Part shown: in pieces, positions 1 to 64,000 of the stretch
How positions within the stretch are numbered: position 1 is the first letter of the stretch
Layout: each line of letters begins with the position of its first letter
NCBI GenBank assembly: GCA_951406725.2
Contig: OX597839.1
Location: 744,001-808,000 of the forward strand
From: Octopus vulgaris
Lineage: Eukaryota
Length of the DNA stretch: 64,000 bases
Direction of reading: 5' to 3'
Translations under genes and position numbers: made by a program
Notes under the pieces: generated by a model
Told to the model about the DNA's origin: nothing
What the model saw: only the letters and a program-made list of their open reading frames with translations
The model's database searches: none

Positions 1-79
1 CGGGGTTGATGTGATCAACTTACCCCTTATCCCAAAGTTTCAAGCCTTGTGCCTACAGCAGAATTATTATCATTATTGT

Positions 80-397
80 CATTATTATTATTATTATTAT
101 TATTATTGAGTGAGAGAGCAGTGCATGCCATCAAAGTGACACTGGGGTAAAATATATGAAGCCTTGTATACCCATTATGACTACCCGTCTGATAAGGGTA
201 CACTGGGCACATGCACCACAACCATATGTGATGATTTCATATCATGGGGATCTCATATCAGGTTAAATAGTGCATAGCCTTGCAGATGGGGCCCAGTTAG
301 AATTTTCTTCTGGTTGAGTAGTCCATCCTGCTCAAAAGGTTCTTGAATAAGGATTGTTTAAGGATGTTGAACGAACCACCCATGTACCCATGTTTCC

Positions 398-450
<53 letters not shown>

Positions 451-600
451 TATGTTTGACTTTTGCTTTATATTTGTACAAGTTGGCTCCAAGTCTCACC
501 CAGAGACCTCAGGAGACACCTGTTTGGAAGTTCATGTTGTTCATGCCTAGAGTGCCATATATTTGGGGTTTTTTTTTGGTGTTGTACTAGTGAATATCTG
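80..600 (-). mobile_element. Two different LINE 3' ends (R4/Dong-like) with (AAT)n tails
   Basis: 447-600 is the reverse complement of the 3' UTR at ~52500-52643. 108-395 is the reverse complement of the 3' end at 7150-7400 (its tip also at 3425-3470). Each ends in (AAT)n. Confidence 0.6.
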
Positions 601-726
601 AAAAAAAAAGAGAAAGAAAGAAAAGAACGAAAATTATGTTTGTTTTAAACCTTGAGATTACATAGAAAGTATTTTGCGTAGGATATGAGCAGTTCCCAAG
701 GGCACTATCTTTTGAATTTCTGACAT

Positions 727-1100
<374 letters not shown>

Positions 1101-1102
1101 AG

Positions 1103-1257
1103 GATTTCTTTGAGAACACTGACATACATGATGCTATCTGTGAAGGCGATGAGAAAATCATTGATAGGCTGATCAGTAATCCCGACATTGATTTCACGAC
1201 CCGTGACCACTTTGGCTATAATGCATTACACCAAGCCGCAATCAAGGGAAATAATTA
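1103..1257 (+). CDS. MIB2-like E3 ubiquitin ligase, internal coding exon A (ankyrin repeats)
   Basis: attag|GAT acceptor and TA|gtaagt donor. Reads DFFENTDIHDAICEGDEKIIDRLISNPDIDFTTRDHFGYNALHQAAIKGNN. The phase-2 end joins exon B as TAT. Upstream exons lie outside the window. Confidence 0.85.
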
Positions 1258-1504
1258 GTAAGTGACTATTTTCATTTAGTTTTGTTGTTGTCACTGATTA
1301 ACCACATTGAGCACACCATATCAAAAATATTCCAGATATAGGATATTTAAGGCTACATTATCTAGTGTGTCATTCTTACCTTTAGCTTATTTTCAGGTCA
1401 GCCCTCAGTAAGTAAACTTAAGATCAAAAGTATTCCAGCCATTGCAAATCCTCAACCTATCTGATTTCAGGCATGTTCTATTCAAGGTTATGTTTTTCCA
1501 ATAA

Positions 1505-1919
1505 CTCTTTACTCTCTCTTTTACTCTTTTACTTGTTTCAGTCATTTGACTGCGGCCATGCTGGAGCACCGCCTTTAGTTGAGCAAATCGACCCCGGGAC
1601 ATATTCTTTGTAAGCCCAGTACTTATTCTATCGGTCTCTTTTGCCGAACCGCTAAGTGACGGGGACGTAAACACACCAGCATCGGTTGTCAAGCAATGCT
1701 AGGGGGACAAACACAGACACACAAACACACACACATATATATATATATACATATATACGACAGGCTTCTTTCAGTTTCCGTCTACCAAATCCACTCACAA
1801 GACATTGGTCGGCCCGGGGCTATAGTAAAAGACACTTGCCCAAGATGCCACGCAGTGGGACTGAACCCGCAACCATGTGGTTGGTTAGCAAGCTACTTAC
1901 CACACAGCCACTCCTGCGC
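1505..1919 (-). mobile_element. tRNA-derived CORE-like SINE (family 1)
   Basis: Head GCGCAGGAGTGGCTGTGTGG, B-box-like GGTTCAGTCCC, CORE-like CTTGGGCAAGT and (AAAGAGTA)n tail. Multiple copies in the window. Confidence 0.85.
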
Positions 1920-2044
1920 TTTTTCTCAAATAAGACGGTAGGATTGAATTCAAAGGAGTTTTAGTGGCTATTTCTAGCAGACTGAGTAAAGACACAGTGC
2001 AATATCAGGTACCTCTATGTCATCCCTGAATCTACCTATGCCTT

Positions 2045-2341
2045 TTCTATAGATCGTGCAGGATCATCTACCTGAAGAGATTCGTGGTTTGTCTGCCTTC
2101 CTACTTATTAAGACTTTGGTTTTAGCTAGGTTGACTCTAAGGCCCTTTGATTCTAGACCTTGCTTCCATACCTGCAACTTGTCCTCTAGTTCTGATAGTG
2201 ACTCAGCTATTAGGGCAATGTAATCAGCATAGAGAAGGTCCCAGGGGCATCCTGTCTGTAATTCCTCTGTTATTGCCTGGAGGACTATGATGAATAAGAG
2301 GGGGCTGAGGACTGGTCCTTGGTGGATCCCTACCCCTATCC
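2045..2341 (-). mobile_element. RTE-clade LINE RT fragment
   Basis: GIHQGPVLSPLLFIIVL...LLYADYIAL...GLRVNLAKTKV. A related fragment lies at ~6300-6660. Confidence 0.8.
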
Positions 2342-2357
2342 ATAAATGCAAAATGTG

Positions 2358-2538
2358 ACCTCGTGTGTACCGTTGGCGAGTTTTTTTCCTCTGTCTTCCC
2401 TTCTCCTATGTTTCCGACGAAGAGCTCCACTCGAAACGTTAAACCCTCCTTCTTCCCTTCTTTCCTGAGCGTCCAATAATACTATATTTGTTCCACGTCC
2501 TTGCGTTGTTGAGTTTTTTTGTGCTTTCTTGTTTGGAT

Positions 2539-2545
<7 letters not shown>
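2358..2545 (+). mobile_element. Penelope-like pLTR fragment with a degenerate hammerhead motif, ending in (TA)n
   Basis: GTTT-CCGACGA-A-GAG-ctcca-CTC-GAAACGTT-AAAC at ~2410-2444. Confidence 0.55.
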
Positions 2546-2574
<29 letters not shown>

Positions 2575-3049
2575 CATATACATGCATGTGTGTGTATGTG
2601 TGTGTGAGTGTGTGTGTGTGAGTGGGTGTCTCAGATCATTTGTATTTCTAACGAACTTACTAATGCTCCTTTCATTAAATACAATAACACTAAGTCGGTC
2701 TGGTTGTATATCTTTCTCACCACATATATTTCTTGTAAACTTGTTATGAATCCATAGAGCAGATATGTTGGCATTAAATTCTCATTGTACTAATACTTCT
2801 GTCTTGAAGGCATTGAGCTGGCAGAATCGTTAATAGGCTTGGTGGCATTTTGTCCATCTTTACATTTTGTGTTCAAATTTCTCCAAGGTTCACATTTCCT
2901 TTCCTCCTTTACAGGTCAATAAATTAAGTATCAGTCAAGTACTGGGGATGATGTAATCAATTTGCCCCTCCCCTAAAAGTGCTCATTTTGTTCAAAAATT
3001 TCAAACCAATAATATGTTTGTCTTCATTTTTTTTTCCATTATTCTTCAG

Positions 3050-3176
3050 TGCAACGGAAAGGATTCTGCAAAAATGCAAAGACATTGTTGATATTAAAAC
3101 GGAAGATGGTTTTACTGCATTACATTTTGCAGTTATTCATGGTCACCAAGAAGTTGCTAATACACTACTAACTTTG
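3050..3176 (+). CDS. MIB2-like exon B (ankyrin repeat)
   Basis: ttcttcag|T...TTG|gtaagt. Reads ATERILQKCKDIVDIKTEDGFTALHFAVIHGHQEVANTLLTL, matching the Mind bomb VD-K-EDGFTALH ankyrin motif. Confidence 0.9.
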
Positions 3177-3224
3177 GTAAGTGTTCACTTTATGAGAGGG
3201 TGCTGAAAAGTTACTGGTTTGGGT

Positions 3225-3396
3225 AAAAGAAAATACAGGAAAAATTTCCACTTTTTTCCTTATTGTCCTAAAATTTTCGTTAGTCTTGCAACCTTTTCAA
3301 TAGTTTTCACTCTCAAGACTATTGAAAAGGTTGCAAGACGCAACGAAAATTTTAGGACAATAAAAATAAGAAAAAAAAGTGGAAATTTTTCCTGTG
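3225..3396. mobile_element. Fold-back element with hammerhead-like arms (copy 1; copy 2 at ~3940-4095)
   Basis: ~80-bp inverted arms. The arm reads CTA-TTGAAAA-G-GTTGC-aagac-GCAAC-GAAAATTT-TAG. Confidence 0.6.
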
Positions 3397-3469
3397 ACAC
3401 TGGGGTAAAATATATGAAGCCTAGTGTCACCCCAGTGTCACTTTGATGGCATGCACTGCTCTCTCACTC

Positions 3470-3519
<50 letters not shown>

Positions 3520-3529
3520 TAATAATAAC

Positions 3530-3627
<98 letters not shown>

Positions 3628-3637
3628 CAATAATGAT

Positions 3638-3706
<69 letters not shown>

Positions 3707-3716
3707 TAATAATAAC

Positions 3717-3769
<53 letters not shown>

Positions 3770-3782
3770 CAATAATGATAAT
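3470..3782. repeat. (AAT)n microsatellite
   Basis: Directly visible. Confidence 0.95.
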
Positions 3783-4546
3783 ATTCTGTAGGCACAAGGC
3801 CTGAAACTTTGGGATAAGGGGTAAGTTGATCACATCAACCCCGGTACTTGACTGGTGCTTAATTTATTGACCTTGGTGGAAAATAATGATGATAATGATG
3901 ATATTGCTTTATTAACCCTTAGGGATCAAAAAGGTTGGGGACATTACTTTTTTTTTCTTATTTTTATTGTCCTAAAATTTTCGTTGCGTCTTGCAATCTC
4001 TTCAATAGTTTTGACTCTCAAGACTATTGAAAAGGTTGCAAGACGCAACGAAAATTTTAGGACAATAAAAATAAGAAAAAAAGTGAAAATTTTACCGTTG
4101 AGTGTGTTAAATAATAAGGCACAAAAAGAAAATGACTCTCCCCAGACACAATAGAATATGCTTCAACACACGAACTCATATAAAGAATCTTGCAAACCAA
4201 ATCCAAAAACAAAATACAGGAAGATCAGTTAATTATGATTTTATTGAACATATTCCCTTCTCAGATTCACACATTTATTGCAATGACCTTCAGGTTTTCT
4301 ATATCCTGTAAAAGAACTCAGAAAGTTGGGCCTGCAACCAGACTTTTTGCAATACCCTTAAAAGCAGGGACTTTTCAGTGCACCCTTGTATAATCCTTCT
4401 ATCCAATTTTATTTCATTCTATTATAAATCAAACATTGAAGGAATTTTATTTGATACTCTCCAGTCATATGTGTGTGTGTATGTGTGTGTGTATGTGTAT
4501 ATATGTGTATATATATGTATATATATATGTGTATATATGTGTATAC

Positions 4547-4578
<32 letters not shown>

Positions 4579-4659
4579 AAACATACATATATATATATGT
4601 TGCAGGGATGTACTTGCATAGAAGGTGACCTGATTGGAGATTGTGTGCTGAAACAAAAA

Positions 4660-4952
4660 CAATTGCAGCATAGAAGGTGTTTATAAGCCATTTTAAAACT
4701 CACAAAAACATTTAGATTCACAACAACATTTAAATTTAATTTGTCAAAATATTTCCATTGCTTTGAAACTGAGACTTGTTCTCTGACAAAATTCCATTCT
4801 GCATCTCATGCAGCGTGGAATTTTGTTAGTGAACTCATCACGGTCTCAAAGCGACAGAAATACTTCAACAAATAAAATTTTTAATGTTGTAGTGAATCTA
4901 ATAGTTTTTGTGTGTTTTTAAATGGCTTATAAACACCCTCCATGCTGCAACT
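4660..4952. mobile_element. Diverged fold-back element (~140-bp arms)
   Basis: TTGCAGCATAGAAGGTGTTTATAAGCCATTT at the left pairs with AAATGGCTTATAAACACCCTCCATGCTGCAA at the right. Confidence 0.65.
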
Positions 4953-4971
4953 GGTCATATATATATATATA

Positions 4972-5451
4972 TATTATATTAAATTAGAGACAAAACCACT
5001 ATTAGGCAAATCATACAATGAAAAACTTAAGCCAATACATAAGATTATTTAATTTATATTATTTAAATATATAACAAAATTATTAAAAAAATATAATTAA
5101 TATAACACTACGATCGTTAATTTCTTTAAATTTTCGATTGTTTAAACCTCGCCAAGATAAATATTTAAACCACCTGATGAATGACTGTAACTCGAAAATT
5201 TAAAGAAATTAACAGCCATGATCGATCGTAGTGTTATATTAATTATATTTTTTTAATAATTTTGTTATATATTTAAATAATATAAATTAAATAATCTTAT
5301 GTATTGGCTTAAGTTTTTCATTGTATGATTTGCCTAATAGTGGTTTTATCTCTAATTTAATATAATATAATATTTTACTATAAAATTGGATTCAATCCTA
5401 AATCTGATTTTTCCCTGTAAGTTTGGATTTATTCCCTAATATTTATTATTA
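4972..5451 (+). mobile_element. Penelope-like non-autonomous element (inverted arm plus tail) in (TA)n; truncated copy at 5672-5810
   Basis: ~145-bp near-perfect inverted repeat, central CTGATGA hammerhead relic, and an unpaired 3' tail shared with the short copy. Confidence 0.65.
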
Positions 5452-5628
5452 TATATATATATATATGTGAGTGTGTGTGTGTGTGTGTTTATAGTGAGAA
5501 TTTACAAAGAAAGAAGAGACATGTTTCCGGGCCCATTCCCACTGCGTACCACCTTGGGCAAGTTATAGCTTCGGTCCGACCAAAGCCTTGTGAGTGGATT
5601 TGGTAGACGGAAACTGAAAGAAGTCCGT

Positions 5629-5678
<50 letters not shown>

Positions 5679-5805
5679 TATTAAATTAGAGATAAAATTA
5701 GGTTTTATCTCTAATTTAATATAATATAATATTTTACTATAAAATTGGATTCAATCCTAAATCTGATTTTTCCCTGTAAGTTTGGATTTATTCCCTAATA
5801 TTTAT

Positions 5806-5843
<38 letters not shown>

Positions 5844-7590
5844 TAGCAGCTACACTCTCAGAGAATCCACTCCCCACTACTGACTTGGTCACCTAGGTAA
5901 TACAAGCTATCAACTACTTATAGTTTTACCCACTGGCATGTGATGGAATCTGTTTTTTGCACATCTTCAGTGTTCATTGCCCTTGTGCATCTGCCACACA
6001 CAAAAACTGTCTTCCCAGTTAACCATCCTTTGAGGGGGCAAGTCAGTTAGATTGACTCCAATATGCAACTGGTATTTAATTTATAGACCCCCAAAAGGAT
6101 GAAAGGCAAAGTCAACCTCGGTGGAATTTGAACTCCAAACGTAAAGACAGATGAAATACTGCTAAGCATCTTTCCCAGCATGCTAACGTTTCTGCCAGCT
6201 GCTGCCATAACCATCCTTTGTTATTATTGCATCTTTTATGTATCCATAGCTTAAACTTGTTACATCGTATGGAATTTCTACGTATGCCTTTTCTCTTTTC
6301 TACAGATCAGTAACTACCTGAAGGGAGTTATGATTTATCTGCCTTACTACTTACTAAGACTTTGGGGTTTTACTAGATTTACTCTAAATCCCTTCAATTT
6401 TAGACTTTGTTTCCACACCTGAAACTTCTCTAGTTCTAGTAGTGACTCAGCTATTAGAGCAAGGTCATCAGCATAGAGGTGTTCCCAGGGGCAGCCTGTC
6501 CTTAAATTCCTCTGTTATTTCCTAGGGAACTATGATGAATAAGAGGGGCTGAGGACTGATCCTTGATAAACCCCACCTTGTACTCTGAATTCCTTGCTAT
6601 ACTCATTGTCAACCCTCACCTCATGGGTAGCATCCCTGCACATGGCTTGTACAGCTCTCACCGTCTATCCCTAGTTTCCAAGGAAGCAAACTTCTTACCA
6701 CACTGCCACACCTGCACCTTTAATAATAATAAATGCCCTGATGCAGTACCAGGCAATGGCTTTCATGGCTTTTAATCCAAACTCATTGGAAGTGCTATCA
6801 TTTATATGTTTTGTCTTGATAAAAAAAGCTGGGCTGCAGCAAATATTCTGCTCAATGCCACAGATTTGCTTGTCAGTTTTTGACCTTAACCGGTTGAGCA
6901 TGTCCCTTAGTGACTGATGATTTTTGTATCTCTGATCACAGGGGAGCAATGTACATAATGATGCATTAAAATATTCATAAATTCCATCCAACTATTATTG
7001 TTATTATAACTATATATGTATGTATATATGTATGTGTGTGTGTGTTTGTGTATATGTATAGCATTTACACACACACACACACACACAATAATCGTTGGAT
7101 GGAGTTTATGTGTTGAGAGGAATTCTTTGGGATTTGCAGGTGTGTTTCATACATCATCCTTAAACTAACCTTTTTCAGGGACCTTTTGAACAGGATGGGC
7201 TACTCAAACAAGAAACTTTTAACTGGGTCCCACCTGCTGTTTATCTTGATATTTGATCACTTTGTCATGCAGATATGTTTGTAATGCATGTGCTTGGTGT
7301 ACCCTTATCAGATGGGTATCCATGATAGGTATACTGGGTTTCGTTTATATGTACCCCAGTGTCACTTTGATGGCATGCACTGTTCTCTTATTTAATAATA
7401 ATAACAAGAAGAAAAATAGTACTACTACCATAACCACTCTGATCACGACTATTCTTACGTCAGTGACCAATACTACCCTGTCATCCACCTCCACCACAAC
7501 CTCCATCCTCATCACTACTACCACCACCACCACCATTATCAACACTAATGCTATTTCTTACCACCAACATTTCTATCTCTTTTCTTCTAG

Positions 7591-7800
7591 GGAGAGGCTC
7601 AGGTGGATATTCGAAACCACTTTGAACTGACACCATTTCTCCTGGCTACCAGCGGAGACCATATAGGTTTGATTGAATTACTCTTGACAAACGGGGCCGA
7701 TATCAATGCTGAAGACAAAGATGGCAACACCTGCCTTCATTTTGCCATCTCAAAGCAGACTATCTATGCTAGTGATGAAGATTCAAAACTACTAGAAGAC
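7591..7800 (+). CDS. MIB2-like exon C (ankyrin repeats)
   Basis: ttctag|GGA...GAC|gtaagt, 210 nt, phase 0/0. Reads GEAQVDIRNHFELTPFLLATSGDHIGLIELLLTNGADINAEDKDGNTCLHFAISKQ... Confidence 0.9.
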
Positions 7801-8449
7801 GTAAGTGACATTTAAATTTTATTCAAGTCTGTATGTGTCCATTTAAAGGTAATTACCTGCAAATACACATATATGGCAGGGTGATAAACACCATTTTAAC
7901 CCTTTAGTGTTTAAACTGGCCATATCCGGCCAAAATATTCTACCTATTTTATGTTCAAACTAGTCAGATATGGTCATTCATAGCTACCTTATTGTGTCAT
8001 TTTAAAAATAAATAATCACATCATTGAAATCTCAAAGCCATGAAATGATGCAAGATTAATTTTACATGGTGTGAATACATAAGCTTTACATTTGACAGAA
8101 TAATCTGAATGCTAAAGGGTTAAAACAGTAAATAGATGTTTATCAGATCAATTCTCTTATTTTCTTCTAAAATATTTCAACATTCGATATTCTGTATATT
8201 CAGTCTTTCAAGCTTTCGGTGTTTTGATATTAACCATTGCTTCATTATATTAATTCAAACAAACATTCAAAGATTACAAATGTCCAAGAAAAAAAAGTGA
8301 GAAGATAATATGTAAGAAATCCCACATCAAATTAACCACATATCAAAAGATGTTTATTGTTTTGAGAACCAATCGAAATATGGAGATATTGTATACTTGT
8401 TAGGGACGTAGCACGGACTCATTAATGAAACATATAATTTGTGGCAATA

Positions 8450-8848
8450 CTCTTTGCTCTTGCTCTTTTACTTGTTTCAGTCATTTGACTGCGGCCATGC
8501 TGGAGCACCGCCTTTAGTTGAGCAAATCGACCCCGGGACTTATTCTTTGTAAGCCCAGTACTTATTCTATCTGTCTCTAAGTGACGGGGACGTAAACACA
8601 CCAGCATCGGTTGTCAAGCAATGCTAGGGGGACAAACACACACACATACACATATATACATATATACATATATATATACATATATACGACAGGCTTCTTT
8701 CAGTTTCCGTCTACCAAATCCACTCACAAGGCATTGGTCGGCCCGGGGCTATAGCAGAAGACACTTGCCCAAGGTGCCACGCAGTGGGACTGAACCCGGA
8801 CCCATGTGGCTGATTAGCAAGCTACTTACCACACAGCCACTCCTGCGA
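8450..8848 (-). mobile_element. SINE family 1 copy
   Basis: Near-identical to 1505-1919. Confidence 0.85.
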
Positions 8849-8944
8849 CTATTGGTTTTATTCTAACAATTTTTGGTTTTATTCTAACAATTTTTGGTTT
8901 TATTCTAACAATTTGTTTCTTTTCTATTTTCCTTACTTGTACAG

Positions 8945-9117
8945 ATTAGCATTCATCTCGGTTTAGGTGGAGATGAACTCCCTTGGGAGGTCATAGCTGG
9001 TTATTTAGTACAAAAAGGTGCAGACATTTATCACAGAAACCACCAAAATGTTATGCCATTGGACATCACATGTGACCAATCATCAATAGAGAAACTGGTG
9101 AAACTTGCCTCAATGTT
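8945..9117 (+). CDS. MIB2-like exon D (last ankyrin-like repeat)
   Basis: tgtacag|ATT...TT|gtaagt. Reads ISIHLGLGGDELPWEVIAGYLVQKGADIYHRNHQNVMPLDITCDQSSIEKLVKLASM. Phase is consistent with both neighbouring exons. Confidence 0.85.
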
Positions 9118-9712
9118 GTAAGTATGGAAGGACAATGGCAACATAAACTCATTGCTTCTCGATTAAGTTTCAGATATGAATCCAAAAGTTATGCTTTTAT
9201 TCTATGAGGAAAACTTTGACAAGTCAGTCAGTCACCGGCTGACACTCGCTGACGATACATCGAAGAGGCCAGGGAACAGAAGAAAGAAGAAGAAAGAAGA
9301 CATGCACCCAACACCAGGGCTGAAGACACCTTCGAAAGGGGTGGGCCGCCACGTCAAAATGGTAGAGGAGTAGGGGCCGAAACCGGGCGTGGTTCCTCCT
9401 GATGATGTCTTGAGTTTACTGGATCCTATAAAGGAGCTGTTGTGGCATCAGACCACGAAACACGGTTGTAATTCCTCCTTACTTTTTTAAAGCAGGAATG
9501 GCATCTGAGGAAGAAATAAAATTATTCTCAATGAGAGATCTAATCTTGGGAAAGTTTCCTTTTGTATTAAGGCAGTAACCAACTTTTGTTTTTTACAAGC
9601 ATGAACTCTCTATGATACATAATGTATGTACAGCTTCATATATATATATACTAACTTTACTATAAGCTGTAATATTTAATGTGGTATGATATATAATACA
9701 TATTTAGTTAGT

Positions 9713-10010
9713 GAGGGTGCGTGGCTTAGTGGTTAGGGCATTCGGCTCATGATCGTAAGGTTGTGAGTTCGATTCCCGACGACGCGTTGTGTCCTTGAGC
9801 AAGACACTTTATTTCATGTTGCTCCAGTCCACTCAGCTGGCAAAAATGAGTTGTACTTGTATTTCAAAGGGTCACGCTGATTATCCCCGAGAACTATGTT
9901 AAAGGTACACGTGTCTGTGGAATGTTCAGCCATTTGCACGTTAATTTCACGAGCAAGCTGTTCCGTTGGTCGTATCAGCTGGGACCCTCGTTGTCGTAAC
10001 CGGCGGAGTC
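9713..10010 (+). mobile_element. tRNA-derived SINE with V-like central motif
   Basis: A box TGGCTTAGTGG, B box GAGTTCGATTCC, and GTGTCCTTGAGCAAGACACTT. Its 3' half is shared with 35490-35850. Confidence 0.8.
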
Positions 10011-10090
10011 TTTAAGATTTAGTTAGTTGGTCTGCTTTTGTAAATATTCTCTCCTTAACTGATTACTCTGTGTTTTTCCTTTTTCCATAG

Positions 10091-10290
10091 CACAACTGAA
10101 CAGTCTAAGGAGGAACATACTGCAGAACCACAAACTAATACCAGAGATTGTTTGCTGTGTTCTGAGGAACAGGCCAATATATTATTCCAGCCATGCAGTC
10201 ATGTGTTGATCTGCGACAACTGCAACAAAATTATTCCAATCGAAAACTGCTTGCAGTGTAATGAGCCTATAGCTAACAAAATTAAAATTC
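10091..10290 (+). CDS. MIB2-like exon E (RING finger 1, C3HC4)
   Basis: ccatag|C...C|gtaagc. Reads DCLLCSEEQANILFQPCSHVLICDNCNKIIPIENCLQCNEPIANKIKI. Confidence 0.9.
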
Positions 10291-11106
10291 GTAAGCAAAA
10301 TTTTTTTTTATATGTACACTATAAGTTTCTTTGTGTGTTAATGTTACTTTGCCTATTAATTATCCCATTTTTCTGCCTACCACCTTCTTTAACTCTCAGC
10401 CAAACGATTAATCTGTTGCTTTGTTTCCTTGTCTCTCTCTGTCAATATTTGTCTGACTGGTTCTCCATCAATTTTCCAGTTCATTTATCTACCATTTAAT
10501 CTCATTCACTGTCATTCTGTTTGTTTTTCTATTAACCATTTTACTCACCTATCTGGCTATATGTTTCTCTGTGTTAAGCACTTTATATCTATGCCTGCCC
10601 CTCCCTCCCTCCCTCCATCTATCAGTCTGTCTGTCTCTCTATATGTTAAGCTCTTTTGGCTTGTCTTCCCACGGATAAACCTTATCTGCTTCCCCCTTTA
10701 CACTTTACATCATGACACTGTGATACACGATCTCTATTGATCGTTTTTCACCCCCTTTTTTATTTTTCTTTCCCTTTTACGATCCCTTTTGATCGAAAAC
10801 CTACCCCACCCTTTTTTTTTCTCTCCCCCAAAAAGAAAAGTTCTACTTTGTAATCTGTCCCGTCTGTGTGCAGCCCTGTGTGGCTAATAAAGAAACATAT
10901 TTATCTGCTTCAATACTTCACCCAACGAGAACTTGGTTGAATAGTTGTAAGTCTGGTTGATGAATGTTTCATGACTGACTACTCATCGATATTTTTTATT
11001 ACTTGCTGCATCTGGGAGAAAACACAGTACCCATGACTATTGCAGATGCACCAAGACGAGTGAAACTGATGCTCCTTGAAAGTTTGTAAATTATTATCTA
11101 CAGGAT

Positions 11107-11518
11107 AGGCGCAGGAGTGGCTGTGTGGTAAGTAGCTTGCTAACCAACCACATGGTTCCGGGTTCAGTCCCACTGCGTGGCATCTTGGGCAAGTGTCTTC
11201 TGCTATAGCTCCGGGCCGACCAATGCCTTGTGAGTGGATTTGGTAGACGGAAACTGAAAGAAGCCTGTCGTATATATGTATATATATATAAGTGTGTGTG
11301 TATATGTTTGTGTGTCTGTGTTTGTCCCCCTAGCATTGCTTGACAACCGATGCTAGTGTGTTTACGTTCTCGTCACTTAGCGGTTCAGCAAAAGAGACCG
11401 ATAGAATAAGTACTGGGCTTACAAAGAATAAGTCCCGGGGTTGATTTGCTCGACTAAAGGCGGTGCTCCAGCATGGCCGCAGTCAAACGACTGAAACAAG
11501 TAAAAGAGTAAAAGAGTA
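11107..11518 (+). mobile_element. SINE family 1 full-length copy
   Basis: Complete from head to (AAAAGAGT) tail. Confidence 0.9.
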
Positions 11519-11883
11519 GGACGGTCATAAACAAAGAGCGGTCTTTCAAGGTTCAGCATTCCGGGAATGAATGCTGTTTTATGGTAATTAGTTCCGGGTC
11601 TGGAGTTGGATATAATGAGGGTGACAAGAAGTGGAGAGCCAGTGGGACTGGAATAACTGAGTGGAGATGACATGACTTCAGTTCACTCCGGGGAACAGAG
11701 ACCGTTATTGTAATCATAAACTAATCAGTGTGAGTGACAGGGTCAGATATTGGAGCCTGCCTGATCATACATGAGTATGTCTGAGAACAGCTGAATTTCT
11801 CTGAGAGTGGATTCCTCTCATATACTTGGCTGGCCTTTGCTGGATATATCCATGGAAGTTTATGTCGAATGTTTCCAAAATCC

Positions 11884-11995
11884 ACTATATTATTCCAGCC
11901 ATGCAGTCATATGTTAATCTGTGACAGCTGCAGCAAAAAAGTTCCATTCAAAAAGTGCTTGAGCCTATAGCTAGCAGTAGAAGTAAAATGTAACC
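11884..11995 (+). pseudogene. Degenerate duplicate of RING exon E (pseudo-exon)
   Basis: ACTATATTATTCCAGCCATGCAGTCATATGTTAATCTGTGACAGCTGC is nearly identical to the exon E sequence near 10176-10223. A 10-nt deletion before GAGCCTATAGCTA shifts the frame. Confidence 0.75.
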
Positions 11996-12099
11996 AATAT
12001 TTTATTTTTTGTTCATTAAAACTTATTTTCCTTCAGTTTTGATTTCCAATATTTTCCATCATAGCTTCCAAAGTATTGTTGTATGCAAATGACTACTTA

Positions 12100-12206
<107 letters not shown>

Positions 12207-12337
12207 ACGTACATACATACATACATACATACATACATACATACATACATACATACATACATACATACATAGTGGTAGTATGTAATGCGTACATTCAGAT
12301 GTTTTGGTGAATATTTCTTGCATATTTGTCATTCCAG

Positions 12338-12519
12338 AAGATGATCAGGAAGAGAGAGTTGTGAATTTGATAACGAAGTTTACATGCAAAATTTGTTTGA
12401 ATTGCTCTTGTAATATGGCATTTGATTGTGGTCACACAGCTTGTACAAAGTGCGGAGAGCGTTTGAAGGAGTGCCATGTATGCCGTAAACCAATTCAGAA
12501 GAAATTGAATCTATTCTAG
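12338..12519 (+). CDS. MIB2-like terminal coding exon (C-terminal RING, stop TAG)
   Basis: ttccag|AA acceptor (NAGNAG). Reads DDQEERVVNLITKFTCKICLNCSCNMAFDCGHTACTKCGERLKECHVCRKPIQKKLNLF*. Ankyrins followed by two RINGs ending at the C-terminus is the MIB2 architecture. Confidence 0.9.
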
Positions 12520-12872
12520 ATAGATACGATTTGCTTTGCTAACCGTGATATTGTGAAATTTAAATTTAAATCATTTGTTCTCTTAAAATGTTTCCTATAC
12601 AAAATATAAATATATTCAGATTAAATGTAAAATATATATAAAATATATTTAATATAAAGACAAAATGCCTATAAAACATATGAAAATTATTAATTTGATC
12701 ACCGGAAATTTAGAATAGCAAATATTATATTAGGTGCTAACTAACAATAGTAGTTTTGATAAACGTAGTCGATGATATTATAACAAATTTAAATCACTGT
12801 TGTATATCTTAAATGCAGGTTTATAATATAATCTTTATGAAGTTTTTTCTTACATAACCAATATTATTAATG

Positions 12873-13380
12873 ACTAGCAGTATCACTCGGCGTTGCTCGG
12901 GTTTGTAAGGGAAATAACTATATAAGCATTTTTAGAGAGTTACTTCCCTTATAGATGCCAATTCGGGCTTTCTTAGCCATTTCTGTTTTGGTGTCTTCAA
13001 GCCATGAAGTCGTTGTTCTAAAAGAACGCTGGTCTCCTTGACAACGCTTTACGACGTTGATTTCCTTACACTCCCTCCCCCACAGCTTCACAAGGGAGGG
13101 AAGAAGGGGGAGAAGCAAACAGGTGCAGATGTGAGCGTGGACGCCAACTCCGCCGCCATCGACACACGAAAAATTATGCATTAAAATGAAATAAAAAATG
13201 ATGTTAAATTATTTTTAAAATCGTAGACTCATTGTAGACGCGCGCTAATATGCAGACGGGCTCGATATGAATCACGACTATAAGATACCTGAATTTGGTT
13301 AAACTGCACCGCAAAATGTGGGAGTAGTTAGGAATCTAAATCGAAGGGGACAGACACTCACACAACTACAGTTATATATA
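12873..13380 (-). mobile_element. Helitron-like non-autonomous element
   Basis: On the - strand it ends CCGAGCAACGCCGAG...CTGCTAG|T (subterminal hairpin plus CTAG). The same 3' end occurs at 14254-14487 (+) and 44402. Confidence 0.6.
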
Positions 13381-13909
13381 TATAAATGGATGACTTAATA
13401 AAACAGTTTATATATAAGTGCTCCTTTATATTTTCTGTAAGTATTCCTTTTATGGAGACAAATGAAAGAAAACGTGTGAGGCTAGTCCTCTTCACAGCTT
13501 TCTTGATGTATATGAATGTACATAGGGTTTCAAATGTGGGTTTTGCCATTTCATGATTGCAATTTCATTTAAAACACATTATATAATTTTATGTATGTAC
13601 ATGTGCATGAATGCATGTCTATACCATGATTTTGACCATGGGAAAGTTACCTCAGTTTATTTGCTGGTCATGCATGAATTGTTCTCGAGTATCTTTTGAG
13701 ACGTATTTGTAATCCAAAGCCAATAATTTGGTGTGATATTTTATATAAGGAAATCAATCGATAATTAATTGGAATGATGATAATGTTACCATTAAAAAGA
13801 TCAGCAACATGCTTCTTAATGATTTTAAATGAAATAAATGCAGAATTATGTAAAAACTTATGGTTCTTGTTTTTATTTTTTAACAACATTACTCATGTGC
13901 AAGTAACAA

Positions 13910-13945
<36 letters not shown>

Positions 13946-14027
13946 TGTATGTATGTATGTATGTATGTATGTATGTATGTATGTATGTATGTTTGTATGT
14001 ATGTTTGTTTGTATGTATGTATGTTTG

Positions 14028-14075
<48 letters not shown>

Positions 14076-14076
14076 A

Positions 14077-14121
<45 letters not shown>

Positions 14122-14253
14122 TATGGTACTTAAGTCAGATGCACCAGAATTTTGTACGGTATTATTCATATAAATCTATGGGGTGATTATAATCAAAGTA
14201 AGCAACAAAGTAACCGAATTACCGAAAATATTCTTGTTGCTTACTTTGATTAT

Positions 14254-14487
14254 CTCTCTCTATATAAACGGCAGTTTGTCTGTGCGTGTTTCTGTGTGTC
14301 TGTTTGGTCGAGAATCAGAAACACAAACCGCAAACTGTCTAGGGGACGCAACTCCACCTTTTTACTCTCAAAAAAAATTTACCATCATTTTTTTCCATTT
14401 TTTGGCTATTTTTTGGCTATAACTCTCTAAAAATGCTTTATAGTTATTTCCCTTACAAACCTGAGCAACGCCGGGCGATACTGCTAG
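14254..14487 (+). mobile_element. Helitron-like non-autonomous element
   Basis: TC... start, then ...GAGCAACGCCGGGCGATACTGCTAG|T end. Confidence 0.6.
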
Positions 14488-14520
14488 TATATAAATATAT
14501 ATATATATATATTTTTTTTT

Positions 14521-14881
14521 TCTTGTTTCAGTCATTTGACTGAGGCCATACTGGAGGACCCGGGACTTATTCTTTGTAAGCCCAGTACTTATTCCATCGG
14601 TCTCTTTTGCCGAACCTCTAAGTGACGAGGACGTAAACATACCAGCATCGGTTGTCAAGCAATGCTAGGGGGACAAACACAGACACACACACACACATAC
14701 ATATATATACATATATACGACAGGCTTCTTTCAGTTTCCGTCTACCAAATTCACTCACAAGGCGTTGGTCTGCCCGATGCTATAGCCGAAGACACTCGCC
14801 CAAGGTGCTACGCAGTGGGACTGAACCCGGAACCATGTGGCTGGTAAGCAAGCTACTTACCACACAGCCACTCCTGCGCCT
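14521..14881 (-). mobile_element. SINE family 1 copy
   Basis: Matches 1505-1919 with an internal deletion. Confidence 0.85.
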
Positions 14882-14916
<35 letters not shown>

Positions 14917-14947
14917 ATATATACATACACACACACACACACACACA

Positions 14948-16084
14948 ACGGAGCATATTCGACATATTTTGCTTTATGAGTTCAATGAAGGCAACAACGC
15001 ATCGAAAAGCGCGAGGAAAATTAATGCAGCGGCATATGAGGATCTGTTTTAAACGGTAGTTCCAGAAATTTCGAACCGGAAACTACAGCCTAGAAAACGA
15101 GCCTCGTCCTAGAAGATCTGTAGCGCTTGATGAGGACGTCCTGCAAAATGTAGTGGAACAAAATTCCATCGTTGCTGTTGAGGAACTAGCAGAGAAGCTT
15201 GGATTTGGTCAGTCAACCATTCATTGACACCTGCACTGGAAGAAAAACGACCATCTTTGGTTTTTTTCCCATCAGAATAATGCTCGGCCACTAAGGCGGC
15301 GAGCTGGCAGAAACGTTAGCACGCCGGGCGAAATGCTGAGCGGTATTTCGTCTGCCGCTACGTTCTGAGTTCAAATTCCGCCGAGGTCGACTTTGCCTTT
15401 CATCCTTTCGGGGTCGATAAATTAAGTACCAGTTACGCACTGGGGTCGATGTAATCGACTTAATACTTATTTCTGTCCTTGTTTGTCCCCTCTGTGTTTA
15501 GCCCCTTGTGGGCAATAAAGAAATAGGTATTTCGTCTGCCGCTACGTTCTGAGTTCAAATTCCGTCGAGGTCGACTTTGCCTTTCATCCTTTCGGGGTCG
15601 ATAAATTAAGTACCAGTTACACACTGGGGCCGTTATAAGCGACTTAATCCGTGTGTCTGTCCTTGTTTGTCCCCTCTGTGTTTAGCCCCTTGTGGGTAGT
15701 AAAGAAATAGAATAATGCTCGGCCACATACAGCGAGGATGACATTCCAAAGGGTGGAGAAGTTTGAATGGGAAACGATGCCCAGCCTCCATATTCGTCGG
15801 ATACTGACACCCATCTGATTATTATTTATTCCGCAGTCTTCAAAATCATTTGGACGGAAATAATATGAATTCTGTAGACGAGGTCAGAATAGTACAGGAG
15901 GAGTAGTTTACATCACGGGCAAGTGAATTTTGGAAGCGGGACTTTGCAAGTTTAGCTGATAGATGGAAGAGCACTGTACAAAAATGAAGGACAGTATATT
16001 TTAGATTAAAAAAAAAACAACTTTGTCTATTTTAATTTTGAAAAATAAAAGAAGTATAAAAAATGCATTGTTTATGAGATGACC

Positions 16085-16088
<4 letters not shown>
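14948..16088 (+). mobile_element. Decayed mariner (Tc1/mariner) transposon
   Basis: EHIRHILLYEFNEGNNASKSARKIN N-terminus, HQNNARPH (cf. HDNARPH), PPYSSD.../PSDYYLFRSLQNHLDG (cf. YSPDLAPSDY). Contains deletions and frameshifts. Ends at TA. Confidence 0.8.
15294..15708 (+). mobile_element. SINE family 2 (Meta/RUDI-like central domain), two-unit copy with 18-bp TSD
   Basis: Head GGCGGCGAGCTGGCAGAAACGTTAG, B box GAGTTCAAATTCC, and CCTTTCATCCTTTCGGGGTCGATAAATTAAGTACC. TSD AGAATAATGCTCGGCCAC at 15274-15291 and 15709-15726. Confidence 0.85.
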
Positions 16089-16124
<36 letters not shown>

Positions 16125-16395
16125 CCGTGATCACCGAGACCGACCAGGCTATCTGATGTTGCTACACATCGCTGGTCACAATGCGCTTCGCATTGTTTTA
16201 GCCTTCAAATGACGCCACCCCGATGGCTAAGCGAGCAGGCCAACAGAAGAAAGAGTGAGAGAAAGTTGTGGCGAAAGAGTACAGCAGGGATCGCCAGCAC
16301 CCCCTGCCGGAGCCTCGTGGAGCTTTAGGTGTTTTCACTCAATAAACACTCACATCGCCTGGTCCGGGAATGGAAACCGCGATCCTACGACCATG
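16125..16395 (-). mobile_element. tRNA-derived SINE family 3 (partial)
   Basis: Reverse complement of the head and body of 35490-35650. Confidence 0.7.
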
Positions 16396-17214
16396 ACCAG
16401 TTGAAAAACCGCTACGAACTTTTTTACCAACCCAATATATGTGTGTGTATACATGTATATATCTATGTGAGTGTGTCTTGTACACCACTATCGTTTGATA
16501 ATCGGTGTTCATGCGTTTACGTACCCGTAAATTTAACGCTTATGTAAAAGTGCCCCATAAAATAAGTACTCTGTCGAGGAAATAATTCCTGGGGTCGATA
16601 TGTTCGACTAAAACTATGACGGGTAAAGTTAAAAAAAACACATTAAATAATATATTCCTAGATACACTATGACGGGTAAAATAAAGAAAAGGGTGAAGAA
16701 GAGTTGATGATGGATAATTAGGGTTTCTTGGTTGACCCTAGTTAACTGTCCCTTTGCAGGATTCCCCTGCTTTTCATTCACTTTTATTGTAATGTCGTTT
16801 TTAACTTTCGTTTGCTAGACAGTAATACAGCTAAGAGTTACTTCCCTGGGATTTAACAAGAGTTGTCTCCCTTGTCAAAATTACTCGATTCTTTCAAGAT
16901 ACACATTTTCATACGTTTCACTCACTCAATATGTTTCTTAAAGTTCTTCGCATTAGTCAGTTTTTTTTTTTTTCCATATATTTTACCTGTCTTTGTCATT
17001 AGACTACGACCATGCTGGAGCACTACATTAAAGGGATTAGTAAAAAAAAATCGAAATCATTTGCTGTTTTTTCAGTGTAGAACGAATTCCGCTGGGGTCT
17101 TTTCTTGAACGGCTCTCATATTGGGATGCAAACAAACCAGCATTGTGATGAAGTGATGGGGGAGGGGGAGGCATAAAAAATAAAAAAGGACATATATTTA
17201 TGTGGATGTTTATA

Positions 17215-18933
17215 TATCTCTATGTATGTATGCATGTATTTATGTTTGTATATATGTATGCATGTATGTGTGTATGTGTGTGTGTATGTATGTTTTTATG
17301 TATGTATGTATGTATATGTGCATGCATGTATGTATGTACGTAAGTACGTACGTACGTATGTATGTATGTATATATGTATGCATGCATGTATGTACGTATG
17401 TATGTATGTATGCATGTATATATGCATGCATGCATGTATATATGTATGTATGTGTGTATGCATGCATGTATGTATGTATGTATGTATGTATGTATGCATG
17501 CATGTATGTATGTATGCATGCAGCAATGCATGAGTGTATGTATGTATGTATATATGTATGTATGTTTGTATGTATGTATGTATGTATGTGTGTTTGCATG
17601 CATGCATGTATGTATGTATGTATGTATGTATGCATGTATGTATGTATGCATGCATGTATGTATGTATGTATCTATGTTTGTATGTATGTATACATGTATG
17701 CATGCATGCATGCATGTATGTATGCATGCATGCAAGTATATGTATGTACATATGCATGCATGTATGTATGTATGCATGCATGCATGTATGTACGTATGTA
17801 TGCAAGCATGCATGTATGTACGTATGTATGTATGTATGCATGTATGTATGCATGTATGTATGTATGTATGCATGCATGTATGTATGTATGCATGCATGCA
17901 TGTATGTATGTATGTATGTATGTATGTATGTATGTATGTATGTATGTGTGTATGTATGTATGTATGTATGCATGCATGTATGTATGTATGCATGCATGTA
18001 TGCATGTATGTATGTATGTATGTATGTATGTAGGTATGTATGTGTGTAAGTACGTATGTATGCATGCATGTATGTTTGTATGTTTGCATGCATGCATGTA
18101 TGCATGTATCCATGCATGCATGTATGTATGCATGCATGCGTACATGCATGTATGTATGTAAGTATGTATGTGTGTATGAATGCATGCATGTATGTAAGTA
18201 TGTGTGTTTGTATGTATGTATGTATGTATGCATGCATGTATGTATGTATATGTGTGTATGTATGTATGTATGCATGCATGTGTGTATGTATGTATGCATG
18301 CATGCATGTATGTATGCATGCATGTATGTATGTATATATGTATGAATAGCATGCATGCATGTATGTTTGTATGTATCTATGTATGTGTGTATGCATGCAT
18401 GTACCCATCTATGCATGTATGCATGCATGTATGTATGTATGTATGCATGTATGTATGTACGTATATATGTGTGTATGTATGTATGCATGCATGTATGTAT
18501 GTATGTATGTTTGCATGCATGCATGCATGTATGTATGTATCCATGTATTCATGTATGTATGTATGTATGTATGTATGCATGCACGCATGCATGTATGTTT
18601 GCATGCATGCATGCATGTATGTATGTATGTATGCATGCATGTATGTATGTATGTATCTATATATGCATATATGCATGTATGTATGCATGCATGCATACAT
18701 GTGTGTATATATGTATGTATGTGTGTATGCATGCATGCATGTATGTATATATGCATGCATGTATGTACGTATGTATGTGTGTATGTATGTATGTATGCAT
18801 GTATGCATGTATGTATGCATGTATCCATGCATGTATGTATGTATGTATGTATGTATGTATATGTTTGTGTATGTATGTATGTATGCATGTATGTATGCAT
18901 ATATGTATATATGCATGTATGAATGTATATATG

Positions 18934-18965
<32 letters not shown>

Positions 18966-19070
18966 CATGCATGCATGTATGTATGTATGTATGTATGTAT
19001 GTATGTATGTATGTATGTATGTATGTATGTATGTATGTATGTATGTGTGTATGTATGTATGTATGTATGT
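17215..19070. repeat. 1.9-kb compound (ATGT/ATGC)n microsatellite
   Basis: Directly visible. It is the source of the MYVC/HTYI pseudo-ORFs. Confidence 0.95.
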
Positions 19071-19370
19071 AAACATATCGTGTCAGTATGTCATTTACGA
19101 CGACGACGGTACCAGTTGAACCGGTTTCGAAATCGGATCCGCGATCCTACGACATCGATCCTACAACCACGAGTCCACTGCCCTAACCACATTGCACCTC
19201 CAGTATATAATTGTGAGGACGAACGAGCTCTGTTTTGTACTCTTCTACGTTCCTACTGAGACACAATTTAAATATAGATATGTTTTATTTATATTCCTGA
19301 GCGCCATACTAATACAATTCTTTGTACTCCACCTGCCTTCGTCATTTGTTTATTTTCATAAAGCTTCCCG

Positions 19371-19426
<56 letters not shown>

Positions 19427-19635
19427 TATATATACGTATCTATATTTTAATTGTATTTCAATAGGAACGAAGAAGAGTACAAAATAGAGCTCGTTCGTCC
19501 TCACAATTACCAGATACCCGGTAATGTTACGTTATGCTTCCAAGTCTAGTTTTAGGCATTCATCGGGTGTGTAGCGTTTGTTAAATACTTGTCTAACATC
19601 TCATTCTTGTTGACTCTATTTTATATAATTGTATG

Positions 19636-19732
<97 letters not shown>

Positions 19733-20094
19733 TCTACGAATCCCTTTACTGAAGTGTTCCAGCATGGCCGCAGTCTAATGACTGAGACAGACAAAAGATA
19801 TGGAATGAAAAAAAAAATTGATTAATGCGAAGAAACTTAAGAAACATACTGAGTGTGTGAAACGTACGAAAATACGTCTTAAAAGTGTTTAATAGCTATG
19901 ACAAGGGAGGCCACTCTTATTAAATCCCAGGGAAGTAACTCAGCAGAATTATCGTCTAGGAAAGGAAAATTTAAAGCGGCAGTACAGAAAAAGTGAATGA
20001 AAGGCAGGGTAATCCTGCAAAGGGACAGTTAACTAGGGTCAACCAAGAAACCCTAATTATCCATCATCAATATTCTTCACCTTTTCCTTATTTT

Positions 20095-20495
20095 ACCCGT
20101 CATAGTGTATCTAGGAATATATTATCTAATGTGTCTTTTACATTTTATTGATGTTTTTTAGCCCAAGAATCGACCTTATCAAGCTGAATTATCATTAACT
20201 CTTTTCCACCCGTGACCTCACGACTGTTTATCAGGCATGGTGTATCCAGGAATGCATTATTTAATGTATCTTTACCTTTTATTGTTGTTGTTTAGACCCA
20301 GATTCGACCTGATCAAGCTGAGTTATCAATAAAACATTTCCACTCGTGACTATCACGACTGTTTATCAGGCACAGTGTGTCTAGGAATACATAATTTAAT
20401 GTATCCTTACATCTTTGTTGTTGTTGTTGTTGTTTAACCTCAGATTCGATCTGATGAATCTGAGTTGTCATTAGATCTCTTCAATCCGTGACCAT
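20095..20495. repeat. Three diverged tandem copies of a ~135-bp unit
   Basis: CA(T/C)(A/G)GTGT(A/G)TC(T/C)AGGAAT recurs at 20101, 20236 and 20371. Confidence 0.75.
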
Positions 20496-21276
20496 CACGT
20501 TCATTTATAATCTCATGTGTCCTGTTTTCTAATGCATCATTTTCTCGGCAACATGTTTAAATGGAGCAGTACCCCCATGAAATTTCTTAAATTTTCAATG
20601 TTGATGAAATTTCAACCATGGGTAATTGACACACATCAAGAAGTATTCTCAAAGTTTCCACTTCACACGAGGATTCTAAGACACCCTAATGGGAGCCTTA
20701 ACTCCCAAATTTTAGTCATTTCTTTATGATCCAAAAGTAGGTCAAAAATACTGAATGGATCTTTACGAAATTTGGAAATTATATTCTATGCATAAGGGCC
20801 ATAATCCCCATGACAATTCATATATTTTTGCAGTTGACGAAATTTTAACCATAGATATTAGACACAAATGAAGTAATACTTATAAAATTTCATCTTCTTA
20901 CAAGTTAGAAAGACCCCTCCATGGGGACTTAACACCCACAATTTTGTCATTTTATCTAAGTAAAGACGAATACAGTTGTACTCTTGGAAGCTGTAGGGTC
21001 ACCCGAGCATAAAAGATGAGCATTATTTGTAATTCAATGGTACAACAGTGTAAGAGTTTGCTTTGACATACAACTAGATCCAGTTTTTGAATCCATAAAG
21101 AACATACACAAACCTTGTTTTATATATTAAGATATATATACAAATATATACACACACATATATATATATGTATCTTTATACACACACACATATGTATGTT
21201 TATATATAAATATAAATGAGAGAGAGAGAGTGAGAGTGAGGGAATGAGAGTGGAAGCGAGGGTGTGAAGGCATTAA

Positions 21277-22805
21277 GAACGTAACGGCAGACGAAATACC
21301 TATTTCTTTACTACCCACAAGGGGTTAAACACAGAGGGGACAAACAAGGACAGACAAACGGATTAAGCCGATTACATCGACCCCAGTGCGTAACTGGTAC
21401 TTAATTTATCGACCCCGAAAGGATGAAAGGCAAAGTCGACCTTGGCGGAATTTGAACTCAGAACGTAACGGCAGACGAAATACCTATTTCTTTACTACCC
21501 ACAAGGGGTTAAACACAGAAGGGACAAACAAGGACAGACAAACGGATTAAGCCGATTACATCGACCCCAGTGCGTAACTGGTACTTAATTTATCGACCCC
21601 GAAAGGATGAAAGGCAAAGTCGACCTTGGCGGAATTTGAACTCAGAACGTAACGGCAGACGAAATACCTATTTCTTTACAACCCACAAGGGGTTAAACAC
21701 AGAGGGGACAAACAAGGACAGACAAACGGATTAAGCCGATTACATCTACCCCAGTGCGTAACTGGTACTTAATTTATCAAGCCCGAAAGGATGAAAGGCA
21801 AAGTCGACCTTGGCGGAATTTGAACTCAGAACGTAACGGCAGACGAAATACTATTTCTTTACTACCCACAAGGGGTTAAACACAGAGGGGACAAACAAGG
21901 ACAGACAAACGGATTAAGCCGATTACATCGACCCCAGTGCGTAACTGGTACTTAATTTATTAAGCCCGAAAGGATGAAAGGCAAAGTCGACCTTGGCGGA
22001 ATTTGAACTCAGAACGTAACGGCAGACGAAATACCTATTTCTTTACTACCCACAAGGGGTTAAACACAGAGGGGACAAACAAGGACAGACAAACAGATTA
22101 AGCCGATTACATCGACCCCAGTGCGTAACTGGTACTTAATTTATCAAGCCCGAAAGGATGAAAGGCAAAGTCGACCTTGGCGGAATTTGAACTCAGAACG
22201 TAACGGCAGACGAAATACCTATTTCTTTACTACCCACAAGGGGTTAAACACAGAGGGGACAAACAAGGACAGACAAACGGATTAAGCCGATTACATCTAC
22301 CCCAGTGCGTAACTGGTACTTAATTTATCAAGCCCGAAAGGATAAAAGGCAAAGTCGACCTTGGCAGAGTTTGAACTCAGAACGTAACGGCAGACGAAAT
22401 ACCTATTTCATTACTACCCACAAGGGGTTAAACACAGAGGGGACAAACAAGGACAGACAAACGGATTAAGCCGATTACATCGACCCCAGTGCGTAACTGG
22501 TACTTAATTTATCAAGCCCGAAATGATGAAAGGCAAAGTCGACCTTGGCAGAATTTGAACTCAGAACGTAACGGCAGACGAAATACCTATTTCTTTACTA
22601 CCCACAAGGGGTTAAACAAGAGCAGACAAACGGATTAAGCCGATTACATCGACCCCAGTGCGTAACTGGTACTTAATTTATCGACCCCGAAAGGATGAAA
22701 GGGAAACTCGACCTCGGTGGAATTTGAACTCAGAACGTAACGGCAGACGAAATAGAGCTACGCATTTTGCCTGGCGTGCTAATGTTTCTGCCAGCTCGCC
22801 GCCTA
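21277..22805 (-). repeat. SINE family 2 tandem array: one head plus eight ~184-bp body units
   Basis: GAACGTAACGGCAGACG recurs at 21277, 21461, 21645, 21829, 22012, 22196, 22380, 22564 and 22733. The head occurs only at ~22750-22805. Confidence 0.92.
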
Positions 22806-23152
22806 ATAGATTGTACGTGATAATGAAACTCTTTTAAAAGTAGTCAAATGCCACAGCTACAACATTGAAATCGTTGCCTCAATGAGGTCAGTTAAGCACA
22901 TCACAAAGTACACACTGAAAGGAAATGACTAAGCTACCATTCAAATAAACAATGATAATGAAGTTAGTCAATATCTAATGGGTAGGTGTACTGGACCATC
23001 TGAAGTAGTTGCATCCATTTTAGGATTTTCAATTCATGAAAGAGCACCTGCAATAGGGAGACTGCAACAGATCAGAACAATACAGTTCTATATTTAAGAG
23101 ATGAGGAATTATGTACATTATTTACATTTACATTATTTACGCTTATACCCAT

Positions 23153-23245
23153 GGGTATATGGCATAGTGGTTAAGAGTGCAGGCTACTAACCCCAAGATT
23201 CCGAGTTCGATTCCAGGCAATGGCCTGAATAATAATAATAATAAT
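23153..23245 (+). mobile_element. Simple tRNA-like SINE with (AAT)n tail
   Basis: TGGCATAGTGG A box, GAGTTCGATTCC B box, then directly (AAT)n. Relatives at 55157, 57878 and 61001. Confidence 0.7.
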
Positions 23246-23299
23246 TTTTTTCTTTTTACATATGTAAAAACTGCCATAGAACTGCTATTATAAGAAGGT

Positions 23300-24125
23300 C
23301 AGGCTTGTGTAGGATGGAAGATTGCAAAGATAAAGCACTATACAAGAAATTAAAGACGAATGAAACTGAAAATAGGTGGGTAAAGAAAAGAATGCATGGT
23401 CAATTTCATAGCGATGTTGAAGATAAGACAGATAGAGAAAAAGATGGCTGTGGATGACTAAAAGTGATTTAAAACCGGAAACGGAGGCCCTAATCTGTGC
23501 TGCCCAAGAGCAGGCACTAAGAACAAACTACATAAAATACAGCATAGACAACACATCAAAAAGTGATAAGTGCAGAATTTGTGGACAAACTGGTGAAGCC
23601 GTATGGCATATTACCAGCCAATGTACACCACTAGCCAAGAAGGAACATTAGAAACGCCACGACCAGCCAGGCTGGTCCATTGGACACTTTGCAACAAGTA
23701 TGGACTTGGCAGAGCAAAAAATTGGTACAACCACAAACCTGAAAGCATTATCAAAAATAGAAATGCAAAGATCCTATGGGATTTTATGATTCAGTGCGAC
23801 CATGAGATAGAGAATAGGAAGCCAGAAATAGTCTTAATTGAGAAAGAATACAAACTACGCTGGATCATAGATATAGCATGCCCAGCTGACAACAAGATAT
23901 GCAATAAGGAAGAAAGAAAAGTCGAAAGATATGACAGGTTAGCAAGGGAAGTTAAGCAGTTGTGGTCAATGAAAAAGGTGGTAGTAGTACCAATAATTGT
24001 CAGAGCCCTGGGAACAGTGAGTAAAAATCTCGAGAAGTACATGGAACAAATAGGGGCTGCAATAAGGGTGGAGCACTTGCAGAAAACAGCACTGCTTGGA
24101 ACCGCTGGAATATTCCAGAAGGTGC
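23300..24125 (+). mobile_element. R4/Dong-type LINE fragment (Zn knuckle plus REL endonuclease)
   Basis: KPETEALICAAQEQALRTN, CRICG...HITSQC, KILWDF...KPEIV...IIDIACP...KVERY...LQKTALLGTA. Confidence 0.85.
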
Positions 24126-24813
24126 CAGTCAAGACAGTGCTGGCATCGACCACGTTCGGATGGTGCTTTTTACATGCCACCAGCTTTGGGGCCAGTCAGG
24201 CAGCACTGGCATCAGCCACGCTTGAATGGTGCCTTTTATGTACTACTGGCATGGGTACCAATCAGGTGGCACTGGCATCGGCCATGAATACAATTTCACT
24301 TGACTCAACAGGTCTTCTCAAGCACAACATTTATATATACATATATATATATAAACAAAAGTACAAAATAGTACCAACATTACTAGAAATAAGAGTTTAA
24401 AAAATGACTCAAAAAGCCAAAAAAGCACAATCTGGTACTATTTTGTACCCTTGTTTATTAATTTGCCTTTAAGTTTTAATTGCTAATGGTCCATCTATAT
24501 GATAATATATTTATATATTGTATTATTTTATTTATACCATATATATATAGTGAGAGAGAGAGAGAGAAATATTTTTGGATCGTGGAAATATTTTTGAAAT
24601 ACTCGCGAACATATGTTTATGAGTTCCGTACTGAAAAGATTCAACATGACAAAGAGTGTTACAAGACTGGCTCTTTGAAATTCAGGTCCACTCATTTTTG
24701 GAACAATGTGCGTGAGTTGGTCAAGGACACAACGCGCCGTTGGTAATCGAACTCACGGCCTTGAGATCGTGAGCCGATTACCCTAACCACTAATCCACGC
24801 GCCTTCATTTAAT

Positions 24814-24859
<46 letters not shown>

Positions 24860-24949
24860 GCACACACAGACGCATACTTACATACGTACCTCCGTACATA
24901 CATACATACACACGTAAGTACGTACGTACGTACGTACTCTCTGCATTCA

Positions 24950-25600
24950 ATGAAACAGTGGCTCACAATTTGTTTGCTCTGCCAGCACTCATACCAACAT
25001 TTGGGTTGCTTGATTGGACTCTAGATGTGAAAACCCGAAAGGTACTAAGAAGCACATATAATTTCAACATAAATAGTGACATAGACCGCCTCTACCAAAA
25101 ACGAAAACAAGGCGGCAGAGTCTTAACATCGATCCAAAATGCGTTTGAATGCCGCATCATATCCCTTCAGCAACATCTTTTAACCAGAAAGTGTAGAAGT
25201 GCATCTCTTGACCAAGTTTGCATACATGAGGCTGATAATATCATAAGTCATGGAAGGCAGCTCCTTGAGCAACACACTTTGTCTGATAACCTATAATACA
25301 TGGCAAAAGAAGTCACACGACTCTAACGCAACATATCAGATGAAAGGATGAGCCTATATGAGCAGAATACTATGCATGGATATATCAGTAAGAAGCACCG
25401 TGGTGATAGGAACATCGGTCATTAAAGCAGTTTATCATCGACCAATAGCTGGATTACTACCCCCCCACTTTGAAGGGCAAGCGTTTGCAATCGAGGAAGA
25501 GGAAATACCAACGATGTACATGATGCAAAAAAGGGATACACAAGCAGGAAAAAGCAGTAAAATGTAACAACCAATGCAGACAGAGAGGGGAATATGTTGA
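24950..25600 (+). mobile_element. Decayed R4/Dong-type LINE fragment
   Basis: LLDWT...KTRK...SDIDRLY...GGR is collinear with the ORF at 50358-51926. Confidence 0.7.
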
Positions 25601-25883
25601 ATATACTCATAACTGATACACCACCACAACAGCCACCACCGCAACCACCACCGCCACCACCACCGCCGCCACCACCACCACCACCACCACCACCACCGCC
25701 ATCACCACCAAAACCATCGCCACCACCAACAACGCCGACTCCACAACCACCACCACCGCCACCGCCACCATGGCCAGCAACATTTCAGCACCATCTCGTA
25801 TACATAAACACACACACATACATATGTATATATGTGTGTGTATGTATATATATATATAGATATATATAAGTATATATACATAT

Positions 25884-25925
<42 letters not shown>

Positions 25926-25927
25926 AT

Positions 25928-26025
<98 letters not shown>

Positions 26026-26045
26026 TTCTTTATAGCCCGCGTAAC

Positions 26046-26277
26046 AGAAAGACGAAATACTTATTTCGTTATTACCCACATAGAGGGGACAAACAAGAAC
26101 AGACAAACGGATTAAGTCGATTATATCGACCCCAGCGTGTAACTGGTACTTAATTTATCGACCCCGAAAGGATGAAAGGCAAAGTCGTACTCGGCGGAAT
26201 TCGAACCCAGAACGTAACGGCAGACGAAATACCGCAAAGCATTTCGCCCGGCGTGCTAACGGTTCTGCCAGCTCGCC
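26046..26277 (-). mobile_element. SINE family 2 single-unit copy
   Basis: Same head and body as 15294-15708. Confidence 0.85.
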
Positions 26278-26821
26278 TATGATATATATGAGTGAAAGAG
26301 AGAGAGACAGAAAGGGAGAGAGAGACAGAAAGAGAGGGAGATGAGAAAAGAGTGATAGAGAGAGAGAAAGAGTGATAGAGAGAGAAAGTTGGGGTGTGAT
26401 GTTGTTGGGGATTGTTATGTGATCTGTTCTGTATCTGTCTCCGTCAGAAAGTGAACTCGGAGCTGATATCTGTGTAAATGTTTTGATGTTTCTTGATTAC
26501 TCTCGGTTTATGGAAACATGTCGTTGGCCAATATGGACGGCATCTTGGGGCAAAATGGAATCTAAGGAGAGAGAGAGAGAGAAAGAGAGGGAGATGGATA
26601 GGTAGATAGAGAGAGAGAGGGAGAAGGAGAGAGAGAAATGAAGAAGTAGACGGCGGTGGTGGTGGTGGTGGCAGAGTTGTCCGTACTAGTCTTTCAGAAT
26701 GAGGCTGTCGTCTGGATTCTTCCAAATCATCGGGAGGGGAAGGCGGAGTTGGCGACCATTGCTCAAATCTGCACCTGTCTGGCTCCTCCCCTTCTGCGCT
26801 CCTTCATAAAGAGAAGGGGAG

Positions 26822-29800
26822 GGAGGTGATGGTTATGGATGTGGCGGTGGTGGGTGGGGTGGTTATGGCAGTGGTGATGGTGGCTATGGTGGTGGATGTG
26901 GTGGTGGCAGTGGCGTTGTTGGCGGTGGCGGTGGTGGCTGTGGTGATGGTGGTGGTGGTGACGGTGGCTATGGTAAAGGTGGCGGTGGTGACGGTGGCTA
27001 TGGTAGTGGTGGAGGTGGGGGCGGTGACTATGGTGGTGGTGGTGGATGTGGTGGTGGCGGTGGCGTTGTTGGTGGTGGCGGTGGTGGCTGTGATGATGGT
27101 GGCGGTGGTGACGGTGACTATGGTGGTGGTGGTGGTGAGGGCGGTGGCTTTGGTGGTGGTGGTGGATGTGGTGGTGGCGGTGGCGTTGTTGGCGGTGGCG
27201 GTGGTGGCTGTGATGATGGTGGCGGTGGTGACGGTGGCTGTGGTGGTGGTGGTGGTGGTGTAGGTGGCTATGGTGGTGGTGGAGGTGGGGGCGGTGACTA
27301 TGGTGGTGTTGGTGGATGTGGTGGCGGCGGTGGCGTTGTTGGCGGTGGCGGTGGTGGCTGTGATGATGGTGGCGGTGGTGACGGTGGCTGTGGTGGTGGT
27401 GGTGGTGGGGGCGGTGGCTATGGTGGTGGTGGTGGATGTGGTGGTGGCGGTGGCGTTGTTGGCGGTGGCGGTGGCGTTGTTGGCGGTGGCGGTGGTGGCT
27501 GTGGAGTTGTTGGCAGTGGCGGTGGTGGCTGTGGTGAAGGTGGCGGTGGTGACGGTGGAGGTGGGGGCGGTGACTATGGTGTGGTGGAGGTGGGGGCGGT
27601 GACTATGGTGTTGGTGGTGGATGTGGTGGTGGCGGTGGCGTTGTTGGTGGTGGCGGTGGTGGCTGTGGTGATGGTGGCGGTGGTGACGGTGACTATGGTG
27701 GTGGTGGTGGTGGGGGCGGTGGCTATGGTGGTGGTGGTGGATGTGGTGGTGGCGGTGGCGTTGTTGGCGGTGGCGGTGGTGGCTGTGATGATGGTGGTGG
27801 TGGTGACGGTGACTATGGTGGTGGTGGTGGTGGGGGCAGTGGCTATGGTGGTGGTGGAGGTGGGGGCGGTGACTATGGTGGTGTTGGTGGATGTGGTGGC
27901 GGCGGTGGCGTTGTTGGCGGTGGCGGTGGTGGCTGTGATGATGGTGGCGGTGGTGACGGTGACTATGGTGGTGGGTGGTGGTGGGGTGGGGGCGGTGGCT
28001 ATGGTGGTGGTGGTGGATGGTGGCGGTGGCGGTGGGCGGTGGCGGTGGTGGCTGTGGATGGTGGTGGTGGTGACGGTGACTATGGTGGTGGTGGTGGTGG
28101 GGGCGGTGGCTATGGTGGTGGTGGAGGTGGAAGCGGTGACTATGGTGGTGTTGGTGGATGTGGTGGCGGCGGTGGCGTTGTTGGCGGTGGCGGTGGTGGC
28201 TGTGGTGATGTTGGCGGTGGTGACGGTGGCTATGGTGGTGGTGGAGGTGGGGGCGGTGGCTATGGTGGTGGTGGTGGATGTGGTGGTGGCGGTGGCGTTG
28301 TTGGTGGTGGCGGTGGTGGCTGTGGTGATGGTGGCGGTGGTGACGGTGGCTATGGTGGTGGTGGAGGTGGGTGCGGTGGCTATGGTGGCGGTGGCGTTGT
28401 TGGTGGTGGCGGTGGTGGCTGTGGTGATGGTGGCGGTGGTGACGGTGACTATGGTGGTGGTGGAGGTGGGTGCGGTGGCTATGGTGGTGGTGGTGGTGGT
28501 GGTGGCGGTGGCGGTGGCGTTGTTGGCGGTGGCGGTGGTGGCTGTGGTGATGGTGGTGGTGGTGACGGTGGCTATGGTAAAGGTGGCGGTGGTGACGGTG
28601 GCTATGGTAGTGGTGGAGGTGGGGGCGGTGACTATGGTGGTGGTGGTGGATGTGGTGGTGGCGGTGGCGTTGTTGGTGGTGGCGGTGGTGGTTGTGATGA
28701 TGGTGGCGGTGGTGACGGTGACTATGGTGGTGGTGGTGGTGGGGGCGGTGGCTTTGGTGGTGGTGGTGGATGTGGTGGTGGCGGTGGCGTTGTTGGCGGT
28801 AGCGGTGGTGGCTGTGATGATGGTGGCGGTGGTGACGGTGGCTATGGTGGTGGTGGAGGTGGGGGCGGTGGCTATGGTGGTGGTGGTGGATGTGGTGGTG
28901 GCGGTGGCGTTGTTGGCGGTGGCGGTGGTGGCTGTGGTGATGGTGGCGATGGTGACGGTGGCTATGGTGGTGGTGGAGGTGGGGCGGTTGCTATGATGGC
29001 GGTGGTGGATGTGGTGGTGGCGGTGGTGTTGTTGGCGGTGGCGGTGGTGGCTGTGGTGATGGTGGTGGTGATGACGGTGGCTATTGTGGTGGTGGAGGTG
29101 GGGGCGGTGGCTATGGTGGTGTTGGTGGATGTGGTGGCGGCGGTGGCGTTGTTGGCGGTGGTGGTGGTGGCTGTGATGATGGTGGCGGTGGTGACGATTA
29201 CTATGGTGGTGGTGGTGGTGGGGGCGGTGACTATGGTGGTGGTGGTGGATGTGGTGGTGGCGGTGGCGTTGTTGGCGGTGGCGGTGGTGGCTGTGATGAT
29301 GGTGGTGGTGGTGACGGTGGCTATGGTGGTGGTGGTGGTGGGGGCGGTGGCTATGGTGGTGGTGGAGGTGGGGGTGGTGACTATGGTGGTGTTGGTGGAT
29401 GTGGTGGCGGCGGTGGCGTTGTTGGCGGTGGCGGCGGTGGCTGTGGTGATGGTGGCGGTGGTGACGGTGGCTATGGTGGTGGTGGAGGTGGGGGCGGTGG
29501 CTATGGTGGTGGTGGTGGATGTGGTGGTGGCGGTGGTGTTGTTGGCGGTGGCGGTGGTGGCTGTGGTGATGGTGGCGGTGATGACGGTGGCTATTGTGGT
29601 GGTGGAGGTGGGGGCGGTGGCTATGGTGGTGTTGGTGGATGTGGTGGCGGCGGTGGCGTTGTTGGCGGTGGCGGTGGTGGCTGTGATGATGGTGGTGGTG
29701 GTGACGGTGGCTATGGTGGTGGTGGAGGTGGGGGCGGTTGCTATGATGGCGGTGGTGGATGTGGTGGTGGCGGTGGTGTTGTTGGCGGTGGCGGTGGTGG

Positions 29801-32800
29801 CTGTGGTGATGGTGGCGGTGATGACGGTGGCTATTGTGGTGGTGGAGGTGGGGGTGGTGGCTATGGTGGTGGTGGTGGATGTGGTGGCGGCGGTGGCGTT
29901 GTTGGCGGTGGTGGTGGTGGCTGTGATGATGGTGGCGGTGGTGACGATTACTATGGTGGGTGGTGGTGGTGGGGGCGGTGACTATGGTGGTGGTGGTGGA
30001 TGTGGTGGTGGCGGTGGCGTTGTTGGCGGTGGTCGTGGTGGCTGTGATGATGGTGGTGGTGGTGACGGTGACTATGGTGGTGGTGGTGGTGGGGGCGGTG
30101 GCTATGGTGGTGGTGGGGGTGGTGAGGTGGTGGTGGTGGTGGATGTGGTGGCGGCGGTGGCGTTGTTGGCGGTGGCGGTGGTGGCTGTGGTGATGGTGGC
30201 GGTGGTGACGGTGGCTATGGTGGTGGTGGAGGTGGGGGCGGTGGCTATGGTGGTGGTGGTGGATGTGGTGGTGGCGGTGGCGTTGTTGGTGGTGGCGGTG
30301 GTGGCTGTGGTGATGGTGGCGGTGGTGACGGTGACTATGGTGGTGGTGGTGGTGGGGGCGGTGGCTATGGTGGTGGTTGTGGATGTGGTGGTGGCGGTGG
30401 CGTTGTTGGCGGTGGCGGTGGTGGCTGTGATGATGGTGGTGGTGGTGACGGTGACTATGGTGGTGGTGGTGGTGGGGGCGGTGGCTATGGTGGTGGTGGT
30501 GGTGGGGGTGGTGACTATGGTGGTGTTGGTGGATGTGGTGGCGGCGGTGGCGTTGTTGGCGGTGGCGGCGGTGGCTGTGGTGATGGTGGCGGTGGTGACG
30601 GTGACTATGGTGGTGGTGGTGGTGGGGGCGGTGGTGGTGGTGGTGGTTGTGGATGTGGTGGTGGCGGTGGCGTTGTTGGTGGTGGCGGTGGTTGCTGTGA
30701 TGATGGTGGCTGTGGTGACGGTGGCTATGGTGGTGTTGGAGGTGGGGGCGGTGGCTATGGTGGTGGTGGTGGATGTGGTGGTGGCGGTAGCGTTGTTGGC
30801 GTTGGCGGTGGTCGCTGTGGTGATGGTGATGGTGGTGACGGTGGCTGTGGTGGTGGTGGAGGTGGGGGCGGTGGCTATGGTGGTGTTGGTGGATGTGGTG
30901 GTGGCGGTGGCGTTGTTGGCGGTGGCGGTGGTGGCTGTGATGATGGTGGCGGTGGTGACGGTGGCTATGGTGGTGGTGGAGGTGGGGGCGGTGGCTATGG
31001 TGGTGGTGGTGGATGTGGGGGTGGCGGTGGCGTTGGTGGTGGTGGTGGCGTTGTTGGTGGTGGCGGTGGTGGCTGTGGTGATGGTGGCGGTGGTGACGGT
31101 GGCTGTGGTGGTGGTGGAGGTGGGGGCGGTGGCTATGGTGGTGGTGGTGGATGTGGTGGTGGCGGTGGCGTTGTTGGCGGTGGCGGTGGTGGTGGTGGTG
31201 GTGGTGGTGGCGGTGGCGTTGTTGGTGGTGGCGGTGGTGGCTGTGGAGATGGTGGCGGTGGTGACGTCCCTGTGGTGGTGGTGGAGGTGGGGGCGGTTGC
31301 TATGGTGGTGGTGTTGGATGTGGTGGTGGCGGTGGTTGGCGGTGGCGGTGGTGGCGGTGGTGTGGTGATGGTGGTGGTGGTGACGGTGGCTATGGTAAAG
31401 GTGGCGGTGGTGACGGTGGCTATGGTGGTGGTGGAGGTGGGGGCGGTGACTATGGTGGTGGTGGTGGATGTGGTGGTGGCGGTGGCGTTGTTGGTGGTGG
31501 CGGTGGTGGCTGTGGTGATGGTGGCGGTGGTGACGGTGGCTGTGGTGGTGGTGGAGGTGGGGGCGGTGACTATGGTGGTGGTGGTGGATGTGGTGGTGGC
31601 GGTGGCGTTGGTGGTGGTGGTGCGGTGGTGGCTGTGGTGATGGTGGCGGTGTTGACGGTGGCTATGGTGGTGGTGGAGGTGGGGGCGGTGGCTATGGTGG
31701 TGGTGGAGGTGGGGGCGGTGACTATGGTGGTGTTGGTGGATGTGGTGGTGGCGGTGGCGTTGTTGGCGGTGGTGGTGGTGGCTGTGATGATGGTGGCGGT
31801 GGTGACGGTGACTATGGTTGTGGTGGTGGTGGGAACGGTGGCTATGGCGGTGGTGGTGGAGGTGGTGTCGGTGGCTATGGTGTTGGTGGTGGTGGGGGCG
31901 GTGACTATGGTGATGGTGGTGGATGTGGTGGTGGCTGTGGTGATGGTGGCTGTGGTGACGGTGGTTATGGTGGTGGTGGAGGTGGGAGCGGTGGCTATGG
32001 TGGTGGTGGAGGTGGGGGCGGTGGCTATGGTGGTGTTGGTGGATGTGGTAACGGTGGCGTTGTTGGCGGTGGCGGTGGTGGCTGTGATGATGGTGGCGGT
32101 GGTGACGGTGGCTATGGTGGTGGTGGAGGTGGGGGCGGTGGCTTTGGTGGTGGTGGTGGATGTGGTGGTGGCGGTGGCGTTGTTGGCGGTGGCGGTGGTG
32201 GCTGTGGTGATGGTGGCGGTGGTGACGGTGGCTATGGTGGTGGTGGAGGTGGGGGCGGTGGCTATGGTGGTGGTGGTGGATGTGGTGGTGGCGGTGGCGT
32301 TGTTGGCGGTGGCGGTGGTGGCTGTGGTGATGGTGGCGGTGATGACGGTGGCTATTGTGGTGGTGGAGGTGGGGGCGGTGGCTATGGTGGTTGTGGTGGA
32401 TGTGGAGGGGGCGGTCGCGTTGTTGGCGGTGGCGGTGGTGGCTGTTGTGATGGTGGCGGTGGTGACGGAGGCTATGGTGGTGGTGGAGGTGGGGGCGGTG
32501 GCTATGGTGTTGGTGGAGGTGGGGGCGGTGGCTATGGTGGTGTTGGTGGATGTGGTGGTGGCGGTGGTGTTGTTGGCGGTGGCGGTGGTGGCTTTGGTGA
32601 TGATGGCGGTGGTGACGGTGGCTATTTTGGTGGTGGAGGTGGGGGCGGTGGCTATGGTGGTGGTGGTGGATGTGGTGGGGGTGGTGCGTTGTTGGCGGTG
32701 GCGTTGGTGGCTGTGGTGATGGTGGCGGTGGTGACGGTGGCTATTGTGGTGGTGGAGGTGGGGGCGGTGTCTATGGTGGTGGTGGTGGATGTGGAGGGGG

Positions 32801-33600
32801 CGGTCGCGTTGTTGGCGGTGGCGGTGGTGGCTGTTGTGATGGTGGCGGTGAAGGTGGGTGGTAGGGTGGTGGTGGAGATGGAGGCGGTGGCTATGGTGGT
32901 GGTGGTGGATGTGGTCGTGGCGGTGGCGGTGGTGGCTGTGGCGATGGTGGCGGTGGTGACGGTGGCTATGGTGGTGGTGGAGGTGGGGGCGGTGGCTATG
33001 GTGGTGGTGGAGGTGGGGGGGGTGGCTATGGTGGTGGTGGTGGTGGTGGTGGTGGCGGTGGCGTTGTTGGCGGTGGCGGTGGTGGCTGTGGTGATGATGG
33101 CGGTGGTGACGGTGGCTATTGTGGTGGTGGAGGTGGGGGCGGTGGCTATGGTGGTGGTGTTGGATGTGGTGGTGGCGTAGGCGTTGTTGGCGGTGGCGGT
33201 GGTGGCTGTGGTGATGGTGTCGGTGGTGGCTGTGGTGATGGTGTTGGATGTGGTGGGGGCGGTCGCGTTGTTGGCGGTGGCGGTGGTGGCTGTGGTGATG
33301 GTGGCGGTGATGACGGTGGATATGGTGGTGGTGGCTATGGGGGTGGTGATGGATGTGGTGGTTGCGGTGGCGTTCTTGGCGGTGGCGGTGGTGGCTGTGG
33401 TGATGGTTGCGGTGGTGACGGTGGCTATGGTGGTGGTGGTGGTGGATGTGGTGGATGTGATTGGGGCGGTGGCGTTGTCGGCGGTGGCGGTAATGGCTGT
33501 GGTGAGGGTGGCGGAGGTGATGGCGCTGGCTATGGTGGTGTTGAGGGATGTGGTGGTGGCGGTGGCATTGTTGGCGGTGGCGGTTGTGGCTGTGGTGATT
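26822..33600 (+). repeat. GGN-triplet array (120-bp unit, 150-bp variants); possible Gly/Tyr/Cys-rich structural protein exon
   Basis: The unit translates as GDGGYGGGGGGGGGYGGGGGCGGGGGVVGGGGGGCGDGGG. About ten frame breaks, mostly in G runs, and one TAG at 32862. No ATG or signal peptide seen. The repeat is certain; coding status is not. Confidence 0.85.
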
Positions 33601-33602
33601 TT

Positions 33603-34930
33603 ATTCGGTGGTTGCCATTTGGTCTGAAAGTTGCACCTGCAATATTTCAGCAGGTTCTGGATGCGATGTTGGTGGACTGTCAATTTGCAATTCAGGACAA
33701 ATTATAGATAAAAATGGAGGACGACCTGACCCGTCGAAGGCAGACGCAATTAAAAAATAAGCTTCCTCCAACTAACATAGGGACATTACAAGCTTTTCTT
33801 GGCCTACCAAATTACATACCAAACATGTTTGAATTGAGTGCTCCACTTTATAATTTTCTAAAGAAAGACGTCAAATGGAATTTGTCAAATAAGTGTCAAA
33901 TGGCGTTTCAGGATATTTTGTTGCTGGCTCATTTCGATCCTGCAGCGGCGTTTGTTGTAGCTTCTGCCGCTTCTGAATACGGTGTAGGATCAGTTTTTTT
34001 ACGCAAGTATAAAGTCGGTAATATGAAGGTGGTAGTTCTTGCCTCACGTGCTCTGATTGCAGCAGAAAAAAAAACTACAGTCAGAAAGAGAATAAAACTC
34101 TAGCGATCATTTTTGCCGTGAAGAAATTTCGTAGACTTCTCCACGGTAGACGTTTTCGGCTCTAGACGGACCACCGATCCTTACTATCAATTTTCGGATC
34201 GAAGACAGGAATTGCTACTCATACAGCTAACAGATTAATATGTAGGGGTACAATATTGTTAAATTACAACTTTAAGATGGAATACATTCCTTCTAAAAAA
34301 ATTAGCCATGCGGATTGTTTATCTGGGCGAATTCCGGAGAATGCGGAACCGCTAGAAGATATGGTGATAGCCGCATTAAATCAGAATAGGAAGTTAAAAA
34401 CGTTATGCGTAATGTCATTCAGGAGTTGCCAGTGACTGTACAAGATATGAAAAGTAAAACAGCAGAGGGCAAATACGTCTTAAAAATGAAAGAAACCTTG
34501 AAAACTAAACAAAAGGGAAACACGAATGCGAACCATTTTTCATTCTTCGACAATGTATTAATTTACGCACGAAAAGTGGTAGTACCACCCGCACTACAGA
34601 AACAGATATTACAGGAATTTCATAGTGTAAGCCCCTTTCAAAGTATACAAGAATGGTAAAGAAAGTTGGCAGGATGGCAAGACTAAAAGAATGGAAACAT
34701 GGGGTATTTAATAAAAGGTAAACGACACCTAAATCAATTAAAAATCAGACATGCAGAAGAAGTGAAGGAAATTCCAGTGAAGTGTTTTATCATATGTCCA
34801 ATGTGCCAGCATCAAAATAAATTGGGCCTAAAAGGAGCAGAAACAGAAAGCGTAAACAGACTCAACATTCATAAATAATTCCCAAGCGAAAAGGCACTGA
34901 ACTTAGGGAAGCAAAATTTCAAAGAAGGGA
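33603..34930 (+). mobile_element. Decayed Ty3/Gypsy pol (RT-RNase H-integrase remnants)
   Basis: RWLPFGLKVAPAIFQQVLDAML, GQIIDKNG.RPDPSK, LQAFLGL.NY, LAHFDP...ASEYGVG...ASRAL, AIIFAVKKF...TDHRSL, KVVVPPALQKQILQEFH. The YLDD segment is deleted. Confidence 0.88.
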
Positions 34931-35127
34931 GAGCACTGCATCCTTCAAAACTTCCATGCTTTCTGAGATTCGCCAACACTACACCTGATTTTCTCCCCTC
35001 CATACACACACAAGCATGTATCTGACTCATACATTGTTCGCTTTCCAGACATTTTTACATTACTGCATATGCTTTATATGCACTTTCTGACAAGTTGTGG
35101 GGCACCTGAACACTGTATACAATAATT

Positions 35128-35197
<70 letters not shown>

Positions 35198-35277
35198 CAT
35201 TATTATTATTATTATTATTGTAAAAAAAAAGAAAGGAAGGAAGAAAGAAAGAAGGAAAGAAAGAGAGAGAGAGAGAG

Positions 35278-35312
<35 letters not shown>

Positions 35313-35489
35313 AAAAATAGTAAAATAAATTTCGTTTCCTATGAAAGTCGAAATCTCATAACGAGAGATGTTGTGGCGAGAGTCGCGACACTCCCTGCGA
35401 GAATAGACTTGACTGAATGACTACAAATAGCAGCGGTCTGAGTGAGAGACAGAGAGTGGGCGTTAATCAAGTCGTAAGCTATCGTTTAT

Positions 35490-35850
35490 GGAGGCGCAAT
35501 GGCCCAGTGGTTAGGGCAGCGGACTCGCGGTTATAGGATCGCGGTTTCGATTCCCAGACCGGGCGTTGTGAGTGTTTATTGAGCGAAAACACCTAAAAGC
35601 TCCACGAGGCGATCCCTGCTGTACTCTTTCACCACAACTTTCTCTCACTCTTTTCCTCCTGTTTCTGTTGTACCTGTATTTCAAAGGGCCGGCCTTGTCA
35701 CTCTCTGTGTCATGCTGAATATCCCCGAGAACTACGTTAAGTGTGTACGTGTCTGTGGAGTGCTCAGCCACTTACACGTTAATTTCACGAGGATGCTGTT
35801 CCGTTGATCGGATCAACCGGAACCCTCATCGTCGTAACCGACGGAGTGCT
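35490..35850 (+). mobile_element. tRNA-derived SINE family 3
   Basis: A box TGGCCCAGTGG and B-box-like GGTTTCGATTCC. Its 3' module is shared with 9713-10010. Confidence 0.8.
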
Positions 35851-37421
35851 TCCATTAAAAGGTATCGTTTGGTTAATCAAGTCGTAAGGTATCGGTTGTT
35901 GTTTCGTGTATAGTTCATGGAGAGTTTCTTGGATCGTTACGTTGTTGTTACCCAGCTTCGTTATATATTTTATTGTTACTACGCGGTTATCGTGTAAACA
36001 ACTATCATATATCAATAGCGACGATACTACAACAATTGGTGACGTGTAACAATATATAGAAAAAATAGAGCAGAGTGAATCTGATAAGAAACTGAGAAAT
36101 GGTGTGCTTCTAATGAGATGCCCTTGACCAATTCTTTAACGTGAAGCACGGAGGCTGCATCGTCACGGCTAAGGGATGTGCTCTGGGGCACAAATGAAAG
36201 GAAGCTGTTCAATGGGGTCGAGTAACGGAGACGCAACGTGGCCACAAAGACACAATTCGATTTTTGGTACTTCATGTCAAATACATGTTATACGATCTCA
36301 AGTAGATGTGTACGGTTTTTCAGCTCGATTTTGGGGACACATAACGGACCGGATTACAGAATAGATTACACTGTTCCCTTCGGCAACCTGCCGCACTTCA
36401 TGGAGGGGGAAGGTAATAATAGCTGATAAAATATGGGAAGCAATGGCTGGAAGTACGCAGATGGGGGGTTAAATTGCCTGATTTGGACGTTTGGTCCTAC
36501 GGGCTTTAATTTTATACACCAAATTTTGTCGCCGACCTCTTGATAGATGTCCAGACCAACTGACAGCAAAAACGAAAACACCTCAGTTTGGTGAGATGAA
36601 GAGCGGTTGAACTGCCGAGAAAGGACGTAAATGAGGTGGGCCAATCTTCGGCCCAAACTCTGCTAAAGGCTGCTCTCAAAAAGTTGGAATTGGTGTTGGC
36701 TAAGGAGTTTGTACTGATGGTCCATTAAACAAGCTTGCTTTGAGGATGCCTGTAACTGAAAAAGGTAGATAGGGAGGTGGGGTTGCCCCATTGGTTAGAA
36801 TGATTACAGTTTTATGGTATTTCCACATGTAGCTCTCCGAGTTCTACTTGCGTTTGAGGAATTATAAAAAATTTAAATATTTTGTTTCTCTGTATTTGAT
36901 ATTTTATTGTTTACACAATTTTATGTAACATCGTTTTTATTGTATTGTATCGCCCTTTACTCTACTCTTTTCGATTACTTTAAACCCAGTGCTCAACTGC
37001 TTCTTATTTCATCAACCCCAAAAAGTAGTCGACCTCGAATGGATTTGAACATAGAATGTAAAAACAGACGAAATGCTGCGAAGCATTTTTCCCAGTGTGC
37101 TAACCATTCCTCCCACTCTCCATTTTCACTCTACCTGTATACTAATCTTGTCATCGTACGAAAATGTTCAATTTGTAGCAAGCACTCAGTTAAATTGCCT
37201 GATTTGGACGGCCGGTCGGTCCTACGGGCTTTAACGAGTTCGTGATTTGAGGATATCGTCTTCCATACTTGTCACAAGTCTTTAAGGTCCTGTAAAGGGA
37301 TTTCGGATATTTTCTCGTATGTGGCTAAGCAGACAACATAGGAACGCACAGTAGCACATTTATACATAAATACAGTTAAGCATTGCAAAGGAAAAATAAA
37401 CGATAGCATTCTCCTGCAACA

Positions 37422-37495
<74 letters not shown>

Positions 37496-38254
37496 CGAAT
37501 CTTTGTGTATTTGTGTGCATTTGTGTGTTTACATGCGTGTTTGTAAAGATAGATAAATAGGTAGGTAGATATATACATACATACATACATACATCGGACA
37601 GGGAGAGACAGAGAAAGCAAGTGTATTAAACATTAGTTTTTGTATGAGAAAGAAAAAAAAGGAAGGTAGCGGGGGAGCTTGTTTGTAGTTTGTAGAGGAA
37701 ACGTTAAACGTGCCTGAAAAAATATTAAAAAAGACTTTGTTTTTTTTTCCTCCGAACTAAAAGACATGAAAAACTATGAAAGAAGGCGAATAAGTACCAG
37801 GGGTTGGAGAAAGAAGAGAGAACTAACTGTCGATCGTTCAAGAACTCCCAGAAAATAAATAATAAATGCGCCTTTTTAAAGCCTAGCCAGGCTCACGTGC
37901 AAAAGGTTTAGAGTCAAACACTTTCCTCTCTGGCCTATCGCTCACCAACTTTTTCAAGTACCACTTGAAAAGGAAGATGAGAATAGAGAGGGAACTTTTG
38001 TCTCAAAAAAGGTGGGTGAATGTAGCAAAGATGGTACGCGGGAATGACGAAACCACATTAATCATGATCCTATAAATCCTAAAGAGAGAGAGAGAGAGCT
38101 ATGTTCTCATGTGTTACTTTCCCTGATTGAGGTTACCGAAGGCTTTTCTTTCCACGGATAAACCTAATCTGTCTTATATTTTTATCCCGCCTTATTTTGC
38201 TTTTTACACGTTCAAAACGCTTTCGATCCCTTTTGATTGATTTTCTTTCTTTTT

Positions 38255-38290
<36 letters not shown>

Positions 38291-38481
38291 TCATTTTTGT
38301 TTCCGTCTTTCTGTCCTTCTTCATTCCTTCCTTCCTTTCTTTCTTTCTCCTTTTCGTCCATTCATTCATTCGTTTATTCTTCCTTCCTTTCTTTCTTTCT
38401 TCTTTTCTTTCCTTCTTTAGAAAAGAAAAGTTCTACATTGTATTGTCCCATCTGTGTTCGGCCTTGCGTGGCTAATAAAGA

Positions 38482-38582
<101 letters not shown>

Positions 38583-38894
38583 GTTAGATAAATAAAGATC
38601 AGAATTTAACTGCAGCTCTTGGTGGTCCAAATCAGATATACAATCTATGTGGGTGCGGAAGAATTATGTTTTTGAAGAAGTGGATCTCGAATAACGTAGA
38701 GCTATAAATAATGCTATTTAAATATTGGATTGAAAAACTTTCTACGAGATTCACTTTTCCAGAAAAGTTTTATTTCATATACATATTCTTTTATTCTCTT
38801 TCCTGTTTCAGTCACTTGACTGTGGCCTTGCTGGAGCACCGCCTTTCGTCGGATAAATCGACCCTAGAACTTATTCTTTGTAAGCCTAGTACTT

Positions 38895-40476
38895 ATCCAA
38901 GGTGTAACGCAGTGGGGCTGAACCCGGAACCATGTAGTTAGGAAGGAAGATACGTACGACACAGCAACCCCTGTATGAAAGTACATATATGTATGGTACG
39001 AACAAGCCGATGACTCAAGATTTTCTAACAAATAAAACACAAAAGGGATCACTTTAACCCGTCGTATACCTTACACTTCGAATTCTGAGAATTGCATTAT
39101 TGTTAAAGTTATTCACCAGAATAGGATATTGTGGTCAAGCAAATTAATAAATAACAATGACGTTAGCAAAAAAAAAACCACACACCAAACTGAAATTGTA
39201 TAAGCTATCGATCACATCAGGTTTATAGTTTATGGAGCATGAATAAATAGATTTCCTTTGATTCTCAAATCTATATATCTATGTTTCTACGAATGACATC
39301 CTATTATGGAGATACCTCGTATTAATGGTTTATTTTCATGAATACACACACAAGGCGAACACACTCACACCGACATCCATACAACATTCAATTCACTTGT
39401 ACGTCAGTTGAATTCTACATAGATATGTGTATTAAGTATTTTACAATCAATAAATTAACTAGAGAGGTACAATTGGTAATCTAACCATGTATTTACATTA
39501 TAATATAACATAATATACTATGAATATAAAATAACATGACATTAAAATCATAAAAAACAAAAAATAATTTGTTTCGACCAATATACATTTTTTTTTATAT
39601 ACAAACAATTCAATTCATATATAAGCCTCATCGGAGCTAAAGGTTTAAAGATAGACGAAATTCCATGTGAAAGGGCGGCTAGATTGAAAAGAAAATTCAA
39701 ATGCCTATGTATTGTGAGCGTGAGCGTTAATGTTTCAACTACATAGCAAATTACAATTCAAATGCAACAAAATTATAACGAGCAAACTAATTAAGTAGAA
39801 TCTACAACTGTCGAAACATATTTCTATATATCTCAAATAATATTAGTTCAAACAACTTTGCGTCAAAGACAATCTTTTACTGTTTTAACAACAACCAAAT
39901 ATATATATATATATACGACGGGCTTCCTTCAGTTTCCGACTGCCAAATCCACTCACAAGGCTTTGGTCGGCCCGAAGCTATTTTAGAAGACACTTGCCCA
40001 AGGTGTAACGCAGTGGGGCTGGACCTGAAACCATGTGGTTAGTAAGGAAGATACGTACGACACAGCAACCCCTGTATGAAAGTACATATATGTATGGTAC
40101 GAACAAGCCGATGACTCAAGATTTTCTAACAAATAAAACACAAAAGGGGTCCCTTTAACCCGTCGTATACCTTACACTTCGAATTCTGAGAATTGCATTA
40201 TTGTTAAAGTTATTCACCAGAATAGGATATTGAGGTCAAGCAAATTAATAAATAACAATGACAACAGAAATTGTATAAGCTATCGCTCATATCAGTTTTA
40301 TAGTTTATGGAGTATGAATAAATTGATTTCCTTTGATTCTCAAATCTATATATCTATGTTTCTACGAATGACATCCTATTATGGAGTTACCTCATATTAA
40401 TGGATTTTTTTTCATGAATACACACACACACGCGAACACTCTCACACCGACACCCACACAACATTCAATTCACTTG
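38895..40476. repeat. ~500-bp direct duplication (38895-39400 vs 39996-40476)
   Basis: Near-identical sequence from CCAAGGTGTAACGCAG to ATTCAATTCACTTG, offset ~1.1 kb. Confidence 0.85.
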
Positions 40477-40823
40477 AATATATATATAAATATATATATG
40501 TATGTATGTATGTATATATGTATGTATGTATGTACGTATATATTTAAATTAAGTATCAGGGTCTCACTTAATCGAGAAACTGTAATAGAACGTGTATAAA
40601 ACTATAAATTACAATTATATTGGTGATATATAAGAACTCTTCTGTTTATTTAAAGTTATCGATATACAAAAGATTGTTTAATGTAATGAATAAAAAAAAT
40701 GCATATTAATGTGTCTGGTGATAGTCATTCTCTTTTAGTGCCTTATTATCTAACACACTCACCGGTTCGATTTCCACTCATTTATTTATCAGTTCCTGAA
40801 ATTTTCGTTGCATCTTCCAACCT

Positions 40824-40933
<110 letters not shown>

Positions 40934-41045
40934 GTGCTTAGGCTCAAAACGTTAAAGACTTTTTCACTTCCCGAGAGTTATACTTATACGTCTGTTTGTT
41001 GTCTACACCACCTGTCTTCGTCTTTTGTCTTTTTGTAAATTTTCC

Positions 41046-41122
<77 letters not shown>

Positions 41123-41179
41123 CATACATATGCGTGCGTTTACATGTTTGTGTCTATCTGTCTATATACAATTACAACG

Positions 41180-41224
<45 letters not shown>

Positions 41225-41797
41225 TATATAGATATATAAAACTGAGAATATGTGTCTGTCTGTGTGTCCGTGTGAATCCTTGAAACCTGAGAACTACACA
41301 ACCAATTTCATTCAAATTTTACACATGCCTTATTTAAGGTTCATGTAATGTCATGGGCAAAAAAATGTTAACTTCTTGACTAGGGCGAGCCCAGAGCAAT
41401 ATCATATTTTCTCCACTTTTTCAGTATTACGTGTCAAAAATGAAACAAAAACATCTCTGTATTGTAATGTCAGACGGTTTCACTTTAATACTGAAACTAT
41501 TAAATTGAAACTATTATATAAGTGAGATGAACTGTAAGTGGACATCCATTACGCTAGAAGAAGATCCGCTATGGTCTTACCACTAACAAAGGAATGGTAA
41601 GACCATAGAGATTTCTTTCTAGCATAATGGATGTCCACTTACACCTAATCCCTCTTATATGTATGTAATATAATTTTTTTCTGAAACTTCAGACGTTTCA
41701 ATAGGCTACACCACTGGTTTTAAAATGATATTAATCAAATTAATATTCAATTTTTCACCCTTATTATTTTAAATTTAAATGTACATGTATATGTGTA

Positions 41798-41887
<90 letters not shown>

Positions 41888-42372
41888 TGTACATGTAATA
41901 TGTACACATATATATATACATATATGCATGCATATATATATACACCTATAGACACACACATACATAGGTGCAAGTGTGGCTGTGTGGTAACAAACATGGT
42001 TCCAAAACACATGGTCCTGGGTTCAGTCCTACTGTATGGTAACTTGGCATGTGTCTTCTGCTATAGCCTCAAACCAACCAAAGCCGTGTCAGTGGATTTT
42101 ATAGACAGAAATTGAAAGAAATTAATCGTATATATATGTATGTATATATGTAAGTCTGTATGTGTGTCTTTGTATTTCTCTCTCATCACTGCTTCACAAC
42201 TGTTATTCGTTTATTTATAACCCCATAACTTACTCGTTTCACAAAAAGAAACTGATAGAATAAGTACCAGGCTTATCAAAATAAAAAAAAAACCCACTAG
42301 GCAGTATCTCATACTTTTGTTTGCCCACTCACTTGTATCTATTAATTTATTTATGTGTGTATCTGTGTATAC

Positions 42373-42421
<49 letters not shown>

Positions 42422-42671
42422 ATTTCGTTGACAGAAACGTAAAGAAATCAATCATATATATATATGTATGTATATATGTAAGTGTATGTGTATGACTTTG
42501 TTTCTGTGTTTGGTCCTCATCACTGCTTCATAACTGCTGTTCGTTTATTTACATCCTCATAACTTACTGGTTTCACAAGAAGAAACTAATAGAATAAGTA
42601 CCAGACTTATCAACATAAAAAGCACTAGGCTCTGTCTCATATTTTTGTTTACCTACACACATACGCACACG

Positions 42672-42707
<36 letters not shown>

Positions 42708-42734
42708 CATGAATGTATATGTGCACATTCGTAT

Positions 42735-44401
42735 CTATTATATCAAAGTCAATGTCTTTATGTATTCGTGTGTTACTTATTCATTCGAAAACTGCTGAAC
42801 CGATCATAATGAAATTTGGAACGCAAAATCCAAGCCTAGGGAGAAGGGTAATGCTGTTTGTTCCATACAATTTCATTGACCAAAATTACTGATTGAATCC
42901 TAGAGATATTTGAAACTTAGATTCAATGCATAAGGGCGGGTATAATGCAATATGTTTGGTTTGAATTTCAGATGGCTTAAAGGGGGCAGAACCCCGCCCC
43001 CATGAAAATTCATAAATTTTCGATGTTGATGAAATTTCAGGCATGGGTAATTGGCACACATCAAGAAGCATTCTCAAAGTTTCCACTTAACAAGAGGATT
43101 CTAAGATACCCTCATGGGGACCTTAACCCCCAAATTTTAGTAATTTCTTTTATGGTCCAAAACTAGGTCAAAAGTACTGAATGAATCTTTGCGAAATTTG
43201 GAAATTATATTCTATGCATAAGGGCCATAACCCCCATGACAATTCATATATTTTTGCTGTTGATGAAATTTTAACCATAGATATCAAATACAAATGAAGT
43301 AATATTTATAAAATTTCATCTTCTTACAAGTTAGAAAGATCTCTTTATAGTGACGTAACACCCACAATTTTGTCATTTTATCTTAGCAAAGACGAATACA
43401 GTTGTACTCTTAGAAGCTGTACGGTCACCCGAGCATAAAAGATGAGCATTATTTGTAATTCAATGGTACACCAGTGTAACAGTTTGCTTTGAGATACAAC
43501 TACATTGTGATTTCTGCAATGTGGTGCATAAATTGTCAAGTAAATGAGAGGCATCTTTGCTTCCATTGATTCAGTTGCAAAGTGTTCAGTAAAGTTATTT
43601 GATTGCAGACCTCCTTTCACTCTTTTTATTTTCACTGGGTCACACAGATGATAACATTGATTTCAAGGCCTTCCCAGTTGAGTGACTGGTTATTCAAAGA
43701 CATTTATAAATTGTAAATTTATTCTGTCCAGTTACATATCAGTATAGTGGTAATTTGTAAACTCCAGCTTTCATTTCTCCTTAGCCCTCACGTCACATTT
43801 GTTAATGTTTATTTCAGTTGGGTCACGCCCTCCCAATTACTATAGATTCGTAATGCATCTTATGGCTGTGCCTGTCACTTGAATGGTGAGGAATACTACA
43901 TTGGGAGTAGCAATGACTAGGCTAGAGTAGCTGACTGCTTATTGTAATCATTCGTCTTTTCGTTTCCTGTAGCTTTGCTCTCCTTTACAAACCCAGTGAA
44001 CATATATTTCCTATTTCAAAGAAATTCAAACAATAGATAAAAGACCCAAGTTAAAAAGATTCTCAACAATTCAACTTCTCTGAGTGATATTAAGATGCCC
44101 ACCACCAATAGGGGCCTTAACTCTCACATTTTAGAGCTCCATGACCTCCATTTTTCAGGAGCAAAATCTTTTAACAGGTTCAATAAGACTGGAATTTTGG
44201 AATATGCGCATAAAAATTAGTAGTATGGGATACTTGTGGCATGATTACAATATTTTAGGGTATGTAAAGAGGGAAATAACCCTCATCTGCAATTTTGATG
44301 AAATTCGAAACATAGGTATTCCAGGTCATTACAGAAAATATAATAGAAAAATCTAATTCTTCAAATGCATGTAACACGGGCAACGCCGGGTAAATCTGCT
44401 A

Positions 44402-44402
<1 letters not shown>
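42735..44402 (+). mobile_element. Longer Helitron-like non-autonomous element
   Basis: 3' end CGGGCAACGCCGGG...CTGCTAG|T. The internal part (~43000-43500) also occurs at ~20570-21080. Confidence 0.55.
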
Positions 44403-44436
<34 letters not shown>

Positions 44437-44538
44437 ACTTATAAATAAGGGCAAACGAAAGAATTTCTAATGCCAAATATGCCGAAAATTGGACATAATG
44501 TCCATTTACCATATAATTTTTTTCCCAGTACGCACACT

Positions 44539-45158
44539 CATCATCATCATTGATCGACCGTGGTCGAGACAATGGAATTTACCATGCTACGCCAGACTTC
44601 ACGGTCCATCATAGCATTACGGAGGTCCTGTTGCTAGATGCCTGTATCCCTGGAGATTACATCAGGGTAGGAGAGTGTGCGCCCTCTGGCATTGCGAGTA
44701 GATGGCTTCCAGAGGAGAAGAGTAGAAATTACTTCTTTTTCGGCTCTACAACAATGTCCAGTAAACTGGACTCTCCTACCTTTCACAAGAGATGACACAG
44801 GTGGTAATTTCCCATATATTTGCATTTTGGTTGGATGGCGCTTCCACGAGAGATTTTGAGCTCTCATAAGGAGGCGAGTGTAGGTTCCATCCAACCGCCT
44901 CTCAAGCTTCTTTGATAACGTCCAGGTTTCTGAGCCATATAGTAGAATTGGTTGGACTGTGGCTTTGAATATTTCAAGTTTGAAGTCTCTACTGAGATTT
45001 GATGACCAGATCTTATGCATGTCATTACAGGCTGACCAGGCCATACCCTTTCTAGTTAGAAAGTCTTTTCCAGATGATGATATGTATGACCCAAGATATT
45101 TATAATCAGAAACCATATTTAAAGGCGCACTGTTGAGAGTGTGGATGATGCAATCACT
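44539..45158 (-). mobile_element. 5'-truncated RTE-type LINE with 11-bp TSD
   Basis: ORF ...YKYLGS...LLYGSETWTL...GH... and (ATG)n tail. TSD GTACGCACACT at 44528-44538 and 45159-45169. Confidence 0.9.
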
Positions 45159-45324
45159 GTACGCACACTACTCGAAAAACGTTGACAGAAATCTCTAAAA
45201 AATTCCATTATTACCATATCGGACCGATTATTTCTATTTTGGATTTTTGGGGGTACTTAGTTGTGCTCATGACTTAGTGTTTGCTTCTTCCATGAGTAAG
45301 TATCGCATTTACTTCTTTGCCACA

Positions 45325-45382
45325 TGTATCACTGACGAAGGGAGGGTTCTTTTTGAACTAACCCTGAAATCGTTCCGATATG
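45325..45382 (+). ncRNA. Minimal type-I hammerhead ribozyme motif (canonical core)
   Basis: TATCa-CTGACGA-AGGG.ag.GGTTC-ttttt-GAACT.aa.CCCT-GAAA-TCGT-TC^-cGATA. The inverted arm reads AATCGGTCCGATA (GUC site). Confidence 0.7.
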
Positions 45383-45591
45383 GTAATAATGGAATTTTTT
45401 AGAGATTTCTGTCGACCTAAAAAAATTATATGGTAAATGGACATTATGTCCAATTTTCGGCATATTTGGCATTAGAGATGTTTTCGTTTGCCCTTATTTA
45501 TAAGTTGTTTATAATTTAACCTTTAAAGGTATTTTTTAATATACTGGCCATTGATAAAATGTTTTTCGAAAAAACTTTTTATCCTACATTA

Positions 45592-45678
<87 letters not shown>

Positions 45679-45739
45679 GTATATATATATATATGTGTGT
45701 ATATATATATATATATATACATACATATATATATATAAT

Positions 45740-46840
45740 ATTGACATCGTTCATCATGTGAAAGTGACGCTGACATTAGTTTCGGATCACAACATAATAG
45801 AGCTGTCTATGTATGGGTCAAATGTATATACAGATATACAGCCTAAAGGAAGCACCCAAATTCTCTTCTGTCTGAATTTTCACAAAGCAGACTAGATATC
45901 GATCCAAACTTAGATCCTCAGACAGGACTGGCCGAAATGTCTCTCCACACCTGATATCGGATTGAAACTAGAGTATATCGTGTCTGTTATGCAAGCTATA
46001 TACTACGAATATGTCCCAGAGCTCAAGGCCAACAAAAAAGAAAACGAGATTGTAAGGGAGAAGTAGATCGTCATGAGACGAGGGACGAAGATTGCAAATC
46101 ACTTCAACCAACATCCCAAAAGTAGTGAAAGCTCCCGCCTAAAAACAACACTGATGGATTTTGAAAAAAGCCTACAACAATTTTATGTGAAGAAGAGAGT
46201 TCAGACAAAGAAGCCTGTGTTATAAAAAGCATCAAGTCAAAACCAAAGGCTTTCTTTCATTATACCAAAGGAACAGCCTCAGTGCTTTGCAAAATAGGAA
46301 CCCTCTTCCAGAAGGACGGCTTCCTCACAGGCAATCCAATAAGGACCAGTGAAATATTGAATGACCAGTTCAAAAGTGTCTTTACCCCGTTTGAACGTAG
46401 ACAAGTGAACGAGCCAACAGATATTTTGGCCGCCTCACCTATAAACGGCGAGGTAGTTACCATGGATACATCGATATTAGGGAAGATGTAATACTAGCCA
46501 TATGTGAGGTGGACGCAAACTCAGCTGCTGGATCCGATGGTTTTTAAGCAACCCTCCTCAAACCGTGCAAACTTGCCCTGGCAAAACCACTAGAGATTCT
46601 CATCCAGACTTTCCTTGCAAATGACACGATGCCAAGCAAACTGAAGGAGGGAATATTATGCCTAGTCCATAGAGGAGGACGCATAGCAAATACCAAAATT
46701 ATAGGCCTATCACTTTAAACTCACACGCCAGCAAAGTCAGAATGATTAGTCAGAAAGAATTTAATCGCATTCCTTCAAGAAAGCGACTTGCTGAGAAAAC
46801 GACTTGCCCAGGACGGAGCCGCCTGACAGATGCTACAACT
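45740..46840 (+). mobile_element. Decayed CR1/L2-like LINE (endonuclease end to RT start)
   Basis: [26 protein letters not shown], and SAAGSDG...YRPITLNSH-like remnants with many stops. Confidence 0.6.
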
Positions 46841-46849
46841 TCTGATTCT

Positions 46850-48580
46850 TTCCTCATCACTGAATGTTTGATTCCGTCCCCTTCAAATACCCTTAGGTAT
46901 TGGAGCTCTCCGGCGGTTCTAACTCCTTTATGACATTCTGCTAGTTAAGATTAACATCGGATGTTTCTGTTAATTTTCCCTTGATAAAGGTAGCTTCTGC
47001 ACATTGTTTGGTGCTAGTTTTGAGTATGTTGTTGTCCTTGAAGTATCTAATGCGCTTTTCATACCTTAGCACATCCCTTTTGATTGATAGTTTCTATGGC
47101 GGTATTGATGTCAAGTATAGTTTTAATATTATATGTTTTCTTTAATTTTCGGATTTTTGTTGGTTTGATAGTTTTGTCAAACGTAAGGGTTTCTAAACAT
47201 TCTATGTCAGACCTATTTAGCTGAATCTGGTATTGAATACGCTCTTGCCAAGTAAGCTTTTGTGGGAATGTTGTCGTTTTCTAATCTTTTCACCACATAG
47301 AATCGCTGAGATTTTCTCGGATGCAAAGTACAGGTGGTTGAAATGTGTAATATCAACATCATTAGTTGAAATTATATCCTTAAGTGCAAGGCGGATTTCA
47401 CAAATTACTTTCAGGTTTTGGTTAGAATTGCGAAGTTCATTCGCACTGGTTTCCTTAATTTTCAGCCATTCAATCATGATTTGATATTTTAGATCATGTA
47501 GTTCTGTTGGGTCAATTTCTGTGTGACTTTCTTCGTCTTTTTGATTAAATAAGTACCACTTAAGTACTTGGTGTATCTAACTGAGTGTCCCACACCCCAC
47601 AGCTATCAGATTAAAATGACAATTACCGATAATGCTTGAAGAGCTCTTGAAGAGCTCTTGCTATTACAAGCAATGATGAGTTTTGTAAGTGTTCTCTCTC
47701 TACATTTGTACCAATCTTTTTGAGCCACGTTGGTAGTTGAGTGCTGATATTATAAGCGCACCAATCACTATTGTTATTACGTCCACTTCCTCCATTTTTC
47801 CACAACCTGTGTCCAACCAATGTCAGATTTACGACATTTAACCTGATGATTACACCGCATTATTGCATCCCACAGGAGTTTGCAATCATTCTCAGAAACT
47901 CCTTCTAAGGTTTGGTCATACTACCTCTCTGATGTTTCTTGGCCATAATTTCCACAGAGCTCCCAATGGATCATTCCTGCAACGTTGTTATGTCATCTTT
48001 TGTAACTACGTTGTGCCAATGTCGGGCATCCACTAACAACGTGCTATACTGCTTCACCTCTCACACCACACGGTCTGCATTTGTCGCTCTCAGTTGTGTT
48101 ATCATTTTTGCACTTCACATAGTTTGTCCTTAATACTTGTTCTTGTTTCTGTGTTCAGGTCACACCTCCGCATTCATAACCACCAGCCTTCTCTATCTGC
48201 CTCGTCATGCAAAATAGCAGTACATTATTTCTCTTTCCATACCATTTCGTTTTTTGTGTCCTTTTCCTCTTTGAATTTTTCTTTCTAAGCACAATTATCA
48301 ATTTTGATGATACTGGACTTCTTCACATGTTCTAGCAATGGTTTCATGGCATTTTATTATATACAACCTAATCTGTTTTCTGTTGCTTCGACACAATCAC
48401 GATAACTAATCAAACTTCTCCAATCCTTTCTTCTGGACAAGTATGCAAGTATAACCTATCAGCGTCACTCTTGGATGCAATGCTCCGTGCGTTGCCAACA
48501 GTTTTCGTGTATTCGTATCCATACACATCAATTCTTTCATTTGCCAGACACGTGAGGAATACATTTCTATCTTACACGCA
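46850..48580 (-). mobile_element. Old R4/Dong-type LINE fragments
   Basis: DTNTRKLLATHGALHPR and HLQNSSLLVIARAL are homologous to motifs of the intact-looking copy. Confidence 0.55.
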
Positions 48581-48584
48581 TACT

Positions 48585-51500
48585 TCACAGCAGGGCTCTA
48601 CCCCAAAAAAGAAAACACAACAAAACATACATATAAAATATGGAAGGAAAATAATAGAGATATAGACTTGGATACAGCAATGAACCCTAATAAATTAGCT
48701 AACGTACGAAGATACATTCTCAACACAAAAAAAATATCAGAAATAGAAATAGAACACCTAAAAGAAAACATACACCAGGAAAATGTAGATAGAAGCCACA
48801 CAACAATGCCCAATAATATAAACACTGAAACTGTAAAACACGAAGACAAACGCAACATTCCCAACAAACACGATGTAAACAACGAAGGGGAGCCTAATGA
48901 TTATGATAGTATAAAAAATAAAATAATCAAAGAACTGAAAACCACAGAGCTCAAAATGGACCACCGACCATACCTCCCAAGAATCAAAATAAACGAAATA
49001 ACAACACCTATTATAAACAGCATAAACCTAGCCGTCACTGAACTGATAGCCACTGAATAAAAAAAAAGTGATGTCACTGAGCTAAATAACTTAATATACG
49101 CCGCAGCCACTGCAGCCACAAAAGAAGCTGGATACTCACCCAAACCCGCCCAAACAGGAGTACCACCACCCAAACAAACCCTGTGGATAAATAACATCCA
49201 AAGCAAAATAAAAAAAATTAGAAAAGACCTGCCGATTCTTAATGAAATCAGCAAACAATCAACGCTACTGAGCAACAAAAAGAGAACAAAAATACTCCGC
49301 AAATATAACATCACAGAGAAAGATTTGCCTGAAATAAAAGAAAAGCTGAAGCAAGATATCCTTGCCAAAGCACAAAGGATCCGCCGGTACAAGAAACGCT
49401 AACGCTTCTTTGAAGAAAACAAAAAGTTCAACTTCAACCCCAAAAGTTCTACCAAGAACTGGGCAAAAATAAAATAGAAGTCACTGCAGCACCAACGGCA
49501 GAAGAATTGGAAGAATTCTGGAGAGAAATATGGTCGGCGAACGAACCACCAAAAAAAGGAGTATCAAAATAACAAACTCGGCATCTGAACAACTTTGGAC
49601 CCCCATAACAACTGAAGAGGTCACCCAGGCACTGCAAAGACTAAGCAACTGGAAGGCACCTGGGCATGACAAGATCCCCAACTTCTGGTTGAAATATCTA
49701 ACAGGAATGCACAAAAAACTGGCTGAAAACTTTAACAACGTACTAGCAGAGCCAGAGACAATGCCTGAATGGCTCACGAAGGGGAAAACCATCTTAATTC
49801 CCAAATCAAATGAAACAGAAAAACCAGAAAACTACAGACCAATAACCTGCCTCCCTACTATGTTCAAGGCATTTACTGCAGTGATATCACAAAGGCTGAA
49901 CAAGCACCTGGACGAAAACAAACTGTTCCCAGAAGAGCAGAAAGGATGCCGCAAAGGCTCATATGGCTGTAAAGATCAACTAATGATTAATAAAGCCATA
50001 ACTGAAGACAGCCACAGAAAGAAGAAAGGCCTCAGTATGGCCTGGATTGACTACAAAAAGGCGTTTGATAGCATCCCCCACACATGGATCCTCGAAACAC
50101 TAGCCATTAACAAAGTAGTACCAAACATCATAAAATTCATAGAGCACTCTATGAATAAATGGCAAACAGTCCTACACCTCCAAACAAAAGAGGGACTCAT
50201 GAAAACCAAAGACATCCCCATTAGAAGAGGAATATTCCAGGGAGACACGCTCTCTCCACTCCTTTTCTGCTTGGCACTGTCACCTCTATCTGATATGCTA
50301 AATAGAACTGGATGTGGATAAAGATGTTACGGCAAAACGATCAGCCACCTTTTATATATGGATGACCTAAAACTATACGCTGCAAATGACAAACAGCTGG
50401 AAACACTATTAAAGACAGTTCATGGATTTACCAAAGAAATAGATATGAAATTTGGATTAGAAAAATGCGCCAAAGTAACCCTGAAAAGAGGAAAACTAGT
50501 TAAGAGTAGCAACATCACACTAGATAAAACCAATGAAATAAAAGAATTAGACCAAAGCCAAACTTACAAATACTTAGGAATCCATGAACTAGATAAGACA
50601 CAACACACACAAATGAAAGAGAAAATAAAAAAAGAATATTATAGACGAGTTAGATCAATACTAAACACAGAGCTCAATGCTAAAAACAAGATAATAGGTA
50701 TCAACACTTTAGCTGTCCCAGTTATAAGTTACAGCTACAATATTCTCAACTGGACACTAAATGAACTGGCCAAAATAGATAGGAAAACAAGAAAAATAAT
50801 GACAGGATCTAGGATGCATTACCCAAAATCTGACATAGAAAGACTATATATACAACGTATAGAAGGTGGTAGAGGCCTTATACAGCTGGAAAACTACTAT
50901 AAAATAACCACCATAGGACTGCAAAAATATCTACTTCAGAAGGAAGGAAAACTGATACAAATAGCGGCAAAACACGAACAAAACAAAAAACTGTTCTCAG
51001 TATTTAAGGAAGCTGACAAATACAAACAAGAAATCATACCACCTAATAAATATGAAGAAGAAGAAGAAGAAGAAGAAGAAGATGAAGAAACAACAAAAGC
51101 TATAAGACAAATGAAATCCGAACTAAAAATAGAACAGCAACGAACCATGATAAAACGATGGCAAGAAAAGCCCCTTCACGGTAAATACTGGACTAAACTA
51201 AACGCAAAAGAAATAGACAAAGAAAAATCCAAGCAATGGTTGAGAAGCTCAGGACTCAAAGCAGAGACAGAGGGATTTTTAATTGCAGCACAAGACCAAA
51301 GCCTCCCCACCAGAAATTACCAAAAACATGTAATGAAAAGAAATATAACTAGTAACTGCAGAATATGTGGAGATGGACAAGAAACAATAAATCATATTAT
51401 CTCTGGCTGCCAAGTCCTGGCTAAGAAGGAATATATTCACAGACATGACAGAGTTAGAACCTACATACACTGGAAGCTATGCCAACATTATGGAATAACA

Positions 51501-52027
51501 ACAGAAAAAATATGGTATAGGCACACACCAGAAAAGGTCACAGAAAACGAGAAAGCAACCATACTCTGGGATATGCCGATACACACAGATAGAGAAATTA
51601 AGGCCAACAGACCAGATATAGTTGTCAGGGATCATGAAGAAGAAAAAGGCTTTCTAATTGATGTATCAATACCGGCAGATGACAACGTGTCTCTAAAAGA
51701 AATGGAGAAACTTTCAAAATACAAAGACCTGGAAATAGAGGTAACCAGAATGTGGAATCTAAAAACAGAAACAATTCATATCATAGTAGGTGCATTAAGC
51801 ATGATAAAAAAATATTCAGACAAATACATAACAAAAACACCAGGACTTACAAACACATATAACATACAGAAAATTGCACTACTAGGCACTGCACACATCC
51901 TACGCAGAACATTTTCCATGCAATAACCATCAGAGCATCACAACAAATCACAGCATATACCCAAGGCACACAGAGCTGCGCTCGGTAGGGAAGTGAAAGC
52001 ACGCTATAAAGATAAAACTACTGAAAA
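48585..52027 (+). mobile_element. Near-complete R4/Dong-clade non-LTR retrotransposon (RT, CCHC, REL endonuclease), (AAT)n 3' junction
   Basis: KAPGHD, YRPITCL, WIDYKKAFDS, GIFQGDTLSPLLF, YMDDLKLY, YKYLG, CRICG..ETINHIISGC, RHD, RPD..LIDV..K..KY. A few premature stops (49058, ~49400, 50319) and a frame break near 49550. ORF ends at 51926. Confidence 0.92.
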
Positions 52028-52078
52028 ATAATAATAATAATAAAAACAACAACAACAACAACAATAATGATAATAACG

Positions 52079-52144
<66 letters not shown>

Positions 52145-52145
<1 letters not shown>

Positions 52146-52641
52146 GGCCAGACATCATAGTAAAAGACTTCAGATAAAAAACATGCCTACTCATTGATAT
52201 GACTGTCCCAATCGATATGTCAGGATCTACCAGAAACTGAGCAAATATAAAGATCTGGCAATAGAAATCAGCAAAATGTGGAACGTGAAGACTAAAACAA
52301 TAGCTGTTGTCATAGGTACCCTGGGTATGATAGCAAAAGGGGCTGATTGCTACCTAACTCAGATACCAGGAAACCCCAAAATGGCAGAAATTCAAAAGAT
52401 TGTGCTCATGGGAACTGTTCATATCCTATGCAAAATATTTTCTATGTAATCTCAAGTTTTAAAACAAACATAATTTTCGTATGGTGTTTTTAGACATTAA
52501 CTAGAACCACACAAAGTACAAAACCAAATATATGGCACACTAAGCACAACACCAACACGAACTTCCAGGTTGTTGTCTCTTGAGGTCTCTGGGGGAGACT
52601 TGGAGCCAACTTGTGCAAATGTAAAGCAAAAGTCAAACATG

Positions 52642-52645
<4 letters not shown>
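52145..52645 (+). mobile_element. Second R4/Dong subfamily 3' fragment between two (AAT)n tracts
   Basis: RPDIIVKD...LIDM...KLSKYKDLAIEISKMW...IQKIVLMGTVHIL, with a 3' UTR different from the upstream element. Confidence 0.8.
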
Positions 52646-52689
<44 letters not shown>

Positions 52690-52831
52690 AATAATAATAA
52701 TAATAATAATAATATTAATAATAATAATAATAATAATAATAAATATGTATATAATAATAATAATAATAAATATGTAGTATCTATGTATGCATGTATAGAT
52801 ATTTACGTGTCTAAGTATGCATGTATGTATG

Positions 52832-52896
<65 letters not shown>

Positions 52897-53853
52897 TCTA
52901 CACAATATAGAAATATACTGCGCAAAAACACTACTTCTAGATCAAATTATATCATACATGTTGCCATGGTAGTCACACGCCAACGATAACTAAACGACCA
53001 CTATTAGTTAAAAGCAAGATCAATGCATGAAGAAGAAAACAGAAAGAAACAAACAACAAACTTCCAACCTCCGCCTCTTTCACTTTCTCTTTCTGTTAAA
53101 TCGCATCCTCATTCGTAGAAACACAGGTAAGTTGGCATGCAAAGAGAGAGCTATATATTCTGACGCAAATTTGAGACGCATTCATTTCTGTAACTCATTT
53201 AAAGCTCTGTCTTGACGAGAACCAAACTTTCCAGGCAACACAACACATCTCTATATCTACATTTAAGGTAATTTCCTATAATAGCATCATAATAGCTTTT
53301 ATAATTTTTGAGATCATTTTAATATGTGCCTATACATACACACACACACACATTTCAATAACTTATTTTCAGAACGTAGTCCATGGAATCCCTAAAAAGA
53401 TCAGAAAAAGATTTTAAAAAATGAAAGAATTCTAAAAAATTACAATTCCTCAGTGGCTTTTATACCACTTGAATATGTATAAATATATATGTATGCATGC
53501 CTACATACATACATTTATATATATATATATATATATGTATATACATATAAATATACATTTGCATATATATATATATATAGATATACATATATCGCACATA
53601 TATATATACATATGCACCTATATATATATATATATATATACATACACATACACACTCTCACACATATATATACATATATGTGTGTGTAGATCGCTAGCCA
53701 CGAAATATTTTTAATTTTCTCTCCTTGTTTCTTTCCGTGGAAGAGCGTAGGCTCGAAAGGTTAAACACTTCTTCAGTTCCCGAGCGTTAAACTAATACAT
53801 CTGTTTGTTGTCTACAGCACCTGTCTTTATCTTTTGTTTTATTTTGTGAATTC

Positions 53854-53977
<124 letters not shown>

Positions 53978-54213
53978 GGAATTTTGAGATTAATAATCTA
54001 GTGATCTAGTGTTAACTCAATATATGTATGTTCGAGAACAAGTGTTAGATGAATATAGAGCGGCAATAAGTAAAATGGATGTCATAGTAAAAACAAGGGT
54101 TATGCTAAGAACATCAATAGTTTGCAAATGTGTATGCTATGAAATGCAAGGATTTCTTAGCTGTGTGCCTACATAAAAACATAATATCCTATAACTGCAT
54201 CGCAGCCTCGAAA

Positions 54214-54260
<47 letters not shown>

Positions 54261-54395
54261 GAGAGAGAGAGAGAGAGAGAGATAGATAGATAGATATATA
54301 GATAGATGTATATATATACATTATTTACATACATATATATTGATACATTATTTGCATAGATGCATATATATATATATTTATGAGTATATGTATAC

Positions 54396-54456
<61 letters not shown>

Positions 54457-55350
54457 AATGTACATATATACGTGTATATATCTATATTAATAAAATTCTC
54501 TGTGGTTGGGTGCGTGCGTGCTTTCTTTATGCACAGTGAAATCGCTGGATTAGTGTGTACGAAAGTTTTTCATTACCCGGGGAAGATTCTCGGGGAATGA
54601 AATTTTGGCTCTTGCCAATACAGAGGGTTGCACACTCTCCTTCCTATATGAAACTTGGGATTTTTTTCAGCGGTATTATTCTTTCACTTTTGATAACAAT
54701 ATTGTTTCACTTTTATTCTTTCACTTTTGACTTCCGGATTTTTCAGCGATACATTATTGTTTCACTTTTACACAAATTATGGCTTGTACTCATCTTGGGG
54801 GCTGCAGCTTCTCCTATACGATCATTCTGAGTTTTTTTTCAGTAGATTCATATGTTTTCGATGACGGACATTCCGAATATGCAAACCGCCATGTTTTCAA
54901 AATATTTAATTACCTCCCTCACCCTAAATTCTTAGTTTTTTACTTTTTTTCGATTATTTTTGTCAATCTATGTGAAGAAATACGAGATTAAGATTATGGA
55001 AAAATATTTTTTTTTCATTTCAAACTTTCTATGAAGAGATGAATAATTCTGTACGCTACTTATAATATTTACATTGGACGGATATGTGTCCTCATCTTGT
55101 TTCTTTTTTACCACATCGTTTCGGCTGGTTTACTTCCAGCCTTCATCGGCTGTGCTGGGCATATAGCGTAGTGGTTAAGAGCGCGGGATACTATCCCCAA
55201 AATTACGAATTCAATTCCAGAGAGTGTTTTGAATAAATAATAATAATAATAATAATAATGAAAATAATAATAATATTAATAACGTAAATAATAATATTAA
55301 TAAAATAATAATAATGAAAGTAATGAAAATAATAATAATAATAATAATAA

Positions 55351-55384
<34 letters not shown>

Positions 55385-55513
55385 TAATATTTATGTATCT
55401 ATGTATGCATGTATGGATATATACGTCTCTAAGTATGCTTGTATGTATGTATATATATATATATGTGCATATATGTGCGAATGCGAAAAAAGTATACACA
55501 CACACAGACACAA

Positions 55514-55606
<93 letters not shown>

Positions 55607-56248
55607 TGTATGTATATATATTGTCGACAGAATATAGAAATATACTGCGCAAAAACAGTATTTCTAGATCAAATTATATCATACGTGTTGCCATAGTAGT
55701 CACATGCCCACGATAACTAAACGACCGCTACAAGTTAAAAGCCAAATCAATGCATGAAGAAGAAAACAGAAAGAAACAAACAACAAACTTTCCACCTCCG
55801 CCTCTTTCACTTTCTCTTTTTGTTATATCGCATCCTCATTCGTAGAAACACAGGTAAGTTGGTATGCAAAGAGAGAACTATATATTCTGAAGCAAATTTG
55901 AGACGCATTCATTTCTGTAACTAATTTAAAGCTCTGTCTTGACGAGAACCAAACTTTCCAGGCAACACAACACGTCTCTATATCTCAAATTAAGGTAATT
56001 TCCTATAATAGCATCATAATAGCTTTTATAATTTTTGAGATCATTTTAATATGTGCCTATACATACACAAACACACACACACACATTTCAATAACTTATT
56101 TTCAGAACGTAGTCCATGGAATCCCTAAAAAGATCAGAAAAAGATTTTAAAAAATGAAAGAATTCTAAAAAATTACAATTCCTCAGTGGCTTTTATACCT
56201 CTTGAATATGTATAAATATATATATATGCATGCCTACATACATACATT

Positions 56249-56289
<41 letters not shown>

Positions 56290-56605
56290 ACATATAAATA
56301 TACATTTGCATATATATATATATAAAGATATACATATATCGCACATATATATATATATACATATGCACCTATATATATATATATATGTATACATACACAT
56401 ACACACTCTCACACATATATATACATATATGTGTGTGTAGATCGCTAGCCACGAAATATTTTTTATTTTCTCTCCTTGTTTCGTTCTGTGGAAGAGCGTA
56501 GGCTCGAAAGGGTATACACTTCTTCAGTTCCCGAGCGTTAAACTAATACATCTGTTTGTTGTCTACAGCACCTGTCTTTATCTTTTGTTTTATTTTGTGA
56601 ATTCT

Positions 56606-56644
<39 letters not shown>

Positions 56645-56895
56645 TATATATATATAGGAATGGTGAGATTAATAATCTAGTGATCTAGTTTTAACTCAAT
56701 ATATGTATGTTCGAGAACAAAGTGTTAGATGAATATAGAGCGGCAATAAGTAAAATGGATGTCATAGTAAAAACAAGAGTTATGTTATGAACATCAATAG
56801 TTTGCAAATGTGTATGCTATGAAATGCAAGGATTTCTTAGCTGTGTGCCTACATAACAACATAATATCCTATAACTGCATAGCAGCCTCGAAAAG

Positions 56896-56951
<56 letters not shown>

Positions 56952-56961
56952 AGAGAGATAA

Positions 56962-57015
<54 letters not shown>

Positions 57016-57099
57016 GTATGTATATATATACATTATTTACATACATATATATTGATACATTATTTGCATAGATGCATATATATATATATATATTTATGA

Positions 57100-57139
<40 letters not shown>

Positions 57140-58048
57140 GTATGTATGTGTGTATATATGAATGTACATATATACGTATATATATATATACGTGTATATA
57201 TCTATATCAATAAAATTCTCTGTGGGTGGGTGCGTGCGTACTTTCTTTATGCACAGTGAAATCGCTGGATTAGTGTGTACGAAAGTTTTTCATTACTCGG
57301 GGAAGATTCTCGGGGAATGAAATTTTGGCTCTTGCCAATACAGAGGGCTGCACACTCTCCTTCCTATATGATCCTTGTGAATTTTTTCAGCGATATTATT
57401 CTTTCACTTTTGATAACAATATTGTTTCACTTTTATTCTTTCACTTTTGACTTCCGGGTTTTTCAGCGATACATTATTGTTTCACTTTTACACAAATTAT
57501 GGCTTGTACTCATATTGGGGGCTGCAGCTTCTCCTATACGATCATTCTGAGTTTTTTTTTCAGTAGATTCTTATGTTTTCGATGACGGACATTCCGAATA
57601 TGCAAACCGCCATGTTTTCAAAATTTTTAATTACCTCCCTCACCCTAAATTCTTAGTTTTTTACTTTTTTTCGATTATTTTTGTCAATCTATGTGAAGAA
57701 ATACGAGATTAAGATTATGGAAAAATATTTTCTTTTCATTTCAAACTTTCTATGAAGAGATGAATAATTCTGTACGTTACTTATAATATTTACATTGGAC
57801 GGATATGTGTCCTCATCTTGTTTGTTTTTTACCACATCGTATCGGCTGGTTTACTTCCAGCCTTCATGGGCTGTGCTGGGCATATAGCGTAGTGGTTAAG
57901 AGCGCGGGATACTATCCCCAAAATTACGAATTCAATTCCAGAGAGTGTTTTGAATAAATAATAATAATAATAATAATAATGAAAATAATAATAATATTAA
58001 TAACGTAAATGATAATATTAATAAAATAATAATAATGAAAGTAATGAA

Positions 58049-58108
<60 letters not shown>

Positions 58109-58239
58109 TAATATTTATGTATCTATGTATGCATGTATGGATATTTACGTCTCTAAGTATGCTTGTATGTATGTATATATATATATATATATGTGCATAT
58201 ATGTGCGAATGCGTAAAAAGTATACACACACACAGACAC

Positions 58240-58332
<93 letters not shown>

Positions 58333-58522
58333 TGCTGTATTCAACAACACAACACATCACATGCTCTTAATCCCTTTGGATCTTAACACCTCAAGGTAAC
58401 TTTTTGGGAAGAGCATAGGCTCGAAAGGTTAAACACTTTCTCAGTTCCCGAGCGTTAAACTAATACATCTGTTTGTTGTCTACAGCACCTGTCTTTATCT
58501 TTCGTTTTATATTGTGAATTCT

Positions 58523-58611
<89 letters not shown>

Positions 58612-58753
58612 AATTGTGAGATTAATAATCTAGTGATCTAGTGTTAACTCAATATATGTATGTTCGAGATCAAAGTGTTAGATGAATATAGAGCGGCAAT
58701 AAGCAAAATGGATGTCATAGGAAAAACAAGGGTTATGTTACGAACACACGCAG

Positions 58754-58795
<42 letters not shown>

Positions 58796-59484
58796 GTATG
58801 TATATATATATATATATATGATCGACAGAATATAGAAATATACTGCGCAAAAACACTACTTCTATATCAAATTATATCATACGTGTTGCCATAGTAGTGA
58901 CACGCCCACGATAACTAAACGACCGCTACAAGTTAAAAGCAAAATCAATGCATGAAGAAGAAAACAGTAAGAAACAAACAACAAACTTTCAACCTCCGCC
59001 TCTTTCACTTTCTCTTTTTGTTATATCGCATCCTCATTCGTAGAAACACAGGTAAGTTGGCATGCAAAGAGAGAGCTATATATTCTGAAGCAAATTTGAG
59101 ACGCATTCATTTCTGTAACTGATTTAAAGCTCTGTCTTGACGAGAACCAAACTTTCCAGGCAACACAACACGTCTCTATATCTACAATTAAGGTAATTTC
59201 CTATAATAGCATCATAATTGCTTTTATAATTTTTGAGATCATTTTAATATGGGCCTATACACACACACACACACACACACATTTCAATAACGTAATTTCA
59301 GAACGTAGTCCAAGGAATCCCTAAAAAGATCAGAAAAAGTTTTTAAAAACGAAAGAATTCTAAAAAATTGCAATTCCTCAGTGACTTTTAGGCCCTCCTG
59401 AATATGTATAAATATATATATATGCATGCCTACATACATACATTGATATATATATATATATACATATAAATATACATTTGCATA

Positions 59485-59544
<60 letters not shown>

Positions 59545-60216
59545 TACATATATCGCACATATATATTGATATGCACATATATATATATATATATATATAT
59601 GTATACATACACATACACACTCGCACAAATATATATACATATATGTGTGTGTAGATTGCTAGCCACGAAATAGTTTTTATTTTCTCTCCTTGTTTCTTTC
59701 CGTGGTAGAGCGTAGGCTCGAAAGGTTAAACACTTCTTCAGTTCCCGAGCGTTAAAGTAATACATCTGTTTGTTATCTACAGCACCTCTCTTTATCTTTT
59801 GTTTTATTTTGTGAATTCTCCCTGTATATATATATATATAGGAATTGTGAGATTAATAATCTAGTGATCTAGTGTTAACTCAATATATGTATGTTCGAGA
59901 ACAAAGTGTTAGATGAATATAGAGCGGCAATATGTAAAATGGATGTGATAGTAAAAACAAGGGTTATGCTACGAACATCAATAGTTTGCAAATGTGTATG
60001 CTATGAAATGCAAGGATTTCTTAGCTGTGTGCCTACATAACAACATAATATCCTATAACTGCATCGCAGCCTCGAAAAATGTTATATATATATCAAGAGA
60101 GAGAGACCGAGATAGATAGATAGATGTATTTATGTATATATATACATTATTTACATACATATATATTGATACATTATTTGCATAGCTGCATATATATATA
60201 TATATATATTAATGAG

Positions 60217-60275
<59 letters not shown>

Positions 60276-61157
60276 ATATATGAATGTACATATATACGTA
60301 TATATATATACGTGTATATATCTATATCAATAAAATTCTCTGTGGGTGGGTGCGTGCGTGCTTTCTTTATGCACAGTGAAATCGCTGGATTAGTGTGTAC
60401 GAAAGTTTTTCATTACTCGGGGAAGATTCCCGGGGAATGAAATTTCGGCTCTTGCCAATACAGAGGGTTGAACACTCTCCTTCGTATATGAAACTTGTGA
60501 ATTTTTTTCAACGGTATTATTCTTTCACTTTTGATAACAATATTGTTTCACTTTTATTCTTTCACTTTTGACTTCCGGGTTTTTTCAGCGATACATTATT
60601 GTTTCACTTTTACACAAATTATGGCCTGTACTCATATTTGGGGCTGCAGCTTCTCCTATACGATTATTCTGAGTTTTTTTTTCAGTGGATTCATATGTTT
60701 TCGATGACGGACATTCCGAATATGCAAAACGCCATGTTTTCAAAATTTTTAATTACCTCACTCACCCTAAATTTTTTAATATTTTACTTTTTTTTCGATT
60801 ATTTCTCTCAATCTATGTGAATAAATACGAGATTAAGATTATGGAAAAATATTTTTTTTTATTTCAAATTTTCTATGAAGAGATGAATAATTGTTTACGT
60901 TACTTCTATTATTTACATTGGACGGATATGTGTCCTCATCTTGTTTGTCTTTTACCACAACATTTTGGCTGGTTTACTTCCAGCCTTCATCGGCTGTGCT
61001 GGGCATATAGCGTAGAGGTTAAGAGCGCGGGATACTATCCCCAAAATTACGAATTCAATTCCAGAGAGTGTTTTGAATAAATAATAATAATAATAATGAA
61101 AATAATAATAATAATAATAATGAAAATAATGATAATAATAATAATAATATTAATGAA

Positions 61158-61226
<69 letters not shown>

Positions 61227-61357
61227 TAATATGTATGTATCTATGTATGCATGTATGGATATTTACGTCTCTAATTATGCTTGTATGTATGTATATATAT
61301 ATGTGCATATATGTGCGAATGCGTAAAAAGTATACACACACACAGGCACACACGCAG

Positions 61358-61393
<36 letters not shown>

Positions 61394-62041
61394 GTATGTA
61401 TATATATATATGATCGACAGAATATAGAAATATACTGCGCAAAAACACTACTTCTACATCAAATTATATCATACGTGTTGCCATAGTAGTGACACGCCCA
61501 CGATAACTAAACGACCACTATTAGTTAAAAGCAAAATCAATGCATGAAGAAGAAAACAGTAAGAAACAAACAACAAACTTTCAAACTCCGCCTCTTTCAC
61601 TTTCTCCTTCTGTTATATCGCATCCTCATTCGTAGAAACACAGGTAAGTTGGCATGCAAAGAGAGAGAGAGCTATATATTGTGAAGCAAATTTGAGAGGC
61701 ATTCATTTCTGTAACTGATTTAAAGCTCTGTCTTGACGAGAACCAAACTTTCCAGGCAACACAACACGCCTCTATATTTACAATTAAGGTAATTTCCTAT
61801 AATAGCATCATAATAGCTTTTATAATTTTTGAGATCATTTTAATATGTGCCTATACACACACACACACACACACACACACATTTCAATAACGTATTTTCA
61901 GAACGTAGTCCAAGGAATCCCTAAAAAGATCAGAAAAAGTTTTTAAAAACGAAAGAATTTTAAAAAATTGCAATTCCTCAGTGACTTTTAGGCCCTCCTG
62001 AATATGTATAAATATATATATATACATGCCTACATACATAC

Positions 62042-62085
<44 letters not shown>

Positions 62086-62094
62086 ATATACATT

Positions 62095-62130
<36 letters not shown>

Positions 62131-62135
<5 letters not shown>

Positions 62136-62767
62136 GAAATATTAAAATAACTAAGTCTCTCTAAAAGAGAACAGCGGCAGCGTTCCCGGAAAATAATAGT
62201 TATCGCCATACTAATATGGCATTCTTATAAAAACTGTATCCATATACCTCGAGAAAAAACTACTTGCTGTCCGCTTATTAGCTTTCCATGAGGCCATCGC
62301 CTTAAGTTTCAACAATAGAAATATTAAAATAACTATTTGATACACAAACTGTATCCATATAACCTTCGAACAAGGGAGGTCAGTCGCTCCACACTACTTG
62401 ACCGGCAGCTACAGACGCGTTTCGGAGTATTGCCCCTTTTCAATGCAGCGTAGCCATATTAGTTTGGCGATAACTATTATTTTCCTGGAACGATGACGCT
62501 GTTCTCTTTTAGAGAGACTTAGTTATTTTAATATTTCTATTATTGAAAACAAGTGGATGTATTCCACCGAAACTAGGAATACTCCGAAACGCGTATGTAG
62601 CTGCCGGTCAAGTAGTGTGGAGCGACTAACCTCCCTTGTTCGAAGGTTATATGGATACAGTTTGTGTATCAAATAGCTAACTTAAGGCGATGGCCTCATG
62701 GAGCTAATAAGCGGACAGATTTTTTCTTATTTTTATTAGAATGCCATATTAGTATGGCGATTACTAT

Positions 62768-62771
<4 letters not shown>
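62131..62771. mobile_element. Patchwork fold-back Penelope-like element inserted in (TA)n of tandem unit 4
   Basis: Four pairs of inverted segments. Absent from the equivalent (TA)n in units 1-3. Confidence 0.75.
62408..62449 (-). ncRNA. Minimal type-I hammerhead ribozyme motif with U3-A8 core
   Basis: The - strand reads GCTGCA-TTGAAAA-GGGG-caata-CTCC-GAAA-CGCG-TC^-TGTAGC. Confidence 0.7.
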
Positions 62772-62815
<44 letters not shown>

Positions 62816-63517
62816 CGCACATATATATTGATATGCACATATATATATATTTATGTATACATACACATACACACTCGCACACATATATATACATATATGT
62901 GTGTGTAGATTGCTAGCCAAGAAATAGTTTTTATTTTCTCTCCTTGTTTCTTTCCGTGGTAGAGCGTAGGCTCGAAAGGTTAAACACTTTTTCAGTTCCC
63001 GAGCGTTAAAGTAATATATCTGTTTGTTATCTACAGCACCTGTCTTTATCTTTTGTTTTATTTTGTGAATGCTCCCTATATATATATATATATATAGGAA
63101 TTGTGAGATTAATAATCTAGTGATCTAGTGTTAACTCAATATATGTATGTTCGAGAACAAAGTGTTAGATGAATATAGAGCGGCAATAAGTAAAATGGAT
63201 GTCATAGTAAAAACAAGGGTTATGCTTCGAACATCAATAGTTTGCAAATGTGTATGCTATGAAATGCAAGGATTTCTTAGCTGTGTGCCTACATAACAAC
63301 ATTATATCCTATAACTGCATCGCAGCCTCGAAAAATATTATATATATATATATATACATATATATAAAGAGGGAGAGAGAGAGAGAGAGAGAGAGATAGA
63401 TAGATATATAGTTAGATAGATAGATGTATATATATATACATTATTTACATACATATATATTGATACATTATTTGCATAGATGCATATATATATATATATT
63501 TATGAGTATATGTATAC

Positions 63518-63553
<36 letters not shown>

Positions 63554-63571
63554 ATATGAATGTACATATAT

Positions 63572-63969
63572 AGGCGCAGGAGTGGCTGTGTGGTAAGTAG
63601 CTTGCTATCCAACCACATGGTTCCAGGTTCAGTCTCACTGCGTGGCATCTTGGGCAAGTGTCTTCTGCTTTAGCCCCGGGCCGACCAATGCCTTGTGAGT
63701 GGATTTGCTAGATGGAAACTGAAAGCAGCCCGTCGTATATATGTATATGTGTTTGTGTGTCTGTGTTTGTCCCTGTAGCATTGCTTGACAACCGATGCTG
63801 GTGTGTTTACGTCCCCGTCACTTAGCGGTTCGGCGAAAGAGACCGATAGAATAAGTACTGGGCTTACAAAGAATAAGTCCCGGGGTCGATTTGCTCGACT
63901 AAAGGCGGTGCTCCAGCATGGCCGCAGTCAAGTGACTGAAACAAGTAAAAGAGTAAAGAGTAAAAGAGT
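63572..63969 (+). mobile_element. SINE family 1 full-length copy
   Basis: Complete head to tail. It interrupts AATGTACATATATA|CGT, which is intact in the other tandem units. Confidence 0.9.
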
Positions 63970-64000
63970 ATACGTATATATATATATATATATATATACG

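Follow-up and report, generated by a model that had tools for sequence, protein, structure and literature searches.

The route by which short tandem units give rise to longer units, and these in turn to higher-order repeats, has been described (PMC5615363), and repeats make up about 66% of the Octopus vulgaris genome according to PMC13282606. The suckerins are described as structural proteins in which Pro-bounded Ala/Thr/His modules (M1) alternate with Gly/Tyr/Leu modules (M2), and sucker ring teeth are, according to the same review, absent from octopuses (PMC9999432). Silk-like structural proteins have been defined by a domain with at least 25% Gly together with a signal peptide (PMC4944945). 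The window analysed here, a whole stretch of 64,000 nucleotides from O. vulgaris, holds a GGT-derived tandem array at about 26816..33600 on the + strand. It resembles the megasatellites of Candida glabrata in being several kb long with a unit near 120 bp, but those lie inside adhesin genes as described in PMC2566889, whereas no host gene was found for the array. A first-pass annotation had read the locus either as an exon of a giant structural protein or as a codon-like satellite, and it is the latter that our results support. We consider it likely that the array is a non-coding, microsatellite-derived minisatellite or short satellite with higher-order structure.

The 120-bp unit consists of four 30-bp subunits (A, B, C and D) with 21–26 of 30 bases in common, and both ends of the array are degenerate. 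The triplet parse of 26814-33602 gave 2,256 triplets, close to the approximately 2,250 first counted, and the 40-codon unit seen at that time is also the commonest spacing between GTT-GTT anchors, 25 of 47 intervals. Ten-triplet blocks, 205 in all, account for 2,050 of the triplets. The subunits are arranged in a mosaic order, ABCD, ABBCD and ABCCD among others, and array copies at offsets of 575–3,390 bp have exact matches of 123–178 bp. One complete unit is found at 29418..29537 (+), where the Gly-register translation equals the consensus peptide. The GC content is about 65%, as compared to 25–45% across the rest of the window, and G makes up 57% of the bases. A head-to-tail unit of more than 10 bp, here with periods of 30 and 120 bp, is what characterizes minisatellites and satellites, and the recurrence of A, B, C and D as ABCD is that of a higher-order repeat, in which diverged monomers are co-amplified as a larger unit. 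The likeness to the systems described in PMC5615363 thus includes the unit length, the longer unit made from diverged shorter ones, the co-amplified adjacent monomers and the adjoining transposon debris; the difference is that the backbone of the array is a Gly codon, so that it mimics an open reading frame. Our literature searches gave no description of the 30/120-bp family, nor did PMC13282606 as far as consulted, whose supplementary repeat library could list it.

In the Gly register the array reads 74.1% Gly, 7.5% Asp, 5.9% Cys, 5.8% Val and 4.8% Tyr, and the 108 Tyr mostly follow runs of Gly. As many as 2,118 of the 2,256 triplets are either GGT or GGC themselves or differ from one of these by a single base. 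This register has just one codon each for Ala, Leu, Pro and Ile, and none for His, Gln, Thr or Met. About 1 kb from the array, at 25619..25770 on the - strand, there is a degenerate (GGT)n microsatellite of 152 bp that reads with the same GVVG, GDG and GGC vocabulary. Its changes at codon positions 1, 2 and 3 are 6, 7 and 12 (51 triplets), as compared to 4, 6 and 13 in the array unit (40 triplets). Of 500 triplet shuffles of this microsatellite, 79 score as high against the unit as it does itself. It could therefore be used as an independent control, albeit just one and a short one, and as far as the shuffle test goes it seems unrelated to the array by descent. Most likely, the protein look of the array is due solely to the fact that GGT codes for Gly.

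Probably the array started as a (GGT)n microsatellite, in which point changes of the types G>T, G>A and T>C would yield TGT, GTT, GAT and GGC, and then TAT and GAC triplets. Such changes would have become fixed in a 30-bp monomer, of which four diverged forms would have been co-amplified as the 120-bp unit. The expansion probably occurred by triplet slippage together with unequal exchange or conversion of stretches of 30 bp and 120 bp, and the array may be transcribed as a non-coding RNA.

The differences between the copies show no codon-level constraint, as in a minisatellite. Variants were scored against the unit consensus in the 205 blocks, leaving out about 200 triplets beyond these, and in the Gly register 25 of the 80 distinct single-base variants were synonymous, as compared to 108 of 360 opportunities (30%). 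The pN/pS is 0.94 with a Fisher p of 0.78, a comparison of modest power resting on 80 distinct variants, 43 of them singletons, which may include errors. G>T changes are equal at codon positions 1 and 2 (12/36 and 12/34), G>A changes are similar (8/36 and 12/34), and with multi-base codon changes added the synonymous share is 25/92. Variants common to at least two blocks, 37 of the 80, show a synonymous lean (15/37, p 0.11), and the occurrence-weighted share is 85/236, which would give p 0.047 if the copies were independent, but they are not. Constraint can be weak in low-complexity structural proteins, and a pN/pS near 1 is compatible with coding.

The stops noted at first can be seen in the array. 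The Val register has stops at 27261 and 33178, and the only Gly-register stop inside the array, a TAG at 32862..32864 (+), lies within a locally garbled unit. Third-position variety, few stops and triplet-sized length changes do not go beyond what is expected by chance, and third-position variety, Val-register stops and triplet-sized length changes were rejected as evidence of coding. Stops arise from just 8 of the 360 single-base changes to the unit, and approximately 2 are expected among the 92 distinct variants. The open Gly frame is therefore uninformative, since the composition of the array predicts few stops anyway. By the codon table there is no stop triplet in the Thr-rich register of the minus strand in the whole array, and the His-rich frames of that strand are open across long stretches. 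Triplet slippage and exchange among the 30-bp subunits would by construction alter the length by multiples of three, and since the expansion processes act in this way several registers can stay open without selection for a protein.

Part of the interval 26640-34600 is contained in 14 of the 24 public sequencing runs listed, and the best DNA run holds 0.51 of its words, 75% of the distinct 31-mers being array words. The flank is near-identical in the DNA runs compared, which together with the word share implies that the interior of the array is in large part different from the runs. Turnover, assembly error and drop-out of G-rich sequence would each give such a difference and are not separable here. 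Contigs of runs X1, X5, X10 and X11 were compared on 33545-34600. The summed contig depth on the terminal unit is 31,378 in X1, 28,643 in X5 and 2,721 in X11, as compared to about 134, 100 and 19 for the contigs matching the locus itself. The window has 40 sites within 5 mismatches of the terminal unit, and the depth excess over the locus is larger, so the family probably has more copies than the array displays, the excess being a hint and not a copy number. X10, which is only guessed to be RNA and has a word share of 0.24, also has contigs on the terminal unit, with a summed depth of 3,162 there and 0–8 on the flank, a measure that cannot rank the parts. In this run 13 of the 30 bins of 33545-34600 were covered and none in 33617-33832, holes that prove nothing, and X16 and X17 from the same study have a share of 0.00. 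On the guess that X10 is RNA, the unit family may be transcribed, which is a lead only. None of the runs listed as containing part of the interval is declared as RNA, a blank counted neither for nor against expression.

The parse of the array gave 12 register breaks and one compensating pair near 27980. All 13 break sites tested are absent from the best paralogue, i.e. they are private to one copy. If breaks were shared as substitutions are, this would have a probability of 3e-4 for 13 events, or about 0.007 when the 8 clusters formed by the breaks are counted, with the reservation that recurrent substitutions inflate sharing. One cluster of private indels is found at 27960..28060 (+), with sites near 27980, 28015, 28034 and 28056, and is probably the result of a poor assembly consensus; paralogue comparison revealed a second one with three indels at 31266..31365 (+). 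The G reported missing at 28981 relative to the paralogue near 29730 is indeed missing. The statement that breaks fall mainly in G runs was right only in part: one of 13 lies in a G5 run and about seven gain or lose a G in a GG doublet, but five are multi-base. At 34066-34074, 460 bp from the array, the window has a run of nine A, one more than X1, X5 and X11, and a homopolymer error or a private allele is possible at this site. The private breaks and the extra A strengthen the early suspicion of long-read indel errors, and to judge from the sequence many of the frame breaks are probably assembly errors. Without such errors the array may read as a single, nearly open frame of about 2,260 codons. 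Mended breaks would not demonstrate coding, however, and the refutation first proposed, that frameshifts are confirmed as genomic and no spliced transcript exists, therefore discriminates poorly.

Upstream of the array the Gly register is shut by a TAA at 26807, and as had been noted it lacks a start, there being no Met in this register. The TAA had escaped the first-pass annotation, as had the four 30-bp subunits and the in-frame continuation into a Gypsy remnant. A protein would therefore need splicing. The AAAG ending at 26811, pointed out as a possible acceptor, is present in a pyrimidine-rich stretch at 26780..26813 (+) with the candidate acceptors AAG (26809-11) and GAG (26811-13), but it is judged weak. 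A purine at position -3, as here, makes a weak acceptor. Positions 26788-26819 form an 8-bp inverted repeat. No credible signal exon was found in 12520-26806 by a crude scan for an ATG, a hydrophobic core and a donor; all of its 10 matches lie within microsatellite, LINE-like or TA-rich DNA. The nearest gene is represented by its last exons at 2952-12519 (+), with ankyrin repeats and two RING fingers (Pfam Ank and zf-C3HC4_3), and we take it to resemble a mind bomb-type E3 ligase.

At the other border the Gly register continues in frame into 35 codons of a 5'-truncated Ty3/Gypsy reverse transcriptase (RT) and ends with a TAG at 33705. This is the beginning of a decayed Ty3/Gypsy pol remnant adjoining the array, identified with Pfam at 33601..34660 (+, the right border is approximate), in which RT_RNaseH_2 matched with E 1e-8 and RVT_1 below the cut-off with E 0.02. 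The RNase H-like piece lies at about 33888-34088, and the region of the RT catalytic motif is missing near 33693. A PDB search with the 35-residue tail gave nothing better than a viral enzymatic polyprotein at E 0.76. In both X5 (33555-33749) and X11 (33568-33749) a contig runs across the junction and the stop without differences. Loose ends of contigs show that other copies of the element diverge before 33612 and after 33693, and past 33693 one such end in X5 reads by eye as a YLDD-type catalytic motif, which is absent from the window. Since the other copies continue differently and the motif is absent, the remnant is a dead one that was cut short where the array begins or ends against it. 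Pfam revealed no upstream half of the element among 62 flank fragments, 2 of which gave 3 sub-threshold matches. The array may have grown next to the remnant or may have taken the place of its 5' part. In X1, X5 and X11 the contigs that match 33663-34600 exactly have 2–4 times the depth of the diverged copies; this block may be duplicated in the genome, contig depth not being a copy number.

Other repeats are also found in the window. The large tandem expansions among them, i.e. a TATG-derived array, a 184-bp unit and a unit of about 3 kb, count towards the minisatellite reading. The degenerate TATG/CATG array covers 1.85 kb (17221-19071) with 3 register changes, and was used as a control. The 184-bp unit, presumably SINE-derived, forms a tandem array of 8.1 copies with 96% matches at 21276-22754 and occurs in an inverted two-copy version at 15342-15710. 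The longest unit, about 2.6–3.2 kb, is present in about four tandem copies with 85–94% identity at 52829-63572, and about 3 tandem copies of a 135-bp unit are found at 20101-20499. A LINE ORF that is almost complete, with domains RT and zf-RVT but broken by stops and a frame change, lies at 48455-51926 (+) and presumably resembles the R4/Dong clade. Decayed LINE-like pieces were also seen at about 23300-24150 and 24950-25560, and two short frames at 36369-36724 (-), without a Pfam match, have, judged by eye, the look of a degraded gag piece of a retrotransposon.

The likeness to loricrin, shematrin and suckerin that had been suggested holds for the Gly content and the GGY and GGC motifs, but the other hallmarks fail. 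If translated, the array would resemble loricrin in having Gly/Cys-rich tandem repeats in a single long exon, but as compared to loricrin as described in PMC2192642 it would be about five times longer and lack a start codon (no Met, and the TAA at 26807). Instead of the Gly/Ser/Cys-rich composition it has 74% Gly, 5.9% Cys and 0.4% Ser (22% in loricrin), with Asp and Val replacing Ser. Gln/Lys-rich cross-linking flanks are missing: the array is bordered by a stop on one side and an RT fragment on the other, and itself contains 3 Lys and no Gln. The GnY motifs of the shematrins are found in the array, but not Leu/Ile after GnY, no signal peptide was found by the crude scan, and the in-frame end is derived from Gypsy RT and not of the RKKKY type, which a spliced last exon could possibly supply (PMC3896809). 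The GGY tripeptide is shared with suckerins and the squid beak His-rich proteins (PMC9999432). Pro-bounded Ala/Thr/His modules are absent, with Pro 1, Ala 1, Leu 1, Thr 0 and His 0, and in contrast to the beak proteins as described there the array has no GHGXY and no His in the Gly register (PMC9999432). As to the silk-like proteins, the Gly content is far above their limit (74%), and for the signal peptide the 10 matches mentioned above, which come from a crude scan and not a real predictor, are not credible.

No protein with the unit in the Gly frame was found by word-indexed searches of 174–557 aa at E 1e-20 and of 30–173 aa at E 1e-3, nor among 1.84 billion representatives, which can hide cluster members. 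In a local calibration a same-unit protein scored 180 bits, three units alone gave E 3e-28 and 0 of 20 shuffles were reported. Generic Gly-rich proteins are filtered out, so the blank searches concern the peptide of the 120-bp unit and not Gly-rich proteins in general. The ESM Atlas gave no usable match for the Gly frame, and scores of up to 0.77 for the Thr frame, which we did not count.

The first alternative is a secreted structural protein of Gly, Asp, Cys, Val and Tyr, of which the array would be a giant + strand exon with its acceptor near 26812 and with breaks due to assembly errors. The private and clustered breaks and the homopolymer discrepancy near the array agree with this, as do the single in-register stop and the regularly spaced GGY and GGC motifs, but the residues are limited to neighbours of GGT and the control microsatellite has a matching vocabulary. 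The slight synonymous lean among shared variants has to be weighed against the pN/pS and the lack of a synonymous excess, and the X10 contigs on the terminal unit, if they are RNA, against a weak AAG acceptor with its purine at -3, the absence of a credible signal exon in the crude scan, a C-terminus that would consist of 35 codons of a dead retrotransposon, the missing hallmarks and the lack of a matching protein. Altogether we find a giant exon improbable. The same low probability is given to the possibility that the error-free array is spliced and translated as a protein of about 2,260 codons, rich in Gly, Tyr, Cys and Asp, born de novo from a microsatellite and with its C-terminus taken from the dead Gypsy RT.

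Somewhat more doubtful still is an origin from a coding Gly-rich repeat expressed at another locus, of which the array would be a non-functional derivative. Contig loose ends carry unit variants absent from the window, and one of these, in X10, which may be RNA, has a 114-letter continuation with 5 differences in its first 30 letters to the closest match in the window. Such variants are explained equally well by other alleles or by further non-coding arrays, and the 1.84 billion representatives and the word-indexed set (30–557 aa) held no protein with the unit. Coding on the minus strand, for a Thr-rich mucin-like (or His-rich) protein, is very unlikely, because the open Thr register, which closes at 26804 right past the array, and the long His-rich frames are met by a lack of synonymous excess in the Thr register (26/92 as compared to 113/360), by the absence of a Met from the upstream stop to the array in ORF 32652-33701, and by the lack of a Thr-frame homologue at E 1e-5 among proteins of 174–557 aa, where a same-unit protein would score 272 bits.

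As a minisatellite the array is of little consequence. Its use is as a worked warning: arrays derived from GGT pass for ORFs of the loricrin or shematrin type in several registers, and neither an open frame nor length changes by triplets are evidence of coding in them. If the array did prove to be translated, it would be one of the rare cases in which the origin of a structural protein gene in a microsatellite can be traced, and also a candidate for some cephalopod material as yet unidentified.

Follow-up and report, generated by a model that had tools for sequence, protein, structure and literature searches.

A U3-A8 type I hammerhead motif in a high-copy, retrozyme-like repeat unit of Octopus vulgaris

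A hammerhead motif on the minus strand of the Octopus vulgaris genome, here called HHR1, is best explained as the type I hammerhead of a high-copy, non-LTR retrozyme-like unit of about 362 nt that was probably copied in trans by a Penelope-like element (PLE). We consider this explanation likely, and hold it somewhat more likely than not that hammerheads of the HHR1 family cleave. HHR1 lies at 62405-62455 of the 64,000-nucleotide stretch analyzed here (the window).

The minus strand from 62449 to 62408 has exactly the letters from which a hammerhead had previously been proposed in a sequence-only reading of this DNA. Stem I is formed by GCUGCA and UGUAGC, 6 bp including one G-U pair, and in the folding it extends past an internal loop 1, made up of UAC in the 5' strand and U in the 3' strand, to three further pairs, GGC/GCC, at the distal end. 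The catalytic core U3-U4-G5-A6-A7-A8-A9 occupies 62437-62443, with U3 at 62443 and A8 at 62438. Stem II, GGGG/CUCC with the loop CAAUA, lies at 62424-62436, and the family majority has C at 62426. G12-A13-A14, a self-complementary hexamer from 15.1 to 16.1 that would serve as stem III of a dimer, and C17 are found at 62413-62423. An A15.1-U16.1 pair closes CGCG, C17 is at 62414, and the cut is predicted between 62414 and 62413. The earlier description of all stems as intact was overstated, as one pair within stem II is G-U and stem III of the monomer is a single base pair.

HHR1 agrees with the type I core consensus (U4 G5 A6 N7 A9, G12 A13 A14, A15.1-U16.1, H17; PMC7151607), with the Watson-Crick pair between positions 3 and 8 present as U3-A8 and the usual C3-G8 letters absent. 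It also has the canonical animal form, with a helix I of 6 bp, a helix II of 4 bp, and a short palindromic helix III. Passages of PMC4209133 give this canonical type I architecture as helix I of 6 bp, helix II of 4 bp, and helix III of 1-2 bp with a palindromic loop, working in dimers. The minimal hammerhead of PLEs is marked by an extra base between A9 and 10.1, a long helix II, and a short helix I; HHR1 is without the extra base, and its helix II has 4 bp. The residues expected for a tertiary contact are present (U62407, C62450, and loop 2 from C62432 to A62428), the contact itself being a prediction by comparison with Schistosoma, where an excerpt of PMC2632901 names three residues for it: in internal loop 1 the first U and the last C, and in loop 2 the last A. 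The sequence-only reading was thus right about the type I class, the U3-A8 core, and a palindrome in stem III as in hammerheads that cleave as dimers, while its term "minimal" does not suit a canonical animal architecture with tertiary-contact residues, and it did not name the retrozyme-like insertion as the setting. U3-A8 cores are natural and active in vitro according to part of PMC3088659, and PMC4209133 describes U3-A8 covariation, with about 1,300 matches, among Schistosoma PLE-related motifs.

HHR1 is the only match in the window to a strict descriptor (stem I of at least 6 bp and stem II of at least 4 bp, with either core). When the window is shuffled block by block with dinucleotides preserved, the same descriptor finds matches in 3 of 500 shuffles, and in 0 of 60 in a smaller set. 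A match to a relaxed descriptor at 45328-45384 on the plus strand, with a CUGACGA core, was rejected; its stem I has only 4 bp, and 40 of 500 shuffles give such a match. The fold of the HHR1 42-mer is no more stable than those of shuffles (z -0.82), and its MFE structure differs from the catalytic fold. The Rfam hammerhead models do not match HHR1 even at E <= 10, either in the insertion described below or in 71 bases around the motif, and this miss is probably the cost that U3 and A8 incur in the models. For the whole window, no hammerhead is found among the 150 of 342 Rfam matches listed, which include microsatellite matches to miRNA models.

The family to which HHR1 belongs can be seen in contigs from 4 of 24 listed sequencing runs, aligned to 62198-62602. 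These four runs come from three studies, and one may be the source of the window; X1, X3, and X9 are large and bear three organism labels, and X2 is small and only guessed to be RNA. None of the 24 runs is recorded as RNA, which speaks neither for nor against expression. The aligned contigs number 2,796 (X1), 1,267 (X3), 863 (X9), and 4 (X2), which is not a copy number, and summed depths are 10^5 to 10^6 versus tens for single listed contigs. The octopus unit is a high-copy repeat. Within the limits of aligned contigs, which drop rare variants, and of a listing threshold of 1%, no other letter reaches 1% at positions 3 or 8 (62443 and 62438) in X1, X3, and X9. From 62406 to 62485, the only position with a listed difference is 62426, and differences are listed on both sides of the motif, at 62384-62405 and 62486-62507. 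The change at 62426 is A>G on the plus strand, accounting for 639,610 of 702,976 depth in X1, 579,452 of 629,129 in X3, and 102,551 of 106,253 in X9. This majority letter (91-97% of depth) turns the G-U pair into G-C, giving a stem II of four G-C pairs. It had been proposed that U3 and A8 could be private decay if other genomic copies mostly have CTGAAGA, and in the public contigs neither C3 nor G8 appears at 1% or more. Among the aligned contigs U3-A8 is the family norm and not private decay. Summed depth in X1 is about 1.03 million at 62408-62421 and 266,000 at 62436-62449, with a drop of about half in X3 and X9. A change of copy in the reference at 62456 accounts for part of this lower depth over the 5' half of HHR1, and a diverged subfamily with a different 5' half could be hidden from the contigs.

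The length of the unit comes from a single X2 contig (record 9; 392 nt, depth 8.5), whose first and last 30 letters map to the same place. Its letters 1-102 map to 62554-62453, 126-292 to 62266-62456, and 340-392 to 62577-62525, and the segment on 62266-62456 matches HHR1 with no other letters. From 31-letter words we infer that this contig is cyclic with a unit of about 362 nt; its source may be tandem DNA or circular RNA. The joint between opposite strands from 62456 to 62577 also occurs in one X1 contig. Read in the ribozyme sense, the unit consists of HHR1, a body, an AT-rich end, a second hammerhead-like motif (HHR2), a 47-nt linker, and then HHR1 again. The cyclic contig, together with a copy in the window that wraps around the unit end, implies tandem or circular templates, and no head-to-tail array with two full HHR1 copies occurs in the window or in the aligned contigs. 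The unit is non-coding, with a longest stop-free frame of 60 codons in either copy, and has a GC content of 37-39%. In these respects it resembles non-LTR retrozymes: non-coding, within 150-450 bp, with a type I hammerhead, in many copies, and with GC below 50%. No RT or GIY-YIG ORF is present in the insertion and no PLE ORF is linked to it in the window, where 8 chosen ORF fragments gave no GIY-YIG match. Family-specific patterns found no match in metagenome contigs or prokaryote genomes. A loose U3-A8 pattern without a stem constraint, which hits at least 120 stretches in viral contigs, was discarded as uninformative.

HHR2 (62543-62577, plus strand) is hammerhead-like, with a U3-A8 core, and has the look of a degenerate minimal hammerhead as found in PLEs. 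After its UUGAAAA core come one extra base, a helix of 5 bp, GAAA, and CUAG, and loose ends of contigs show that the family continues past it with UA, completing a GUA triplet, and then an A-rich strand. Its flanks, U-rich and AU-rich, agree with the minimal consensus for PLEs given in part of the PMC4209133 supplement. HHR2 has the features of PLE minimal hammerheads in part only; A opposes C at 10.1/11.1, where helix II begins, and an additional A precedes U3. We regard it as a relic of doubtful function, and this is the least certain part of the analysis. Immediately ahead of HHR2, many copies of the family run out into (TA)n; 33 records of X1 and 14 of X9 have (TA)n as the loose end following 62543, and (TA)n at this point is a common end of the family.

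HHR1 sits within a 640-bp segment, 62132-62770, that occurs once in the window. The window contains four tandem units of roughly 2.6-3.2 kb at about 52900-63600, and only the fourth has the insertion. The flanks of the segment match the other three units at 90-97%, with a gap of 161-197 bp of microsatellite there versus 851 bp here, and all 3 of these paralogous sites are without the segment. We conclude that the 640-bp segment was inserted into a (TA)n tract, of which the left part is at 62094-62131 and the right part at 62771-62800. In a (TA)n target of this kind, a target-site duplication would be hard to tell apart from the tract. The insertion holds two copies of the unit that meet head to head with a 4-nt overlap (62453-62456). 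The left copy (62132-62456, minus strand) runs from just 5' of HHR1 to (TA)n at the family's common end, with local insertions, and only here is HHR1 complete. The right, inverted copy (62453-62770, plus strand) starts in the AT-rich end and reads through HHR2; a deletion has taken out the linker together with the 5' half of HHR1, after which the copy passes the unit end a second time and ends in (TA)n. Both copies have the minority letter in stem II, which suggests one template or subfamily for the two. A partial tandem with an inverted 5'-truncated copy in a microsatellite target follows the PLE pattern; part of Craig et al. 2021 (PMC8557442) names all of these features as hallmarks of such elements.

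Several other features lie in the window. A RING-finger exon is found at 10059-10499 on the plus strand, of which 10092-10289 is 97% identical to an Octopus sinensis MIB2-like sequence and 76% to O. bimaculoides, two matches that mark the window as Octopus DNA. From 26800 to 33600 (plus strand) runs a 6.8-kb coding-like repeat rich in Gly, Cys, Tyr, and Asp (GGGGC and GGGDGGY units) with several frame shifts, which may represent a structural protein or assembly errors, and directly after it an RNase H-like LTR retrotransposon fragment (33708-34103, plus strand). A broken non-LTR retrotransposon with RVT_1 and zf-RVT matches occupies 48455-51926 (plus strand), and by eye 23597-24400 is a related C-terminal piece. 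A 184-bp tandem array, which may be SINE-like, is present in opposite orientations at 21276-22754 (8 copies) and 15342-15710 (2 copies) and shares sequence with dispersed repeats.

The ACGCGU hexamer of HHR1 (15.1-16.1) is self-complementary, and when two 42-mers are cofolded the MFE structure is a dimeric hammerhead. We did not accept the energy gain of the dimer as evidence, since 127 of 200 shuffles equal it. The folding also predicts a competing strand at 62401-62389 (minus strand) that pairs with 62453-62440, thereby taking up the 5' side of stem I and some of the core. For a minus-strand transcript ending at 62395 the predicted probability of stem I is 0.97, and at 62385 it is 0.00, a collapse caused by this capture. 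Folding thus supports a time window for HHR1 during transcription. A construct of 62390-62470, which had been suggested for in vitro work, is predicted to take up the competing structure without stem I, so that failure of this construct to cleave would carry little weight.

The inverted arms 62324-62431 and 62578-62685 are 108 nt long and 95% complementary, and the second, on the plus strand, contains the 3' half of HHR1. The inverted partial copy reported earlier at 62582-62601 is indeed present here, but it lacks the core as well as the 5' side of both stem I and stem II, and the GUA triplet that had been read in it as a valid cleavage site is a private change of the right copy. We rejected this partial copy as a dimer partner, as it is on the opposite strand and has no core, and instead view it as a likely antisense mask. 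In the folding, minus-strand transcripts starting at 62620 or beyond have a stem I probability of 0.00 in 14 of the 15 cases modeled, the other giving 0.12, and for such read-through it is 0.00 while the transcript end is at or above 62324. Because stem I is predicted at close to zero in read-through, and no partner is available on the same strand, the genomic copy at 62408-62449 is probably masked by its own inverted duplicate and silent as a ribozyme; we think it unlikely to be active in place. These arms and a second pair, 62130-62220 and 62453-62543, could form dsRNA upon read-through, a possible substrate for A-to-I editing or small RNAs.

In the mechanism we propose, HHR1 would fold while a transcript through tandem units is still being synthesized. 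As stem III has a single base pair, two copies would pair through their self-complementary hexamers and cut after GUC, freeing unit-length RNA that may ligate into a circle, and the downstream strand would then lock HHR1 off. The reverse transcriptase and endonuclease of a PLE would copy this RNA into (TA)n tracts, yielding more-than-unit and inverted copies. The use of dimers, the RNA circles, and the PLE helper are steps that we infer. Sections of a preprint by Li et al. 2026 (bioRxiv 10.64898/2026.07.22.740005) argue that animal retrozymes are non-autonomous PLE derivatives, and an excerpt of PMC13282606 credits O. vulgaris with 31 recently active PLE families. Counting against the model, the same sections of that preprint report no cleavage for 8 of the 9 retrozyme dimers predicted in Xenopus, and an Anolis PLE inserted in vitro without needing its hammerhead, according to part of PMC11167929.

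The inverted structure and the (TA)n target would also suit a pseudo-LTR (pLTR) of an autonomous PLE, in which case the insertion would be a pair of severely 5'-truncated copies, the 362-nt cycle would be tandem pLTRs, and the hammerhead would trim transcripts. Cercyon PLEs, in the portion of PMC4209133 that treats them, have dual hammerheads on opposite strands 100-700 bp apart with U3-A8 cores; HHR2 resembles the PLE minimal consensus, and family copies pile up at one end. Against such an origin, HHR1 is canonical, with a 4-bp helix II and no extra base after A9, neither copy has a frame above 60 codons, the single unit-spanning contig closes on itself with no space for an ORF, and none of the loose ends listed was identified as leading into an ORF, with 176 more beyond that list. 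We therefore judge a pLTR improbable. It is also conceivable that the ribozyme is dead, having come from a hammerhead-bearing ancestor with a U3-A8 core that spread by founder effect in an element that moves without cleavage. A young family can be uniform without selection, many hammerheads of animal PLEs show little activity or none, the competing helix is strong, and HHR2 appears decayed. However, the two changes jointly keep the 3-8 pair, the tertiary residues are intact, the motif of about 50 nt is without a listed variant except at 62426 while its flanks vary under three organism labels, and the in vitro activity of U3-A8 (PMC3088659, in part) points the same way, so that a dead ribozyme seems to us unlikely.

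Two sets of long inverted arms and a TA target would be expected of a DNA transposon of the fold-back or MITE-like kind, in which 62130-62220 and 62453-62543 would be terminal inverted repeats of 91 bp and the hammerhead-like motif a passenger. The arms, however, belong to two copies of one unit, the cyclic unit-spanning contig has the arm segment once, and the right copy wraps past the unit end, all of which makes a DNA transposon very unlikely. A chance match, or private decay of a C3-G8 copy, would explain why Rfam finds nothing and why the fold is no better than shuffles, but with strict matches in only 3 of 500 shuffles and no C3 or G8 listed at 1% or above, its probability is close to negligible. 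The retrozyme-like unit copied by a PLE remains the explanation we prefer.

Retrozymes, U3-A8 cores, and opposite-strand hammerhead pairs are already in print. We found no cephalopod retrozyme in the literature that we covered, which includes repeat papers on O. vulgaris and coleoids, and an octopus family could be named outside it; a giant squid paper counted 235 Rfam hammerhead-1 matches and did not analyze them. If HHR1 is active, retrozymes would extend to cephalopods, and surveys based on Rfam or on C3-G8 cores would be missing whole high-copy families. The family offers a natural test of how U3-A8 performs with tertiary contacts, and the PLE-type inverted insertion with its empty paralogous sites offers a test case for Penelope machinery in animal retrozymes. 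In its fullest form, which we put forward tentatively and think less probable than not by some distance, the octopus has an abundant family of circular-RNA retrozymes whose tertiary-stabilized canonical hammerhead, with a working U3-A8 core, is missed by Rfam and CUGANGA descriptors, and the relic minimal PLE hammerhead at the insertion end records an origin from, or capture by, a Penelope pLTR.

HHR1 resembles Sm-alpha of Schistosoma mansoni, as described in part of PMC2632901, in that internal loop 1 has U as its first and C as its last residue and loop 2 starts with C and ends with A, and differs in having shorter loops (loop 2 is CAAUA versus CAAAUA in Sm-alpha) and U3-A8 in place of C3-G8. 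The Schistosoma Cercyon PLE hammerheads, as presented in passages of PMC4209133, share U3-A8, with one listed example having a UUGAAAA core, and are likewise paired on opposite strands 100-700 bp apart. These are minimal motifs, with a long helix II, an extra base after A9, and a poorly defined loop 1, whereas HHR1 is canonical with tertiary loops; they also sit in the pLTRs of ORF-bearing elements, while no ORF is linked to HHR1 in the window. PLE insertions, as far as the excerpt of PMC8557442 describes them, share with the octopus insertion the partial tandem with an inverted 5'-truncated copy, the microsatellite target, and, as far as a (TA)n tract lets one tell, the lack of a target duplication. 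Unlike autonomous PLEs, the insertion has no RT or GIY-YIG coding sequence within it, and a homologous autonomous PLE was not identified.

Ribozyme-carrying repeats of this type are known from mussels, corals, and salamanders. Metazoan retrozymes, from what part of PMC7229834 (Cervera and de la Pena 2020) reports, differ from the octopus unit in their head-to-tail arrays as opposed to an inverted insertion; the octopus unit, which is known from sequence only, is also set apart by U3-A8 as the family norm and by a second, degenerate hammerhead-like motif inside the unit. The two are alike in being non-coding, of similar size, below 50% GC, present in many copies, and equipped with a canonical type I hammerhead, and the non-LTR retrozymes of Mytilus, at 350-390 bp, bracket the octopus unit of about 362 nt. 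In the axolotl HHR_Amex1 of the same source, stem III is likewise a single base pair, closed by a tetraloop that is palindromic, and this motif cleaves poorly alone, at 6% in 1 h, and well as a dimer.
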